64,000 bases of DNA, taken from the NCBI GenBank assembly GCA_964647465.1, contig CAZYFS010000001.1:28690-92689 (forward strand), read 5' to 3'. The translations under genes were made by a program, and so were the position numbers. Below, in pieces: positions 1 to 64,000 of this stretch. Origin of the DNA: an uncultured Candidatus Saccharibacteria bacterium (GTDB taxonomy: Bacteria; Patescibacteriota; Minisyncoccia; Minisyncoccales; UBA1441). Position 1 is the first letter of the stretch. Every line of letters begins with the position of its first letter. The notes beneath the pieces were generated by a model. The model did not search any database. It saw nothing but the letters and a program-made list of their open reading frames with translations, and had not been told where the DNA came from.

Positions 1-1112
1 TCTAAAATAAATCTTTTTGGCTTAACTCGTTCAAAGTGTTTTTTCTTAAACGTACAATAACTTTCTGCTAGATGCTTGTCGCTAATAATTATTGATAGCA
101 TCCGATATTTATAAGAAAGATAAAAAGCTTCTATCGTTCTTTGATAAGCTTCTTCAGCATCTCCAGGAGCAATAACAAGACGAGGAAATTCTCCGTGCCC
201 AATATTTAAAGCAAATTTAAGATCGCCCTGTGAATTGTAAGTAGGAACTCCTGTTCCCGGAGAAGTTCGCTGAGCAAAATAAAGAACAAGAGGAATTTCG
301 GCCATTCCAGCCAAGCTAATAGCTTCTCCCATTAGAGCCACTCCTCCTCCTGAACTTCCTACCATTGCTGTTGCCCCAGCATAACTTGCCCCCAAAGCGG
401 CATTGATCACTGAAATCTCGTCATCTAATTGGGCAACCAAGAAATTGCCCTTCTTTTGTTTCTTGGCTAATTCATGCAACACTCCCGTCGCTGGAGTCAT
501 TGGATAGGCAAAATAGATGTCAAGACCAGATTTAATTGCTCCTTCGCTTACTCCCTTGCTTCCACTTAAAAAAGAAAGAGCCTCCTTTGATCTGGGTAAC
601 TTTTCTATTGACTCGACAGGTATTTTATAGCCAGCTTGAATTGTCTTTTTGATTGCTTGAACTTGTCGAGGAAATTCTTTAGTAACAGCTTCCAACACTG
701 GCTTTAACTCCAATCCCCATTTTTTCATCAGAACGCCAATCAAAATATTATTACTAAAATTACCCTCTAGTTTTAATTTTTGTAAAATTGCTTCTGTGTT
801 AACCGAAATAATATTTCGTCCGCTTTCTTCCTCTTTGGTTAAAATAAAACCACTCGGTTTAAGATCTTTTTTATGTTGCTGAATTGTTTTTTTGTCCAAG
901 GCAAGAATTACGTCAAATTTCCATTCATGCGAATAAATTGGGCTATCAGAAAAAGTAGTAATATTAAAATTATGAACCCCTCTAATGGCCGAAGGATAAT
1001 CGCGATAAGTAAAAGAATAAATACCAAAATGAGCCAAAAGTTTGCCCAATAAAATAGAGGTAAAATTCGTTCCTATTCCCGCTTCTCCTCCAATTAAAAT
1101 AGTTTTCTTCAT
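1..1112 (-). CDS. 2-oxoacid:ferredoxin oxidoreductase, fused gamma-alpha subunit (5' part of the gene; runs off the window start)
   Basis: Manual reverse-complement translation from the ATG at 1110-1112 gives MKKTILIGGEAGIGTNFTSILLGKL... (gamma-subunit-like N-terminus). This is followed by VINAALGASYAGATAMVGSSGGGVALMGEAISLAGMAEIPLVLYFAQRTSPGTGVPT, typical of the KorA/PorA alpha subunit. It is absent from the ORF track because no stop lies inside the window. Confidence 0.6.
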   Translation of the reverse strand, partial: MKKTILIGGEAGIGTNFTSILLGKLLAHFGIYSFTYRDYPSAIRGVHNFNITTFSDSPIYSHEWKFDVILALDKKTIQQHKKDLKPSGFILTKEEESGRNIISVNTEAILQKLKLEGNFSNNILIGVLMKKWGLELKPVLEAVTKEFPRQVQAIKKTIQAGYKIPVESIEKLPRSKEALSFLSGSKGVSEGAIKSGLDIYFAYPMTPATGVLHELAKKQKKGNFLVAQLDDEISVINAALGASYAGATAMVGSSGGGVALMGEAISLAGMAEIPLVLYFAQRTSPGTGVPTYNSQGDLKFALNIGHGEFPRLVIAPGDAEEAYQRTIEAFYLSYKYRMLSIIISDKHLAESYCTFKKKHFERVKPKRFIL

Positions 1113-1140
1113 TTTTAAATTAATTATCGCTTTATAGTTT

Positions 1141-2970
1141 TTATTCAACTGTTACGCTTTTTGCTAGATTGCGAGGCTTGTCAACATTAAAACCTTTTTC
1201 CACTCCAATATAATAAGCAAAAAGCTGCAAAGGAATAACTCCCAAAATTGGCCAAAGTATTTCTTCGACTAGGGGAAGATAAAGAATATCATCGACTTTT
1301 TTCTTTAAATCTTTATTGTCTTCGCTTGTGATCGCAATTACCTTTCCATGCCTAGCTTTTATTTCTTCAATCGCTAAAAGTGTTTTTTCGTAAACACTAT
1401 CTTTAGGAATAATCATCAGAGAGGGAAATTCTAAGTCAATCATGGCAATTGGTCCATGTTTTATCGCCCCAGCCTCTAATCCTTCGGCGTGAATGTAAGA
1501 AATTTCTTTTAATTTTAGCGCTCCCTCAAGGGCAAGAGGGTAATTATATTTTCGGCCGAGAAAAAGAAAATCTCTTGCGGAAGAATATTTTTGAGCTACT
1601 TTTTTGATTGTTGCTCTTTGTGATAAGATTTTCTCTGCTAAACCAGGCAATTCTGTAAGCCCTCGAAGAATTCTTTTTCCTTCCCCTAATGACATTTCTC
1701 TGTTCCGACCAAGGAAAACCATTAACAGAACAAACACTGTCAACTGAGAGACAAAAGATTTTGTTGCAGCTACTCCAATTTCTGGGCCAGCATGATTATA
1801 AATCCCAACATCTACTTCTCGGGCAATGGTCGAACCAACAACATTAATAATCCCAAGAGTTAGAGCTCCTTTTCTTTTGGCTTCTCGAACAGCAAAAAGA
1901 GTATCTGCCGTTTCTCCTGATTGAGAGACAGCTAAAACAATATCGCTTTTTCTAATCACTGGAGATCTATAACGGAACTCCGAAGCATTTTCTGCCTGAA
2001 CAATAATTCCAACGTGCTCTTCGATCGCATAAGCAGCAATTTTGGCTGCAATTAAAGCTGTTCCCATTCCTATAATTATAAGACGTTCTGCTTTTTTTAA
2101 AGTCAAAGAATATTTTTCAATTCCTCCCAACTTAGACAGACCTTCGTCCAAAACTATTCTTCCTCGGATAGCCCGACGAATAACTTCCGGCCCCTCCATT
2201 ATTTCCTTAAGCATAAAATGGGGATATCCTGATTTTTCAGCTTCTTTGATGTTCCATCCTATCGTTTGTGTCTTTTTTAACACTGGTTGATGATTCGCGT
2301 CAAAAATAGAAACTCCTTCGGGAGTAACTATTCCCATTTCATTATCATTAAGATAAATAATTTGCTTAGTATGCCCCAAGATGGCCGAAACATCAGAAGA
2401 AATAAATGTTTCTTCTTTGCCCTGCCCAATCAAAAGCGGGCTCGACTGACAAGCAAAAATAATTTTTCGGGAATCAAGAAGGGAAATAACCGCTATTGCA
2501 TAGGTTCCCTTTATTTTCTCTAAAGCCAACCGCACCGCATCTTCAAGATTCCCGTGAAAATATTCTTCAATTAAATGAGCAAAAACCTCGCTATCAGTTT
2601 CCGAAGAGAAAGAATGACCTTTTTCTTTTAATGCCTCTTTTAGGGCCCGATTATTTTCCACAACTCCATTATGGACAACGAAAACTTTTTTGTGACAATC
2701 CCAATGAGGATGGGCATTAGCTACCGAAGGTTCTCCGTTGGTTGCCCATCTAACGTGCCCAATTCCATAAAAACCGGATACTTTTTTATCCGAAATCTTC
2801 TTGGTTAAATTATCAACACCTCCTTTTGCTTTCGTAACTTGAGGTATCCCGTCTTTACTAAAAACAACTACTCCTGCTGAATCATACCCCCTATACTCAA
2901 GGCGCCTTAACCCCCCGACAATTATCGGGAGAGCTTGTCTCTTTCCAAGATAACCAATGATGCCACACAT
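1141..2970 (-). CDS. glmS: glutamine--fructose-6-phosphate aminotransferase
   Basis: 609 aa. N-terminal MCGIIGY (Ntn amidotransferase Cys2), then two SIS domains and a C-terminal ...KPRNLAKSVTVE, the canonical GlmS architecture. Confidence 0.95.
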   Translation of the reverse strand: MCGIIGYLGKRQALPIIVGGLRRLEYRGYDSAGVVVFSKDGIPQVTKAKGGVDNLTKKISDKKVSGFYGIGHVRWATNGEPSVANAHPHWDCHKKVFVVHNGVVENNRALKEALKEKGHSFSSETDSEVFAHLIEEYFHGNLEDAVRLALEKIKGTYAIAVISLLDSRKIIFACQSSPLLIGQGKEETFISSDVSAILGHTKQIIYLNDNEMGIVTPEGVSIFDANHQPVLKKTQTIGWNIKEAEKSGYPHFMLKEIMEGPEVIRRAIRGRIVLDEGLSKLGGIEKYSLTLKKAERLIIIGMGTALIAAKIAAYAIEEHVGIIVQAENASEFRYRSPVIRKSDIVLAVSQSGETADTLFAVREAKRKGALTLGIINVVGSTIAREVDVGIYNHAGPEIGVAATKSFVSQLTVFVLLMVFLGRNREMSLGEGKRILRGLTELPGLAEKILSQRATIKKVAQKYSSARDFLFLGRKYNYPLALEGALKLKEISYIHAEGLEAGAIKHGPIAMIDLEFPSLMIIPKDSVYEKTLLAIEEIKARHGKVIAITSEDNKDLKKKVDDILYLPLVEEILWPILGVIPLQLFAYYIGVEKGFNVDKPRNLAKSVTVE

Positions 2971-3136
2971 AAAGTTATAAAATTAATCAAACTTTAGAAA
3001 AAACATCTTCTGCTTCTCTCTAAATATCCTCTTTTCAATATCTTCCTCTATCATATCACAAGCCTATCTTGAGTTCCAAAAAATCGGCTTAAAAAGGCCT
3101 TGACTCCTTGATCAACAACATCGTTATCCTTTTCTA

Positions 3137-5551
3137 TCAACTAACAAAGTTTATTAGTTTGTTCGGAACAAAAATCACTTTTGTTGGTTCAGAGCCAGAA
3201 AGATGTTTTTTAACTTTGGGTAAGGCTAGGGCTTTTTCTTGAATTTCCTCCTGTAGCGATCCTTTTAAAATAATCAATTCTCCCCGAACTTTTCCATCCA
3301 CCTGAATAACCAAAACCGTTTCTTTTTTTTCCGTTAAATTTTGAGCACAAACAGGCCATTTTTCGGCAAAAATAGATTTAAATTTTTTATTCTTTTTCTC
3401 TTTCTGCCACAACTCTTCTGTTAAGTGGGGGGCAAAAGGGGAAAGCAATAAAAGATAATCTTGATAATCGCTCCGCCTAATTTTGTTTTTCTTTTCTATT
3501 TCCCTTAATAAAATCATCAAAGCGCTAATTGCCGTATTGAACTTAAAATGCTTGATATCTTTCTCAACTTTTTTAATTGTTTGAGAAAATAAAATCTTTT
3601 CTTCTTCACTGATAACTAGATCATCGTCAACAACTTTTCCCTGTAAATCCCAGACTCTCTGTAAAAAACGGGAGGTTCCTACTACGCCATTTAATTGCCA
3701 AGTCCCCCCATCGCCGTAAGGACCCATAAAACAAAGATATGTCCTGACTGCATCTACCCCAAATTCCTTCACAATATCGTCCGGATCAACTACGTTACCG
3801 CGAGACTTTGACATTTTCTGTCCATCTGGACCCAAAATCATTCCTTGATGACGAAGTTTCAGAAACGGCTCAGAAAAATCTATTAATCCTATATCGCGCA
3901 TCGCTTTAGCAAAAAACCGCGCATAAAGAAGATGTAAAACTGCGTGTTCAGTTCCTCCAATATAGAGATCAACTGGAAGCCATGATTTTATTTTTTCCGC
4001 AGAAGCAATCTTTCTTTCATTTTGTGCATCAACGTAACGCAAATAATACCAAGAAGAATCAACAAAAGTATCTAGCGTATCAACTTCTCTTTTTGCTTCC
4101 CCTGAACAAAGAGGGCATTTTGTTTTCTGAAAAGTAGCTAAGCGAGCTAAGGGAGAAGATCCATCTTCTGTCGGTCGAAAATTACCAAGAGGCGGTAAAA
4201 TTACTGGTAATTGTTTTTCCTCGACAGGCATCCATCCATCTTTTGGACAATGAATCATCGGAATTGGTGTCCCCCAGTATCGTTGTCGCGAAACAATCCA
4301 ATCCCTTAATCGATAACGAACTGTTGATTTGACCTTAGTTCGTAACTGAAGTTCAGCTTTAATTTTAATCATCGCTTCCGCTGAAGAAAGGTTGTTCATC
4401 TTCCCCGAATCAACTAAAACGCCTTCTCCGGGATAGGGCTCTGAAGAAGAATTGCCGGGAGCTTGAATAACTTTTTTGATTGGTAGATCATATTTTTGAG
4501 CAAAGTCATAATCACGTTGATCGTGAGCTGGAACCGCCATCACCGCTCCAGTTCCGTAATTCATTAAAATATAATCAGCCAAGAAAATAGGAATTTCTTC
4601 TTTAGTAGCTGGATTCTGGGCTCTTATTCCTTCTAAAATAACTCCTGTTTTTTGCTTAACTGAGATAAGACGTTCTCTTTCTGTTTTTCTCGTTGTTTTT
4701 TCAATATATTGATTTACTTGATTCCAATTTTTAATCTTTGTTCTAACTTCCCCGACTAAAGGATGATCGGGAGAAAGAACAAGGTAGGTTGCCCCGAATA
4801 TAGTATCGAGCCGTGTCGTAAAAATTTTCACCGATCCACCAACAGTTAAGGGAAAGTCTACTTCTGTTCCTTCTGAGCGACCAATCCAATTTCGTTGCAT
4901 GGTTTTCGTCTTTTCCGGCCAATCTAGTTGATCTACTCCCAATAAAAGCTCCTCCGCATAATTGCTAATTCGGAAAAGCCATTGTTCCATCTCTCGTTGA
5001 ATAACTTGCGTTCCACACCTCTCGCATTTTCCTTCAACAACTTGTTCATTAGCAAGAACTGTCCGACAACGAGAACACCAATTAGCTTTAGTCTTTGCTC
5101 TATAAACTAGGCCTTTTTTGTAAAACTGGAGAAAAAGCCATTGTGTCCATCGATAATATTTCGGATCAGAAGTAATGATTTCTCGCGACCAATCATAAAT
5201 AGTTCCGATGGTTTTAATCTGCCCTTCCATCCGTTTAATATTTTGATAGGTCCAATCTTTAGGATCGATGCTGTGCTTAATAGCTGCGTTCTCGGCAGGG
5301 AGACCGAAACTATCAAACCCAACCGGCGACATTACGTTGAATCCTTGCATTTTCTTAAAACGAGCATAAGCGTCTGCCCCGACATAATTATACCAATGGC
5401 CAACATGAAGATTCCCTGAAGTATAGGGAAACATGACTAAATGATAAAAATTTTTCCGACCAAGAACACTATCAGATACTTTATAAATCTGTTCTTCTTC
5501 CCATTTTTGGCGCCATTTTTTTTCAATACTACAAGGAGAATAGTTTTCCAT
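3137..5551 (-). CDS. leuS: leucine--tRNA ligase
   Basis: 804 aa. HIGH-type motif (LHVGHWYNY), KMSKS present, and a CP1 editing region. Class I LeuRS layout. Confidence 0.95.
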
Positions 5552-5592
5552 AATTTTAAAATATCAAACAAAAAAGTTTTTTACAATTTTAA

Positions 5593-6351
5593 CTAAAGAT
5601 GAAATAATTTTTTGGCATTCACTGTTGTTTGTTCGGCCACTTCTCTTGATGATTTGTTTTTAACTTTAGCAATTTTATCAACAACATGCCGAACGTTAGT
5701 GGGAACATTTCTTTGGCCATTAAAAAGGGGAGGACGAAGATAAGGACTATCTGTCTCCACTAATATCCTGCCTAAAGGAATGTTTTTAATAATATCATCT
5801 AAATTAACCCTGAGAGAAAGACCATTAACTCCTAGATAAAAACCATAATCCAAAAGATGCTGAGCTTGAGAAAGCGTTCCTTCAAAGCAGTGAACAACGC
5901 CTTCTAGTCGCTGCTGGAAAAATTCTTCTTTAAAAACGCTCAATAGTTGCTGATAGGCTTGGCGACAATGGATGATAACTGGCAGAGATAATTTTTGTCC
6001 CAATCTTATTTGTCTAAGCAATAATATTATTTGCCTGGTTTCTTCTGCTAATGTTCTTTTCTTGTGATAAAAATCTAATCCAATTTCTCCAATAGCCACC
6101 ACCTTGGGTTGTTTTGCTAATTTCTCGTAAGAAGCAAAATCTTCCTTCTCTTCCTCTAATGGATGAAGACCAACAGCTGCATAAACTCCTTTGTCGTATT
6201 TTTGAGCAATTGCTGTTGCTTTTCGGGAAGTTTCTAAATCAACACCAACGTTGATCATCCAGGTATTTTGCTTAAGAGTTTCATTGGCAATCACCTCCCA
6301 ATCGTTTTGAAATTCCGGTAGATTAAGATGACAATGGCTATCAAAAAACAT
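5593..6351 (-). CDS. tatD: TatD-family metal-dependent DNase/hydrolase
   Basis: FDSHCHL N-terminal motif and a TIM-barrel hydrolase pattern. The track ORF extends to 6402. The likely true start is the ATG at 6349-6351 (MFFDSHCHL), which overlaps the metG stop as TAATG. Confidence 0.8.
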   Translation of the reverse strand: MFFDSHCHLNLPEFQNDWEVIANETLKQNTWMINVGVDLETSRKATAIAQKYDKGVYAAVGLHPLEEEKEDFASYEKLAKQPKVVAIGEIGLDFYHKKRTLAEETRQIILLLRQIRLGQKLSLPVIIHCRQAYQQLLSVFKEEFFQQRLEGVVHCFEGTLSQAQHLLDYGFYLGVNGLSLRVNLDDIIKNIPLGRILVETDSPYLRPPLFNGQRNVPTNVRHVVDKIAKVKNKSSREVAEQTTVNAKKLFHL

Positions 6352-7814
6352 TAATTGGTTTTTGGAAACAATGGCTTGCCCACCTTTCCCTCTTTCAGGC
6401 ATTGTTGTATTTTGATTGCGCTCTGTGGAAGAAAAGGAGAAAGAAGAGTGGATATTTTTAGAAGAACAAAAAGAATATTATCTACAACTTTCTTCTTTTT
6501 TTCTGTCTCTTTCCACAATTCTTCCTGTTCAATATATTGATCACAAAAAGCTATTAAGCTCCAAATCAAACTTAAAGCCTCACGGAAATTAAACCCTTCT
6601 ATCGCTTTTTGAAAAGATTTCTCCACTTCTTCTATGGCTTCCTTTGCGTTTTCGTCAGATAATTCTGGGGATGCTTCTACCTTTTGAGACAAGGGAATAA
6701 TTCGAGAGAGAAGATTTCCCAAACCACTTGCTAAATCAGAATTATAATGCTCCTCAAATTTGATGATGGAAAAATTTCCATCTTTCGCTAAAGGCATTTC
6801 TCGAAGCAAGAAATAACGAACAGCATCCACCCCATACTTTTTAATCAAAGGGAAAGGATCGACTATATTTCCGGTTGTTTTAGACATTTTCCCTCCCTCA
6901 ATCGTTAAAAATCCGTGAATAAAAATAGTTGAAGGAAGAGGAAGCCCCGCCGAAAGTAACATTGCTGGCCAGTAAATAGCATGGAACTTCAGAACATCTT
7001 TCCCAATAACATGTGTTTTGTGTGAGTTATCTCCCCACCATGCTTGAAATTTTTTTGGGTCTTCTTCGTAACCCAGGGCGCTAATATAATTAATCAAAGC
7101 ATCAAACCAACACCAAATTTTTTGACTTTTATCGCCCGGAACATCTATGCCCCACCCAAAAGTCCTTTCTTGAGAGCGAGAAATGCAAAAATCTTCCAAC
7201 CCTCCTTTAATAAACCCAAGAACTTCATTTTTTCGTTCTTCCGGAACAATTTTAATTGTATCATCCGTGATGATCTTCTTTAATTCTTTTTGATAAGAAG
7301 ATAACTTAAAAAAATAATTCTCTTCCTCTATCTCTTCTGGTTGGGTGTGGTGAACTGGACAAAGCCCATCCTTAAGATCGGCCGGCTTAATATAAGATTC
7401 GCACCCCGTGCAATAAAATCCCTTATATTTCTTTTTATAAATATCCTTTTTTATTTTCTTCCAGAATTTCTGCACTGCCAAAACATGCCTTTTCTCTGTT
7501 GTTCGGATAAAATCATCATAAGTTAGATTCAGTGCCGACTTTAGTTTGTAAAAATTATCAGCATTTTTTTTAACAAATTCTGGGGTTGTTAAACCAGTTT
7601 TTTTAGCCGCCTGAACAATTTTTAGCCCATTCTCGTCAGTACCACTCAAAAAGAAAACGTTCCTTCCCTGTTGGCGGAAATAACGAGATAAGCTATCGGC
7701 TTGGACTTTTTCCAACGCATGCCCTAAATGAGGAGCACCATTTACGTAATCAATAGCCGTACTAATATAAACCCTAGATGATGAATCTTTACTCATGTTT
7801 AACAATAACAACAA
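6351..7814 (-). CDS. metG: methionine--tRNA ligase
   Basis: 487 aa. YISTAIDYVNGAPHLGHA (HIGH region), KMSKTTGN (KMSKS), and Zn-knuckle cysteines CTGCESY...CPVH. Confidence 0.9.
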   Translation of the reverse strand: MLLLLNMSKDSSSRVYISTAIDYVNGAPHLGHALEKVQADSLSRYFRQQGRNVFFLSGTDENGLKIVQAAKKTGLTTPEFVKKNADNFYKLKSALNLTYDDFIRTTEKRHVLAVQKFWKKIKKDIYKKKYKGFYCTGCESYIKPADLKDGLCPVHHTQPEEIEEENYFFKLSSYQKELKKIITDDTIKIVPEERKNEVLGFIKGGLEDFCISRSQERTFGWGIDVPGDKSQKIWCWFDALINYISALGYEEDPKKFQAWWGDNSHKTHVIGKDVLKFHAIYWPAMLLSAGLPLPSTIFIHGFLTIEGGKMSKTTGNIVDPFPLIKKYGVDAVRYFLLREMPLAKDGNFSIIKFEEHYNSDLASGLGNLLSRIIPLSQKVEASPELSDENAKEAIEEVEKSFQKAIEGFNFREALSLIWSLIAFCDQYIEQEELWKETEKKKKVVDNILFVLLKISTLLSPFLPQSAIKIQQCLKEGKVGKPLFPKTN

Positions 7815-8469
7815 ATTCTCCTTTTACTTTCCCTGTTTCTATTTCTTTAATAACTGAAAGTATTTCTCCTTGATGTAACGTTTCAAACTTTTTAGTCAAT
7901 TCTCGGCCAACAAAAATTTCTATTGTCTGATCAATTTCTGCTAATTGCTTGAGCGTTTTGATAATTCGATAGCAAGATTCATAGAAAATAATGGGATATT
8001 TTGCTTCTATTATCTCTCGAAGAAATTTATTTCTCTTTTTCTTCTTCGGAAGAAATCCAAGAAAACAAAATCTATCCATCGGGAAGCCACAAACGCTAAT
8101 CGCTGTCGTGAGAGCCGAAGGCCCGGGAATGGGAACAATGCTTTTATCCCCAAGAGCAACTCTTGTTTGAGCTACTAATTTATTTCCTGGATCAGAAACC
8201 CCTGGCGTTCCAGCATCACTAACTAAAGCAATTTTTTTACCTTCCTTTAATAAGCTAATGATCTTCTTTTCTTCTAGCCAAGAACTATGTTGATGATATC
8301 TTTTGATCGGCGTTTTTATCTCATAACGTTGAAGCAATTTTTGTGTCCATAGAGGATTTTCGGCCACTATTAAGTCAACTTCCGTTAAAACTCGTTTAGC
8401 CCGAAGCGTAATATCTTCCGTGTTTCCAATTGGTAAAGCAACAATATAAAGGATAAGACAAGAATAAAT
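7789..8469 (-). CDS. rsmI: 16S rRNA (cytidine1402-2'-O)-methyltransferase RsmI; start codon uncertain
   Basis: The track ORF 7789..8367 starts at a GTG (MAENPLW) and contains GTPGVSDPG. The in-frame upstream sequence is open to 8475 and encodes the conserved RsmI N-terminus LYIVALPIGNTEDITLRAKRVLTEVDLIVAENPLW. No ATG/GTG/TTG lies in that stretch; candidate ATT starts are at 8467-8469 and 8470-8472. Confidence 0.75.
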   Translation of the reverse strand: MYSCLILYIVALPIGNTEDITLRAKRVLTEVDLIVAENPLWTQKLLQRYEIKTPIKRYHQHSSWLEEKKIISLLKEGKKIALVSDAGTPGVSDPGNKLVAQTRVALGDKSIVPIPGPSALTTAISVCGFPMDRFCFLGFLPKKKKRNKFLREIIEAKYPIIFYESCYRIIKTLKQLAEIDQTIEIFVGRELTKKFETLHQGEILSVIKEIETGKVKGEFVVIVKHE

Positions 8470-8471
8470 AA

Positions 8472-9614
8472 TTAATTATCGAGCTCGGAGACATCAATGC
8501 GTTTCCCCCATTCATCTCCTTTTTCCCCTTCCTCCTCTTCTTCGGCCTTATTATTATCAATAAATTGCTCCTGTTCCTCGCTAGATCCTTCTTCTTCAGG
8601 GGTAAGATAATCTCCTCTCTTTAGATCAATTACGAATCGATATATAGCTGCTGTAATTGGAATAGCGAGAAAGGCGCCCAATATTCCAAATAATTTTCCT
8701 CCAACCGTAATAGCAAGTAAAATTAAATAAAGCGGGAGGTTAGTGAATTTCCTAATCAATAAAGGGGAAAAGACATGTCCTTCAATAAATTGAACTACAA
8801 ACATTATCCCTGTTATTAAGATAGCTGTCTCCCAAGAAATTTGGATTCCTATTGACATCCCTGCCAAAGCAATCGCGATTAAGGGTCCGATATAGGGAAG
8901 AAAATCTAACACCCCCCCGATGAGCGCTAAGATAAGGGCTGCCTCTACGTTAAATAATTGAAAAACAAGAAAATAGGCGGCAGCAATAAATAAACTACAA
9001 ATTATCCTCGTTCCGAACCAATGAAAGACCTCTTTACGACTACGATTCCAAGCAATAAGGATGCGACGATAATAACGTCTCGGAGAGAAAAACAAAAGAA
9101 GGTCTTCTGTCGCGCTTTCTTGTAAGGAAATAAATAGAGCCATTAATAAAATAAAGCTGAAGGAAAAAAGATTTCCCATGATAGTCGATAGAGAGTTAAA
9201 GATATTTCCCGCTATCTTTGTTAATAAGACCTGAAGAGTTTGATCGAAACTCTCTATTGTTTCTAATCCCTGGATCCCTATTGTTTGTAATATTGGTCCA
9301 ACCGTCGAAAGATATTGAGGAAAAGATTCAACAATCCCTCTCGCTTCCGTTAAAATTAAAGGAATACTAATTATCAACAAACCGGCAATTATTCCAAATA
9401 CTAAGATGTAAGAAAAAAGGGTTGCTATCCAATAAGGAATTCGTCCACGATGGAAAAAATCAATCACTGATTTTAATAAAACGGAAAGAATTAACGAAAA
9501 GATAACTAAAATTAAAATATCTCTCACTAGAAACAACACGTAGGCAATACCAATAGTTAAAACAACTTTCCAAATCGTTTTCCAAGAAACGTCTAAATGA
9601 TTTTCGATTGGCAT
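8472..9614 (-). CDS. AI-2E (PerM/UPF0118) family transporter, acidic C-terminal tail
   Basis: 380 aa, ~8 TM helices, typical AI-2E family size and topology. C-terminal EEEGSSEEQEQ...EEEEEGEKGDE. Confidence 0.6.
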   Translation of the reverse strand: MPIENHLDVSWKTIWKVVLTIGIAYVLFLVRDILILVIFSLILSVLLKSVIDFFHRGRIPYWIATLFSYILVFGIIAGLLIISIPLILTEARGIVESFPQYLSTVGPILQTIGIQGLETIESFDQTLQVLLTKIAGNIFNSLSTIMGNLFSFSFILLMALFISLQESATEDLLLFFSPRRYYRRILIAWNRSRKEVFHWFGTRIICSLFIAAAYFLVFQLFNVEAALILALIGGVLDFLPYIGPLIAIALAGMSIGIQISWETAILITGIMFVVQFIEGHVFSPLLIRKFTNLPLYLILLAITVGGKLFGILGAFLAIPITAAIYRFVIDLKRGDYLTPEEEGSSEEQEQFIDNNKAEEEEEGEKGDEWGKRIDVSELDN

Positions 9615-9620
9615 AATTCT

Positions 9621-10892
9621 TTACGAAATTAAGATTTCTTTAAAATCTTTTTGATGATAAGGGCCGATTAGGGCTAAATTCAGATTTTTGTTTTGAAAAA
9701 TATCACGGGCAACTTGGTCGACTTCTTCTTTCGTAACTTGATCAATTCGTGAACAAAACTCTTGAGGAGTAAGAAAATCCTCCTTTAATAATTCCCGCTG
9801 AGCATAATAATTAATAATTGCCTCAGAAGATTCTAAAGAGAGAAGAAAGGTTCCTTTAATGTATTCTTTCGCCTGAACTATCTCTTTTTCTTTAACCCCT
9901 TCTTTTTTAATTCTACCATACTCTTGTAAAATTAATTTTATTGCCATTGACGCCTTATCATTCCTCACTCCTGCCCGAGTCGCTAAAAATCCGGTATCTG
10001 TATAGGTTTCTGCTCTTGTTTGAACATAATAGGCTAGTCCATTCTTTTCTCGAATTGAATCAAAAAGCCGCGAACTCATATTTCCTCCTAATAAAGTTGC
10101 TAAAAGTTCTTGCGCATAACGCTTTTCATCTTGTTGAGAATATCCTCGTACCCCCAAATAAAGATGACTTTGGTCTGTTTCTTTGAATTGAATCAAGCTT
10201 TTTGGTTCTTCTTGAAATTCTTTGACTTCCGATTTTGCTTCAATCAACCCTTCTCCAATTCCCCGAAAAGCCGTCTCTATTCTTTCTTCTAAATCGCTGA
10301 TTGCCTTAATATCTCCGGCAACTCCAATCACTATATTGGGAGCAAGATAATAGCTATTCAAGTAATCTAGAAATTGATTTCTCTGGAAAGTCTTGATGTT
10401 CTCTTTTGTCCCGATGATATCCCATCCAGCTGGCTGATCGCCATAGAGTAAATTCTCCCAACAATCACCAATATGTTGCATCGGGGCATCGCGATACATA
10501 TTAAGTTCTTCAAGGATTACTCCTCTTTCTCGATTAAGATCAACAGTCCTAATTTGAGAATGTAAAAGAATATCGCTGACCCAATCTAGGGCCAAATCAA
10601 AATGCCTAGCTTGGACTTTAGCAAAATAACCAGTCAATTCTTTTCCCGTAAAAGCATTGTAAACACCTCCAACCTTATCAAGCGTCCCAGCAATTGCTAA
10701 AGAAGTGGGTCTTTTTTTCGTTCCCTTAAACATCATATGTTCTAGGAAATGAGAAATTCCATTTAGTTTTCTTGTTTCGTATTTAGACCCCGCTCCAATA
10801 AGGACCAAAACCGTTACCGCTTTTGTTCCTAATTGAGGAACAGTAATAAGACGAAGGTTGTTGGAAAAAATTTTTCGATTATACATAAACAA
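9621..10892 (-). CDS. M16-family zinc peptidase (insulinase/pitrilysin-like)
   Basis: Inverted zinc motif HFLEHMMFKGT (HxxEH) near the N-terminus. 423 aa, with both the active and inactive halves. Confidence 0.85.
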   Translation of the reverse strand: MFMYNRKIFSNNLRLITVPQLGTKAVTVLVLIGAGSKYETRKLNGISHFLEHMMFKGTKKRPTSLAIAGTLDKVGGVYNAFTGKELTGYFAKVQARHFDLALDWVSDILLHSQIRTVDLNRERGVILEELNMYRDAPMQHIGDCWENLLYGDQPAGWDIIGTKENIKTFQRNQFLDYLNSYYLAPNIVIGVAGDIKAISDLEERIETAFRGIGEGLIEAKSEVKEFQEEPKSLIQFKETDQSHLYLGVRGYSQQDEKRYAQELLATLLGGNMSSRLFDSIREKNGLAYYVQTRAETYTDTGFLATRAGVRNDKASMAIKLILQEYGRIKKEGVKEKEIVQAKEYIKGTFLLSLESSEAIINYYAQRELLKEDFLTPQEFCSRIDQVTKEEVDQVARDIFQNKNLNLALIGPYHQKDFKEILIS

Positions 10893-10915
10893 CGGGGATA
10901 TCTTTAAACCAATGA

Positions 10916-12250
10916 TTAATTTTGCTTTTCTACTGAAATGATTTGGAAAATGTTCGTTGAGAGATCGACGATTTTCAAGCGCGATTGTTTCATTGAATCA
11001 CGATCGCGACATGTAACTGTCCCATCTTCTAAACTCTGAAAATCAACTGTAATAGCTAAAGCAGTCCCTATCTCATCCTGCCTACGATAGCGACGCCCAA
11101 TAGAACCTCCTTGGTCATATTGACAACGGAATTGCAAGCGAAGTTTATTGTAAATTTCTTTTGCTTTTTCGACTAGGGCCGGATTATTTTTCGCTAACGG
11201 AAGAATAGCAACCTGAACGGGAGATAGACTTGGTTGAAAATGTAGATAAATTTCTGTTTTTTGTTTAGAATTTTCTCCTCTGCCACCTTCTACTTTCTCG
11301 TAAACATCGCAAAGCAAAGCAAGAAAAGTCCTTTCTACACCAACCGATGTTTCAATAACATAGGGGATGTGATTTGATTGATTCTCGGGATCCTTAAGGG
11401 ATAGTTCTTTTTGGCTCTGGCGAGAGTGATTTGATAAATCAAAATTTCCGCGATCATGAATCCCTTCAATTTCTCGCCATCCAAATGGAAAATGATACTC
11501 AATATCGACTGCTCGACGAGCATAATGAGCCAACTCATCCTTGCCTGTTTCTTTAAAACGCAAGTTCTCTGCTTTAATCCCTAAATCGATGAACCATTGC
11601 ATTCTTTGTTCTTTCCAGTAGTCAAACCATTTTTTTGTCTCTCCTTCCGAACAGAACCATTCCATTTCCATTTGCTCAAATTCTCGTGTTCGATAGATAA
11701 AATTCTTTGGATTAATTTCGTTGCGAAAAGCTTTCCCAATTTGGATTATACCGAAAGGAACATCTAAGCGCATCGTGTTTACTACGTTCAGAAAATTAAT
11801 AAATATTCCTTGGCAAGTTTCTGGTCGCAAATAAGCAGGGGATTGTTTGTCTTCTGCTGGACCAATAAAAGTCTTCATCATTAAATTAAACTCCCTTGGG
11901 TCAGTTAGCTCTCCTTCGCATTCCGGACAACGACCGTCAATCATTTCCTCTTCCTTAAAGCGATGATGGCACTTTTTGCATTCTACTAAACGATCAGCAA
12001 AGCCACTTCCCAAATGACCAGAGGCTTCCCATACCTTGGGATTCAAAACGATAGAAGTATCAATTTCGGCGATCGACAATTTTTTCTTTGTCATATCTTG
12101 GCGCCAAGCTTCTTTAAGATTGCGCTTTAAAATAACGCCGAGCGGGCCATAATCATAGCTTGCTCCAAATCCTCCGTAAATTTCTGAAGAAGGAAAAACA
12201 AAGCCCCGTCGTTTACTTAGGGAAATAATTTCTTGGATTATATCTGTCAT
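10916..12250 (-). CDS. glyQS: glycine--tRNA ligase (dimeric class II type)
   Basis: 444 aa. MTDIIQEIISLSKRRGFVFPSSEIYGG... N-terminus typical of GlyQS, class II motifs, and a Zn-ribbon insertion CKKCHH...CPEC. Confidence 0.9.
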   Translation of the reverse strand: MTDIIQEIISLSKRRGFVFPSSEIYGGFGASYDYGPLGVILKRNLKEAWRQDMTKKKLSIAEIDTSIVLNPKVWEASGHLGSGFADRLVECKKCHHRFKEEEMIDGRCPECEGELTDPREFNLMMKTFIGPAEDKQSPAYLRPETCQGIFINFLNVVNTMRLDVPFGIIQIGKAFRNEINPKNFIYRTREFEQMEMEWFCSEGETKKWFDYWKEQRMQWFIDLGIKAENLRFKETGKDELAHYARRAVDIEYHFPFGWREIEGIHDRGNFDLSNHSRQSQKELSLKDPENQSNHIPYVIETSVGVERTFLALLCDVYEKVEGGRGENSKQKTEIYLHFQPSLSPVQVAILPLAKNNPALVEKAKEIYNKLRLQFRCQYDQGGSIGRRYRRQDEIGTALAITVDFQSLEDGTVTCRDRDSMKQSRLKIVDLSTNIFQIISVEKQN

Positions 12251-12259
12251 AAAGATAGA

Positions 12260-13912
12260 TTATTCTTCTTTTGATAGTTGAAAAAATTCACTCGGGGAAG
12301 CCGTACTCACCCTCTCAACGGCTGAAGCAGTGCCACTAATAACCTTTTCTGTCCATTGATCTTTTCCTCTTACTTCCGATTCGCTTATGAATGAATTATC
12401 CACATCCTCTTCTTCTTCGGGCGTAAAGGAAACCTGAAAAACAATTAATGCTTTCTGCTCGGGATCTAATGTTCCCGCCTCCCAATTAAGCCGATTTCCT
12501 ACGACATTATAAGTTAATTTATTCTTCTCTTCTTTGGGAAAAATTTCTCCAGTTAATTCAGCTCCTTCTGGTAAAGATGCTCCGACCCAAATATCTTTTA
12601 CTTGATTGTAGTTATTTTCTATCTGCCAAAGAACCCCATAGGTTGTCTTTTCTCCTAAGGAAAAAGGAATTGGCCCGCTATTCTGGAAAAATTCTCCTTC
12701 TTGATAAACTTTCTGCGTTAACTGTAATTGAGAATTAATCTTTGTCGAAAATACCTTTCTTACTTGCCCAATTTCAATGGCGCTATCGACAACGGGATTT
12801 TGACTGCTAATTGGCCAACTTTCTTTTAGATCAACCCAGAATTCCACCATCCCTTCTTCCTCTGCATCAAGAAACTTTAATTCTGGAACTGTCTTCCAAT
12901 CCCAAAGAATTGTGTTGTCTCCTGGATAATAATTCCCACTAGAAGACTTTAGGGTTATTAAATCAAATTGATCTCCTTCGAGTCGAATGGTTAAGAACTG
13001 TTTCTCGATTGGAATTTCGCTAACATTACGAAAAAAGACCTGATAGTGAAGAAGATCCTCTGGGTTAGCTACGTAATTTAGAGAATTGTTAATCTGTTGA
13101 GAAATATAGATAGGGGAATAAGCAATCTCCACCCTTTGACTGACGTCTTTCAAGATAATAAACTTATCCTCAATCCATATTCCGAATTGAGCCTGTAAGA
13201 ACATTTCTGTTTCATTTTCCTGATTAGATTTTCCTATCATTTTAATCCGCCCTCCGTTACGTCCAATCAGAGTAGGAATTGACCATTCTCCTTTCTCCAT
13301 TCCTTGTGGCTCACTTTCTAACACTTCTAATCCCTCTGTTCGATTTAATTTAATTCCTAGATTCGAAATGGCTTGGTCAAGATAGGAAGAATAATCGAGA
13401 GAAAACTGAAATTCTTGAGATGGGCCAACTGATTTTGGTAAACTGAATTCAAAAGTAAAAGGAACTGACTGAATAGAGGTCGCTAATTCTGTCTCTGAGG
13501 TGTAATGAGCCTTTAATCCCTTAAGCCTATAATTCACTTCGGCCTTAGCGACAACTATTTCTTCTTTTTGACCAAAAAGCTTCCCTCTGAAACGAAAAAT
13601 CTTTTCCTGCCCTGGATAAATATCTTCTGCCAGTTCTTGACGATAAATTAAAACGGCTGGTTCGATAGCCTGGGCCTGGGAAGGAAAACGAAAAATTAAC
13701 TCCGGATAGACAAGAGTAGTTGCTCCTTCGTTGCGACACTTCAACACGTATTCTACTTCTTGGCCAGCCTGAATTGATTCTGGCCCCAAAAGCTGAAGAA
13801 CCAAATCTCCTTTAGAAGAGGCGTTCCTTTGATAGAACCAAGCTGCTACTCCAGCTGTCGCAACAAAGAGAACAAGAACTATTATTAAAAAAACTTTTTT
13901 AACTTGAGACAT
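12260..13912 (-). CDS. hypothetical N-terminally anchored secreted protein (550 aa)
   Basis: Single N-terminal hydrophobic anchor (KVFLIIVLVLFVATAGVAAWFY), then a long beta-rich-looking domain and a C-terminal acidic/Ser-rich tail. No recognisable motif. Confidence 0.4.
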   Translation of the reverse strand: MSQVKKVFLIIVLVLFVATAGVAAWFYQRNASSKGDLVLQLLGPESIQAGQEVEYVLKCRNEGATTLVYPELIFRFPSQAQAIEPAVLIYRQELAEDIYPGQEKIFRFRGKLFGQKEEIVVAKAEVNYRLKGLKAHYTSETELATSIQSVPFTFEFSLPKSVGPSQEFQFSLDYSSYLDQAISNLGIKLNRTEGLEVLESEPQGMEKGEWSIPTLIGRNGGRIKMIGKSNQENETEMFLQAQFGIWIEDKFIILKDVSQRVEIAYSPIYISQQINNSLNYVANPEDLLHYQVFFRNVSEIPIEKQFLTIRLEGDQFDLITLKSSSGNYYPGDNTILWDWKTVPELKFLDAEEEGMVEFWVDLKESWPISSQNPVVDSAIEIGQVRKVFSTKINSQLQLTQKVYQEGEFFQNSGPIPFSLGEKTTYGVLWQIENNYNQVKDIWVGASLPEGAELTGEIFPKEEKNKLTYNVVGNRLNWEAGTLDPEQKALIVFQVSFTPEEEEDVDNSFISESEVRGKDQWTEKVISGTASAVERVSTASPSEFFQLSKEE

Positions 13913-13947
13913 AAAAACGTAAGTAAAATAATTTAATTGCCTTTTTA

Positions 13948-14679
13948 TTATACCGCAAAAGACCTTTGTCTTAAACTAAAAAAGTCTAAGTGCTTTTGAG
14001 ATATTTTAGTAAGATTTTCTTGATTTTTTTGACTAATTTTCAATTTTCGAAATATTTCTTTTTCTCCTCCCAAAATAAGACGTAAGATTTTAATCGTTTC
14101 TAAATCAATTCTTTCTCCTGCAATATCTCTCTTATTCTGGAAACATTCCGGGCAAACTAAGCCAATCTGAGGAACCATATAATAAAAGGAAGCCAAGGAA
14201 GATTGACAATAAACACATCGATCAAGAGGCGGATGATCTCCCAGTTGCTTTAATAAACTCCAGAGAAAAAAATGATAAAAACGTTGATTTTGATTTTTGG
14301 CTCTAGCTAGTTGAGAAAGACTCTCTCTAATCAAAACAAAAATCGATTCATCTATAAATTCTAAAGGAAGGAGGAGGTCTAAAGATGTTACTATTTTCTG
14401 GGCTGTTTGAAGTTTTTGCCAGTCCCGAGAGAAAGAAGAAAAGTTATCTTTGGCCTTGGTCGTCGTCAAAATGTAATTTCTTTTCCCTTTAATGAAACTA
14501 ATTTCTGTCCAATAAAACAATTCTATTCCTGCTCGTAATTTTGAAAGTATTTTTCTTTCTCCTTTTGCCAAAAGCTCTATTTTCCCATATTTATCTGTAA
14601 AAACAGTAAATAGGCGATCTGCCTCTCTTCTGTCTCTTCGATTAAGAACAATAGCTTCCGCTTGATATTCTTCAAGCAT
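13948..14679 (-). CDS. recO: DNA repair protein RecO
   Basis: 243 aa. N-terminal OB-fold region (AIVLNRRDRREADRLFTVFT) and a C-terminal C4 zinc motif CVYCQS...CPEC. RecO-like. Confidence 0.8.
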   Translation of the reverse strand: MLEEYQAEAIVLNRRDRREADRLFTVFTDKYGKIELLAKGERKILSKLRAGIELFYWTEISFIKGKRNYILTTTKAKDNFSSFSRDWQKLQTAQKIVTSLDLLLPLEFIDESIFVLIRESLSQLARAKNQNQRFYHFFLWSLLKQLGDHPPLDRCVYCQSSLASFYYMVPQIGLVCPECFQNKRDIAGERIDLETIKILRLILGGEKEIFRKLKISQKNQENLTKISQKHLDFFSLRQRSFAV

Positions 14680-14681
14680 CG

Positions 14682-17600
14682 TTAGTTTTGATTAATGCCC
14701 AACCAGATTTCTTTCGAATTAATCTTTAGGTTTTTTTGAGCCAAAAGCTTTCCCTTGGCTTGAGACTTGCTAACAATCATTTCCGCTCGATTCTCTTCTA
14801 GAATTAAATCTCGAGAATCATCAATTAGTTTTTCTATTTCTGGGGTTCCTTGAATATAAAGAGTAATCCGGTGTGAGGCCTTCAGCCCTCCATCTTTTCT
14901 TAGCATTTGCACGGCGTGAATAATTTCCCTCAAAGATCCTTCCTTCCTTAACTGAATAGAAATTTTCTTTTTTAATCCAATTTGAATATTATTGTCTTCT
15001 CCTGTTTCCCAATCGTCATCCTCCGTTAATTTGGCAAAAACTATCTGCTTAATATTTAATTCTTCTTTTAGTAAAGCGACTGCTTCTTTGCTTAGTTTCT
15101 TTTCTTCTAAATTGCCTATCCTTAATTCCGACAAAGGTTGCCGAATTTTAATTCCCGCTTGCGCTCTCAGTTTGAGTCCTAGGCTAGCTATTTGCATAAT
15201 CATTTTCATTTCTTCTTCTATCGATTCGTTGATTAGAGATAGATTTGCCTTTGGATAATCGGTAAGATGAACAGAAACAGGAAAAGAGTCTTTGGTTTTT
15301 TTTATTAAGCTACTATAGATACTCTCGCCCAAAAAAGGAAGAAAGGGAGCTATCATCTGACTTAGCTTAAACAAAACACTTCCTAAAACTTGCGAGACTT
15401 CTTCTCTTTCCGAAGGAAAAGAACTCTGGAATCTATTTCGCGAACGACGAATATACCAATTCGATAAATCGTCGATGAAAGAAATAAATAATCTCGTTGC
15501 CCTTCCTACTTGATATTGTTCCATTTCCTCTGTCACCTGCTTGTTGATTTTGTTAAGACGAGAAAGAATCCAGCGATCTAAAATGTTTTTAGGCGATTGA
15601 ACCGAAGAAATAAAATCTCCCTCTGGATAAGTTTCGTAATAAGAAAAACAGTGCCAAAGAGTTAGGATGCTTTTTCGGAAGATTTCTTTAATTCCTTCTT
15701 CAGAAACAGAGAAATTGTTTCCCATTGGAGAATTCGTTAATAGGAAAAATCTTAGAGTATCTGCTCCGTACTTTTCTAAGACTAGATTAGGATCAACATA
15801 ATTCTTTAAATGCTTAGAAAGTTTTTGCCCTCCTTCGCCAACAATCAATCCATTGACGATGACATTCCGAAAAGCAGGGAGATTTTCCCCGAAACCAATA
15901 TCTTTCAAGGTTAAAGCTGTTGATAAAACATTCAAGGTATAAAACCAACCTCTTGTTTGATCGATTGCTTCAGCAACAAAATCAGCCGGGAACATGCTCT
16001 CTGTCAGGGCTTTATTCTTAAACGGATAATGATCTTGAGCATAGGGCATAGATCCCGACTCAAACCAACAATCAAAAACATCTGTAATCCTTGTCATTAC
16101 TTCTCCTTGAGGAGAATAAAATTTAATTTCATCGATATAAGGACGATGAAAATCAAGCACTCCTTCGGAATTATAAGGAAATAAATTGAATTTCCATGAT
16201 CGTAATTCCGCTGTTTTTAAATCTTGTTCCGGTGGCATTTCGCTTATTTCCTCTTGGGTCAATCCTTGACTCGCTGCTTCTAATGAATTAAAAACTCCTC
16301 TGTGACTAATAATTAGAATATTTTTCTTTTTATATTGTTGATCAATTTTCTTGAGAAAATCAAAAGCTCTTTTCTTAACTTGATTTCCTGTTTCTCCTCC
16401 ATTCGGCGAACGTGTTAATTTCTCTAGCTCAGAATTATAAAAAGCATAGTATTTTTCGAGAGATTCTTCCTCAAAAACTCCATGTTTAATTTCGCTTATT
16501 TCCGAAAAAAGACCTAAATGGAGATTAAGTGCTTTGCTAATTATTTCCGCAGTTTCTTTAGCTCGCAAAACATCTGACGCAATAATTATATCTATTTTCT
16601 TCTGCTTAAGAACCGGAATTAAATCTTCTATCTGCTTTCTTCCTTCGTTAGTGAGAGGATGTTTATCTTTCGCCGAAGAAACTAAATGCTTAACATTGCT
16701 TTCAGCTTGCCCATGACGAAGCAGCCAATAATGATTCGTTGTAAAAAGTTGTTTACGCAAATCTTCTCGGGATCCAATTACTTCTATCTCTTTTTGGGTC
16801 TCAGAAAACCAAACAGGAAGAGGTGCTCCCCAATACCGACTACGAGAAATTGACCAATCTTTTGCTCCAGCCAACCATTTCCCGAAACGCCCATCTTTTA
16901 GATGAGAAGGAACCCAGTTAATTTTTTGATTATTGGCTACTAATTGTTTCCTGAATTTCTCCACGGCGATATACCAACTATCTATAGGGTAATAGATTAA
17001 ACGGGTATCACAACGCCAACAGAAAGGATAGCTATGAGAAATTGTTTCCTTTTTCCATAACAGTCCTTTTTTTTGCAAATCCTCGACCATCTTTTCGCTT
17101 GCTGCCCAAACAGACTCTCCTTCTCCGGGAAGAGATAATCCATCTTTTATTTTTCCTCCAGCATCAACCGTTATTTTTGTAGACAAACCTTCTTTTTGAC
17201 CAAGGATCATATCGTCTTCCCCGAAAGCCGGAGCAATATGAACTAAGCCAGTTCCTTCCTCCATTGTCACCCATTCTGCTCCAACAATCCGATAATCATC
17301 TTTGCGCAAAGGAGCAATTTCATAAAGAGGCTTATATTTCTGCCCTAATAATTTTTCGCCTTTGAACTGTTCAATTATCTCGTATTCTTGATCGACGAGA
17401 AGTTCTTTTCTTGTTAAAGCAAGAATATAGCAATCCTTCCTTATCTTAACCTTAATATAGTCTTCCTCGGGATTAACGGCGACCCCAGTATTTGCTGGAA
17501 TAGTCCAAGGGGTAGTAGTCCAAACCAAAAGATAGGTTGAGGGATCTTTTTCAAGAGACACTTTGAAATAGATTGTCTCGTCCGCCTGATCTTGATAGGC

Positions 17601-18209
17601 TCCTGGCTGATTTAATTCAAAATTAGAAAGGGGCGTTCCGCAATGAGGACAATAGGGGGTGACTCGATAATCTTTATAGATAAGGTCTTGTTTATAAAGT
17701 TGCTTAAAAACCCACCAAACTGATTCAGTATAATCACTAGTTAAAGTTGCATAATGATTTTCATATTCTCCCCATCTTCCTATGCGTCGAAGAATTTTTT
17801 CAAAAGTAGCAAGATGACGAAAAACTAATTTCCGACAAGTTTCATTAAACTTTCCTATTCCTATTTTTTCAATATCCGTCTTGTCTTTAATTTTTAGTTC
17901 TGCTTCGGCTAAATTTTCAACTGGGAGGCCATGACAATCCCAACCAAAACGACGAGGAGCATAAAATCCTTTCATTGTCCAAAATCGTAGAACAGCATCC
18001 TTGATTGTAGAAGGAAGGAGATGACCATAATGAGGTTCACCTGTCGCAAAAGGAGGGCCATCATAAAAACTAAAATGAGGGCTCTTTTTTCTTTGCTCTA
18101 AGCTTTGTTCAAAAATTTTATTCTCTTTCCAGAATTTTAGAACTGATTTTTCTTTTTTTGAAAAATTAATATCCATAATTTTGAAATTACATTTTTTTAG
18201 GCGCTTCAA
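14682..18209 (-). CDS. ileS: isoleucine--tRNA ligase with an inserted PGAM-like histidine phosphatase domain
   Basis: 1175 aa. HYGH (HIGH), KLSKH (KMSKS), CP1 editing region, WSISRSRYWGAPLPVW and DVFDCWFESGS landmarks. Between these two landmarks lie about 200 extra residues with LLRHGQAESN...SDVLRAKETA...ISHRG, the histidine phosphatase signature. The likely start is the ATG at 18176-18178 (MDINFSKKEK...) rather than 18209. Confidence 0.9.
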   Translation of the reverse strand: MKRLKKCNFKIMDINFSKKEKSVLKFWKENKIFEQSLEQRKKSPHFSFYDGPPFATGEPHYGHLLPSTIKDAVLRFWTMKGFYAPRRFGWDCHGLPVENLAEAELKIKDKTDIEKIGIGKFNETCRKLVFRHLATFEKILRRIGRWGEYENHYATLTSDYTESVWWVFKQLYKQDLIYKDYRVTPYCPHCGTPLSNFELNQPGAYQDQADETIYFKVSLEKDPSTYLLVWTTTPWTIPANTGVAVNPEEDYIKVKIRKDCYILALTRKELLVDQEYEIIEQFKGEKLLGQKYKPLYEIAPLRKDDYRIVGAEWVTMEEGTGLVHIAPAFGEDDMILGQKEGLSTKITVDAGGKIKDGLSLPGEGESVWAASEKMVEDLQKKGLLWKKETISHSYPFCWRCDTRLIYYPIDSWYIAVEKFRKQLVANNQKINWVPSHLKDGRFGKWLAGAKDWSISRSRYWGAPLPVWFSETQKEIEVIGSREDLRKQLFTTNHYWLLRHGQAESNVKHLVSSAKDKHPLTNEGRKQIEDLIPVLKQKKIDIIIASDVLRAKETAEIISKALNLHLGLFSEISEIKHGVFEEESLEKYYAFYNSELEKLTRSPNGGETGNQVKKRAFDFLKKIDQQYKKKNILIISHRGVFNSLEAASQGLTQEEISEMPPEQDLKTAELRSWKFNLFPYNSEGVLDFHRPYIDEIKFYSPQGEVMTRITDVFDCWFESGSMPYAQDHYPFKNKALTESMFPADFVAEAIDQTRGWFYTLNVLSTALTLKDIGFGENLPAFRNVIVNGLIVGEGGQKLSKHLKNYVDPNLVLEKYGADTLRFFLLTNSPMGNNFSVSEEGIKEIFRKSILTLWHCFSYYETYPEGDFISSVQSPKNILDRWILSRLNKINKQVTEEMEQYQVGRATRLFISFIDDLSNWYIRRSRNRFQSSFPSEREEVSQVLGSVLFKLSQMIAPFLPFLGESIYSSLIKKTKDSFPVSVHLTDYPKANLSLINESIEEEMKMIMQIASLGLKLRAQAGIKIRQPLSELRIGNLEEKKLSKEAVALLKEELNIKQIVFAKLTEDDDWETGEDNNIQIGLKKKISIQLRKEGSLREIIHAVQMLRKDGGLKASHRITLYIQGTPEIEKLIDDSRDLILEENRAEMIVSKSQAKGKLLAQKNLKINSKEIWLGINQN

Positions 18210-19764
18210 TCCCCATTAGAGCTAAGCTCTGACGAAGAATGTTTTGTGTCAATAAAAGCAACTGACAGCGACTCGCTCGAAGACTAGGCTCTACTCTAAC
18301 AACAGGACAATCTCTATAAAATTGATGGAAATCCTGAGCTAAACGATAAGCATATTGAGGTAATCTTTGAATTTGATAATCCCTACTTATTTCTTGGACA
18401 ATTTCTGGATAATGAAATAATTGTTTCATTAAGGCTATCTCGCTGGGATTATCAAGAAGATTAAAATTAATTCTAGCTGATTTTTCCTGCTCATCAATCT
18501 TTTGAAGGATGCTGTTAATTCTAGCGTGAGCATATTGAATATAATAAACTGGATTCTCAGAGGATTTTTTCACCGCTAAGTCGAAATCAAAATCGAGATG
18601 AGAACCAGATCTCCGATTTAAGAAAAAGAATCTAGCCGCATCGTTGCCAACTTCTTCTACTAATTCGAGAAGGGTAATATAGGAGCCACTTCTTTTTGAC
18701 ATCTTAACTGTTTTTCCTTTTTTGATAATCCGGACCATTTGAACAATAATGACCTCGAGCTGAGAAGATTTGTAACCAAGCGCCTGAAGACCAGCTTTGA
18801 CGGGCTTAATGTGCCCATAATGATCGGCTCCCCAAATATCAATTACTTTGTCGAATCCTCTCTGGAATTTTTCCTGATGATAGGCAATATCTACAGCAAG
18901 ATAAGTTTTTTCGCCAGAAGATTTTATCATTACCCTATCTTTATCATCTCCAAATTGACTAGTCGCCAACCACCAAGCTCCTTCTTTTTGATAAACTAAT
19001 TTTGCTTTTTTTAAGCCTTGAATTACTTCCTCCACTTTCCCTTGGCGATAAATATCTTTTTCCGAAAACCAAACATCAAAATTGATGCCTATTTTCCGGA
19101 GAGCCGGCTTAATCATGTCATTTAATATAATTTTCGCCGCTTCGGTTCCAACCAAGCCTGGATCTTTTTCGTCCTTAAATCGACTTCTTAATTTTTCTAT
19201 ATAATCCCCCTTATAAACAATTGGTTCTTTTCCTAAAACCGAACGACCCAATTGAAGAATTTGCTGCCCGGCATCATTTACATAGTACTCTCGACTTACT
19301 TCAAATCCAGAAGTCGATAAAATATTAGCCAATACATCGCCAATAAAACCACCACGTCCATTTCCTAGTGTCAGCGGTCCAGTTGGATTTGCAGAAACAA
19401 ATTCGATTTGTATTCGAGGAGAACTTTTCCCTTTAAACAGGTTCGTATCGAAATTACCGCCCTCACTAACCTTGGTTAGTTGCTGATTTAAGAAGAATTG
19501 CGTTAAAGTAAAATTGATAAATCCTGGAGCAACCGCCTCAACTCGAAAGTCTTCGCTTTGATTAAAGGCTTTCGCCATTTTTTGAGCTAATTCCAAAGAA
19601 GGAATATTCTCTTCCTTTCCGACTATTAAGGCAAGATTCGTCGCATAATCTCCTTGTTCAGAATAACGCAAAGACTGAACCTCCCAATTCTTATTTGTAA
19701 AAGGTAATTTCTTCTTTCCTATCTCTCGTTGAATATGTTTAATAATTTCTTCTTTTATTGTCAT
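18187..19764 (-). CDS. argS: arginine--tRNA ligase
   Basis: 525 aa. N-terminal Arg-tRNA-binding domain, class I core (SANPTGPLTLGNGRGG), C-terminal DALR anticodon-binding region, and the MSK motif. Confidence 0.9.
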   Translation of the reverse strand: MTIKEEIIKHIQREIGKKKLPFTNKNWEVQSLRYSEQGDYATNLALIVGKEENIPSLELAQKMAKAFNQSEDFRVEAVAPGFINFTLTQFFLNQQLTKVSEGGNFDTNLFKGKSSPRIQIEFVSANPTGPLTLGNGRGGFIGDVLANILSTSGFEVSREYYVNDAGQQILQLGRSVLGKEPIVYKGDYIEKLRSRFKDEKDPGLVGTEAAKIILNDMIKPALRKIGINFDVWFSEKDIYRQGKVEEVIQGLKKAKLVYQKEGAWWLATSQFGDDKDRVMIKSSGEKTYLAVDIAYHQEKFQRGFDKVIDIWGADHYGHIKPVKAGLQALGYKSSQLEVIIVQMVRIIKKGKTVKMSKRSGSYITLLELVEEVGNDAARFFFLNRRSGSHLDFDFDLAVKKSSENPVYYIQYAHARINSILQKIDEQEKSARINFNLLDNPSEIALMKQLFHYPEIVQEISRDYQIQRLPQYAYRLAQDFHQFYRDCPVVRVEPSLRASRCQLLLLTQNILRQSLALMGIEAPKKM

Positions 19765-19829
19765 TAGCTTTAGTTTATCAATTTATTAACCAAATATCAA
19801 AAAAAAGAGAATATGTTAAAATAAAAACA

Positions 19830-20297
19830 ATGAAGATTCTTGCCGGAAATAAAAGAGCTTATTTCGATTATGACATCCAGGAAAAATTAGAAGCTGGGAT
19901 CGTTTTAACTGGGGCAGAAGTCAAATCGGCAAAACTGAAAAGAGTGGGACTAAAAGGATCCTATGTTATTCCATCGCTTACTGGAGAAATGACATTGATT
20001 AATGCAACCATTTCCCCTTATCAGGTCCGTAACACCCCAACCGATTATGATCCTCGTCGTCCTCGTAAATTACTATTAAAGAAAAAAGAAATCAGTTTTC
20101 TCATCGGAAAAGGGAAGCAAAAAGGCTTGACGTTGGTCCCCTTAAGAATGTATACTAAGCACAATCTAATTAAGATCGAAATTGGACTAGGACGAGGAAA
20201 GAAAAAATTCGACAAAAGAGCCAAGATTGCAAAGAGAGAAACAGATCGAAAGATAAATAGAGCACTTAAAGGGAAAGGGGATGAAGGGCTTCGATAG
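19830..20297 (+). CDS. smpB: SsrA-binding protein SmpB
   Basis: MKILAGNKRAYFDYDIQEKLEAGIVLTGAEVKSAK... is canonical SmpB. The start at ATG 19830 is preferred over the track start at 19758. The CDS 3' end overlaps the predicted tmRNA 5' end. Confidence 0.9.
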   Translation: MKILAGNKRAYFDYDIQEKLEAGIVLTGAEVKSAKLKRVGLKGSYVIPSLTGEMTLINATISPYQVRNTPTDYDPRRPRKLLLKKKEISFLIGKGKQKGLTLVPLRMYTKHNLIKIEIGLGRGKKKFDKRAKIAKRETDRKINRALKGKGDEGLR

Positions 20298-20605
20298 AGA
20301 TTCTAATCAAAACAGTTCAGGCTAAGGTGTTAGTTCCTTATAAAACTACTAACAAACAAAATCTGTTGATTCTGTTGCAGGCCTCGAGCCTGCCCTTGCT
20401 TACGCTTAATCTTTAAGCGTTCGCGTTCTCGCCGCCGATTCCCGATAAGCGGAACGAGGACTTATATTTCGGGAAATCAGTTCTTTAAGACGATAAATGC
20501 TTTTGCTTGATTCTTTGATTTATCGTTCTTACTTAATCAAGCTAAGTCTGTAAAAGTTGTTTTGCATTAATTTCTAGACGTGGGTTCAATTCCCGCCATC
20601 TCCAC
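20277..20605 (+). ncRNA. ssrA: tmRNA (ssrA)
   Basis: It lies immediately downstream of smpB. The 5' end GGGGATGAAGGGCTTCGAT matches the tmRNA 5' consensus (GGGGcUGauucUGGaUUCGAC). The 5' GGGGATG pairs with the 3' CATCTCC (7 bp, one G-U) to form a tRNA-like acceptor stem. T-arm: GTGGG-TTCAATT-CCCGC. Discriminator A follows, and CCA is not fully encoded. Candidate tag ORF at 20377-20409: GCA GGC CTC GAG CCT GCC CTT GCT TAC GCT TAA, giving (A)GLEPALAYA. Confidence 0.8.
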
Positions 20606-20654
20606 TAGTAAATTTATTTATTTATTTATAAAAAAAATAACGGAGGAAAATCAA

Positions 20655-21143
20655 ATAAGCGCTAGTAAAGTACGGCTGATAAGCCAGAAAGGAGAACAGC
20701 TTGGTTTAGTCTCTACCGAACAAGCATTAGAAGAAGCGAAAAAGCTTGGACTAGATTTAATATTGGTAGCCGCCCAAGCACAACCTCCTGTTTGCAAAAT
20801 CACTGACGCCGGAAAATATTCTTATCAACAAAGAAAACAAAGAAAGAAGGAGAAAGTTGTTCACCATATTAAGTCTAAGCAAGTTTCTATTCGTTTTAAT
20901 ACCTCTTCCCATGATTTAGAAACTAAAGCAAGGCAAGCAGTTTCCTTTTTGGAAGCGGGGGATAATCTTCAGCTTACAATGAGATTGAGAGGAAGAGAAA
21001 ATGCTCTTCGCTACAAAGCAGATGAAAAAATAGAAGAGTTTATAGAAATTGTCAAAAAGACCATGCCCATCAAGGCAGAAACTAAATCACTGAAGAAAAG
21101 TCGTCAAATCAATATAGATATCACCAAAATCAAATCCGAATGA
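20655..21143 (+). CDS. infC: translation initiation factor IF-3, probable AUA (non-AUG) start
   Basis: KVRLISQKGEQLGLVSTEQALEEAKKLGLDLILVAAQAQPPVCKITDAGK is canonical IF-3. GGAGG at 20642-20646 sits 8 nt upstream of the in-frame ATA at 20655. The track start at 20580 would overlap the tmRNA. Confidence 0.85.
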   Translation: MSASKVRLISQKGEQLGLVSTEQALEEAKKLGLDLILVAAQAQPPVCKITDAGKYSYQQRKQRKKEKVVHHIKSKQVSIRFNTSSHDLETKARQAVSFLEAGDNLQLTMRLRGRENALRYKADEKIEEFIEIVKKTMPIKAETKSLKKSRQINIDITKIKSE

Positions 21144-21325
21144 AAACTAGAAAATCAATCACTAAAAGATTTAAATTCACTAAAAATGGTAAAGTTTTGA
21201 GACGGGCAACCGGCTTAGATCATTTACGCCGTCGCAAGTCAAAAAGAACAAAACAGCGTCAGAAAAAATGGGTGGAAGTTCCAAAAGCATTAGCAAGAAA
21301 AATTAAGAGTTTAAGAAAATACTAA
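21140..21325 (+). CDS. rpmI: 50S ribosomal protein L35
   Basis: 61 aa, MKTRKSITKRFKFTKNGKVLRRATG. ATGA overlap with infC. Confidence 0.9.
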   Translation: MKTRKSITKRFKFTKNGKVLRRATGLDHLRRRKSKRTKQRQKKWVEVPKALARKIKSLRKY

Positions 21326-21326
21326 T

Positions 21327-21674
21327 ATGTCTCGAGTAAAAAGAGGAAAAATTGCCCACAAGAGAAGAAAAGGGATTCTTCAACAAGTAAAAGGATTTAG
21401 ATGGGGTCGCCGATCAAAGCTGCGCTTAGCAAAAGACGCTTTGCGACATGCTCGCGTAAATGCTTATCGTGATCGGAAAAAGAAAAAAAGAAATTTCCGG
21501 AGATTATGGCAGATTCAGATTGGAGCTGCTTTAAATTCAAGCGGTTTTTCTTACTCCTTATTTATTCATGCTCTCAAGGAACACAAAATTGAATTGAACC
21601 GAAAAATTCTTTCCCAGCTAGGGAAAGAATATCCAGAAATCTTTCAGAATATTATTAAGGAAGTTAAAGATTAG
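21327..21674 (+). CDS. rplT: 50S ribosomal protein L20
   Basis: MSRVKRGKIAHKRRKGILQQVKGFRWGRRSKLRLAKDALRHA. Completes the infC-rpmI-rplT operon. Confidence 0.95.
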   Translation: MSRVKRGKIAHKRRKGILQQVKGFRWGRRSKLRLAKDALRHARVNAYRDRKKKKRNFRRLWQIQIGAALNSSGFSYSLFIHALKEHKIELNRKILSQLGKEYPEIFQNIIKEVKD

Positions 21675-22104
21675 TCTTCGCCGAAGAAGATTTAGAGCCC
21701 AGGAATACCTGGGCTTTTTTTAATATTTCTTTTTGGCTAGAGAAAATCATTTTTTTTAAAGCCGCTTGATAAGGAAGCCAAAGATATTTATTATGTTCAG
21801 AAGATAATTTAACTTCTCTATTTTTGTTAAGTGCTAAGAAATAATCAACTGTTTTCCAAAATTTTCTGTTGCTTCGTTGACAAGAATACTGAATTTGTTC
21901 TTTGAATCCTTTTTGAAACTCTAATTCTTCTATTCCCGTTTCTTCTTTTGTTTCTCGGAGAGCTGTTTCAAGAATGGTTTCTCCTCCCTTTGCTCCTCCC
22001 TTGGGAAAACCCCATTCTCCCCTTAAATTACACAAGAGTAAATATCGAATTAATCCTAATTTTTCCTGAAAAACAATTATTCCAGCCGCTTTTTTGTGAG
22101 CCAT
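21664..22104 (-). CDS. NUDIX hydrolase
   Basis: Nudix box GEWGFPKGGAKGGETILETALRETKEETGI. Confidence 0.85.
   Translation of the reverse strand: MAHKKAAGIIVFQEKLGLIRYLLLCNLRGEWGFPKGGAKGGETILETALRETKEETGIEELEFQKGFKEQIQYSCQRSNRKFWKTVDYFLALNKNREVKLSSEHNKYLWLPYQAALKKMIFSSQKEILKKAQVFLGSKSSSAKTNL
21697..21722. terminator. intrinsic terminator hairpin downstream of rplT
   Basis: AGCCCAGG-aata-CCTGGGCT followed by TTTTTTT. It lies within the 3' end of the convergent NUDIX ORF. Confidence 0.55.
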
Positions 22105-22110
22105 AAATTC

Positions 22111-23823
22111 TTATTTTAAATATTTTTGAATCACTTCCCATGATCGAGAATTGAGAATATCTTTCTTCTCCGCCCATCCTCGCCGAGCTTGTCCTATCCC
22201 TAATTTTTTCCAAGCGAAATGATTAGGACAATGAGCGTCGGTATTAATGACCATTCTAACTCCCTTCTCTTTTGCTGATCTAATGTAATTGTCTTTTAAA
22301 TCTAACCTCTTTGGCTGAGAATTGATCTCCAAGATTGTTTTTGTTTTCTTTGCTGCTTCATAGAGAAGATCCCAATTCAAATCACATTCTTTTCTTTTTT
22401 GAATTATTCGCCCACTAGGATGAGCAATAATATGAACATTAGGATTATTCATCGCTCGAACTAATCGTTGAGTCATCACCGATCTAGAGAGATGATAATT
22501 AGAGTGGATTCCAGCAACAACAATATCTAATTCAGCAAGTAGTTTATCGCTAATGTCTAAGGATCCGTCCTTTCGAATATTAGCTTCTATGCCTTTTAAG
22601 ATTTTGATTCCTGAAGTATTTTTATTCAATTTATCGATAACCCTCATTTGTTTCTTTAATCTTTCCTCGTTTAAACCATTGGCAACTCGTAAATCAACTG
22701 CATGATCAGTAATGGCAAGATAGTGAAGTCCACTCTTTTTCGCCGCAATGACCATTTCTTCTATCGAAACCGTTCCATCGCTCCACTTTGTGTGACAATG
22801 AAGATCCCCTTGTAAATCGCCATCTTTAATCAAACAAGGGAATTTACGCTTTTGAACCATTTCAATCTCCCCATTGTTTGTTCTTACTTCTGGAGGCGGG
22901 CAATCCATCTTTAAAGCTTGATAAAGCTCTTTCTCTGTTTGCCCAGCCATTCTCTGATTCCCACGATAGACTCCGTATTCATTTAGCTTAAGCCCTTTCT
23001 GGATAGCTATTCGACGCAAAGCAATGTTATGCTCTTTGGATCCGGTAAAATATTGAAGAGCCGCTCCATAACTTTGTTTTTCGACTATTCTTAGATCCAC
23101 ATCAAATCCTGATTTTAATCGAATCGACGATTTTGTTTCGCCTTTCCCCCAAATTTTTTCCACTTCTGGAAGAGTTGTAAAATAGTCCATTACCTTCATG
23201 GGATCAGTTGCTACTGCCAAAATATCAATATCTCCTATCGTTTCTTTCATCCGGCGAATGGATCCAGCTAGATTAATTTTTCTAACTTCGGAGAGAAAAG
23301 ACAATTGATCAATCATTTCCTGGGCTAAGGAGAGGGCTTCGCCCAAAAGAAATCTTCCTTTTCTTCTTTTGAACATCTTAATGGACTCTAAGATATTTTT
23401 CTCTCTTTTTTCGCCAAAACCAGGTAAGCTTCTAATTTTCTTTCCTTTGGCCATTTTTTCTAAATCGGTAATATTTTTTACCGACAACTTTTGATAAAGA
23501 TATTGAATCGTTTTTGGCCCAATTCCCTCAATATTAATTAATTGATCGAGATTAACAGGAATCTTCTTTTTTAATTTTTGATGATAATGTACTTGTCCCG
23601 TCAGAAAATATTCCTCTATCTTTTTAGCGATGCTATCACCAATCGTTGGAAGATTTATAATCCCCTTTAAGCCATTCTCTTCGTAGATTTTCCGAAGATC
23701 AATCGAGGTTGTTTCTAAATAGATTCCCGCTCGCCGATAAGCACGAGATTTAAAGGAAATTCTTTCCATTTGAAGGTATTGTGAAATCTCTAAGAAAATT
23801 TTGGCTATTTTTTTATTTTCCAC
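22111..23823 (-). CDS. polX: DNA polymerase X family protein with C-terminal PHP domain
   Basis: 570 aa. N-terminal HhH/pol-beta-like nucleotidyltransferase region (GIGPKTIQYLY, GSIRR, DIDIL) and C-terminal PHP (GDLHCHTKWSDG, HCPNH). Confidence 0.85.
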   Translation of the reverse strand: MENKKIAKIFLEISQYLQMERISFKSRAYRRAGIYLETTSIDLRKIYEENGLKGIINLPTIGDSIAKKIEEYFLTGQVHYHQKLKKKIPVNLDQLINIEGIGPKTIQYLYQKLSVKNITDLEKMAKGKKIRSLPGFGEKREKNILESIKMFKRRKGRFLLGEALSLAQEMIDQLSFLSEVRKINLAGSIRRMKETIGDIDILAVATDPMKVMDYFTTLPEVEKIWGKGETKSSIRLKSGFDVDLRIVEKQSYGAALQYFTGSKEHNIALRRIAIQKGLKLNEYGVYRGNQRMAGQTEKELYQALKMDCPPPEVRTNNGEIEMVQKRKFPCLIKDGDLQGDLHCHTKWSDGTVSIEEMVIAAKKSGLHYLAITDHAVDLRVANGLNEERLKKQMRVIDKLNKNTSGIKILKGIEANIRKDGSLDISDKLLAELDIVVAGIHSNYHLSRSVMTQRLVRAMNNPNVHIIAHPSGRIIQKRKECDLNWDLLYEAAKKTKTILEINSQPKRLDLKDNYIRSAKEKGVRMVINTDAHCPNHFAWKKLGIGQARRGWAEKKDILNSRSWEVIQKYLK

Positions 23824-24848
23824 AATTTCTTAAATCTATTTTTGTCTTTTGTAAAATAATTTAAAATAACTTCTTTGGCAAGGGAAAGAAAGCAAAAGGA
23901 GCCGAAGAAGCAAAGGGCCAAGCGTGTTCCTCTCCAGATTAAACTAAAAACCACCGCTACGCTATAGGGAGCACCCAGGGCCATAAAAGCTATCCCTTCT
24001 ACTATTTCTAGAGACCCGAGAGCTGCTGGAATAAAAAGAACCGAACCAAGCGCTGCAAAACTATAAACTATTAAAGGCCCCGTAAATCCTTTGAGTGATC
24101 CGACCAAAAAGAGAACAATAAGAAGTGCTTGAATAAGCCAAAAAAGGTGCTGAATAAAAGTTAATCCTATGATTTTCCAAAAATAACGATTGTGAATATT
24201 AAAAAAGCCCAACACTTCTTCTTCGTATCGAAGGAACTTTTGCCCTCTCGGTGTTTCCAATAAATCATCGAGACGAATAATTCTTAACAATTCTCTGATT
24301 ACGCTTTTTTTCTTCGCCCCTCGGAAAAACAGATAAACAAAGAAGAAAATAATAACCCCGAGAGAAAAAACAAGCAGGGATCCAACCTTTTGAGAAAAAG
24401 CCCCTCCTCTTAAGAAAAAAGCCGCCAATCCACTAATAACAAACGCCAACAAAACAACAAAATCAAGCATTTTGTTGACAATAATCGAAGATATCCCTTT
24501 TTCCCAGGAGACGTTCAATTTCTCATTCAATAGATAAAGGCGAAGAGCCTCTCCTCCGACCAGGGTAATCGGCGTTAAATAACTCACCGTAAAACCAGCA
24601 AGAAAAGCTTTGTTTAAAGTTAAAAAATTCGACTGAACTCCCAAGTAAGCTAGAATCATTTTCCATGCCCAAACAGCTGTCTCTATTCCCGCTAAAAAGA
24701 AAAAGGCAATTAAGAAAAATTGCCACGCTTTTATCAAGGATAAAGATTGAATAACTTTTCCCCATCCAGCTTCTCCACCGATAAGAAAGAAAGCCGCCAA
24801 ACCAATACTTAGGGAAACGAAAAACAAGAGAATTTTTTTTGGCGACAT
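23805..24848 (-). CDS. UPF0104/LPG-synthase-TM-like integral membrane protein
   Basis: 347 aa, about 8 TM helices with a central basic loop. No catalytic domain. Confidence 0.5.
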   Translation of the reverse strand: MSPKKILLFFVSLSIGLAAFFLIGGEAGWGKVIQSLSLIKAWQFFLIAFFFLAGIETAVWAWKMILAYLGVQSNFLTLNKAFLAGFTVSYLTPITLVGGEALRLYLLNEKLNVSWEKGISSIIVNKMLDFVVLLAFVISGLAAFFLRGGAFSQKVGSLLVFSLGVIIFFFVYLFFRGAKKKSVIRELLRIIRLDDLLETPRGQKFLRYEEEVLGFFNIHNRYFWKIIGLTFIQHLFWLIQALLIVLFLVGSLKGFTGPLIVYSFAALGSVLFIPAALGSLEIVEGIAFMALGAPYSVAVVFSLIWRGTRLALCFFGSFCFLSLAKEVILNYFTKDKNRFKKLWKIKK

Positions 24849-24864
24849 AAGTTCTCTGTTTTAT

Positions 24865-26076
24865 TTAATCCTCTTTTATTTTGCTTAACAATTTCAATAA
24901 AACGGGATGATCGATTTTTTTGTCCAATTCAGCAAACCAAAAGTCCAAAGAAAAATGAGGATTTTCTTTCTTGTATTGCTTGGCTTGAAAAATATCAACT
25001 ATTTTAATAAGTTGATGCACAAAATGGCTCTCTTTGCTGGTTTTATTGTTAAAATCCTGATAAATAAGGGCAATTTCTTCTTGAAGGGGGAGAGGGAGAA
25101 AATCAATAAGTTTCTTAAAAACCTCTTCATTCTTTTTCTTTTCTCCTAATCGCTTTGCTTTCTTTTCTTTGATTAAATGATTCATCCCGCCTTTGTGGAT
25201 TTTTTCTTCGTCAAAACGGATTTTCGCCAAATCATAAATCAAGGCCATTTTGATCATCTTGTTTATATCTAATTTCGTTCCCTGCCCTAAGATCCAAGCC
25301 ATAAGAGCTAAATTAAAACTGTGCTCTGCTACTGTTTCCGGTTTTTCCACTTTTTTTGAAACCCATTCTTGTTTAGGAATTAATTTCAATTTTCCAACTT
25401 CAATTAAAAAAAGAACCGTTTGATCCATCGGTTCTTTGTTTAAAGATTGGTTCTTTAAAAAATGACGAGAAATAGCTTTTTTGAATTTTATTAAAATTTG
25501 GTCATCGATAATTTCTTTGATCCATCTGAGCCAAAGACGTATTTGAATCTCTGCTCCAGCTTGCCAATATTCTACTCCCTGAAAAAAGTTTTCTACCTTA
25601 TCTGCTTGTTTAATGAAAGCTCCGGTTGTCTTCTCTCGGTATTCAAGTTCTTGCCATAAATTTATAATTTCTTCTCGTAAAGCCAGAGGAAGATAAGAAG
25701 TTATCTTTTTTAATCCTTCGTATTCATCTTGATATTTAGCTTCTTTTCGCGAAGTCTTTTCTGAAGGAGAAAGTTTCGGCCAACTACGAAGAATCTCTTT
25801 TGTTTTTCCGGGTTCTAAATCTTTTGGCAACAAAGGATCGTAAGGCGTCGCATCAAAACAATAAACCTTACAAATATCATGGATTAAGGCCATCTTAATC
25901 AGTTTTTGACTTTTTAGATTTTTGAATCCACTCAAAACCCACGCCATCATCGCCAAACGGAAGGAATGGCTAGCGGTACTTTCGGCCGGATCAATATGGT
26001 GAGCTACCCATCCTCTCCGACGAGTCGCTTTCAATTTGTTAATTTCCGAAAAAAAACGAACTAAATCAGTCATCAA
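24865..26076 (-). CDS. tandem HD-domain phosphohydrolase (YfbR-like 5'-deoxynucleotidase fold, duplicated)
   Basis: Two repeats of RRGW...ESTASHSF...HDI/AEHSFNLA...YDL (HD motif). Confidence 0.65.
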   Translation of the reverse strand: MMTDLVRFFSEINKLKATRRRGWVAHHIDPAESTASHSFRLAMMAWVLSGFKNLKSQKLIKMALIHDICKVYCFDATPYDPLLPKDLEPGKTKEILRSWPKLSPSEKTSRKEAKYQDEYEGLKKITSYLPLALREEIINLWQELEYREKTTGAFIKQADKVENFFQGVEYWQAGAEIQIRLWLRWIKEIIDDQILIKFKKAISRHFLKNQSLNKEPMDQTVLFLIEVGKLKLIPKQEWVSKKVEKPETVAEHSFNLALMAWILGQGTKLDINKMIKMALIYDLAKIRFDEEKIHKGGMNHLIKEKKAKRLGEKKKNEEVFKKLIDFLPLPLQEEIALIYQDFNNKTSKESHFVHQLIKIVDIFQAKQYKKENPHFSLDFWFAELDKKIDHPVLLKLLSKIKED

Positions 26077-26534
26077 TATTTGATTTTCTTAATAAGGTAA
26101 ACCGTAGTAATCGCTGACGAAACCTTAACCTTATCACCGACCCGATGACCCAACAAAGATTCACCAACTGGTGATTGATGACTAATGGCTCCAGCTGGTG
26201 GATCAGCTTCTAGTGATCCGACTATCTGAAATTCATCTAGTTGATTTTCAACCTCGACAACAACCGTTGCCCCTAATTTTATTGATGTTCTCTCCTTGAG
26301 CGGTGGGCATTTAATCATTTGATAATTGTCAAGAACATGCTTTAGCTCCTGAATTCTACCCTTTAAAATTTCAATATTTTCGTGAAAAACTAAATAATCG
26401 GATTCAATTTCCTGAGAATGAAAATTATCCGCATTATTTTTAATTTTATCCTTCTTTGTTTTTTGTAACTCTTTGTATTGCAGTTGAATCTTTTTCAATC
26501 CTGCACGAGTCAAATAAAAAATTCCTTCTTCCAT
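26073..26534 (-). CDS. greA: transcription elongation factor GreA
   Basis: 153 aa. N-terminal coiled-coil (LTRAGLKKIQLQYKELQ) plus a C-terminal FKBP-like domain. Confidence 0.85.
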   Translation of the reverse strand: MEEGIFYLTRAGLKKIQLQYKELQKTKKDKIKNNADNFHSQEIESDYLVFHENIEILKGRIQELKHVLDNYQMIKCPPLKERTSIKLGATVVVEVENQLDEFQIVGSLEADPPAGAISHQSPVGESLLGHRVGDKVKVSSAITTVYLIKKIKY

Positions 26535-26590
26535 AATACTTTATGCTATTCTTTTAAGAGAATGCTGTCAAATTAATAAAACTAAAACTA

Positions 26591-27730
26591 CTACAAAAGG
26601 TAGAAAATGGCTTGACTTCCGACTCCAAAGACTAAAACAGCAATTAAGATGTAAAGAAAATAGCGAGGAACATTTAGAGAGTATTCTGGGGTCCTATCTC
26701 CTCTCTTCTTTGCTCGACAGAAGAGGATAATAATGACTATCCCTTCGATTGCTCCCATTAACGTTCCAACTATTCCTATAAGAACCGTAAATCCATCAAA
26801 ACCACTAATAAGCAAAAGAAGTGGGACAAAAATAATAAGAGAAAAAGCTATCGAGGCGGGTAAATGAAAATCGTTTATTAAGCTGACTTTAAGATAATTA
26901 GCTAAGCCAAGAAAAGAAACAACACTTATCAAGAAACCAACGACTGCTATAAGAATAATAAACAATCCTCCCAACGGGAAAGAAGAAATGTCTACATTTT
27001 GCCATTGATAAACATCTTCTCCTATCCCGGTAAAAGACAGGCTAAACAAGAAATAAGATAGTATAACAATCGTTATTGAACAAATAATTATTCGTCCAAT
27101 CTTTTTTTGTTGCCCAGCTTTCTTAAGAACTCGGTTAATTGAAGGAAGGGTATCCCAGCCAATTAAACTAAAAAGAACAACCCCTGGAAGCATAAAAATG
27201 TAGCGCCAATCAAAAGAAGAAATCTCCTGCCAATCAACAAAAGGCATAGCTACGCTTGCAATTAGAAACATTGCTAAAAACAAGAATGCTGTTAGAAAAA
27301 ATTCCCCCGCGGGAAAACTTTGACGCTTTTTTAAAAAAATAAATGAGACGACTATGACGAAAAAAAGACTAAGATAAATTGGAGAAATTTCCAACGAAGT
27401 AAAGACAATAGACAGAAGAATGCCACTTAAAATAACGTAAACCGATAGAGCCCCTCCTATTCCCAATACCGTAATGACGGAAATAATCTTTCCTATTGGT
27501 TTGCTTAAATATTTTTTCGCGTACATTGACAAGGTGCCAACTTTTTCCGTGCGCAAAATAACCTCTGCAAAAAAGAGGTGAAGAAAAGTAACTGCCACTC
27601 CAAAAACGATTATAATTATTAAAAACGGCAGCCATCCAGCGCTTGATAGGAGAAAGGGTAAGCTAAAAAGACCAGCTCCGATTAATCCTCCCATTAATTG
27701 GGCGGAACTTAAAAAAAGGGCTTTATTCAT
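26591..27730 (-). CDS. amino-acid permease-like membrane transporter (aromatic amino acid/Trp-Tyr permease family-like)
   Basis: 379 aa, about 11 TM helices. N-terminal SAQLMGGLIGAGLFSLP resembles the HAAAP/Trp-Tyr permease family. Confidence 0.5.
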   Translation of the reverse strand: MNKALFLSSAQLMGGLIGAGLFSLPFLLSSAGWLPFLIIIIVFGVAVTFLHLFFAEVILRTEKVGTLSMYAKKYLSKPIGKIISVITVLGIGGALSVYVILSGILLSIVFTSLEISPIYLSLFFVIVVSFIFLKKRQSFPAGEFFLTAFLFLAMFLIASVAMPFVDWQEISSFDWRYIFMLPGVVLFSLIGWDTLPSINRVLKKAGQQKKIGRIIICSITIVILSYFLFSLSFTGIGEDVYQWQNVDISSFPLGGLFIILIAVVGFLISVVSFLGLANYLKVSLINDFHLPASIAFSLIIFVPLLLLISGFDGFTVLIGIVGTLMGAIEGIVIIILFCRAKKRGDRTPEYSLNVPRYFLYILIAVLVFGVGSQAIFYLL

Positions 27731-27757
27731 TCTAGACGTTTTTCAATATTATAAAGG

Positions 27758-28024
27758 CTATATTTTGTAAACTCGATATCCAGGATGAACTTTTTTACTC
27801 ACCTTCATCCCTACTGTTTGTTTTGTTTTTGCCCGCTTAACTTTTTCGTGATCTATTTCCATTGAACCGATTTTCTGCTTAAAGTCAGTTTCTCCTCCTG
27901 TAAATCTTACTTCTTCACCAGTTTTAAGTGGTTTTTTTAACTCAACAATTGCCACCTTGATTTTGTCAAAGTAGTGGATTACTTTTCCGACCAAAATTTC
28001 CTTTTTATTTTTTATATTAGACAT
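27758..28024 (-). CDS. hypothetical small protein (88 aa), possible EF-Tu-domain-2-like beta-barrel
   Basis: Lys-rich and predicted all-beta, with a GxxV...G...G pattern. No firm motif. Confidence 0.3.
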   Translation of the reverse strand: MSNIKNKKEILVGKVIHYFDKIKVAIVELKKPLKTGEEVRFTGGETDFKQKIGSMEIDHEKVKRAKTKQTVGMKVSKKVHPGYRVYKI

Positions 28025-28065
28025 AAAACTAAAAATGAATTATGGTAAAATCGACCTTTCGAAAA

Positions 28066-28137
28066 TGCCCTTAGAAGGATTCGAACCTTCATTTCAACCT
28101 CCGGAGGGTTGCGCTTTATCCGTTAAGCTATAAGGAC
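28066..28137 (-). tRNA. tRNA-Arg (anticodon CCG)
   Basis: Manual fold of the reverse complement. Acceptor GTCCTTA/TAAGGGC (one G-U). D-arm GCTT-AACGGATA-AAGC. Anticodon stem CAACC/GGTTG with loop CTCCGGA (U33, anticodon CCG). Variable loop AAAT. T-arm GAAGG-TTCGAAT-CCTTC. Discriminator A. CCA is not encoded. Confidence 0.85.
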
Positions 28138-28826
28138 TATTTTTGAGCAATTAAATAAAGATTTTTCCGACTACCAGAAGTGTTGGTCATCCCTCCTGAA
28201 TCAACGATATTCAAATTTATCTCTCGAATTAATTTCTTTAGTTCTTTCTGCGTAAAAGCGTGATAATAAAGATTAGTTTGTCCACCCCATTGATGAATGA
28301 AATCTCTTTTTCCTAACGAAGGTTTCTTTGTTAATCTCTGGCGAAGGAAAGAAGGTTTTCCAAATCGAGAAAAAGGTAGAGGTATCTGCCAAACAGTAAG
28401 AAACAAAAGCCCATTCGGCTTTAAAACTCTCACCGCTTCTTTTAAAAGACGCAACTGTAATGAAAAAGAAGGAATGTGATGCAGAAGAGAAATGGCAAAA
28501 ACTCCGTTAAACGTCTCGCTTGGAAAAACAACCTTAAAAATGTCACCGGCTACAAAACGATTATGGGGATATTTTTGTTGAGCAATCTCAATAAGACGCG
28601 AAGAGCTGTCTATCCCGATATAACTAATTTCCTTTTCTTTCAAGGAGTCAATTAGCTGCCCGTTTCCGCAACCTATATCTAAAAGAAAATCTCCTCTCTT
28701 AACGAAGCGATTAAATTGTTCTAACTCTTTTCTCTTTATTGATCTTGTTTGAGAAAAGTCATCAGCTATTTTATTGTAACCTTCCTTGTTTCTTTCTTGA
28801 AGATATTGTGCGTATTCCTTATCCAT
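28137..28826 (-). CDS. class I SAM-dependent methyltransferase
   Basis: Motif I DIGCGNGQL, then motif II/III spacing. The stop codon abuts the tRNA-Arg 5' end. Confidence 0.8.
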   Translation of the reverse strand: MDKEYAQYLQERNKEGYNKIADDFSQTRSIKRKELEQFNRFVKRGDFLLDIGCGNGQLIDSLKEKEISYIGIDSSSRLIEIAQQKYPHNRFVAGDIFKVVFPSETFNGVFAISLLHHIPSFSLQLRLLKEAVRVLKPNGLLFLTVWQIPLPFSRFGKPSFLRQRLTKKPSLGKRDFIHQWGGQTNLYYHAFTQKELKKLIREINLNIVDSGGMTNTSGSRKNLYLIAQK

Positions 28827-28831
28827 AATTT

Positions 28832-30445
28832 ATGTATAACTTAGATCAAACTCAAATAAAATATTACGAAGAAATTATTTATGAATTAATTCGGAGTCAG
28901 CCGAAAAATTTTCGTGATTTCGAGAAGATAGAACGATTTTGGGCAAAAAAGAACAAGAAGATAATTCCTAAAAAAATCGTTCTGAACCAAGTTTATCATA
29001 AAATGGTAGGGGAAAAAAGAATTAAGCCCAATCAATCAATCGAAGGCCTTCTTGTCACCCGACAAGTTCGTTCTCGATCAGGAGTTACTGTTGTCGCTGT
29101 TTTAACAAAACCATATCCCTGCCCAGGAAAATGTATTTATTGTCCTAACCAAGCTGGTGTTCCAAAAAGCTACTTAAAGAATGAACCAGCCGTAATGCGA
29201 GCTATCAAGAATAATTATGATCCATTCTCTCAAGTGATTTCTCGCCTACAATCACTAAAAATGACTGGCCACAAACCTAGTAAAATTGAATTGATTGTAA
29301 TCGGGGGAACTTGGAGTTTTTTGCCTTTATCTTACCAAGAATACTTTATTAAAAGATGCTTTGAAGCCGCTAATGGCAAAAAGAGCCTTTCTTTAAGAGC
29401 AGCCCACCGAAAAAACGAAAAAGGGAAGCATCGAATTATCGGCATAACTTTAGAAACAAGACCGGACTATATTACTCCTGAAGAAATAAATAGAATGCGT
29501 CGATTGGGAGCAACTCGCGTAGAAATCGGCGTCCAAAGTTTAGATGATCAAGTTCTAAAATTAAATCAGAGAGGACATGGAATAGCTGCCACTATTCGAG
29601 CAACTCAACTCTTAAAAGATGCTGGAATTAAGGTTAGTTATCATCTAATGCCTAATTTGCCCGGGTCAACTCCTGAAAAGGACTATCAAGTATTTAAACA
29701 GGTTTTTGCCGATTCCCGCTTTCGTCCTGATCTTTTAAAGATTTATCCCACGGCTATTATAAAAGAAGCCCCTCTTTATCAGTTATGGAAAAAAGGGGAC
29801 TATAAGGCATATTCTAAGGATGTTTTGGTTTCTTTATTAAAAAGGATGAAAAAAGACGTTCCTTTTTATTGTCGCATTCAAAGAGTTATTCGAGATATCC
29901 CTTCTTCTAGTATTGTTACTGGACCAACAAAAATATCAAATCTTCGAGAAACAACATTAAAAGAATTAAAAAAAGAAGGAACTCCTTGTCAATGTATTCG
30001 CTGCCGAGAAATAAGAGGAGATTATGATGGACAAGAAGAAATAAAACTATATCGATTAGATTATCAAGCATCACAGGGAAAAGAAATATTTCTGAGTTAC
30101 GAAAATCTTTCTCGAACCCATTTATATTCCTTGTTAAGATTACGTATTCCTTCTTCTGTTTTTTCTTCCCATCCTCATTTTATTCCAATTCTTCGAGATG
30201 CTGCTATTATTCGTCAAGTCCACACCTATGGACTTCAACTTCCTTTTTCTCAAGAAAATAAAAAATCCCCTCAGCATCGCGGCTTAGGGAAAAAACTTAT
30301 TCATGAAGCAGAAGAAATCGTAAGAAATGAATTCCCGAAAAAAATAAAAAAGATGGCTGTAATCTCCGGGGTAGGAGTCCGTGGATATTATCGTAGATTA
30401 GGATATAAGCTTCGAAAAACTTATATGATTAAATCTATTGATTAA
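28832..30445 (+). CDS. elp3: Elp3-like radical SAM + GNAT acetyltransferase (tRNA U34 carboxymethylation enzyme homolog)
   Basis: 537 aa. Radical SAM region with PYPCPGKCIYCPNQ. The central Elp3 domain is followed by a C-terminal GNAT (RGLGKKLIHEAE). Elp3 architecture. Confidence 0.8.
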   Translation: MYNLDQTQIKYYEEIIYELIRSQPKNFRDFEKIERFWAKKNKKIIPKKIVLNQVYHKMVGEKRIKPNQSIEGLLVTRQVRSRSGVTVVAVLTKPYPCPGKCIYCPNQAGVPKSYLKNEPAVMRAIKNNYDPFSQVISRLQSLKMTGHKPSKIELIVIGGTWSFLPLSYQEYFIKRCFEAANGKKSLSLRAAHRKNEKGKHRIIGITLETRPDYITPEEINRMRRLGATRVEIGVQSLDDQVLKLNQRGHGIAATIRATQLLKDAGIKVSYHLMPNLPGSTPEKDYQVFKQVFADSRFRPDLLKIYPTAIIKEAPLYQLWKKGDYKAYSKDVLVSLLKRMKKDVPFYCRIQRVIRDIPSSSIVTGPTKISNLRETTLKELKKEGTPCQCIRCREIRGDYDGQEEIKLYRLDYQASQGKEIFLSYENLSRTHLYSLLRLRIPSSVFSSHPHFIPILRDAAIIRQVHTYGLQLPFSQENKKSPQHRGLGKKLIHEAEEIVRNEFPKKIKKMAVISGVGVRGYYRRLGYKLRKTYMIKSID

Positions 30446-31754
30446 CCTTTGTTAATCGTCGAACTACCTCCCGATCATCCCAAGCAACTTTCCGTCCGTT
30501 TTCAATACACATTAACGATTCCGATCCTTTCCCCGTAATGATAACTACGTCATTTGCACCTCCCCAAGATAAAGCTTGATTTATAGCTTTCTCTCTATCA
30601 AGAATCACTGTTTTATTACTGACAGGAAAATTTTTAAATCCGGTTTTCATTTCTGCAAGAATTTTTTCTGGATCTTCATCATAGGGATCTTCATTGGTTA
30701 AAATAACCTTCTGACAGTAACGACTAGCAATTTTTGCAAAGATCGGTCTTTTCCACTTGTCTCTTCCCCCTCCGCAGGCTCCAAGAACACATATCAACTT
30801 TCCGCCACTTCCTAAATAATGACGCGCTGCCTGATATGCTTTTTCTAAGGCAACAGGAGTATGGGCATAATCAACAATAACCGGATAGGGTTTTTTAATA
30901 ACAACCTCCATTCGCCCAGGAACCTTCTCTATTAGAGCCAAAGATCGTTTCATTGACTTGAAATCAATGCCTTGTGACCATCCTATCGCCAAAGCCGCTA
31001 AGGCGTTATAAACGTTAAAAAGCCCATCTAGGTTTATTTTTATTTCTTGTTCGTTAACGAAAAAGATTATTTGCCCCGGAAATGAACTAATTTTTTTCGC
31101 AGAAAGAAATTCTATGTTCTCTTCTGGCGAGGAAGCCTTTATCGAAAAACCTATTTTCTTTTCTGCTTTAAATCGAAGAAAGCCGTGAGCATATTGATCA
31201 TCTAAATTAACAATGATAGTTTTTGGCTGTTTTTTCTTTGTTGAGTTGCCAAACCAAGAAGGAGATAGTGATTGAAATAACTTCTCTTTAGCTCTTCTGT
31301 AGTTGATAAAGCCTCCGTGCCTTTCAATGTGTTCTGGAGATAAATTAGTAAAAACAGCAAGATCGAAATCGATGAAACGATGACGACATTGTTTAATTCC
31401 CTCAGAAGTCACTTCGATAACTACGTATTGACAATTATTTTTTCGAGCAGTTGATAAAAATTTCTGCAATTGAAACCTTCCGGGCATTGTCATTTTAAGT
31501 TCATTAGGATAACTTCTTTCTCCGATTCGAAAACAAATTGAAGAAAGAGATGCTACCTTGTAATTAGCTCCTTGTAGTATTTGGGTAGTCATTTCGACAA
31601 CAGTTGATTTGCCGCTTGTCCCGGTAACGCCAATGACAATTAACTTCCGAGAAGGAAATCGATAAAAAAATGCTGCCGCTCCCGCTAAGAAGAAATGGTA
31701 AAATTCAAGAAATTGGCTGGGAATAAAAAGTTTGATTTTTGCCTTCCAGTTCAT
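30435..31754 (-). CDS. Mur ligase family protein (MurE-like UDP-MurNAc-tripeptide synthetase)
   Basis: GVTGTSGKSTVVEM P-loop, KMTMPG (TTPE-like motif), VIEVTSEGI, and middle plus C-terminal Mur ligase domains. Confidence 0.7.
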   Translation of the reverse strand: MNWKAKIKLFIPSQFLEFYHFFLAGAAAFFYRFPSRKLIVIGVTGTSGKSTVVEMTTQILQGANYKVASLSSICFRIGERSYPNELKMTMPGRFQLQKFLSTARKNNCQYVVIEVTSEGIKQCRHRFIDFDLAVFTNLSPEHIERHGGFINYRRAKEKLFQSLSPSWFGNSTKKKQPKTIIVNLDDQYAHGFLRFKAEKKIGFSIKASSPEENIEFLSAKKISSFPGQIIFFVNEQEIKINLDGLFNVYNALAALAIGWSQGIDFKSMKRSLALIEKVPGRMEVVIKKPYPVIVDYAHTPVALEKAYQAARHYLGSGGKLICVLGACGGGRDKWKRPIFAKIASRYCQKVILTNEDPYDEDPEKILAEMKTGFKNFPVSNKTVILDREKAINQALSWGGANDVVIITGKGSESLMCIENGRKVAWDDREVVRRLTKVNQ

Positions 31755-31811
31755 ATTGTCTTTTCTCTAATTGAAAAAATGTTATAATAAAACCCACCTA
31801 AAAGAAATATT

Positions 31812-32090
31812 ATGCCCATTACTAAATCAGCTAAAAAAGCTTTAAGACAAAATTTAAAACGGAAAAAAAGGAATTCTATCTACAAGCAAAGGATGAAGGA
31901 ATTGTTTAAAGAAATCAAGCGACTTGTTGCTACGCAGGAAAAGGAAGCTGCGGGGAAACTTCTTCCCGACTATTACAAGGCTGTTGACAAAGCAGCTAAA
32001 TCTAACGTTATTAAAGAAAATGCAGCTAGTCGAAAAAAAGCCAGCTTGACTAAGCTTGTAAATCAAATAGAAATTAAAGAGACAAAATAA
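31812..32090 (+). CDS. rpsT: 30S ribosomal protein S20
   Basis: MPITKSAKKALRQNLKRKKRN..., a basic helical 92-aa protein. Confidence 0.85.
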   Translation: MPITKSAKKALRQNLKRKKRNSIYKQRMKELFKEIKRLVATQEKEAAGKLLPDYYKAVDKAAKSNVIKENAASRKKASLTKLVNQIEIKETK

Positions 32091-33036
32091 AGGAAGCCAT
32101 TCCTTCTTTCGCCTTAACTTGTCCCGTTTTAATCTGAAGATCTATCGTAAATAATTGACGGTAGATTTTTTTTAATTCTGCCCAATTAAATTGCCGTGAC
32201 AAAGAATAAAGCTTACTAACTGCATAGGGGTGTAATTTACTCTTCTGGACAATTTCTTGATAAGAAATTCCTTGTTCGGCCAAATTTTTAATCAGAAAAA
32301 GATTTTTAATCTTTGTCGCAATTAGCCCCACAAGAAATATCTGCATTTGCGCCTCATTCTTTTCTGCAGATAAATCCATGAATATTTTTAAGGCTTTTTT
32401 CTTATCTCCCCTTACCAAACAATCAAGTAGGGTAAAAATATTAACCTCTTTAAAGGGAATTATTAAAAATTCAACCAACTCACTATTTATATTCTCGTCA
32501 TCTTTTGCCCATCCCTTATATCCAGCAATTTTTTCTATTGCTTTTGCCCCTCGCCATGTATCAAGTTTTGCATAATCAGCGAGCTTTTCTTCGGCCTCCC
32601 GAGTAAGAGACAAGCCGTATCTTCCCGCTTCTTCTCTTAGCCATTCTCTGTATGCTCCCAACTTAAATTTTTTGAACTCTTCTATTTTCTGACTGTGTTG
32701 ATTTAGTGCTTTTTTTAAAGATTGTTTATCTTTTTTAATAACTCCTCTTTCTTCGATTACAATAATTTCTTTCGATCGTTCCAGAACCTCTATTTTCTTC
32801 TCTAGGGCCCTAGCAAAATCTTTGTTTTGAAAAACGCTTCGAAGAATGAACAATCTTTTTTTAACAAACATCGATCGTTGTTGAAAATCATCCCAAAAAC
32901 TATTAAATTCAACTTCTTTCGCCTCAATTTTAATTAATTCCACACCTCCTTGGTGTTTTTCTTTATAGCGATCAATTATTTGGGTGATTTTTTTTGATAA
33001 GCGATATTCGTCATCGCCGCAAAGAAAGAATATCAT
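32074..33036 (-). CDS. holA: DNA polymerase III delta subunit
   Basis: 320 aa. MIFFLCGDDEYRL N-terminus and an AAA-lid-like fold pattern typical of HolA. Confidence 0.65.
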   Translation of the reverse strand: MIFFLCGDDEYRLSKKITQIIDRYKEKHQGGVELIKIEAKEVEFNSFWDDFQQRSMFVKKRLFILRSVFQNKDFARALEKKIEVLERSKEIIVIEERGVIKKDKQSLKKALNQHSQKIEEFKKFKLGAYREWLREEAGRYGLSLTREAEEKLADYAKLDTWRGAKAIEKIAGYKGWAKDDENINSELVEFLIIPFKEVNIFTLLDCLVRGDKKKALKIFMDLSAEKNEAQMQIFLVGLIATKIKNLFLIKNLAEQGISYQEIVQKSKLHPYAVSKLYSLSRQFNWAELKKIYRQLFTIDLQIKTGQVKAKEGMASFILSL

Positions 33037-33046
33037 TTTTGTTTTT

Positions 33047-33907
33047 TTATAATGATTTTTGACATTTGGGACAATAAAAAGTACTTCTGTTATTAATTAT
33101 GATCCGCTTAATAGGAGTTTGGCAACGGGAACAGGGTTGCCCTTGACGATGATAGGCCTCTAACACGGAACCGTATTGCCCAGATTTATTTTCTGTATCC
33201 CGAAATTCACCGGTTGTCGTTCCTCTTTTTTGAATCGCCCGAACAAGAATCGAACGCATTGCCTTGTAAATATCCATTCCTTGATCCTTCTTCAAAAACG
33301 AGGCCTTGATTTCTGGGTGAACTTTAGCTTCCCACAAAATTTCGCTCGCGTAAATATTTCCTATTCCAGCAACAATCGATTGATCCATAAGAATCGCTTT
33401 CATCTGACGTCTTTTGTTTCGAATCAATTCCCAGAAACGAGCAAACGTCAGTTCTTGCGACAGAGCATCTAAACCAATATTTCTTGTCATCCTTATTTCT
33501 TTCATGTCTTTACTGGTTGATTGTAATTCAAAACAAGAAAACTTTCGTTGATCCGACCACGCTAACATCAATTCGTTATCTAGCCAAAACATTAGGCGTA
33601 TCTGTTGTTTTTCTAATTTTGGCAACCAATCTCCCGATTGATATCTCCAAGAACCAATTAAGAAATGCCCTGTCATTCTAGGATGAACGAGAAGTTTTTT
33701 CTGGTCAGACAAACAAAAAACAATAACTTTTCCGTAACGAGAAATTTGCGCAATCTTTTTTCCTATTAATAATTTTTTGAATTCAGAAGTTGTTTCCGGA
33801 TAATGAATGATTTTAGGAGTGTCGGTCCATATATCAAGAAAGGTCCTTTGTAGGACCTTTTCTTTTAAATCATTAACCATTGTTTGAACTTCTGGAAGTT
33901 CTGGCAT
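33047..33907 (-). CDS. mutM: formamidopyrimidine-DNA glycosylase (Fpg/MutM)
   Basis: MPELPEV N-terminal catalytic Pro2/Glu3, an H2TH region, and C-terminal zinc finger CSRCQTPIKRIIINNRSTFYCPKCQ. Confidence 0.9.
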   Translation of the reverse strand: MPELPEVQTMVNDLKEKVLQRTFLDIWTDTPKIIHYPETTSEFKKLLIGKKIAQISRYGKVIVFCLSDQKKLLVHPRMTGHFLIGSWRYQSGDWLPKLEKQQIRLMFWLDNELMLAWSDQRKFSCFELQSTSKDMKEIRMTRNIGLDALSQELTFARFWELIRNKRRQMKAILMDQSIVAGIGNIYASEILWEAKVHPEIKASFLKKDQGMDIYKAMRSILVRAIQKRGTTTGEFRDTENKSGQYGSVLEAYHRQGQPCSRCQTPIKRIIINNRSTFYCPKCQKSL

Positions 33908-33914
33908 CGAGGAA

Positions 33915-34295
33915 TTAACTCTTTAATGGCGCACGAATTCTTTCAACGATTTCATCGGGAGTGAAATGAGCTTTAATTAGATAGTCTACCGCTCCCAATT
34001 CAAAACCTTTTTCGATGTCTTCCCTTTGGCCAAGATTAGAAAGAATAATAACAGGGATGGAGCCTGTTTTTGGCTCCTCTTTTAATTGTGCTAAGACTTT
34101 GAATCCGTCAATCCCCGGAAGAATAAGATCTAATAAAATCAAATCTGGGGCTTCGTCATTTGCTTTGATCAACCCCTCTTCTCCGTCAACAGCCTTTATG
34201 ATCTTAAATCCCTCTTCTACTAATTTTTTCGACATTAACTCGCTAAGAAAAATATCGTCCTCAATAATAAGAATTTTTCTATTTTCTTTGGCCAT
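33915..34295 (-). CDS. single-domain response regulator (receiver only)
   Basis: 126 aa. EDD...D(54) LILLDLILPGIDG...K. CheY-like. Confidence 0.85.
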   Translation of the reverse strand: MAKENRKILIIEDDIFLSELMSKKLVEEGFKIIKAVDGEEGLIKANDEAPDLILLDLILPGIDGFKVLAQLKEEPKTGSIPVIILSNLGQREDIEKGFELGAVDYLIKAHFTPDEIVERIRAPLKS

Positions 34296-34316
34296 AAATA
34301 AAGTTAAAACTATTTA

Positions 34317-34691
34317 TTAATTGAGGGGTAAAATTTTCTCTACTTTCCCAACCACCTCTTCGGGATCAAAGTTTGTCTTTATAATCCAATCTTTCGCTCC
34401 TAGTTTCTGAGCTCGGCTAATTTCTACCGGCTGCCCAGAATTAGAAATGATTATAATTGGAATGTCTTTAATTTCTTCTATCCTATCCTTCGCTTCCATT
34501 ACTTCAAACCCGTCCATTTTCGGCATAGCAACATCAAGCAGTATTAAATCGGGCCGAATTTCTTTGATTTTCTCAAGACCTTCTTTTCCGTCTGCAGCAA
34601 CAATACTTCTGTATCCTCGACGTAACAATTTGCGCTTAAGAAAAGAGGCTAGAACTTCTTCGTCTTCGATGATAAGAATTGTCTTGATCAT
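34317..34691 (-). CDS. single-domain response regulator (receiver only)
   Basis: 124 aa. IIEDEE...LILLDVAMPKMDG. CheY-like. Confidence 0.85.
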   Translation of the reverse strand: MIKTILIIEDEEVLASFLKRKLLRRGYRSIVAADGKEGLEKIKEIRPDLILLDVAMPKMDGFEVMEAKDRIEEIKDIPIIIISNSGQPVEISRAQKLGAKDWIIKTNFDPEEVVGKVEKILPLN

Positions 34692-34742
34692 ATTATCAAC
34701 TTACTCTCTGTTATCTATTCTACTCCGAAAAAGATGGTTTTG

Positions 34743-36734
34743 TCAACTAGTTTGGTTCGTTGGCGAGTGCAGAGGAATTGTAAAAAAGAATGTCGTTCCT
34801 TTTCCTTTCTTAGAAGAAAACCAAATTTTACCACCATGAGCATTAATAATGTTTCGGGCAATAAATAAACCTAACCCTGTTCCGTTTGGCATTGTAGAAA
34901 TAGCATTCTCTGTTCTATAAAATCTTCTAAAAATATGAGCTTGTTGAGATTCCGAAATACCAATTCCCGTGTCTTTAATAGAAAAAAGGAGGGCATCGCT
35001 ATCTTGCGATAAATTAATAACTATCGACCCTCCACTTGGCGTATAGTTGATAGCATTACTAAGAAGGTTTTGAATAACCAATTTCATTTTTTCGGTGTCT
35101 ATTTTGACGTCTGGGAAATCTCGCCGAGCTCCACGAAAAGAAAATTTAAGCTTTTTCCTTTCTATTATTAACTGATGATTTTTCGTTACTTGAGTGATTA
35201 AATCTCTTAAGCTCGTTTTTTGGACATCATAAAGAAACCTTCCTTCTTCAATCCGGCTGACATTGAGAAGATCGTTAACCAAACGAATCATTCTTTGGTT
35301 ACTCTCGTAAGTTTTAGAAAGTAAATTTTTTTGTTCAGAATTTAAATCTCCTTCATCCCCATCAAGCAACATCTTGATGCTCCATTTTATCGCCGATAGA
35401 GGTGTTCTTAATTGATGAGCAGCTACCGAAACGAAAGAGGTTTTCATTTGCTGGACAAGTACTTCTCGAGAAATGTCGCGGAAGATTATTAAATAATTTA
35501 TTATTCGTAGCCGTCTCCCCATCGCAATAACCGACACTTCAATTGTTCGGTCCTTTCCTAAAGAAATATTAGCCTTAGAAGTTATCCTAAGATTGTCCTG
35601 AGTGTCTAGAATCGAGTCTAAAACAGACGAAAGAAGACGGTTGTTCCGCCATTCAGAAAGATTACTTTCAATCATGTCCGAAGAACGAATTCCAAATATT
35701 TGTTCGACTCTCTTATTAACAATTTTAATTATGTTGTCTTCGTTAACGATTAGCAAGCCATCAACAAAATTATTAATAATTATCATCGTTTTTTCTTTCT
35801 CTCTTTCGGCAACAAGCCGAGATTTTTCTGTATCTTCTAGGATATTTAAAAGAGCGCTAGATGTTTCCTTTAGTTCTTCTGCTTGTTCTTTTTGGTGTTC
35901 ACCTTCTGTTCTTTTCTTCTGTTCCATCGTTTGACGAAACGTTTGCATTAATTGTTTTGTTTGATGATCCCAAGTTCGACTCCTTGTCTCTAGGGTTTGT
36001 TTTGCGTCCCGGAGAGATCGACGGAGATTAATCGCTTCGGTGTTTCTTTGTCCTAATCGATCTTGGAGCCTCTCATTTATTGTTTTGAGCTGTCTAGTAA
36101 TCCAACCTGAACGATCGTGAGTATAATTAACTATTAATTGTGTCGCAAAAATTACTGCTCCGCTTAGAATAACCGTAAGCGTTGTTGTCGGGATTGAAGA
36201 AAGATACTCTGTTGGCAACGGATAATGCTTATAACTCAAAAGAAAATCGCTGTTCTCTAAAAGAGATAAGAAAGTTAATCCCAGCCAGGCAAAAGAATAG
36301 AAAAATGTTTGATAGGGGGCTATTTCGATGAGCGAAGAATTGAAAATCAAATAGAAAACAAAAAACAAAGCCGCAATATAGAAAAGAGGGAATGAATAAT
36401 AAATGAGAACTGGGGCAATAAGATAAAAGCCAAACCAAGCTGCTAATATTTCCAGAACAAAGATGCTGGCCAATAAACGATATACTTGATCCTTTAACAG
36501 ATGAGAGGTTTTTTTTGCATAGCTAACGAAGAAGAAAAATAAACCAAAAGAGAAAAAGATTAAACATATTCCCAAAACACAATTAGGGAAACTCGGCAAA
36601 ACAAGGGAAAACAAAAACGCAAATAAAACAAAACTCGGGAGTAAAAACCTTCTCATTTTGACTTGTCGAGCAAGACTATGTAGCAAAATAACTCTTTCTG
36701 ATGAAGAGAAAAAATTTTCTTTATTGCTTTCCAT
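34743..36734 (-). CDS. membrane-bound PAS sensor histidine kinase
   Basis: 663 aa. Multi-TM N-terminus, coiled coil, PAS-like region, H-box VAAHQLRTPL, and HATPase N/G boxes (NLLSNAINYT, DTGIGI, GTGLGL). Confidence 0.85.
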   Translation of the reverse strand: MESNKENFFSSSERVILLHSLARQVKMRRFLLPSFVLFAFLFSLVLPSFPNCVLGICLIFFSFGLFFFFVSYAKKTSHLLKDQVYRLLASIFVLEILAAWFGFYLIAPVLIYYSFPLFYIAALFFVFYLIFNSSLIEIAPYQTFFYSFAWLGLTFLSLLENSDFLLSYKHYPLPTEYLSSIPTTTLTVILSGAVIFATQLIVNYTHDRSGWITRQLKTINERLQDRLGQRNTEAINLRRSLRDAKQTLETRSRTWDHQTKQLMQTFRQTMEQKKRTEGEHQKEQAEELKETSSALLNILEDTEKSRLVAEREKEKTMIIINNFVDGLLIVNEDNIIKIVNKRVEQIFGIRSSDMIESNLSEWRNNRLLSSVLDSILDTQDNLRITSKANISLGKDRTIEVSVIAMGRRLRIINYLIIFRDISREVLVQQMKTSFVSVAAHQLRTPLSAIKWSIKMLLDGDEGDLNSEQKNLLSKTYESNQRMIRLVNDLLNVSRIEEGRFLYDVQKTSLRDLITQVTKNHQLIIERKKLKFSFRGARRDFPDVKIDTEKMKLVIQNLLSNAINYTPSGGSIVINLSQDSDALLFSIKDTGIGISESQQAHIFRRFYRTENAISTMPNGTGLGLFIARNIINAHGGKIWFSSKKGKGTTFFFTIPLHSPTNQTS

Positions 36735-37572
36735 CTTTCTTTTTTAAGAAATTATTTTCTTTTAAAATCACTATCTCTTTTTTTAATTCTATCATTTTAA
36801 GTTCCCTGTCAACGGTTAAACGACGGAATCTTTCAAGCTCTTCAATCCTTTCTCGTAAAGCTTCTGTTTTTACTTTATTTTCTTGCCTTAGGAATTTTGC
36901 TTGCTCTTCTAATTGTTTAGTTCTTGCTTTAATCCTTATTTGCAGTACTCGAGCTGTTTCTTCTAGGTTAATTTTCATCTGATTATTTCGCTGTAAGCTA
37001 TTGTAGCTTTTTAATCCATTCCAGGTCGACATCGCCGTCATCATAACAATGGCAACCAAAGCAAAAAGGAATCTTGCTAAAAAATAAGGATTTCCTTCTA
37101 AGAAAATTGGGGAAAAGAAAAAAATGCTTATCATCCCGGATAACGCTAAAAATCCTAAAAACAATGAGTTTCTTAAGAAAAAATTAGTCGTTAACCAATT
37201 TTCTAAAAAGAGAAATAGGAGAAAAAAAATAAAAAAAGATCCCGTCCAATCAATAGCCGTTAAGTAAATAAGCCAAACAAACAATCCAACAAAAAAAGTA
37301 TTATTAGAAAAAAGAATTACCGTTTGAAATTTCTTTTCTGAATAAAGAAAAAGGCTAGCAATAAGCCAAATCGCCCAAATTACTATACCATTCCCTAAGG
37401 AAAACCAAGGCTGGAATCGAAAAACATTATAATAAATACCACTCAAAAATATGGCGCCTAAAGCTCCAAAATTAATAAAAAGAAAAAGCGCTAATTTTCC
37501 TCTCTCTTCTTTTTTGTTTTTTAAAAAATGATCATCTCGAGAAAAAAGTGGGCGGAAATTAATTAACGACAT
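36721..37572 (-). CDS. hypothetical polytopic membrane protein with C-terminal coiled coil
   Basis: 283 aa. About 7 TM segments, then a ~90-aa Lys/Glu-rich coiled coil. It overlaps the start of the downstream HK by 14 nt. Confidence 0.4.
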   Translation of the reverse strand: MSLINFRPLFSRDDHFLKNKKEERGKLALFLFINFGALGAIFLSGIYYNVFRFQPWFSLGNGIVIWAIWLIASLFLYSEKKFQTVILFSNNTFFVGLFVWLIYLTAIDWTGSFFIFFLLFLFLENWLTTNFFLRNSLFLGFLALSGMISIFFFSPIFLEGNPYFLARFLFALVAIVMMTAMSTWNGLKSYNSLQRNNQMKINLEETARVLQIRIKARTKQLEEQAKFLRQENKVKTEALRERIEELERFRRLTVDRELKMIELKKEIVILKENNFLKKKDGKQ

Positions 37573-37582
37573 AGTTTTAAAA

Positions 37583-38473
37583 TTAAGGGAGGTAATTTAT
37601 CAATCTGTTAAACCCAAGAGCTTGAAAAGCTTTCTTTGCCTGTTCTTTATTATAACTCTTTTGACTACATTTTTCTAATTCGAAGTCAATTTCTACATCT
37701 TGTTTGATTTTCCCTAGTTCTCGACTTAGGAGAATTTGCTGATAATTTTCTCTCAAGATTGTTTGTTTTCTCTCTTCAATTTCAGCCAATCCATACCCCA
37801 TCTCTTTATATAAATTGTCGAGCGAACCAAATTGTTTTAAAAGCTTAATAGCTGTTTTTTCTCCAATCCCAGGTGCCCCCGGAATATTATCTGACCTATC
37901 TCCCTGTAAAGCTTTTAAATCAAGAAGTTGATCAACTTTTAATCCTTCGTATTTTTGCTTAACAGCTTCTCTATCGTAGATTTCAACTTGGCTTAATCCT
38001 TTTTTTAAAAGCATGACTTTCGTTCGATCATTAACTAATTGAAGCAAGTCTTTGTCGCCACTAAGGATTATAATGTTAATCTTTTTAACTTCCCGAGCTA
38101 TGGTTCCAATAAGATCATCTGCTTCATATCCTTCTCGGGCAATTATCGGAATTTCTAATAAGTTGAGTAATTTTTTAATTTGCGGAATTTGATCATATAA
38201 TTCTTGGGGGGCCTTAACTCTCGTTGCTTTATAAGCGGGGTATATCTTTTGACGAAAGGTTGGCCCAGGGGAGTCAAAAGTCGTTACTATATATTGAGGC
38301 GCCATTTCTCTTATAGCCTTAAAAAGCAGAGAGAAAAAACCATAAGCGGCATTAATTAGGTCGCCGCTAGCAGTCGTCAAAGGAGGCAAGGCGTGATAAG
38401 CACGGTGAATCAAGGCATTGCTGTCAACAATAAGTAAAACAGGTTTGGTTTTATTGCTTACTTTTTCTTCCAT
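37583..38473 (-). CDS. stand-alone 5'-3' exonuclease (Pol I N-terminal/FEN-like)
   Basis: LLIVDSNALIHRAYHAL, EADDLIGT, and the H3TH region GIGEKTAIKLL. Confidence 0.85.
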   Translation of the reverse strand: MEEKVSNKTKPVLLIVDSNALIHRAYHALPPLTTASGDLINAAYGFFSLLFKAIREMAPQYIVTTFDSPGPTFRQKIYPAYKATRVKAPQELYDQIPQIKKLLNLLEIPIIAREGYEADDLIGTIAREVKKINIIILSGDKDLLQLVNDRTKVMLLKKGLSQVEIYDREAVKQKYEGLKVDQLLDLKALQGDRSDNIPGAPGIGEKTAIKLLKQFGSLDNLYKEMGYGLAEIEERKQTILRENYQQILLSRELGKIKQDVEIDFELEKCSQKSYNKEQAKKAFQALGFNRLINYLP

Positions 38474-38967
38474 AAAAAAGATAATTCTTTAAGCACTAGA
38501 GGAGATCCAGAAAAAATAATTTCTCTTTCGCTAATGTTATTGAAATCAAAATGAATTTTGATTTTAGGGGAGGGAAGAAGTTTCTTGACTCTATCTCCCC
38601 ACTCTAGGGCAATAATATTTTTTTTGTTGTCCAAAATTTCTACCAGGCCAAGGGTGTTGTCTTTCCCTTCTATTCGATAACAATCAAAGTGATAAAAGAA
38701 ACTGAAAGGAAAATCTGGTCTTCTAATTTTATATTTTCGAAAAATAACAAAAGTTGGACTTAAAACTTGCCTTTTAATTTCAAGTCCCTGAGCCAATCCT
38801 TGCAGAAAAGAGGTTTTCCCCCCGCCTAAATCACCCACCAGAACTATCGTAAAGGACTCCTTGTTGTTAACTTCTCCTTTGGCTAGAATAATGGCTTCAA
38901 TCAACAGGTGGCCCAATCTTTTTGTTTCTGCTACACTATTAGTAGTAATTTTCATTGTTATGGGCAA
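38458..38967 (-). CDS. tsaE: tRNA t6A37 biosynthesis ATPase TsaE
   Basis: VGDLGGGKTSFLQG P-loop, 169 aa. The start is TTG at 38965-38967 or the ATG at 38953-38955. Confidence 0.8.
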   Translation of the reverse strand: MPITMKITTNSVAETKRLGHLLIEAIILAKGEVNNKESFTIVLVGDLGGGKTSFLQGLAQGLEIKRQVLSPTFVIFRKYKIRRPDFPFSFFYHFDCYRIEGKDNTLGLVEILDNKKNIIALEWGDRVKKLLPSPKIKIHFDFNNISEREIIFSGSPLVLKELSFLWKKK

Positions 38968-39001
38968 TAATAAAACAAAAAATGGCTCAATTATTACAAA
39001 A

Positions 39002-40075
39002 ATGGATAAAACCCAATTAGAGAAAGCTGTTGCTTTAATTAAAACTAGCCAGCAAATTTACATTTTCCCAACCCTTTCAACAAATCGGGATTTCCTCCTC
39101 CCTTCGCTAGGCTTATTTTATGCTCTCCAAAAATTAGAAAAAGGCTCTGGTTTAATTCTGGGAATGTTACCCTTAAGTGAACAAAGCTTAATTTTTAAGC
39201 CAACCGAAGATGAAAATAAAATAACTATTCTTTCTCCTTCCGCGGATAATATTAGGAGACTTCGTTATGAAAAAGAGAAGGATAATTTGGTTCTCTATTT
39301 TGATAATAAGGGAAATAGTCCAAAAAAGCAAGATGTAATCTTTTCCGGTTTTTCAACACAAAAACGGGCTGATTTACTGATAACAATAGGAGCTGATAGT
39401 TCTGAAGAGATTAAACACCCTCTTTTCCAAAAAAACTTTCTAGGCACTCCTTGGCTGTCTATCGGGGGACAAGATAAGAAAATTTCTCCCCTCCAAACAA
39501 TATTACCCCTTTCTCCTTCTGTTTCTTGTGCAAAAGTTATTTTTCGTCTTCTAAAAAAAATCGACGAGAATTTGATAGATCAACGAAGCGCTGCTTATTT
39601 ATTGCGTAGTTTGCAATTTCTCCCAAATTTTTCTCCTTCTGATGATTTTTTTCAAACAGTTGCTAATCTTGTAAATCACCGAGCCCTAGAATATAAAATT
39701 AACCCTTGCTCTACTCAGTCCCTCAAACAACTAAATTTACTAAAAACATTAGTAGGTAGATTGCAGTTTTCTCTGTCAGCCAATATCGCCTTTGCTAGCT
39801 TATCGACCAAGGATATAAATTCCAGCTCTTCGACTGATTTGATTTTTCTCTTTCAAGAATTACGGAAAGGATTACTTTCTCTCAAAAACTTTCTGGTATT
39901 GTGGCCCATTAATGATGGTCAATTTCAAGTCGTTGCTTATCTCAAAGATAAGAAAAAACTAGCTCTTCTTCAGTCACGCTACCAAGGGGTTGTTAACACT
40001 AATCGTAGCTTATTCTCTATCTCCGGAAAAAGTTCTCTTTTGGTTGCTAAAAAAATAATTAAGACTCTTTCTTAA
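39002..40075 (+). CDS. hypothetical protein (upstream partner of PilB-like ATPase)
   Basis: The track ORF starts at 38861 but would overlap tsaE. The ATG at 39002 (MDKTQLEKAVALIK...) is the likely start. No motif recognised. Confidence 0.4.
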   Translation: MDKTQLEKAVALIKTSQQIYIFPTLSTNRDFLLPSLGLFYALQKLEKGSGLILGMLPLSEQSLIFKPTEDENKITILSPSADNIRRLRYEKEKDNLVLYFDNKGNSPKKQDVIFSGFSTQKRADLLITIGADSSEEIKHPLFQKNFLGTPWLSIGGQDKKISPLQTILPLSPSVSCAKVIFRLLKKIDENLIDQRSAAYLLRSLQFLPNFSPSDDFFQTVANLVNHRALEYKINPCSTQSLKQLNLLKTLVGRLQFSLSANIAFASLSTKDINSSSSTDLIFLFQELRKGLLSLKNFLVLWPINDGQFQVVAYLKDKKKLALLQSRYQGVVNTNRSLFSISGKSSLLVAKKIIKTLS

Positions 40076-40082
40076 AAATATT

Positions 40083-41399
40083 ATGACTAAAGCCACAGAT
40101 GGTGTTCATATCAGTCCTTTCGTTATCAAGGAAATACTCCCTTCTATTAAAAATATTCGTAATTTCCAACAATCTCTTCAAAAGAATCTTTCTGAAAATA
40201 CCTCGCAAATCGTTGATATTATACTTGGTGGGACAATTATTCTTCGCGCTTCTGATATTCATATCGAGCCTCAAAGCGGAAAAGTTCGTCTAAGAATAAG
40301 GGTTGACGGGGTTCTTCAGACTATAATTTATTTTTCGCCAGAAACATACAAGGGGATAGTAGATCGTTTTAAGCTCCTTTCCCGGTTGAAATTAAATATT
40401 CGTCGAAAAGCCCAAGATGGCCGTTTTAATATTATCTTTGATCGAGAGGGAGAAGAAAAAAACATCGAAGTACGAACCTCTGCTCTTCCTTCTGAATACG
40501 GGGAAGCCATCGTAATGAGGATCCTCGATCCAAAGAACTTAAAAAATATTGAAAAACTAGGGATCCGGGAAGATATTCTAGCTCTTTTCCAGCAGGAACT
40601 TAAACGACCTAATGGAATGATTCTTGTGACCGGACCAACTGGTTCAGGAAAAACAACAACTCTCTACGCCTTTTTAAGAACGGTTCATGACCCAGGGATC
40701 AAAATTATCACTATTGAAGATCCAATTGAATACGAGTTGGAGGGAATTTCCCAAACTCAAGTTAATCCAACTTATGGATACGACTTTGAGTCAGGACTAT
40801 CGGCTATTGTTCGCCAAGATCCCGATGTTATCCTTGTTGGGGAAATAAGAACCTATCAAACAGCAAAAATCGCTCTTCAGGCGGCGATGACCGGACATTT
40901 AGTTTTTAGCACTCTTCATACTAATGACGCCACAGGAACAATTTCTCGATTAGAAGCGCTCGGAGAAAGCAGCACTAATATTGCCCCCGCCCTCAATTTG
41001 GTTATTGCTCAACGTTTAGTTCGTAACGTTTGTCCGCGTTGCGCTTATTTCCTTAAAGCAACAGACAAAGAAAAGGAGACTTTACGTTCGGGGCTAAAAG
41101 GAAGTCCTGTCCTTCAGAAATTTGCCTCTCTTGACTTCGATAAATTAAAAATAGCCCATGTTCATCCAGATGGGTGTGAATCCTGTAACTTTACCGGATA
41201 TCAAGGACGAACAGGAATTTTTGAAGCTTTTGCTCTTGATGACGAGATTGAAAATTTCGTTCTCGAATCTCCATCAATTCCCCGATTAAAAGAAGCTTTA
41301 AAGAAAAAGGGGATGACCTCTATGTATCAAGACGGACTAGTTAAAGTAATTCAACAAAAAACTACTCTTGAAGAAGTCCTCCGGGTTAGCGAAAAATGA
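40083..41399 (+). CDS. PilB/GspE-family secretion/pilus-assembly ATPase (short form)
   Basis: Walker A GPTGSGKTTTLYA, Asp box, Walker B, His box, and the tetracysteine motif CPRC...CESC typical of PilB/GspE. Only 438 aa because it lacks the long N-terminal domain. Confidence 0.85.
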   Translation: MTKATDGVHISPFVIKEILPSIKNIRNFQQSLQKNLSENTSQIVDIILGGTIILRASDIHIEPQSGKVRLRIRVDGVLQTIIYFSPETYKGIVDRFKLLSRLKLNIRRKAQDGRFNIIFDREGEEKNIEVRTSALPSEYGEAIVMRILDPKNLKNIEKLGIREDILALFQQELKRPNGMILVTGPTGSGKTTTLYAFLRTVHDPGIKIITIEDPIEYELEGISQTQVNPTYGYDFESGLSAIVRQDPDVILVGEIRTYQTAKIALQAAMTGHLVFSTLHTNDATGTISRLEALGESSTNIAPALNLVIAQRLVRNVCPRCAYFLKATDKEKETLRSGLKGSPVLQKFASLDFDKLKIAHVHPDGCESCNFTGYQGRTGIFEAFALDDEIENFVLESPSIPRLKEALKKKGMTSMYQDGLVKVIQQKTTLEEVLRVSEK

Positions 41400-42127
41400 A
41401 TGGAGGTTTCTTGTTCCGATCACTTCTTCTTTTGCTGTTTTTCCTTTTTCTCCCTCTCGAAACAAAAGCAAGCCTTACTCCTTTTATTATTGAAGTTCAA
41501 ATTAGAGGAGCTCAAGTTGACGAAGACTACGTTAAAATTTATAATCCGCTTGATCGGGAAATTAACGTTAGTCGTTATCAGCTCAAAAAGAAGAGTTCAA
41601 CAGGAAAAGAATATTCTCTCAGAATTTTCCCTTCTTCAACCATCATTCCTCCTAAAGGAGAAATTATTTGGGCAAATTCAAACAATGGATATGCTCAATC
41701 GCTCTCCGTTCAAGTAAAAAGCACGGCTAATTTATCAATAAATAATAGTATCGCTTTTTTTGATAAAAATGGTAAAATAATTAATGCCTTGGGTTGGGGA
41801 GAGGGAATAAGTCAATTTTTCGAAGGATCTCTCTATCCCTTCAATCCTCAGGCGCAGCAGCAGTTAAGGAGGAAGCAAAATCAAGGAAATTTTCAAAACA
41901 CTGATTCTAATGCGGAAGATTTCTACCTTTTCCCAGTTGAGATAAAATTGATTGATGTTCTTGAAGAAAAAAACCAGCTCGACAATTCTTTCCTAGAGGA
42001 CAATTCTGTTTTGGGCCCTCAAACACCCAAAAGTTTTCCGCGAAAATTAAGTGTTTTTGTAGCCGGATTAAGTTTCTCTTTTGTTTTTAGTTTTATTGTT
42101 ATTGTTTTAAAAGAAAAATTATCATGA
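41396..42127 (+). CDS. lamin-tail-domain (LTD)-like secreted protein with C-terminal TM anchor
   Basis: N-terminal signal, FIIEVQIRGAQVDEDYVKIYNP...VSRYQL...FP...IIPPKGEIIWA (LTD signature), and a C-terminal hydrophobic anchor. ATGA overlap with the ATPase gene. Confidence 0.6.
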   Translation: MNGGFLFRSLLLLLFFLFLPLETKASLTPFIIEVQIRGAQVDEDYVKIYNPLDREINVSRYQLKKKSSTGKEYSLRIFPSSTIIPPKGEIIWANSNNGYAQSLSVQVKSTANLSINNSIAFFDKNGKIINALGWGEGISQFFEGSLYPFNPQAQQQLRRKQNQGNFQNTDSNAEDFYLFPVEIKLIDVLEEKNQLDNSFLEDNSVLGPQTPKSFPRKLSVFVAGLSFSFVFSFIVIVLKEKLS

Positions 42128-42843
42128 GTGGACATTCACATTGGTCAACAATCAAACACCAGAAAGAAACCGAAGATCAAAAAAGAGGGAAGAGTTTCTC
42201 GAAAATTGCCCGACTAATTACTATTGCAGCCCGAGAAGGTGGTGGTGATCCAGGAAGCAATCCAGGATTACGTTCAGTAATTGAGAAGGCTAAAAGCGCA
42301 AACATGCCTACGAAAAAAATTGACGGTGCCATCGAAAGAGGATCGGGGGAAGCAACGAAGGAAAATCTTGAAAGGATCACTTACGAAGCATTGGGGCCAG
42401 GAGGAATCCGGATAATTGTTGAAGTGATTACCGACAATAAAAATCGAACACTAGAAGACATAAAACAAACCTTGAGTAAAAACGGGGGGAAACTTGCTGA
42501 AATTGGTTCAGTTAAATGGTTGTTTGAACAAAAAGGGACAATTCTTGTCTCTGAAAAAGATCAAGCACAAAAAGAAGCTATTGAACTACAAGTCATTGAA
42601 GCGGGAGCTGAAGATATAAGAATCCAAGAAGACGATTTAATTATTCTAACTCAACCAAATGATCTTCAAAAAGTAATCCAATCTCTCCGTGAAAAAGAAA
42701 TTGACATCCGTGAATCATCCCTAGAATGGATTCCCAAAAATCAAGTTTCCGTTTCAGAAAAAGAGCAGGGGAAATTTGAAAAACTACTTCTTGCCCTTGA
42801 TCAGAATGAAGATGTTCAAGAAGTATATGATAATACAGAATAA
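42124..42843 (+). CDS. yebC: YebC/PmpR-family transcriptional regulator
   Basis: MSGHSHWSTIKHQKETEDQKRGKSFSKIARLITIAAREGGGDPGSNPGLR is the conserved N-terminus. Confidence 0.9.
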   Translation: MSGHSHWSTIKHQKETEDQKRGKSFSKIARLITIAAREGGGDPGSNPGLRSVIEKAKSANMPTKKIDGAIERGSGEATKENLERITYEALGPGGIRIIVEVITDNKNRTLEDIKQTLSKNGGKLAEIGSVKWLFEQKGTILVSEKDQAQKEAIELQVIEAGAEDIRIQEDDLIILTQPNDLQKVIQSLREKEIDIRESSLEWIPKNQVSVSEKEQGKFEKLLLALDQNEDVQEVYDNTE

Positions 42844-42846
42844 AAT

Positions 42847-43332
42847 ATGATTATTCTTGGTGTTGACCCAGGGATAGCTGCTGTTGGCTATGGAGCTGTC
42901 GAATTAGAAAAGAAAAACAGCCTTCCTATTGTTCTTGATTATGGGGTAATCAAAACTCAACCTTATCAAGAAGAAGCTGCTCGCCTAGCAATTATTGAAA
43001 AAGCTTTGTTGCAGATTATTAAAACCTTAAAACCAAACATTGTTACCGTCGAAAGCATCTACTTCTTCCGCAACCAGAAATCAATTATTGGAGTTAGCCA
43101 GGTTAAGGGAATAATCTTGTTGACAGCCGAAAGAGAAAAGGTTCCCGTCTACGAATTTACCCCCCTTGAAACGAAATTAATTATTGCTGGATATGGGAAA
43201 GCCTCCAAGGAGGAAATGCAGGAAGCTATTCAGAAGAAGTTAAAGATGCGAAAAATTCCTACTCCAGATCACGCCGCTGACGCCCTAGGAGTTGCAACTT
43301 GTTTCTTAATAAAGAACCAATTTTTATCCTAA
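42847..43332 (+). CDS. ruvC: Holliday junction resolvase RuvC
   Basis: MIILGVDPGIAAVGYGAV...E...D...HAADA, the RNase H-like catalytic residues. Confidence 0.9.
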   Translation: MIILGVDPGIAAVGYGAVELEKKNSLPIVLDYGVIKTQPYQEEAARLAIIEKALLQIIKTLKPNIVTVESIYFFRNQKSIIGVSQVKGIILLTAEREKVPVYEFTPLETKLIIAGYGKASKEEMQEAIQKKLKMRKIPTPDHAADALGVATCFLIKNQFLS

Positions 43333-43351
43333 AAAGTTTTTTTGAAAATTA

Positions 43352-43378
43352 AAAACTCCTCGACAAGAGGAGTTTTTT
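43352..43378. terminator. bidirectional intrinsic terminator between ruvC and tyrS
   Basis: AAAACTCCTC-gacaa-GAGGAGTTTT with a T-run. Both flanking genes converge on it. Confidence 0.6.
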
Positions 43379-43399
43379 AACGCTTATCCCTAACCAACC

Positions 43400-44578
43400 T
43401 TAAATTAATTTAATAAATTTCCTTTTCCCTCTTTGGACAATCATTCCCGATTTAACTAAAACTTCCTTTTGCCAATCGTTTTGTGTTTTGTCGTTAATAC
43501 GAATCCCTCCTTGTTCAATTAATTGTCGAGCCTTGCTCCGCGAAGTTGTTAGGCCGATTCGTACTAAAAGGGTTAAAATATCTTCTTTTCCTTCCTTGGT
43601 TTTTACTTCTGGTATTTTAATTGGTTGTTTTTGATTCTGAAAAACACGATTAAATTCGTCTTGGGCAAGCTGAGCTTCCTGAGAATCATAATAAAACTCC
43701 ACAATTTCCCGAGCTAAACTAGCCTTGCTTTGTCGAGGACCTTTCTTGAGTTGTTCTTTTATTTCTTCGTCATCTAATTGAGTAAGAAGATTGAAGTAAG
43801 GCAAAATCAAAGAATCAGAAATCGACATAATTTTGCCGTACATTTCTCTTGGTTGAGCACTAAGAGCAATATAATTATCCTCAGATTTACTCATTTTCTT
43901 TGTTCCTTTCGTCCCTTCAATTAAGGGACATAAAATTACATCTTGAAGCTCTTGTCCGTATTGCCTTTGAACTTGGCGCCCCATTAACATATTAAACCTC
44001 TGATCCGTTCCTCCAATTTCAACATCTGCCTTAAGGGCTACCGAATCATATCCTTGAAGAAGAGGATATATAAATTCTCTCACCGTGAAATCGCTATTGC
44101 TTTTGAGGCGAGCCTGGAAACTAGCACGAGTTACTAGCTGTCGATAGGTAGCTGCGCCGGCAAGCTCTAGCATTCCCCTAGCAGACATCTTCTCCCACCA
44201 CTCACCGTTATGTCTTACCTCTACTTTAGTAAGATCAATAATTTTCCCAGCTTGTTCTTGGTAGGTTTTCATATTCTGTTTTATCTGATCTGTCGATAGA
44301 ATTGGGCGTGATTTCACTCTTCCGCTAGGATCACCGATAGAAGCAGTAAAATCACCAATTAAGAGAATAATTTTGTGTCCTCTTTTTTGGAGTTCTCGTA
44401 AGGCTAGAAGGCAAACCGAATGACCTAAATGAAGCACCGAAGAAGTCGGATCAATACCAAATTTTATTCTTAGTTTTCTTCCGTTTTGTAAAACTTTCCG
44501 AAAATGTTTATCAACAATCACTTCTTCTGTTCTTCGCCAAAGTATATTGTTTTTATCTTTGCTTGTTTTTGTTTCCAT
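43400..44578 (-). CDS. tyrS: tyrosine--tRNA ligase
   Basis: GIDPTSSVLHLGHSV (HIGH), KMSKS, and a C-terminal S4 domain. Confidence 0.9.
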   Translation of the reverse strand: METKTSKDKNNILWRRTEEVIVDKHFRKVLQNGRKLRIKFGIDPTSSVLHLGHSVCLLALRELQKRGHKIILLIGDFTASIGDPSGRVKSRPILSTDQIKQNMKTYQEQAGKIIDLTKVEVRHNGEWWEKMSARGMLELAGAATYRQLVTRASFQARLKSNSDFTVREFIYPLLQGYDSVALKADVEIGGTDQRFNMLMGRQVQRQYGQELQDVILCPLIEGTKGTKKMSKSEDNYIALSAQPREMYGKIMSISDSLILPYFNLLTQLDDEEIKEQLKKGPRQSKASLAREIVEFYYDSQEAQLAQDEFNRVFQNQKQPIKIPEVKTKEGKEDILTLLVRIGLTTSRSKARQLIEQGGIRINDKTQNDWQKEVLVKSGMIVQRGKRKFIKLI

Positions 44579-44629
44579 TTTCTTTTATTTCCATTTCCAT
44601 TATAATGATTAAAAATACAAAAGCGAATT

Positions 44630-46537
44630 ATGAAATTAAAATCTTCTCCTTTTTGGAGAATCATTAAAAATCTCCTCGGTTTATTTTCTGTTATCTTTTT
44701 CGTTCTAGTGCTTGGAGGAATTGTCCTTTTTGCCGATTATATTCATGATTTTCCTCGTCCAGAGAAATTCTCCGAAAGTCAATTTGCTGAACCTACTAGA
44801 ATATATGATCGAACTGGTGATGTTCTTCTTTATTCAATGATTAATGAAGAGAATCGAACTCTCGTTCCCTTAGAAGACGTTTCTCCTTTGCTTCAGCAGG
44901 CGATAATTGCCACTGAAGACAAGAACTTCTATTCGCATCGTGGCATTGATATTCCAAGCATTGTTCGAGCTATTTCTACCGATCTGAAAATGAGAGCTCC
45001 TGTACAAGGAGCTTCAACTATTACTCAACAGCTAATTCGTTCTTATTTTTTAAACAATGACAAAACGTTACGCCGAAAAACCAAAGAAATTATTCTAACT
45101 ATAGGATTAGAAAAAAAATATTCCAAGGAACAGATATTAGAATGGTATTTGAATCAAATCCCCCTGGGATCAAATTTCTATGGAGTAGAAACAGCCAGTC
45201 GAGGGTATTTCAATAAGTCAGCTAAGGAAGTTAGCCTCTCTGAAGCAGCCACTCTGGCGGCCTTAATTAAAGCTCCGAGCGCTCTTTCTCCTTATTCGAA
45301 AAATCTTTCTGGGTTATTAGCCCGTAAAGATTATGTTTTATCAAGAATGGTTGAAGAGGGCTATATTTCTCTTGCCGAAAAAGAAAAAACTCAAGAAGAA
45401 GAAGTTGTTTTTAATGATCCAGTTCTTTTTAATAAAGCGATTCATTTCACCTTGGAAGTTAAAAAGGAGCTAGAAGAAAAATACGGCCTTTCTTATCTAC
45501 AAAGAGAGGGTTTGAAAGTGTATACTTCTCTCGATTGGAATCTCCAACAACAAGCTCAAGAAACCATGGAGTCAGCCATTGAAGATAATAAGCTCTACCA
45601 TATTTACAATGGAGCTTTAGTTGCTATTGAGCCAAAAACGGGACAAATATTAAGCATGGTTGGATCAAAAAATTATTTTGCAGAATCTTATCCAGCAAAC
45701 TGTGAAAATACCCCTGCGCAATGTTTGTTTAATCCTAAGTTTAATGTTGCCACCCTGGGAAAACGACACCCAGGTTCAGCCTTAAAGCCATTTGTTTACG
45801 CAACTGCTTTTCAGAAAGGTTTTTCCGATAACTACATTGTCGTTGACGAAAAAACCGATTTTGGAATATGGGGAGAGGAAAGATATATTCCTAAAAACTA
45901 TGACAATTTCTTTCGGGGACCAATAACTCTTCGGTCTGCTCTCGCTCAATCCTTAAATATACCCGCTGTTAAAGTTTTTATGAACCTAGCAGGAATTGAA
46001 GATAGCTTAACAACAATGCGTCAATCCGGAATAACTTCTGATTTACCAGCTGTTCCCTCAATTGTTCTTGGTGGTGGCGAAATAAAACTTATTGATCTTA
46101 CTTCTGCTTACGGTGTTTTCGCCACCAAGGGATTAAGAGTTCCTCCGGTTTATATCGTGAAAATCGAGGATCGGGAAAACAATGTAATATACTCTAGTTA
46201 TTCCACGAATCACAGAAGGGTTTTGAGTCAGGAAACGGCTCAAACTATTACTAGTATTCTATCTGACGAAGACGCTCGCGCTCCAATGTTTGGTTATAAT
46301 TCTAACTTATATATCCCTGGTTATGATGTCGCCGTAAAAACAGGAACAACCCAAAAATATGTTGACTTTTGGTCAGTCGGTTACAACGAAGATCTAGTTG
46401 TCGGTCTTTGGATGGGGAACAACAATCAAGAACCAATGGCCCATATTCCTTCCGTAGTTCCCGCAGGAAAGACGTGGAATGAATTCACGCAATACGCCCT
46501 TCAATACCTAGATAAACAAAAATCCTCCGGAGAATAA
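44630..46537 (+). CDS. class A penicillin-binding protein (glycosyltransferase GT51 + transpeptidase)
   Basis: N-terminal TM. GT51 motifs (AIIATEDKNFYSHRGID, GASTITQQL). Transpeptidase SxxK/SxN/KTG (KTGTT). Confidence 0.85.
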   Translation: MKLKSSPFWRIIKNLLGLFSVIFFVLVLGGIVLFADYIHDFPRPEKFSESQFAEPTRIYDRTGDVLLYSMINEENRTLVPLEDVSPLLQQAIIATEDKNFYSHRGIDIPSIVRAISTDLKMRAPVQGASTITQQLIRSYFLNNDKTLRRKTKEIILTIGLEKKYSKEQILEWYLNQIPLGSNFYGVETASRGYFNKSAKEVSLSEAATLAALIKAPSALSPYSKNLSGLLARKDYVLSRMVEEGYISLAEKEKTQEEEVVFNDPVLFNKAIHFTLEVKKELEEKYGLSYLQREGLKVYTSLDWNLQQQAQETMESAIEDNKLYHIYNGALVAIEPKTGQILSMVGSKNYFAESYPANCENTPAQCLFNPKFNVATLGKRHPGSALKPFVYATAFQKGFSDNYIVVDEKTDFGIWGEERYIPKNYDNFFRGPITLRSALAQSLNIPAVKVFMNLAGIEDSLTTMRQSGITSDLPAVPSIVLGGGEIKLIDLTSAYGVFATKGLRVPPVYIVKIEDRENNVIYSSYSTNHRRVLSQETAQTITSILSDEDARAPMFGYNSNLYIPGYDVAVKTGTTQKYVDFWSVGYNEDLVVGLWMGNNNQEPMAHIPSVVPAGKTWNEFTQYALQYLDKQKSSGE

Positions 46538-46571
46538 TTTCCAGAGGATTTAAGGCGTTGAGTTAAGTTTC

Positions 46572-47699
46572 TTACGACTTAATTGGCATCAAAATATAAA
46601 AGTAGGATTCATCTTCTGCTGATTTTATTAAACAGGCTTTTTCTTGATCAACAAAGCTCAGAACAACTTCCTTGCTGTTAATGTTTGTTAAAGCATCTGT
46701 TAAAAACCTACAATCAAAAGATATTTTAAGATCATCACCCTTCAACTCTATAGGAAGAGAAGATTCGCTTTTTCCAATACGTGCGCTTTGGGCTTCGATT
46801 ATCAGTTTTTTTTCTTTAGAAGATATATTTAATTTAACCTCATTAACTCTATCGCTAAAGACGCTAGCAGTCTTAACCCTTGATAGAAAATCTTTCCTAT
46901 CAACCTTTAAAACAAAATTATATTTCTTTGGGATAATTTCCTGATAATTCGGATAACTTCCTTCCACTAATCTAGAAATTACTCGAACACGAGGATGTTC
47001 TGTCTCTGTCATCGGCGTTTCGAATAAAATTTGACCAGAGGAAAAGCAAATCTTAATTGATTGACTTTCATCCGCTAAAACAGCAATTAAATGCTGAGCT
47101 GTTTTGTGAGGAAGAATTAATCCAATCGATTTTTTAATTGTGTTCTTGCTTTTTAAGGAAATGGTTTTCTGGGATAAACGAAAACTATCTGTTGCTGCTA
47201 TTAATATCTTATCCTTAGAAAAATTAAGATAAATCCCAGAAATTTCTGGACGAGTTTCTGATAAAGCTACGCAATTAACAACCTGTTCAAGCCCATGACA
47301 GAAGTCAGCGCTATTCAATTCAAGACATTCCTTTTCTTCTATCCCCGGAATAAGAGGGAATTCCTCTACTTTTAATCCTTGTAAGCTATTTTTACTAATT
47401 TTGTCTTGGATTAATAACGACTCTTTATTGCTTTGCAAGCTAAGCTTTGAAGAAGTTATCGATTTAATAAGATTTGAAAAATTTCTTGCTGGGATAACAA
47501 TTTCTCCTTCTTTCTCAACTTTTGCTAAAGCCCACCAATCAATTGCGACTTCTAAATCAGTTGCCGTAAGATGAAGAAAGTTTTTTTCGGCTTTCACCAT
47601 AATCCCTTCAAGAATAGGAAGGCTAGTTGTTTTCGCAATCGTTCGACTAACGATATTTATTCCATAGTTCAATTTTTCTCGGAGAACTTGTAATTTCAT
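46572..47699 (-). CDS. dnaN: DNA polymerase III beta sliding clamp
   Basis: 375 aa, three-domain clamp pattern (MKLQVLREKL...). It lies immediately downstream of dnaA. Confidence 0.85.
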   Translation of the reverse strand: MKLQVLREKLNYGINIVSRTIAKTTSLPILEGIMVKAEKNFLHLTATDLEVAIDWWALAKVEKEGEIVIPARNFSNLIKSITSSKLSLQSNKESLLIQDKISKNSLQGLKVEEFPLIPGIEEKECLELNSADFCHGLEQVVNCVALSETRPEISGIYLNFSKDKILIAATDSFRLSQKTISLKSKNTIKKSIGLILPHKTAQHLIAVLADESQSIKICFSSGQILFETPMTETEHPRVRVISRLVEGSYPNYQEIIPKKYNFVLKVDRKDFLSRVKTASVFSDRVNEVKLNISSKEKKLIIEAQSARIGKSESSLPIELKGDDLKISFDCRFLTDALTNINSKEVVLSFVDQEKACLIKSAEDESYFYILMPIKS

Positions 47700-47933
47700 A
47701 ATAATAATATAGATTAATTATTTAAAAAGAATTATTGTTATTAGGAAGATGGAATAAGTTAATAAGTAATACTTTTCTCTGATTTTTTAAGGATTAGAAG
47801 TGTTTTTAAGGATGGATATGCTGTGGATAAATTCTTCAAAAGATAGGGACTAATATTCTTGGTTTTTTTTGAGGTTAAAGTTTTAAACAACTTACTCACT
47901 TTTCTTACTCAGATTTTCCTCAACTTATCCAGA
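47700..47933. promoter_or_regulatory. candidate oriC segment (dnaA-dnaN intergenic) with DnaA boxes and an AT-rich tract
   Basis: Perfect DnaA box TGTGGATAA at 47822-47830. Near-box TTATCCAGA at 47925-47933. An AT-rich run at 47700-47745 is a possible DUE. Confidence 0.45.
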
Positions 47934-49304
47934 GTAAATTCTTTCTCTGATAAGATGAATCTCTTCTGCGATTCGTTGGTCTTGTTCAATGGCAGAAGAT
48001 ATTTTTTGACAAGCATACATAGCTGTTGTATGGTCACGTCCTCCGAAGGTTTCTCCAATACTAGGGTAAGATTTTCGTAATTCTTCTCTTAATAAATACA
48101 TGGCTACTTGTCTTGGTTGAGCGATATCCCTTCTTCGGCTAGAAGAAAAAATTTGCTTAATATCAAGACTATAAAACCTCGAAACAGATTCAATTATTTT
48201 TTTAACAGTCGTTGTTTTTGTTGGGGATTGAACTAAATCACGAAGGAGAATTTTTATTTTTTTAATATCAGGTAATTCTCCGTATAACTTCTGAAAAGCG
48301 CAGAGACGATTTACAGCCCCTTCTAATTCACGAACGTTGTTTTGAACATTAAAGGCGATATATTCCAGAACATCTTGATCGGGACATACACCACTTTCTT
48401 GAATTTTCGATTCTAAAACAGCAAGTCGACTTTCGTATTCTGGGCGACTTATATCAGCGATCATTCCTCCTTCGAATCGAGATTGTAATCTTTTTTCCAA
48501 AGTGGGAATAGCGCTAGGCAAACGATCAGAAGAAAGAACGATTTGTTTATTTTTTTGGTAAAGAGCGTTAAAAAGATGGAAAAATTCTTCTTGGGTTTTT
48601 TCTTTTCCTGACAAAAATTGAACGTCGTCAACAATTAAAACGTCAAGATTTTGTAATTCAGATTTTAATTTTTCAATTGATTTTCCTCTAATAGAAGCAA
48701 CGATTCGCGAAACAAATTTTCCAGTAGAAGTATATTCTATTTTACTAGATTTATTCTTTTCCTTGATATTATTACCAATAGCCTGAAGGAGATGTGTCTT
48801 TCCGAGACCGACCCCTCCGTATATAAACAAGGGATTATAAGCGTGTCCAGGATCTTCTGAAACTGCCCAAGCAGCAGCATGAGCTAATTCATTAAAAGGG
48901 GCGGTTACGTATTGTTGGAAAGTATAGCGAGGATTGAGGCCAGTATTTTGATTTGTCCGCAATTGTTCAAAAGAGGATTGACTATTTCTTGTTATTTGGG
49001 GAGCTAAAGAAGCCTCAACTTCTTCTTCTTCTAGGTGAACGATAGTATAATGTATTTTTTTAATAGTGGAGTCTAATTCCTGGAGAATTTTTAAAATAGA
49101 AGAATGGTATCTTTTGCTTAACCACTCTTTCGAAAAATTATTAGGGACAGAAATAGAAACTTCTTGATCGGTTTTCTCGATAATTTTTGTATTCTTAAAC
49201 CAAGTCGCGAAGTTTGCTGGAGAAACTTTAAATTGTAGTTGGGCTAAGACAGATTGCCACAATTCTTCCTTAGTCATATTTTTTATTGTAGCATAAAATT
49301 GCAA
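47925..49304 (-). CDS. dnaA: chromosomal replication initiator DnaA
   Basis: AAA+ Walker A GGVGLGKTHLLQAIGN, Walker B LIVDDVQF, and C-terminal domain IV (GGRDHTT...). Confidence 0.95.
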   Translation of the reverse strand: MQFYATIKNMTKEELWQSVLAQLQFKVSPANFATWFKNTKIIEKTDQEVSISVPNNFSKEWLSKRYHSSILKILQELDSTIKKIHYTIVHLEEEEVEASLAPQITRNSQSSFEQLRTNQNTGLNPRYTFQQYVTAPFNELAHAAAWAVSEDPGHAYNPLFIYGGVGLGKTHLLQAIGNNIKEKNKSSKIEYTSTGKFVSRIVASIRGKSIEKLKSELQNLDVLIVDDVQFLSGKEKTQEEFFHLFNALYQKNKQIVLSSDRLPSAIPTLEKRLQSRFEGGMIADISRPEYESRLAVLESKIQESGVCPDQDVLEYIAFNVQNNVRELEGAVNRLCAFQKLYGELPDIKKIKILLRDLVQSPTKTTTVKKIIESVSRFYSLDIKQIFSSSRRRDIAQPRQVAMYLLREELRKSYPSIGETFGGRDHTTAMYACQKISSAIEQDQRIAEEIHLIRERIYSG

Positions 49305-49435
49305 GCTTTCCCAAAACTCCCCACAACATCAACAAAAACGAAATTTTGTTAATAACCTGTGTATAAACTGAGCAATACAAACAGATTGACCAAAGGTGGC
49401 TTGGTTGTTATTCTAATAGAAAATCTTTTTGTCTT
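49305..49435. promoter_or_regulatory. dnaA upstream region / alternative oriC candidate at the strand-switch point
   Basis: DnaA-box variant TGTGTATAA at 49374-49382. It sits at the divergent junction between the minus-strand dnaA-dnaN and the plus-strand rnpA-yidC-jag. Confidence 0.35.
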
Positions 49436-49774
49436 ATGTTATCTCGACTCAACCGTTTAACTCGAAATAAAGATTTTCAACGAATTTACGATCATGGGCA
49501 AACTTGCCGTGGCCCTTATTTAATGATCAAGGTTTTAAAAAATGAGTTATCGATTAATCGCCTCGGAATAGTGGTTAGTAAAAAGATTTCTAAAAAGGCA
49601 GTTACTCGTAACAAAATTAAACGTTGGATAAGATACCTATTTAGTCAGGAGCTTTTTCAATTAAGGCCAGGATATGATATCATGGTGATTACTTATCCGA
49701 AAATTAGAAACCAAGAATACAAAACAATCAAAGAGAACCTAATGGAAGTTTTTAAAAAAGCTAAATTATTGTAA
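49436..49774 (+). CDS. rnpA: RNase P protein component
   Basis: MLSRLNRLTRNKDFQRIYDHGQ...RNKIKRWIR. RnpA signature. Confidence 0.85.
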   Translation: MLSRLNRLTRNKDFQRIYDHGQTCRGPYLMIKVLKNELSINRLGIVVSKKISKKAVTRNKIKRWIRYLFSQELFQLRPGYDIMVITYPKIRNQEYKTIKENLMEVFKKAKLL

Positions 49775-49778
49775 AGTT

Positions 49779-50495
49779 ATGTCGATTATTTCTATTTTTA
49801 ATTTATTCTTGTATCAGCCTTCTTTTAATTTGTTAATCTTGCTGTACGTTTATATTCCTGGACACGATTTAGGGGTGGCGGTCATCGTTCTCACAATATT
49901 GGTGCGTCTACTCTTTTATCCTCTTTCTGTTAAATCAATTAAAACCCAAGAGGCAATGAATAAAATACAGCCTCGCTTAAAAGAAGTAAAAGAGAAGTTT
50001 AAGAATGACGTCCAGAAGCAATCAGCAGAGATGATGGCGCTTTATAAAAAACACAACATTAGTCCTTGGTCTAATTTTCTTTTGATGCTTATCCAGATCC
50101 CGGTCATAATCGCTTTGTTTCAAGTCTTTTCTCGTGGTTTTGGTCCAGAGATTCTACAACCAAATCTTTATTCCTTTATTGCCATGCCAGATTTATCTTC
50201 TCCGACTTTATTCGGAATTCTTAATTTGACCCAATCAAACATGGTGGTGGCTGTTTTAGCCGGAGTGACTCAGTTTTTCCAGACAAAAATGATTACACCC
50301 TCTTCTAAAAAAGAGAAGGGAGAATCAAAGAAAGCAACGGGAGCAGGAATGCAAAAGTCTATGCTTTATTTTTTCCCTCTTTTTACCATTTATATTCTTT
50401 CGCGCTTAAATTCAGCCGTTGGTCTATACTGGCTAACTAGCAATCTTTTTGCTCTAGTTCAGCAATACTATTTACTTAAGCGCAAACATGATTAA
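49779..50495 (+). CDS. yidC: membrane protein insertase YidC (short form)
   Basis: 238 aa. YidC/Oxa1 core (LVRLLFYPLS, QPRLKEVKEK, ...NPLGGCLP-like region). Confidence 0.8.
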   Translation: MSIISIFNLFLYQPSFNLLILLYVYIPGHDLGVAVIVLTILVRLLFYPLSVKSIKTQEAMNKIQPRLKEVKEKFKNDVQKQSAEMMALYKKHNISPWSNFLLMLIQIPVIIALFQVFSRGFGPEILQPNLYSFIAMPDLSSPTLFGILNLTQSNMVVAVLAGVTQFFQTKMITPSSKKEKGESKKATGAGMQKSMLYFFPLFTIYILSRLNSAVGLYWLTSNLFALVQQYYLLKRKHD

Positions 50496-50949
50496 AGGAA
50501 AAGAATTGAAATTAGTTCAAGAAATTGTCCAGAATTTTTTCCAACAAATGCTGCTTGAATGTTCGGCGAAGGTTAAAGGCTCTTCTCCGGGGACAATCAA
50601 TATCGAAATAGAAGTTGAGGAAGCACCAATATTAATTGGAATAAATGGAGAAACGCTTTTGAGCATTCAAAGTTTATTGAAGAAAATTCTAACAAAAAGA
50701 CTAGATCGGTTAATTTTTGTGGATTTTGATATTAACGGTTATAAAAAAACAAAATCAAAGCAACTTAAAGACTCGGCGGCAACTACTGCCGATCAGGTTG
50801 CTTTGACTGGAGTGAAAGAAGTTCTTCCTTCAATGTTTTCCTGGGAGAGGAGAATTGTTCATCTTGCTCTTATCGAGCGAAAAGATGTTTACACGGAAAG
50901 CGAAGGACAAGGAAAGGAGAGAAGAGTAATTATCAAACCGACCTCCTAA
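50488..50949 (+). CDS. jag: Jag/KhpB RNA-binding protein (KH + R3H)
   Basis: 153 aa. Conserved position after yidC and an R3H-like C-terminus (RRIVHLAL). Confidence 0.7.
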   Translation: MIKGKELKLVQEIVQNFFQQMLLECSAKVKGSSPGTINIEIEVEEAPILIGINGETLLSIQSLLKKILTKRLDRLIFVDFDINGYKKTKSKQLKDSAATTADQVALTGVKEVLPSMFSWERRIVHLALIERKDVYTESEGQGKERRVIIKPTS

Positions 50950-50952
50950 ACT

Positions 50953-52446
50953 CTATTGAGATATACCCTGTTCGACGACAGGGATAATAGAAATACGTCC
51001 TACTTTTGGGCGAAAAGCTTCAGTTCCTCGCAAGATGGAACTGCTTTTTAAATCAGTGGTGCTATCCCTAAAAACCTGACAATCAGCACCAGCGTTTTCC
51101 TCATTATTATAGAGAGTGTCGTTACTCAATACCACCCAATAGCTTCCATCGACTTTGACGGAATAAATTCGTTCAAGGCCATTCCACGGATAATTAATCT
51201 CTTCTTCCCAGAAGTATTCGTGTCCATTTTGAATTTCGGCAGCAGAAATAGTGTGGCAACCAGCTCCGCTAACGTCGGTTGCGAAATCAAGGTTTTGGCA
51301 AAAAGTAACCCCACCTTTTAATTCTTTGCTGAACTGACGGGCAAAAACTTCAACACTGCGAATGCGACTCGGTTCAATATCTAGATCATCTAAGGCAGTG
51401 CATTTAGGAAGGATAGTGTAATTAATGTTTTCTGCGAGATTGTGGGTGTCTACTTCCCTTCCTTCGTGAACAATACCACATTGGCCCTCTCCTCCAGTCT
51501 TGGTATGAAAGACTCCTCCCCAATAAATATCAGGAGAATAATAATCAAGAGTGTCATTGTCATGACTAGATATCCAACCCTCAGCATTATTATAAGTAAA
51601 GCGAAAGCGGAGGGATTCAGTGTGATCATTGAAAAGCCCTAAGTCGCTGCTTCCTATTCCAATTGGCAAAGGAAGATTATTTGGATAATCTTCAAAATTT
51701 ATTCGGCAACCTCCGCCAAATATTCCTGCTGATGGGAATAACACTAATCCGGAAATTAAATCGTCGAAGTAGATAGATTTGGGGTTAGAAAAGAGTTCTT
51801 GGCGAGTATTTCCGCTCGCATCAACGAAATTATTTTCTATCGTTGTAAACGCTCCTCCGGCATAGTTATATTCAGGGAAAAGAAAAATAGCGCTTAATTC
51901 TTCTTTGGGGCTTTCGATTTCAACGAAGTCTATCTCGAAATCGGCTGGTAAAATAATTTCGGGAGTACTCTCTCTGATACAAAAGAGATCTTGTTTGCCC
52001 GTGTCGACATCTGGCTTGCTATATAAGCAAATGCCGTGAGCGGGAATAAGAGGTTCGTCGGTTATTCCTACAAGGCTCGGATTAATCGTGTGAACGACTA
52101 GATAAGACCCTAAAACGATCACAATCCCGAAAAGCCCGCCGTAAATTTTAGTTCGAGCGTTTTTCATTTTTGTTACCGAGCCAGCGGAAATCAAGTAAGA
52201 AATTCCTCCGTAAACAAGAATAACAAAAGCAATTATTCCAACGCTCTCGATAGCGAAATAAAATAAATAACTAAGATAAGCAGAGCCGTCAGCATCTGTT
52301 GAGGGAGCAGCTTGGCCACCAGGGAGAGTCGGATAATGAATCTCCAGTTCTCGAGCGAAAAGAGAGTCTGTTTTAATAGTAAAAAAAGTTCCGATTAAAA
52401 CAAGGCAAATAAAAACGATAAAAAGATATTTTGAGAAAGTTTTCAT
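50953..52446 (-). CDS. secreted/anchored protein with VirB2/TrbC-pilin-like two-helix N-terminal module (paralog of 52468..54921)
   Basis: 497 aa. Signal/TM, then IIAFVILVYGGISYLISAGSVTKMKNARTKIYGGLFGIVIVLGSYLVVHTINPSLVG, alignable with the N-terminus of the next ORF. A large C-terminal domain of unknown function follows. Confidence 0.5.
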   Translation of the reverse strand: MKTFSKYLFIVFICLVLIGTFFTIKTDSLFARELEIHYPTLPGGQAAPSTDADGSAYLSYLFYFAIESVGIIAFVILVYGGISYLISAGSVTKMKNARTKIYGGLFGIVIVLGSYLVVHTINPSLVGITDEPLIPAHGICLYSKPDVDTGKQDLFCIRESTPEIILPADFEIDFVEIESPKEELSAIFLFPEYNYAGGAFTTIENNFVDASGNTRQELFSNPKSIYFDDLISGLVLFPSAGIFGGGCRINFEDYPNNLPLPIGIGSSDLGLFNDHTESLRFRFTYNNAEGWISSHDNDTLDYYSPDIYWGGVFHTKTGGEGQCGIVHEGREVDTHNLAENINYTILPKCTALDDLDIEPSRIRSVEVFARQFSKELKGGVTFCQNLDFATDVSGAGCHTISAAEIQNGHEYFWEEEINYPWNGLERIYSVKVDGSYWVVLSNDTLYNNEENAGADCQVFRDSTTDLKSSSILRGTEAFRPKVGRISIIPVVEQGISQ

Positions 52447-52467
52447 TTTTAATAAATTAATTTTGAT

Positions 52468-54921
52468 TTAATTTTCCTCTTCTCCTGCCTCTGCGCAGAA
52501 GTAATTCAGCATCAGGTCTTTAACGGCTTCTTGACAGATTAGACCGTCTTGATTTTCCGAGCAAGCTTTCTTTTCGTCTTCTGATAAAGCATTGTTCCCA
52601 TAAGGGGAATCGCTATTATAGGGATAGCAATTTTTGAAATCGGGGAAGATAGTAATTCGAGAAGTGGATAGCTTATCAAGCAAAATCGAACAACTAAATA
52701 AGTCTTTAGTGGTTGCGTTTTCTCCGAACCCAGTAATGCAAGTTTCTAGCTTTTGGCGAACGTTCATTAGTTGATTGATTAACTCTGTCCTGCTTGGATC
52801 ATCTTCTTTCAAATTCTTAGCTTCAATTAAATCAATTAGATGATCAGTTCTCTTTTTAACTGATCTCTCTTCTTCTTCGAACCACTGGTTAACCTCAGCG
52901 CTTCTCCTAAAAATTATGCTTAATGGACAAGGATGCATCTCCATACTGGGGGCATTACAAGTACTACACGGACAACCAGGACAAGCACCACAATCATTAC
53001 ATCGACAACCATGAGTAGTGTAACAACCCCCACGCTTGCAATGAGTGGCAGCAGAGTCTTGGGTTGTTATCGTTCCAGAATTACATAGACAGCGAGGGGG
53101 TAAATTATAGAGAGTGCATTGATTCCCGGGATCTTTCTTGTCATAAACCGGACAAGCTTCTTCGGGGACAGAGGTTTCGACTAGGGTAGTTAGTTCAGGA
53201 ATGAGTTTTTCAATATAGGCTTCGGCGTCATCAATTAACTCGCCGATTGAAGCAGTCCCAACAGGAAAACCATCTTCTATTTCGGTGTCAACAACGCCTT
53301 CTGTAATATTTTGGCGGGCAGTGATTTTCTCTGCTCGTTCAGAAAAAGGTTTCGGGCAATAAAAAGTAAAAGCGTCTTGATCAAAGACATAACATTCTCG
53401 TTCTTCTCCTTGATTTTCGTTAGTTTCTGGTTCAACTCGGCAAATGATCCCTTCTTCGTCAGATGGCATTCTTTCGTCTTTCCCTTGCTCGTTATTTATG
53501 AGGTATTTTGAACATTTATAACTCGTCTGGGTTTGATTGTTCCACCATTGTTCAACTTCAGTCCCCTTTTCCAGTTTATCAAGATCACAATCTCCACACG
53601 AGATTTTCTCCCCATCTTCTTCGCAATCTTTGCAGTTAAAATCTCGACAATACTTTGTGATATCAAGTTGTTGTTCTTGATCACATTCTTCTCCCCATTG
53701 ATGTGGTTGATCGTTAAGGCAGAAGACAAATTGTTTCGTCCTTTCTTTGGTAATTTCTTTGATGTCGTAAAAAGCGGAATGGCTTATTATTGTTTGATAT
53801 TGACAATCGCTTTTATAAAGGCCCTCTGCTTTTTCAAGATAAGATAAATCTACCTCGAGGCTGGATTTATAGGCTGGAAGAAAATGATAAGCGAGGTATC
53901 TTAATTTATTAACAGTAGTTAGTTGAGAATAATCTTCCGTAGAAACGTGGACTAATTCACTATCTTCTAAGCAGTTGTGTCCACCAATAACTTGCTTCAT
54001 GTTTAGAACCTTTTCTCGAATTTGATTCATTTCTCCGCGACCTGGACAAGGATCTCCCGAGCAAACAGCTCCACAGCGACAACTTCCTGCGGGGGGACAG
54101 GGACAGCCACCACAACTACAATACCCACAAGCACATTGCTGGGATAAGTCCGCTAATCTTTTTGATTTGTCGCGAAGTTCTTTTCCTTTAATTTGGATCG
54201 CTTCGCTAATTCTCTTGAGACAGTCTAGGCGATCATTTCGAGTGATTGGCTGTGCTTCATTGAGAAAGTCTCCTTCATCATCAAAGGCGTAACATAGATA
54301 GGCAATTTCAGCGTCTTCGGCTATAGCGTTGGGCCATTGTTCCGGAAAATCAACTTTCATTTTTTCGGCAATTCTTTCCAATTCCCCTAGGGGAATTGGT
54401 GGAGAGAGATTAAACTGGTCGTAACGGCAGTCAGCTAGTTCACCAGAATCATCAAAACAACTAATGTTCTTAGCTAAAATTCGTTCTTCTAACAACATTC
54501 CAAAGGGAATCTCTTGAAAACCAAAAACAGTTTCTTCGGAAGGAGGGGGAGGGCTTGGTTCTTCTATAGTTCCTGGAGGAAGTTCATTAAGGATCGGTTG
54601 GAGTAGCTGAGGGTTTATTGTTTGGAGAATGAGATAAGAAAAAACGACAATCATTAATCCAGCTATTCCACCAATTATTTGTTTTTGAGCAGAACTCTTT
54701 GCCGCAACAGAACTGGTCGAAAAAAGATATTTTATCCCACCATAAATCAAAACCGCGAGAGAGATAATCCCGATTGATCTGATGCTGTAATCAAAAACGG
54801 TTCCGATTAGATTAGAAAAATCTTCTTCGGCAGCAAAAACGGAGGAAGGAAAAGAAATCAAGCAAAAAATATTTATCAAAAAAAAGAAGGCAATGCTTTT
54901 TTTAATTATCTTGGTAGTCAT
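52468..54921 (-). CDS. large cysteine-rich secreted protein with VirB2/TrbC-pilin-like N-terminal module
   Basis: 817 aa. Signal peptide, then IISLAVLIYGGIKYLFSTSSVAAKSSAQKQIIGGIAGLMIVVFSYLILQTINPQLL, followed by a poly-Pro linker. Two dense Cys clusters: CACGYCSCGGCPCPPAGSCRCGAVCSGDPCPG and CKRGGCYTTHGCRCNDCGACPGCPCSTCN. Confidence 0.5.
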   Translation of the reverse strand: MTTKIIKKSIAFFFLINIFCLISFPSSVFAAEEDFSNLIGTVFDYSIRSIGIISLAVLIYGGIKYLFSTSSVAAKSSAQKQIIGGIAGLMIVVFSYLILQTINPQLLQPILNELPPGTIEEPSPPPPSEETVFGFQEIPFGMLLEERILAKNISCFDDSGELADCRYDQFNLSPPIPLGELERIAEKMKVDFPEQWPNAIAEDAEIAYLCYAFDDEGDFLNEAQPITRNDRLDCLKRISEAIQIKGKELRDKSKRLADLSQQCACGYCSCGGCPCPPAGSCRCGAVCSGDPCPGRGEMNQIREKVLNMKQVIGGHNCLEDSELVHVSTEDYSQLTTVNKLRYLAYHFLPAYKSSLEVDLSYLEKAEGLYKSDCQYQTIISHSAFYDIKEITKERTKQFVFCLNDQPHQWGEECDQEQQLDITKYCRDFNCKDCEEDGEKISCGDCDLDKLEKGTEVEQWWNNQTQTSYKCSKYLINNEQGKDERMPSDEEGIICRVEPETNENQGEERECYVFDQDAFTFYCPKPFSERAEKITARQNITEGVVDTEIEDGFPVGTASIGELIDDAEAYIEKLIPELTTLVETSVPEEACPVYDKKDPGNQCTLYNLPPRCLCNSGTITTQDSAATHCKRGGCYTTHGCRCNDCGACPGCPCSTCNAPSMEMHPCPLSIIFRRSAEVNQWFEEEERSVKKRTDHLIDLIEAKNLKEDDPSRTELINQLMNVRQKLETCITGFGENATTKDLFSCSILLDKLSTSRITIFPDFKNCYPYNSDSPYGNNALSEDEKKACSENQDGLICQEAVKDLMLNYFCAEAGEEEN

Positions 54922-54936
54922 TTTTTTAAAATTACC

Positions 54937-55284
54937 TTAATTATCATTCTTGATTGTTAAATAAACTGTCACGATCCAAGATGCGGCAATATCTCCGAAG
55001 ATGGGAATCGATTCGACCAAGGTAGGAAGAACGCTTCGTTTTAGTAATCTTTTTAATATTTTCGCTGATTTTCCTTTTATTTGACCAGAACGCATTAAAG
55101 TCCAAATACCAAAAATAATTAAGCCGGCGATATCAAGAATCACGGAAAGAACCAAGCCGATCGGCGCCAAGACAATAGTTATGGACAGGATAAGGCAGAT
55201 AACTCCTCCTAAATCAAGAAGTCCGGCAATAAAAAACATTAAAACAGCAATGGGGGATAAAAAACTAGGAGAATTATCTTCCAT
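54937..55284 (-). CDS. small 3-TM membrane protein (T4SS-locus component, possible pilin/VirB2-like)
   Basis: 115 aa, with two long and one short hydrophobic helices. It sits between the VirB4 and the Cys-rich protein genes. Confidence 0.4.
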   Translation of the reverse strand: MEDNSPSFLSPIAVLMFFIAGLLDLGGVICLILSITIVLAPIGLVLSVILDIAGLIIFGIWTLMRSGQIKGKSAKILKRLLKRSVLPTLVESIPIFGDIAASWIVTVYLTIKNDN

Positions 55285-55287
55285 AAT

Positions 55288-57081
55288 TTAAATTTCTTTT
55301 TTGATCATTCGTTTGGCTTCTTGAATCTTGGCAACCTCGGATGGATTAGTAGTGATAATTTGATCTTCGGCATAGGAAGCAACTACTTGCATTGCTACTC
55401 TTTTTGTCCCCGCAAAGAAAATTCCTTCTCCGACTTGAGTTGAGAGAAGAAGTTCTTTCTCTCTGTTTGTCAGCCCAAAAGTTTCTTGAATTAATCCAAT
55501 CGAAGCAGAGGACTGCTTCATTAGTAATTGAAGGGAAGAATTGTTAATAATTGGTTTCCCGTAACGTGAACCCATGAAGTCACTAACGTCCTGCGTAATG
55601 GTTGTTAGGCCGAGCCAATATTTTCGGGCTCTTTTAGCCATGCCGAAAAGAAAAGAGGCGCCATCTTCTGTTTTCATAATCCACCAAGCTTCGTCAATAA
55701 CAATAACCCTTTTCTTTAATGTTCCGCGAACGGAACTCCAAATGTGATGAAGGATAATATACATGGCAATTGGTCTCAAGTCATCGCTCATGTTTTTAAT
55801 GCCGAAAACGATTAATTTATTGTTCATATCGACATTAGTGGGTTGATTGAAAAAATTAGCATAACTCCCTCGAGTGTATTTACGTACTCTGCGCAACAAA
55901 GACTGAGCTCCATCCATGCTTTCAAGCACTTCTTCGAAATCTTGCATTAAAGGAGGTTTAAGTCGAGAGAAGTCTGTTCGTGAGGTAATATCGCAAGCAG
56001 CGTAAGTGGCCGTAAGGGCTTGATCAATAATTGCATCTTCTTCAGGGGTTAAGCCCCCCAACATTGTTCGAAAGAGTCCTACTAGATCAATGACGTTACG
56101 CCGAATAACATTGGCAGGATCTTCATCGGCCGTTGGTTGCGGCAAATCGAAGGCATTAAGGTGATTGGGAGAAGAAAGAGAAATATGGAAATAAGATCCA
56201 TCAACGGCGTCGGAAAGATATTTGTATTCATTTTCTGGGTCAATAACCATGACATCCACCCCTTCCATCAATTGGCGTAGAATTTCTAGCTTAGCGAAAT
56301 AACTTTTGCCTCCTCCACTTTTTCCAAAAATAACCTCATTGGCATTTTCTAAAGAGAAGCGGTCGAAAAGAATAAGCGAATTATTGTGCCTATTGATGCC
56401 AAAGAGAATTCCTTTATTGGAACTCAAGTCGAAAGAGATAAAAGGAAACATGCTCGAAAGAGGAGAGGTGTTCATTAAGGTGTGAACTTGTAATTGGTCG
56501 AGGCCATAAGGTGAACAACTAGTAAATCCTTCTATTTGCTGGAAAGAGGCTGGTTTAAGGTAAATCAGGCGCGACTCAAGAATAGCTCGGACATCTGTTT
56601 CTACATCCCTTAATTCATCAGTTGAAGCGCCATAAAGATTGAGATAAATTCCAACCCGAAACATTCTTTCTTGAGCATTTTTTAAGCTGGATCGAAGTGA
56701 TTCGACATCTTGGTAGGCTGTTTCTAATCCGGGATCACGGACAAAGCCCTTGCCTTCTCGGTCAATCATTTCAGCTTGAACTTCGGCAGATTTTTTTCTT
56801 AATTTCTTTAAAATAGAAGTGGTTTCAACTGGATGGAGAAAGAAGGTAAGATCAAGAGGCGAAGTTAGATTAATAATAGGCGATAGCCATCCAACTGATA
56901 AATAACGAGGATAAGAAAAAACAAAAAAAGTTTTTAATTGTTGTTTTTCAATTTCGACGTGATCTTTTTGTATCTTAACGGAAGAAGGAGCAATGAGGTC
57001 ACGGCTAGTTACTGCTTTGCTAACGGGAATCGTATTTCCTCCCAGGGAGGAAAATAGGTTTTTAAGTAAAGTTGATTTCAT
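55288..57081 (-). CDS. VirB4/TraC/TrbE-family T4SS ATPase, C-terminal (ATPase) portion
   Basis: Walker A FGKSGGGKSYFAK, Walker B VIVIDEAWW, and the TITQDVSDF motif. It overlaps the upstream ORF as ATGA. Confidence 0.85.
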   Translation of the reverse strand: MKSTLLKNLFSSLGGNTIPVSKAVTSRDLIAPSSVKIQKDHVEIEKQQLKTFFVFSYPRYLSVGWLSPIINLTSPLDLTFFLHPVETTSILKKLRKKSAEVQAEMIDREGKGFVRDPGLETAYQDVESLRSSLKNAQERMFRVGIYLNLYGASTDELRDVETDVRAILESRLIYLKPASFQQIEGFTSCSPYGLDQLQVHTLMNTSPLSSMFPFISFDLSSNKGILFGINRHNNSLILFDRFSLENANEVIFGKSGGGKSYFAKLEILRQLMEGVDVMVIDPENEYKYLSDAVDGSYFHISLSSPNHLNAFDLPQPTADEDPANVIRRNVIDLVGLFRTMLGGLTPEEDAIIDQALTATYAACDITSRTDFSRLKPPLMQDFEEVLESMDGAQSLLRRVRKYTRGSYANFFNQPTNVDMNNKLIVFGIKNMSDDLRPIAMYIILHHIWSSVRGTLKKRVIVIDEAWWIMKTEDGASFLFGMAKRARKYWLGLTTITQDVSDFMGSRYGKPIINNSSLQLLMKQSSASIGLIQETFGLTNREKELLLSTQVGEGIFFAGTKRVAMQVVASYAEDQIITTNPSEVAKIQEAKRMIKKEI

Positions 57082-57734
57082 TTAACGTCTTCTGTTAATT
57101 CTGGCATAATAGAGGGATAATATCCTACTTCGGCTGAATGTGGATGATACCAAGCCCAAAGCAACTCAATTAATTCGGGGGTTGTTAGCGGGGATGAGTT
57201 TAATCCACATCGCCTTAAGCCAATAGAAATAAACTCCATTCTTTGCCTTAACTGAGTCCTTGCTCTTTCGAAGGCTGATTCAGGAATTAATTCTTCTTGT
57301 TTTTTGGAAGCCAATAGTCTCTTGAATGAACTTGATCCCTCTACCTCAATTAGAGTGTAAGGAACAATCACTAAAAACCTTTTACTCATGATGGTTCCCC
57401 GATTAATAATTTTAGCAACAAAGCGTCTATAGTCAGCAGTTTGAATGCGCAATAGTTCGTTAGTTTGATTTTCTTCCAAGGTTTTCACTTTTTCGAGGTA
57501 GCCAGTTAAGTTCACTCGGCGAGATTGAACGGAAATCTGAGTATCGAAATCAAGAGAATTGATAAAATTTTGGAATTGAAAAATGATAGCCTCTTGTTCA
57601 TCGTTTGATTTAAGGGCAAAGTTCGAAGAAGAGAGCATGAGAATTCCTCGCAAAGCTTTGTTTTTTAAAATAATAACGCCATCTTTAATCTCCTGGAAAG
57701 GAAGGAATTCTTGTGTTGTTGCCTTATCGCCCAT
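57078..57734 (-). CDS. VirB4-family N-terminal domain (split from the ATPase portion)
   Basis: LPFQEIKDGVIILKNKALRGILMLSSSNFALKSNDEQEAIIFQFQNFINSL matches the conserved VirB4/TcpF/PrgJ N-terminal region. Confidence 0.7.
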   Translation of the reverse strand: MGDKATTQEFLPFQEIKDGVIILKNKALRGILMLSSSNFALKSNDEQEAIIFQFQNFINSLDFDTQISVQSRRVNLTGYLEKVKTLEENQTNELLRIQTADYRRFVAKIINRGTIMSKRFLVIVPYTLIEVEGSSSFKRLLASKKQEELIPESAFERARTQLRQRMEFISIGLRRCGLNSSPLTTPELIELLWAWYHPHSAEVGYYPSIMPELTEDVK

Positions 57735-58146
57735 GTTTTTTTAAATCTAATTTATTTTTGAGACGAGACAACTGACTCAACGGAGCAATAGCCAAGACAT
57801 CTCTTTGTTTTTTTCCTTGAATTTCGGGAGGTTCTTTTTTAGAAACTACGGGAATGGGTAGGGTCATCTCTTTCCTTTTCCATAAGTAAATTTTGGGTCC
57901 AAGAATATATTTAAAAATACTCTCTATAAAAACAGACAAAGGACGACTATTCGGACGGAGAAAGGCTAAGCTTGTAGTAATAATAGCGACAATGGCAATT
58001 GCTACCCAAAAAGCTGAACTAGGAAGAAAAAAGTAGAGAACAAAAAGCAACAAAGCCCCTCCTCCCAGGAAGAGTAATTGTTTAAACCGTAGGGGACCAA
58101 CAATCTTTGGTTCTCTCTCAATAAATTTTGGGACTAGGTATTGCAT
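57724..58146 (-). CDS. VirB3/PrgI/TcpE-like small 2-TM T4SS protein
   Basis: 140 aa. Short N-terminus, then two adjacent TM helices (LLFLGGGALLLFVLYFFL / FWVAIAIVAIITTSLAFL). It lies directly upstream of VirB4, as in Gram-positive-type T4SS operons. Confidence 0.55.
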   Translation of the reverse strand: MQYLVPKFIEREPKIVGPLRFKQLLFLGGGALLLFVLYFFLPSSAFWVAIAIVAIITTSLAFLRPNSRPLSVFIESIFKYILGPKIYLWKRKEMTLPIPVVSKKEPPEIQGKKQRDVLAIAPLSQLSRLKNKLDLKKHGR

Positions 58147-58490
58147 TAATTCAGGGGTTCTTGATACTTATCAACAACGGAAGGAGTTTTTTCTGAGGAA
58201 AGAGGCGCAAAAATAAAAGCATTAATTTCCTTTTTGAAACTTTCAGCTAGGGCAGGTTCGATGGTCAGCTCTTTTTGAAGGACAAGAGGCAAATCAGAAA
58301 GAGAAAAAAGATTTAATAATAAATTTCCAACTATCTCTGGTAACTTTTGTTCCTGGATAGAGTCTAGTTTGTAGCGAGAAGAAAGATCGCGAATAATCTT
58401 AGCTGTTTCTTCAGAGAAAATAGCTTTCTGTTGACCCAGAGGGATATTTTTGTAAAGCTGCCAAAATTCATCTTCGCTTATTTCTCGCAT
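58146..58490 (-). CDS. hypothetical cytoplasmic acidic protein (114 aa), first gene of the VirB3-VirB4 sub-operon
   Basis: No TM and no motif. Its stop overlaps the VirB3-like start. Confidence 0.35.
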   Translation of the reverse strand: MREISEDEFWQLYKNIPLGQQKAIFSEETAKIIRDLSSRYKLDSIQEQKLPEIVGNLLLNLFSLSDLPLVLQKELTIEPALAESFKKEINAFIFAPLSSEKTPSVVDKYQEPLN

Positions 58491-58567
58491 AACAATTTCT
58501 TTTAATTACCTCATTTTACTATTTTTTAACAGAGACTACAAGAAGCCAGAATAAAGAGGTTGCTTCC

Positions 58568-58598
58568 TTGACAAATTCTTTAACTGTATTATTATTTA
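58568..58598 (+). promoter_or_regulatory. putative sigma70-type promoter for the SPFH gene
   Basis: Perfect -35 TTGACA at 58568-58573. Weak -10 candidates 17-19 nt downstream (ATTATT at 58591-58596, TATTTA at 58593-58598). Strong RBS AAGAGGAGGAAGC-ATG. Confidence 0.3.
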
Positions 58599-58639
58599 AA
58601 TACGTTCTCTAAAACTAAAAACAAAAAAGAGGAGGAAGC

Positions 58640-59773
58640 ATGAAATCCAAAAGGTTAAGATCTCCAGGATGGTTGATTTTGTGGTTAGTCCCAACAGTTC
58701 TTTCGTGTTGGTTCTGGCTTTGGTGGGTCGGGGTTATTTATGCCCTGGTGATGATTTTCCCAGTTATTTTTTGGGGTCTTGCCGAGGACAACATTTGCTT
58801 CACCTTCATCTCCGAAGGAACAGCGAAGATTGTTACTCGTAGTGGAGCATTTCGCAAGGTTTTACTGCAATGGGAGGGCCGCGAATTAGACGGAAACGGC
58901 TATGTTGGGTTGATCGAAAAACCGGAGGAAGGCGCTTTATTGCAGAAGAAAAAATCTTTCAGTCAATGGCTTGAGCGACTGTTTGGAGGTCTTCGCTTTT
59001 ACGGTCTTTGGCCGTTGGCAGACATGCTCGTTTATGAGATGCAATGGTGGGGAGTAGACGGCAAAGGAGAGATAGATTTTCACGAGAAGGAACTTCTAGA
59101 TTTTGTCTTAGTTCGCCCCGACTTGTATTGGGGAGAAGTGACAGAAGCAGAAGACAAGAATTTACTCCCTCTGAGGGTGGAGTTTGTTATCACTCTTCAG
59201 ATTGTATGTCCTCGCAAGGCACTTCTTGATATCCAAAACTATCTTGAGGCGGTGATAGAAAGACTGAAGCCGGCAATCAGGGATAAGGTTACGAGCTCTT
59301 CTTACCAAGAGTTAATAGTGGATCCCACGGATGTTGCAAAGGCTATCTACGATGGAATTTCTGATCTTCGCGACGAGTTTATTCGGGATTATGGTGTTAA
59401 GTTAATCTCTTTTGACATCAAGAATATTGATCCTCCGAAAGGTTACATAGAGCAAACAATGGTTGCTTATCTGGCCGAACAAGAGGCGAAGAAGATAGAA
59501 AGGCTTGCCGAGGCGAGGGCTCTAGAAATTAACCTCATCAACAAGGCCGTTCAGGATTATGGAGATCTCGGTCTGGCCATCAGAACTCTCGAAGCTCTTG
59601 AGAAGTCTCCTTTGGCCGCCAGCATGATCGTCCAAAAAGTTCCTGGACTAGAGGCGGCCCTTAAATCCCTTGGAGGATCTAAGGGAGAAGTTTCTGAGAA
59701 GGAGCTAGGGACCCTTCTTAAAGAGCTAAAGATCGCTCTCCAAGAAATACAGGAGGGCAAAAAGGAGGAGTAG
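58640..59773 (+). CDS. SPFH/band-7 (stomatin/flotillin/HflK-like) membrane protein, GC-atypical
   Basis: N-terminal Trp-rich TM. EGTAKIVTRSGAF, ...DFVLVRPD..., DYGVKLISFDIKNIDPPKGYIEQTMVAYLAEQEAKKIERLAEA, and an Ala/Glu coiled coil. Visibly higher GC and different codon choice (GAG, CTG, GCC, CGC) than the flanks. Confidence 0.75.
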   Translation: MKSKRLRSPGWLILWLVPTVLSCWFWLWWVGVIYALVMIFPVIFWGLAEDNICFTFISEGTAKIVTRSGAFRKVLLQWEGRELDGNGYVGLIEKPEEGALLQKKKSFSQWLERLFGGLRFYGLWPLADMLVYEMQWWGVDGKGEIDFHEKELLDFVLVRPDLYWGEVTEAEDKNLLPLRVEFVITLQIVCPRKALLDIQNYLEAVIERLKPAIRDKVTSSSYQELIVDPTDVAKAIYDGISDLRDEFIRDYGVKLISFDIKNIDPPKGYIEQTMVAYLAEQEAKKIERLAEARALEINLINKAVQDYGDLGLAIRTLEALEKSPLAASMIVQKVPGLEAALKSLGGSKGEVSEKELGTLLKELKIALQEIQEGKKEE

Positions 59774-59784
59774 AAAACAACGAA

Positions 59785-59822
59785 GGGAGGAACAAGTACA
59801 TTTTGTTCCTCCCGGATTTTTT
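59785..59822. terminator. bidirectional intrinsic terminator (SPFH / VirB6-like convergent ends)
   Basis: GGGAGGAACAA-gtacatt-TTGTTCCTCCC (11-bp perfect stem), then GGATTTTTT. Confidence 0.7.
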
Positions 59823-59843
59823 ATTTATAGGGGATATTTAAGC

Positions 59844-62114
59844 TTATAATCTATTTCTTCCCCTCGTTCCGGATCTTATTTTCTTCCTTTGCCGATTCAA
59901 CTGCTTTTTTAGTTTTGCTTGCCCGCGAACTTTTTCTCTTTTTTGTTTTGCAAGAGAAGGACCAGATTGAATAAAACCACCTTTTTCGCGAGCTCGATCT
60001 TGCATTCCTTTAGATAAAACCAACCCATTAACAATTTTTCCCACTTTTTTAAGAGATTCATCGAGAGATTTTTGAATCTCTACGGCGCTTTTGCCATCGC
60101 GAAGACCAATTCCTGATCTTGCAGCAGCCGTACTTTGTCGATAAAAGGCTAAAGATGAGTTTCTTGGCCGACCGGTATTTTTATTAATATCGGTGTAGAA
60201 ATCAGTTGTTTTTGGCGGGGCTGCTTGAATGGCATTACTAAATTTGTGACCCATTGTTTCAGCTGCTTTCGCCCATTGGTTTCCTCCCCAGAATTCATGG
60301 ATGGCGCTTTGGACACTAGAGGAGGCGATGGAAGAGCTTAATCTTTTGATTGCATCTGTATCGCCAGCCTTATCAACAATTCGATCAGTGTAACTATTGT
60401 AACCCTTTCCTGCTCGATCTTCTGCTTGTTGTTCCTTGGTGTAAGCTCCTGTTTCCTGAGCTATTCGCCCGAACATTTCTCCTAATTCTCCAGCGTAAAG
60501 TTCCTCTAGGGCCTTAGCTGTTTCTTTGGCGGTTTTATTGCCTTTAGCTTGTATGGCGGTTCGATATAATTTTTCTACGCCGACGTCATCAAGAGAAGAG
60601 TTTTTCTTAAATTGCTCAAAGTTTCCATCTTTAATTTCAGAGGCAACGATAGCTAATTGAGCCATTGGATTTATTGCCGAATTAAATCGAGAAACATTTT
60701 CATTGGTTGTTTTCCCTTTAGCTTTTTCCATGGCTACCTGAAGCGCTTTTCCGCGAGAAGTTGTTGTCATGGAGCTAACAGTTCTTCCGGTTAATCGTTT
60801 GGCATAACCACCGAAACCCTTTCCTTCTTCCATAGACATTTTTTCAATTGCTTCTTCTCCTCTTGCAACCCCAGATCTAGTGAAGACTCCTCGGGCTCCC
60901 CCCATAATAGCGTGACCAGTGCCAGCCCCAAATCCTGCATCGCCGGATTTTCTTAATTGTCGTCCTTCTGCGGCTCCTTGTTTAATCCCGACAATTGCTC
61001 CGGTGGTTCGTCGTACTGTTCCTACTCCTCCAGCCTTAAGTCCTTTCTTTAGCACTCCCTTCCCTCTATTGCCGATTGCCTTTGCTCTGCTTACAACAAG
61101 ATTGCTTCCGGTAGCGCTTACTTGCAGGGTAAAAAGAAAGCCAGCTATTAGGAAAATCATAGGAACGCTATATTGAGCAACGGTTGTCATAAAATTTGAT
61201 CCCGCTGTATTGTTTAGAACCATATTCGTTGTGGGTCGACTTACAGTTTCCTCAATTAATTTGTCGCTTAAGTAAATAACAAGAGCGGCAGGAATGCCGA
61301 TAATACTCCAGTTAATAAACTCCTTCCACCATCTTTGAAAATGTTTTTGACCAAAAGGAAAGATCCAAAGGAGGAAAGCAAGGGGCGAAATAATAATAAG
61401 CAACCAAAGAATGACATAACGCATCGCAAAGAGAAAAGCGAAAATCAAATAAATAAACATTGCGACAAAATTAAAAACGACAAGCAATAACCCTTTTGCT
61501 AAAGCAATCGCCGGATCAGCAGTAAGTCCTCCGCCTGTCAAAGTTGCAAACTGGCTTGCTATTTCTCCCCCCATTCCCGAGAGGAGAGTCGTGGTTTCTG
61601 GTAAAAAGATCCTGGTAACAACATTTGCTCCATCAATAATAATTCCACAAAGAGCAGGAGTGAAATTTATTAAAAGAGCGACAACAATAATTCGAAAAAG
61701 GGCCTGTTTTGTTTTAAAATTAGCTAGACTTAAAGCGGTTGCTAATCCTATATAGACTAAGCCAAGTATAATAAAGGACATCGAAAAATTCCTCATCATC
61801 GTCCATCCTTCTTGGACAATGAAGTTGTCAGGTCCGGTAAAACTTACTCCAATAAAAGAATCACTGATAACCCATTGAAAGATTTGTTGGGCGAATTCCA
61901 TAAAAGGAGCAGTTAGAGCAGTTAGGACAGCAAAAACAACCATTACTATTGCGTTGGAGAAAATATTCATAGCTCCACTTACTATCCCGAAAAGATCCCA
62001 AGAAAAGTTTGCTTCAGCCGAGAGAGGAAGAATTAAAATAAACAAAGAGAAGACAAAAACAAGACTAGTGAATAGTTTTCTTTTTTTGAAAAAACCTAGT
62101 AAAGAAAAATTCAT
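59844..62114 (-). CDS. VirB6/TrbL-like polytopic membrane protein with ~350-aa Gly/Ala/Lys-rich C-terminal extension
   Basis: 756 aa. Signal/TM plus about 6-7 TM helices with conserved Trp (FQRWWKEFINW). The C-terminal half is hydrophilic with G/A/K/R-rich low complexity and a highly basic tail KQKREKVRGQAKLKKQLNRQRKKIRSGTRGRNRL. Confidence 0.55.
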   Translation of the reverse strand: MNFSLLGFFKKRKLFTSLVFVFSLFILILPLSAEANFSWDLFGIVSGAMNIFSNAIVMVVFAVLTALTAPFMEFAQQIFQWVISDSFIGVSFTGPDNFIVQEGWTMMRNFSMSFIILGLVYIGLATALSLANFKTKQALFRIIVVALLINFTPALCGIIIDGANVVTRIFLPETTTLLSGMGGEIASQFATLTGGGLTADPAIALAKGLLLVVFNFVAMFIYLIFAFLFAMRYVILWLLIIISPLAFLLWIFPFGQKHFQRWWKEFINWSIIGIPAALVIYLSDKLIEETVSRPTTNMVLNNTAGSNFMTTVAQYSVPMIFLIAGFLFTLQVSATGSNLVVSRAKAIGNRGKGVLKKGLKAGGVGTVRRTTGAIVGIKQGAAEGRQLRKSGDAGFGAGTGHAIMGGARGVFTRSGVARGEEAIEKMSMEEGKGFGGYAKRLTGRTVSSMTTTSRGKALQVAMEKAKGKTTNENVSRFNSAINPMAQLAIVASEIKDGNFEQFKKNSSLDDVGVEKLYRTAIQAKGNKTAKETAKALEELYAGELGEMFGRIAQETGAYTKEQQAEDRAGKGYNSYTDRIVDKAGDTDAIKRLSSSIASSSVQSAIHEFWGGNQWAKAAETMGHKFSNAIQAAPPKTTDFYTDINKNTGRPRNSSLAFYRQSTAAARSGIGLRDGKSAVEIQKSLDESLKKVGKIVNGLVLSKGMQDRAREKGGFIQSGPSLAKQKREKVRGQAKLKKQLNRQRKKIRSGTRGRNRL

Positions 62115-62125
62115 TAAATTCTTTT

Positions 62126-62998
62126 TTAATTATCCTTATTATACTTTATTTTATCTTTCTTGGAAAACACCTGGAAGAGCTTTCTCCATTCTTCTTGAGA
62201 AAGAGTTCCTGCTCGTCGCTGAGGGTTAATTTGACAATTCGTTAAATCCTCTATAATTTCTTCTTTTTTCTTTGGCCAAGCTGCTAATAAATTATTAATC
62301 AAGGTCTTTCGAGAAGAGGCAAATCCGATATTAACAAGGCCAATAAAATCATCTGGAACTTTTCTTTGTTCGCCAAAAATTATTTTTACAATAACCGAAT
62401 CAATGCGTGGTTTTGGCCAAAAAGAAGCTGCGGGCAAAGCTCCAACTAGATGAAATTGAGCAGTTTGTTGGCTTAGAATTGATAGTCGATTGGCTCGCGG
62501 GGGTTGGGCGGTTAATTTTTCGCCAAATTCTTTTTGAAGAACGAGGACAGCAGAAAGTGGCCGAGGGTCTAAAAATAATATTCGTTCTATTAAATAGGGA
62601 CTAAGAGAGTAAGGAGGATTTCCAATGATTTTATAAGTGGCCCAGTCTCTTTTTTCTGCCAATAGATTAAAAACGTCGTCAAAAATAACCAAAATAGATG
62701 GATAAGCGAGAGAGGCCTTTTTTAAGACGGGAATCAGGCGACAGTCTTTTTCAACAGCGCTTACTTGTTTTACGTGAGGGGCAATTACACGAGTGATTGT
62801 TCCTAATCCAGCTCCTATTTCAAAAACTCTATCTGTGAGTTTTAGTTCTGCGATTTGCCGGATTTTTTCTACAGCATTTTGGTCAATTAAAAAATGTTGC
62901 CCTAGTTTTTTCTTAGGGGTAATACCATATTCTTTAATGGTTTTTTTTGTCCAAGCTTCTAAGCCTTGATTTGTTTTATAGGAGAATTGACTTGACAT
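62126..62998 (-). CDS. rsmA: 16S rRNA (adenine1518/1519-N6)-dimethyltransferase RsmA/KsgA
   Basis: LGQHFLIDQNAVEKI, EIGAGLGTIT (motif I), NPPY (motif IV). It has a ~40-aa C-terminal extension. Confidence 0.9.
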   Translation of the reverse strand: MSSQFSYKTNQGLEAWTKKTIKEYGITPKKKLGQHFLIDQNAVEKIRQIAELKLTDRVFEIGAGLGTITRVIAPHVKQVSAVEKDCRLIPVLKKASLAYPSILVIFDDVFNLLAEKRDWATYKIIGNPPYSLSPYLIERILFLDPRPLSAVLVLQKEFGEKLTAQPPRANRLSILSQQTAQFHLVGALPAASFWPKPRIDSVIVKIIFGEQRKVPDDFIGLVNIGFASSRKTLINNLLAAWPKKKEEIIEDLTNCQINPQRRAGTLSQEEWRKLFQVFSKKDKIKYNKDN

Positions 62999-63030
62999 AA
63001 GGGAATAAATACACTATTCTTGAAGACAAC

Positions 63031-64000
63031 ATGTCGATACCAAAGAGGGCCAATGAGATTTTTCTTGGCCTGAGCATTGTATTGTTGACAATTATTTTTC
63101 TGCCATTATCGAGGGCAGATTTTGAACCGGTAAGCTATCGCCTTAAAACAGATTCGCAATATATATCCGCTTCTTCCCAGGCGGAAGATTTTTCTTTTTC
63201 TTGGATGGAAATTATTCAAGGAACGGCCCTAAAAAGAGGAACATCGCCAGGGAAAATAGGCGAAAGTTCACAAGCAAGCTTAAATGAACCGGAATACAGT
63301 CATCGCGACCAGCTTTCATTTTATCATGTTCAGACTGGTGACACCATCGGCAATCTTGCAGAAAATTTTAATATTTCCAAGGATACCATTCTTTGGGCCA
63401 ATGATCTCCAGGAAAAAGACCTTTTAAAAGAAGGGAAGGAATTGATTATTCTCCCTGTCTCTGGAGTTATTCACTTGGTGCATAGCGGTGATACCCTTAG
63501 TCAAATTGCGAAAGATTATAAGGTTGACGTTGAAGGAATTACAGCTTTTAATCAAATAAACGAAGAGAATGCGATTTTGAGCGGAGATTTTCTAATCATT
63601 CCGCACGGGAAGAAACAATCAATCCCAACAAGAAAACTTGTTTCTATCGGGAACACCTCTTTTATTTTGCCGACCGAGGGCCAAATCTCTCAGAGGTTAC
63701 ATTGGTATAACGCCATCGACGTTGCCAATAAGTGTGGAACATCTGTTTATGCAGTTGCATCAGGAACAGTTCAGAAAGTTGGCTATACTTGGAATGGTGG
63801 TAACTATGTCCGCATCCTTCATGCCAACGAGATAAAAACTTATTATGGGCATCTCCAAAAAATCTTTGTTCGAGTTGGTCAAACGGTTGTTCAGGGACAG
63901 CCCGTTGGTTTAATGGGAACGACTGGGAAGCACTCAACTGGTTGCCATCTTCACTTTGATGTTATCGGAGCGGTTAATCCATTGGCAAAATATTCAATGG
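63031..64000 (+). CDS. secreted LysM-domain M23 metallopeptidase (peptidoglycan endopeptidase); 3' end runs off the window
   Basis: Manual translation from the ATG at 63031: MSIPKRANEIFLGLSIVLLTIIFLPLS (signal), then two LysM repeats (YHVQTGDTIGNLAENFNISKDTILWAN; HLVHSGDTLSQIAKDYKVDVEGITAFN) and an M23 core (...YYGHLQKI...GTTGKHSTGCHLHFDV). It is not in the ORF track because there is no stop in the window. Confidence 0.8.
   Translation, partial: MSIPKRANEIFLGLSIVLLTIIFLPLSRADFEPVSYRLKTDSQYISASSQAEDFSFSWMEIIQGTALKRGTSPGKIGESSQASLNEPEYSHRDQLSFYHVQTGDTIGNLAENFNISKDTILWANDLQEKDLLKEGKELIILPVSGVIHLVHSGDTLSQIAKDYKVDVEGITAFNQINEENAILSGDFLIIPHGKKQSIPTRKLVSIGNTSFILPTEGQISQRLHWYNAIDVANKCGTSVYAVASGTVQKVGYTWNGGNYVRILHANEIKTYYGHLQKIFVRVGQTVVQGQPVGLMGTTGKHSTGCHLHFDVIGAVNPLAKYSM

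Follow-up and report, generated by a model that had tools for sequence, protein, structure and literature searches.

The 817-aa protein encoded at 52468..54921 on the minus strand of the 64-kb window (the whole stretch of DNA that was analysed) joins a VirB2-type pilin module to a large cysteine-rich ectodomain. On balance, we favour its assignment to the chromosomal T4SS of Patescibacteria (CPR), a system of the monoderm type, as a conserved extracellular part that is stapled by disulfides and is probably a pilus tip or cap. The reading frame is intact, and 100%-identical copies of the protein occur in 8 public contigs. The protein contains 48 cysteines (5.9% of its residues), 47 of which lie in the ectodomain. 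The mean of the 46 window ORFs of at least 150 aa, this one counted in, is 0.95%, and the second-richest ORF reaches 2.1%; the binomial probability of at least 48 cysteines against the window background is 8e-23. The extreme cysteine density seen in the original prediction is thus confirmed, and counting and mapping the cysteines placed both dense clusters where it had located them. Two of the scattered motifs it listed, CGDCDLD (aa 442) and CRDFNCKDCEEDGEKISCGDCD (aa 425), are present in the protein. The other two, CERCGT and CPLCSG, are absent and belong to the ORF at 3137-5551 on the minus strand, a class-I tRNA synthetase.

The homologs of the protein range from 100% down to 26% identity. 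Among 16 homologs, 44 of the 47 ectodomain cysteines are kept in at least 13 and 30 in at least 15, and Cys columns are on average 90% conserved versus 54% for other columns. Since no DNA tandem repeat occurs within the gene and the Cys columns are conserved to this degree, the pattern is real and far above chance. The possibility that the clusters are a low-complexity artefact absent from orthologs is ruled out, as the cysteines persist even in homologs with 26% identity. Searching with a profile recovered 161 representative clusters at E<=1e-30; at least 20 cysteines are found in 107 of the best 150, so that calling the protein highly unusual was an overstatement for this lineage. These sequences form a sizeable, undescribed family of Cys-rich pilin fusions without a known structural relative. 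The ortholog identity of the protein (37-50%) is similar to that of YidC, Jag and KsgA; for the downstream paralog it is 25-43%, and the Cys-rich protein evolves more slowly than both this paralog and the VirB6-like protein.

The gene shares an operon with genes for VirB4, PrgI, TrsD-like and TrbL_3 proteins, which supports the proposed link to a T4SS, and synteny holds across 10 or more loci. The locus comprises the following genes:

59844..62114, minus strand: VirB6/TrbL-like polytopic protein, 756 aa (PF19590 TrbL_3, precomputed hit)
57724..58146, minus strand: PrgI/VirB3-like protein, 140 aa (PF12666, E 2.2e-8)
57078..57734, minus strand: TrsD/VirB4-N-terminal-like protein, 218 aa (NCBIfam TrsD and VirB4 N-terminal matches; PF26593 TraC-like)
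55288..57081, minus strand: VirB4-type ATPase, 597 aa (PF19044 P-loop_TraG, E 3.9e-33)
54937..55284, minus strand: 115-aa polytopic membrane protein (p115), invariably flanked by VirB4 and the Cys-rich gene (L005-L014 and L016-L019)
52468..54921, minus strand: whole gene of the 817-aa Cys-rich pilin-fusion protein, 48 Cys (ORF list, Cys count)
50953..52446, minus strand: downstream paralog, 497 aa, with the same pilin module, an unrelated ectodomain and 9 Cys (BLASTP; syntenic in all loci)

The p115 protein matches no Pfam or NCBIfam family, and the similarity of the downstream paralog to the 817-aa protein (39% identity by BLASTP) covers aa 30-125 only. The order VirB6-like, PrgI, TrsD-like, VirB4, p115, Cys-rich gene and paralog(s) is found in full in six compared loci (L006, L007, L009, L011-L013) and mostly in L017, and the core order of VirB4, p115 and Cys-rich gene is retained in the shorter ones (L005, L008, L010, L014, L016, L018). 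The Cys-rich gene is single-copy and holds a fixed position after VirB4 and p115 in every locus covering the region. The cluster adjoins jag-yidC-rnpA-dnaA, with dnaA at 47925-49304, and a scan of all window ORFs of at least 100 aa revealed neither a relaxase nor VirD4. The gene set, the lack of a relaxase and the nearby dnaA agree with the chromosomal, MPF-FATA-like T4SS of Patescibacteria, whose published loci carry VirB2-like pilin arrays near dnaA (PMC12102498).

The protein itself can be divided into eight parts:

54832..54921, minus strand: signal peptide, aa 1-30 (hydrophobic aa 4-32; model helix 2-29)
54586..54819, minus strand: VirB2-type pilin module, aa 35-112, two TM helices and a short K-containing loop (PF18895, helices, hydropathy)
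54526..54585, minus strand: Pro-rich flexible linker, aa 113-132, including PSPPPPSEE (pLDDT <50 at 113-123; variable, Pro-rich in all orthologs)
54232..54525, minus strand: conserved neck, aa 133-230, with a QEIPFGxLLExRILAKNISC motif and C155/C165/C210 (invariant residues, profile matches)
54040..54135, minus strand: dense Cys cluster 1, aa 263-294, 10 Cys, ending in GDPCP (between helix 231-261 and helix 295-306)
53287..53805, minus strand: beta-rich middle domain, aa 373-545, 12 Cys at 373, 401, 413, 425, 430, 433, 442, 445, 470, 494, 510 and 522 (full-length model)
52924..53154, minus strand: dense Cys cluster 2 region, aa 590-666, 14 Cys, ending in HPCP (between helix 559-589 and helix 667-683)
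52471..52923, minus strand: C-terminal helical and small alpha/beta domain, aa 667-817, with putative disulfides 728-809, 744-765 and 787-796 (pLDDT about 88-98)

The signal peptide is probably cleaved after VFA and appears to be of the Sec, not the Tat, type. The only three hydrophobic segments of the protein, all N-terminal, show as hydropathy maxima at aa 4-32, 49-68 and 80-108, so that two hydrophobic helices follow the signal peptide as in pilins; the AF2 model places them at 35-67 and 72-102. Residues 50-101 score below the gathering cut-off of PF18895 (T4SS_pilin), with E=0.0023 and 18.4 bits against 26.6 bits, and the same family is matched by 34 of 47 aligned family members at E<=0.01 (best E 2.5e-9). 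The loop between TM1 and TM2, STSSVAAKSSAQKQ, bears K, and the flanks are acidic. The signal peptide and the two-helix module together indicate that the Cys-rich part is outside the cell, as originally proposed, and the clusters do not fall on the cytoplasmic side, a topology that would have spoken against that proposal. The linker said to separate anchor and ectodomain is indeed there: PSPPPPSEE occupies aa 122-130 (54532-54558). Typical pilins measure about 70-190 aa when mature, a size that permits helical polymerisation, whereas this protein has 817 aa with an ectodomain of about 700 aa. It has a pilin module yet is not a typical pilin.

The closest described relatives are the VirB2-like pilins of Patescibacteria (PF18895), such as SEML1_0014-0019 of Southlakia epibionticum (PMC10633639, PMC12102498). 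Like the 817-aa protein, they have a signal peptide and a two-helix hydrophobic hairpin, and they form tandem arrays in a monoderm-type T4SS cluster (VirB4, PrgI/VirB3, TrsD, VirB6-like) beside dnaA, without relaxase or VirD4. However, the described pilins are 100-185 aa long and have no large ectodomain, whereas here the pilin module makes up the first ~110 of 817 aa and is followed by a Cys-rich ectodomain of ~700 residues without family assignment. Published descriptions of Patescibacteria pilins make no mention of Cys-rich or large pilin fusions (PMC10633639, PMC12102498). The T4SS is essential in Southlakia (PMC10633639), but we rejected a direct link to its essential pilins: those are small, and the gene after virB4 there encodes a peptidase-domain protein that is not a homolog. 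Because the only pilins of those cultivated Saccharibacteria whose T4SS is essential are small, essentiality is not transferable to the 817-aa protein.

AlphaFold confidently models the protein as a helical bundle plus a beta fold (pLDDT 82, pTM 0.78). The ectodomain of ~700 residues is acidic and is predicted to comprise a long bundle of helices, a domain rich in beta structure and, at the C-terminus, a small third domain. A PDB fold search with the model found no structural relative. The middle domain is modelled with pLDDT of about 87-96 in the full-length context, yet does not appear autonomous: the isolated model (aa 373-556) has pLDDT 57, too poor for a fold search. In the neck, E137, P139, G141, E145, C155 and C165 are invariant, and profile positions 1 to about 157 are matched in most family representatives.

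Both dense clusters are segments that AlphaFold leaves unplaced while the rest is confident, with pLDDT <50 at 271-285 in cluster 1 and at 615-664 in cluster 2. Cluster 1 reads CACGYCSCGGCPCPPAGSCRCGAVCSGDPCPG and has 10 Cys per 30 residues, 8 of which are kept in at least 15 of 16 homologs; at least 6 aligned Cys are present in 105 of 172 family sequences. The cluster 2 region has Cys at 590, 602, 611, 613, 628, 633, 639, 641, 644, 647, 650, 652, 655 and 665. Its dense part, CKRGGCYTTHGCRCNDCGACPGCPCSTCN (aa 628-656, 52954-53040), includes a core with 7 Cys in 17 residues, and the terminal HPCP corresponds to aa 663-666 (52924-52935). The length of the clusters varies from about 30 to more than 100 residues across the family, with C/D/P/E insertions, and the number of Cys varies as well. 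The endings of the two clusters, PCP and the following helix, resemble each other (hhalign probability 90% over 17 columns), which hints that the two cluster hairpins arose by internal duplication, the alignment being confined to these short endings.

The original prediction left open whether the protein was metal-binding or heavily disulfide-bonded, and the presence and absence of cysteines across the family bears on this choice. C728 and C809 occur together in 58 sequences, are both missing in 7 and never occur singly, having been lost in two lineages. For C744/C765 both are present in 60 sequences, neither in 5 and one in 1, with losses in at least 3 lineages. The corresponding counts (both, neither, one) are 29, 8 and 3 for C373/C522 and 24, 8 and 2 for C401/C413. 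Joint loss was also seen for C442/C510 (in P0003 and P0005), for C611/C665 (in P0031 and P0077) and for C270/C590 (in P0014, where C602 is retained), and never for neighbouring non-partner control cysteines. Such pairwise presence and absence is a disulfide signature. As far as sequence variation can tell, Cys co-loss favours disulfides over metal clusters; the disulfide half of the earlier alternative is thereby supported and the metal half is less favoured. Clean covariation support does not extend to pairing inside the dense clusters because the alignment there is ambiguous, and metal binding in these two segments stays conceivable.

The number of ectodomain cysteines is even in 68 and odd in 44 of 112 family members (61% even, p=0.03), a weak signal. 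The odd counts (39% of the family, including the 47 of this protein) mean that not every Cys can be paired intramolecularly. In the 817-aa protein the odd number is due to C317, the single non-conserved ectodomain Cys, present in 5 of 16 homologs. Odd numbers are also expected if the clusters, which are poorly ordered and probably surface-exposed loops at hairpin turns, form intermolecular disulfides with other copies, paralogous pilin fusions or envelope proteins and so build a sheath, a pilus or an attachment plaque. A case comparable in principle is Chlamydia, whose cysteine-rich envelope proteins are cross-linked by disulfides. The downstream paralogs carry 5-18 Cys, and the pilin anchors imply that the proteins are built into a polymer. 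We nevertheless consider such cross-linking quite improbable, as the best-resolved cysteines covary as intramolecular pairs, C317 accounts for the odd count, and a domain of ~700 residues per subunit would be hard to fit in a tight VirB2-type filament.

A likeness to metallothionein, knottin/EGF, Fe-S or zinc-ribbon modules, suggested earlier from Cys spacing, was not borne out. Metallothionein, knottin/EGF, zinc-ribbon, Fer4 and multiheme families were rejected: none is matched in Pfam, even at E<=10, or in NCBIfam. At E<=10 cluster 1 hits no Pfam family and cluster 2 hits only stn_TNFRSF12A (E 1.3), a chance match; over the whole protein, no knottin, EGF or TNFR six-Cys module is matched in Pfam at E<=0.01. 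The CxxCH heme motif is absent (0 of 7 CxxC motifs precede His), and the ferredoxin pattern CxxCxxCxxxCP does not occur, cluster 2 reading C-ND-C-GA-C-PG-C-P-C with a wrong final spacing and giving no Fer4 match.

The two clusters could still be metal-thiolate sites that hold Zn, Cu or Fe in the manner of metallothioneins or multiple zinc knuckles and form a metal-binding or redox-active cap, with disulfides made by the scattered cysteines only. Their alternating CxC/CxxC pattern reaches a density like that of metallothioneins (10 Cys in 30 residues, 7 in 17), their failure to fold in an otherwise confident model would be expected if a cofactor is needed, and odd Cys counts are found in 44 of 112 family ectodomains. 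Close orthologs keep His residues (HGC in cluster 2, HPCP at its end). A pyruvate:ferredoxin oxidoreductase makes the organism look fermentative or anaerobic, and the search for a thiol-disulfide oxidoreductase (DsbA/MdbA/VKOR) that the original prediction had called for found none among the substantial ORFs of the window and the genes in 10 kb past its left end, about 74 kb in all. We judge metal-thiolate sites to be unlikely all the same. Besides lacking any metal-site family match, heme motif or ferredoxin spacing, the protein is apparently exported unfolded by Sec and is extracellular, His is not kept across the wider family, the clusters differ widely in length and Cys content, unlike fixed metal sites, and the boundary cysteines of the clusters act as pairs (611/665 and 270/590). 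Metallothioneins share the local Cys density of 30-40% and the alternating CxC/CxxC, but they are small and cytosolic, whereas the clusters here are loops in a large exported protein, hold aromatic residues, vary in length, match no family at E<=10 and show pair covariation at their borders. A bolder version, which we regard as highly improbable, would have the two clusters meet at one end of the helical bundle, where their 22-24 Cys would make up a common extracellular cap, metal-thiolate or redox-active in nature, on a pilin-anchored T4SS tip protein; through this cap the ultrasmall epibiont would dock to the host envelope or exchange electrons or metals with it. We know of no T4SS component with a metal- or redox-based contact role.

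According to the favoured disulfide-stapled assignment, the protein, which is held in the membrane by the Sec signal peptide and the two-helix module, would have nearly all of its 47 ectodomain cysteines tied up in about 23 intramolecular disulfides. The dense clusters (aa 263-292 and 590-665) would interrupt the turns of helical hairpins as loops that differ in length, and disulfides such as C611-C665 would close and staple them. Judging from helix order and one co-loss event, the two clusters would lie together at the same end of the bundle, where they may be bridged to each other via C270-C590 and together form a rigid cap resistant to protease and shear. Oxidative folding could be provided by the MdbA-like/VKOR machinery common in CPR genomes, in which MdbA-like oxidoreductases and VKOR are reported to be enriched (PMC6744442). 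The monoderm envelope, Sec export and extracytoplasmic disulfide formation recall the disulfide-dependent pilins of Gram-positive bacteria (Actinomyces FimA, Corynebacterium), which are folded by MdbA/VKOR. Those pilins, however, are sortase-assembled and Ig-like, with one to few disulfides, whereas the 817-aa protein is T4SS-linked and helical and has about 23 candidate disulfides.

Since the pilin anchor is retained, the T4SS, through VirB4, could extract the protein from the membrane and, speculatively, place it on a VirB2-like pilus. Its bulk, single copy, slow evolution and fixed place after virB4 suggest a VirB5-like tip, cap or stalk subunit, as opposed to a major pilin that polymerises or an adhesin that is host-specific and changes fast. 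This role is speculative and is drawn only from gene order, size and anchor. VirB5/TraC tip or stalk proteins of Gram-negative T4SS are likewise extracellular, with a helical bundle as the dominant element and a globular appendage; their gene lies directly downstream of virB4, and they are expected to be minor, non-polymerising pilus subunits (virB operon knowledge; review PMC12857230). Neither sequence nor fold comparison matched the 817-aa protein to VirB5, a three-helix bundle plus appendage.

The protein might instead be a pilin-anchored surface adhesin or host-recognition determinant whose Cys-stabilised loops bind the host bacterium. Such a function would suit a large, acidic extracellular ectodomain on a flexible linker with insertions and deletions concentrated in the cluster loops, and epibiotic growth of Saccharibacteria requires their T4SS and pilin arrays, with paralog variation proposed to aid host adaptation (PMC10633639, PMC12102498). 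Slow, housekeeping-like evolution, below the rates of the paralog and the VirB6-like protein, a single copy at a fixed position in every locus, and the absence of any lectin, Ig or adhesin domain detectable by sequence or fold searches make an adhesin decidedly unlikely. The variant-specific surface proteins of Giardia are CXXC-rich, hypervariable antigens. They resemble the 817-aa protein in being membrane-anchored, extracellular and rich in CxxC/CxC, on the surface of a parasite or epibiont where protease resistance is useful, but they are unrelated in sequence and lineage, and the 817-aa protein is slowly evolving and single-copy. One report describes a cysteine-rich surface antigen of Giardia (PMC2188815).

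These proteins define a new domain family with a pilin module, the neck motif QEIPxGxLxExILAKNISC, and helical hairpins that are capped by cysteines and end in (G/H)xPCP. The family could enter annotation resources and serve to detect loci for T4SS in metagenomic data from CPR. Few machines have been shown to be indispensable to cultivated Patescibacteria in their epibiotic life, and the T4SS with its VirB2-like pilins is one of them. As a large and conserved protein that is encoded with the T4SS, faces outward, has no known relative in fold and is predicted to hold an exceptional number of disulfides, the Cys-rich pilin fusion is a concrete candidate for the distal, host-facing part of this machine in many uncultivated lineages. 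Its cysteine richness implies either heavy extracytoplasmic oxidative folding in tiny, mostly anaerobic, quinone-poor cells or else extracellular metal-thiolate chemistry.

The open reading frame at 52468-54921 (-) is intact and encodes a protein of 817 aa with 48 cysteines (5.9%). The mean cysteine content of the 46 window ORFs of at least 150 aa, this one included, is 0.95%, and the next richest reaches 2.1%; the binomial probability of at least 48 cysteines arising by chance is 8e-23. Both dense cysteine clusters lie exactly where the original prediction placed them. Two other motifs that it assigned to the protein, CERCGT and CPLCSG, are absent from it and occur in the 804-aa class-I tRNA synthetase at 3137-5551 (-), whose CERC and CPLC are probably zinc knuckles; with this exception the observation as a whole is confirmed. 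The elements of the protein, with the folded parts as predicted by AlphaFold2, are as follows.

Elements of the 817-aa Cys-rich protein
aa 4-32: signal peptide, hydrophobic segment
aa 49-68 and 80-108: two helices with connecting loop STSSVAAKSSAQKQ and acidic flanks
aa 113-123: Pro-rich linker, disordered (AlphaFold2)
aa 122-130: PSPPPPSEE linker
aa 133-230: neck (AlphaFold2)
aa 231-261, 336-372, 559-589, 667-700 and 711-728: long helices (AlphaFold2)
aa 263-294, 54040-54135 (-): cluster 1, 10 Cys per 30 residues
aa ~373-545: beta-rich domain (AlphaFold2)
aa 628-656, 52954-53040 (-): cluster 2, whose 17-residue core CRCNDCGACPGCPCSTC holds 7 Cys
aa 663-666: HPCP
C-terminus: small alpha/beta domain (AlphaFold2)

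A search of 5.8 billion proteins recovered an identical protein on several public contigs and further homologs with identities from 86% down to 26%. In a 16-sequence alignment, 30 query cysteines are kept in at least 15 sequences and 44 in at least 13. Mean column conservation is 90% for cysteines against 54% for other columns, and poor conservation is limited to C20 of the signal peptide and to C317, found in just 5 of the 16 homologs. The gene contains no DNA tandem repeats and its cysteines are kept across homologs, which rules out a low-complexity artefact. When the family profile was run against 1.84 billion cluster representatives, 161 clusters matched at E<=1e-30, and there were about 10,000 hits at E<=1e-10, mostly via the pilin module. 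Among the 150 best representatives of the family, 107 have at least 20 cysteines; content across the 150 has a median of 4.5%, and counts peak at 87 cysteines in 1223 aa. The protein, at first considered highly unusual, is thus typical of a large, undescribed CPR family. The commonest family parts are the pilin module, the neck motif QEIPxGxLxExILAKNISC and an element comprising a helix, cluster 1 and GDPCP. At least six cysteines align to cluster 1 in 105 of 172 family sequences and to cluster 2 in 74. Across the wider family the clusters are constant in position and highly variable in length and pattern: the homologs P0012 and P0013 (loci L011 and L012) carry within cluster 1 a C/D/P/E-rich quasi-repeat insertion of 45-70 residues (CEPEEPCDPNDPD...; columns ~408-475 of the homolog alignment A1), which brings their totals to 59-61 cysteines.

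The protein has three hydrophobic segments, all of them N-terminal. The two-helix region is a T4SS_pilin module (PF18895): the query itself scores a sub-threshold 18.4 bits, but the module is recognised in 34 of 47 family members, at E values down to 2.5e-9. VirB2/TraA pilins have both termini outside and the loop inside; this known topology places everything past aa 110 outside the cytoplasm.

AlphaFold2, run on a 47-sequence alignment, produced a confident, single-body model (mean pLDDT 81.7, pTM 0.78), with low confidence beyond the linker in the dense clusters only (aa 271-285 and 615-664). Each dense cluster joins two consecutive long helices and is therefore the turn loop of a helical hairpin. 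The two share an ending, (G/H)xPCP followed by a helix (hhalign probability 90%, 17 columns). Modelled in isolation, the beta-rich domain is poor (pLDDT 57), and is therefore not an autonomous module. The suggested resemblance to metallothioneins or knottins does not hold, since the ectodomain has no match in Pfam or NCBIfam and the clusters have none even at E<=10. No PDB sequence matched the family profile below E 0.5, and Foldseek searches of the PDB (E<3) and of BFVD (E<0.9) gave no match. Of the protein's seven CxxC motifs, none continues as CxxCH, and ferredoxin spacing is likewise absent. In the known Patescibacteria T4SS, the protein joins a VirB2-like pilin module to a large ectodomain that is rich in cysteine and novel in fold.

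The strongest evidence on whether the cysteines form disulfides or bind metal comes from their pairwise gain and loss, scored as presence or absence in the alignment of 172 family sequences.

Joint retention and loss of cysteine pairs
C728/C809: both in 58, neither in 7, one only in 0; lost in two separate lineages
C744/C765: both in 60, neither in 5, one only in 1; lost in at least three lineages
C373/C522: both in 29, neither in 8, one only in 3
C401/C413: both in 24, neither in 8, one only in 2

Joint loss was never seen in these sequences for neighbouring non-partner controls such as 728/744 and 765/809. In closer homologs, only P0003 and P0005 have jointly lost C442 and C510; P0031 and P0077 lack both C611 and C665, which open and close the series of cysteines in the cluster-2 loop; and P0014 lacks C270 of cluster 1 together with C590, just after helix 559-589, but keeps C602. 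Disulfide partners behave in this way, and four-ligand metal sites would not be expected to. The last two joint losses point to a cluster-2 loop closed by a disulfide and to mutual contact of the two cluster regions, which would fit a simple up-down bundle with both hairpin turns at one end. The 46 conserved ectodomain cysteines could form 23 disulfides, the odd 47th being C317. Metal binding by the dense clusters themselves is improbable but is kept as a rival for several reasons: ectodomain cysteine counts are only 61% even (68 vs 44, p=0.03), covariation shows no clean pairing inside the clusters, and AlphaFold fails precisely there. In addition, the ~74 kb inspected for a thiol-disulfide oxidoreductase contains no Dsb or VKOR gene, and pyruvate:ferredoxin oxidoreductase subunits, encoded just past the left end of the window (L020, contig DNA left of the window, 11859-14344), are consistent with a fermentative, anaerobic lifestyle. 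On the disulfide side, MdbA-like thiol-disulfide oxidoreductases and VKOR are reported to be enriched in CPR genomes (PMC6744442).

The T4SS cluster (47925-62114) adjoins jag-yidC-rnpA and dnaA-dnaN, the replication origin region. All related loci belong to Patescibacteria MAGs; their labels read Saccharibacteria, Parcubacteria or 'Patescibacteria group' except for one 'bacterium', one 'uncultured bacterium' and one Atribacteria, the last probably mis-binned. Their gene order is strikingly conserved: KsgA, VirB6/TrbL-like, (Band_7), a 114-aa protein, PrgI/VirB3, TrsD-like, VirB4, a 115-aa membrane protein (p115), the Cys-rich protein, one to three more pilin-fusion paralogs, jag-yidC-rnpA and dnaA. 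Of the pilin-fusion genes that follow VirB4 and p115, the Cys-rich one comes first in every locus covering the region, and full-length copies of it have 34-62 cysteines. The original interpretation is supported in part: its description of the protein as extracellular, T4SS-linked and heavily Cys-stabilised is upheld. The locus is the chromosomal, monoderm-type (MPF-FATA-like) Patescibacteria T4SS published in 2025, with VirB2-like pilin arrays, no relaxase and, as here, a position near dnaA (PMC12102498). Its counterpart in Southlakia epibionticum is essential to epibiotic growth (PMC10633639). The Patescibacteria T4SS papers and a 2025 T4SS review mention small pilins only (PMC12102498; PMC10633639; PMC12857230), and our literature search turned up no account of pilin fusions that are large or rich in cysteine; Southlakia pilins have 100-185 aa, and the gene after virB4 there encodes a peptidase-domain protein instead.

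Further genes of the T4SS cluster
54937-55284 (-): p115, polytopic membrane protein without a Pfam or NCBIfam family, which in related loci always separates VirB4 from the Cys-rich gene; probable uncharacterised T4SS component
58640-59773 (+): Band_7/SPFH gene on the opposite strand, at this position in the window, L006, L007 and L018 only, absent from L009-L013
50953-52446 (-): paralog of 497 aa, sharing with the Cys-rich protein the pilin module alone (aa 30-125, 39% identity); the ectodomain, with 9 Cys, is unrelated and belongs to no family

Elsewhere in the window, a T2SSE/PilB-type ATPase (40083-42127 (+), E 7.7e-113), followed by a 243-aa Lamin-Tail-Domain protein and preceded by a 404-aa ORF without family, is with these flanking ORFs probably part of a type IV pilus apparatus. 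That ORF (38861-40075 (+)) and those at 12260-13912 (-) (550 aa) and 36721-37572 (-) (283 aa) matched nothing in Pfam at E<=1e-4. In the class-I (Ile-type) tRNA synthetase of 1175 aa at 14682-18209 (-), the two halves of the catalytic domain are separated by an inserted, complete histidine-phosphatase domain (PF00300 His_Phos_1, E 6.8e-32, aa 495-659). The smpB gene (19758-20297) shares about 20 bases at its 3' end with the tmRNA gene (20277-20607 (+), 97.5 bits).

Orthologs of the Cys-rich protein in other loci are 37-50% identical to it, compared with 35-49% for YidC, Jag and KsgA and 63-75% for VirB4; by this measure it keeps the pace of housekeeping membrane proteins. The downstream paralog evolves faster (25-43%), and more distant loci have two or three such pilin-fusion paralogs; for the role of host-specific adhesin, these faster-evolving proteins are the better candidates. 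Its slow evolution, single copy, fixed position, great bulk and pilin anchor make the Cys-rich protein unlikely to be either the major pilin that polymerises or a host-specificity factor that diversifies rapidly. We propose instead that it is a conserved structural component on the extracellular side of the T4SS. Its pilin module would let VirB4 extract it from the membrane so that it can dock onto the VirB2-like filament, and the helical bundle, stapled by disulfides and topped by the Cys-rich cap, would act as a rigid tip, cap or stalk. VirB5 is likewise helical and encoded directly after virB4; as no homology to it was detected, the Cys-rich protein may work like VirB5 and is not a member of its family. 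The protein is a concrete candidate, open to testing, for the side of this essential but enigmatic machine that faces the host, and raises the question whether ultrasmall anaerobes carry out oxidative folding or metal chemistry at their surface.
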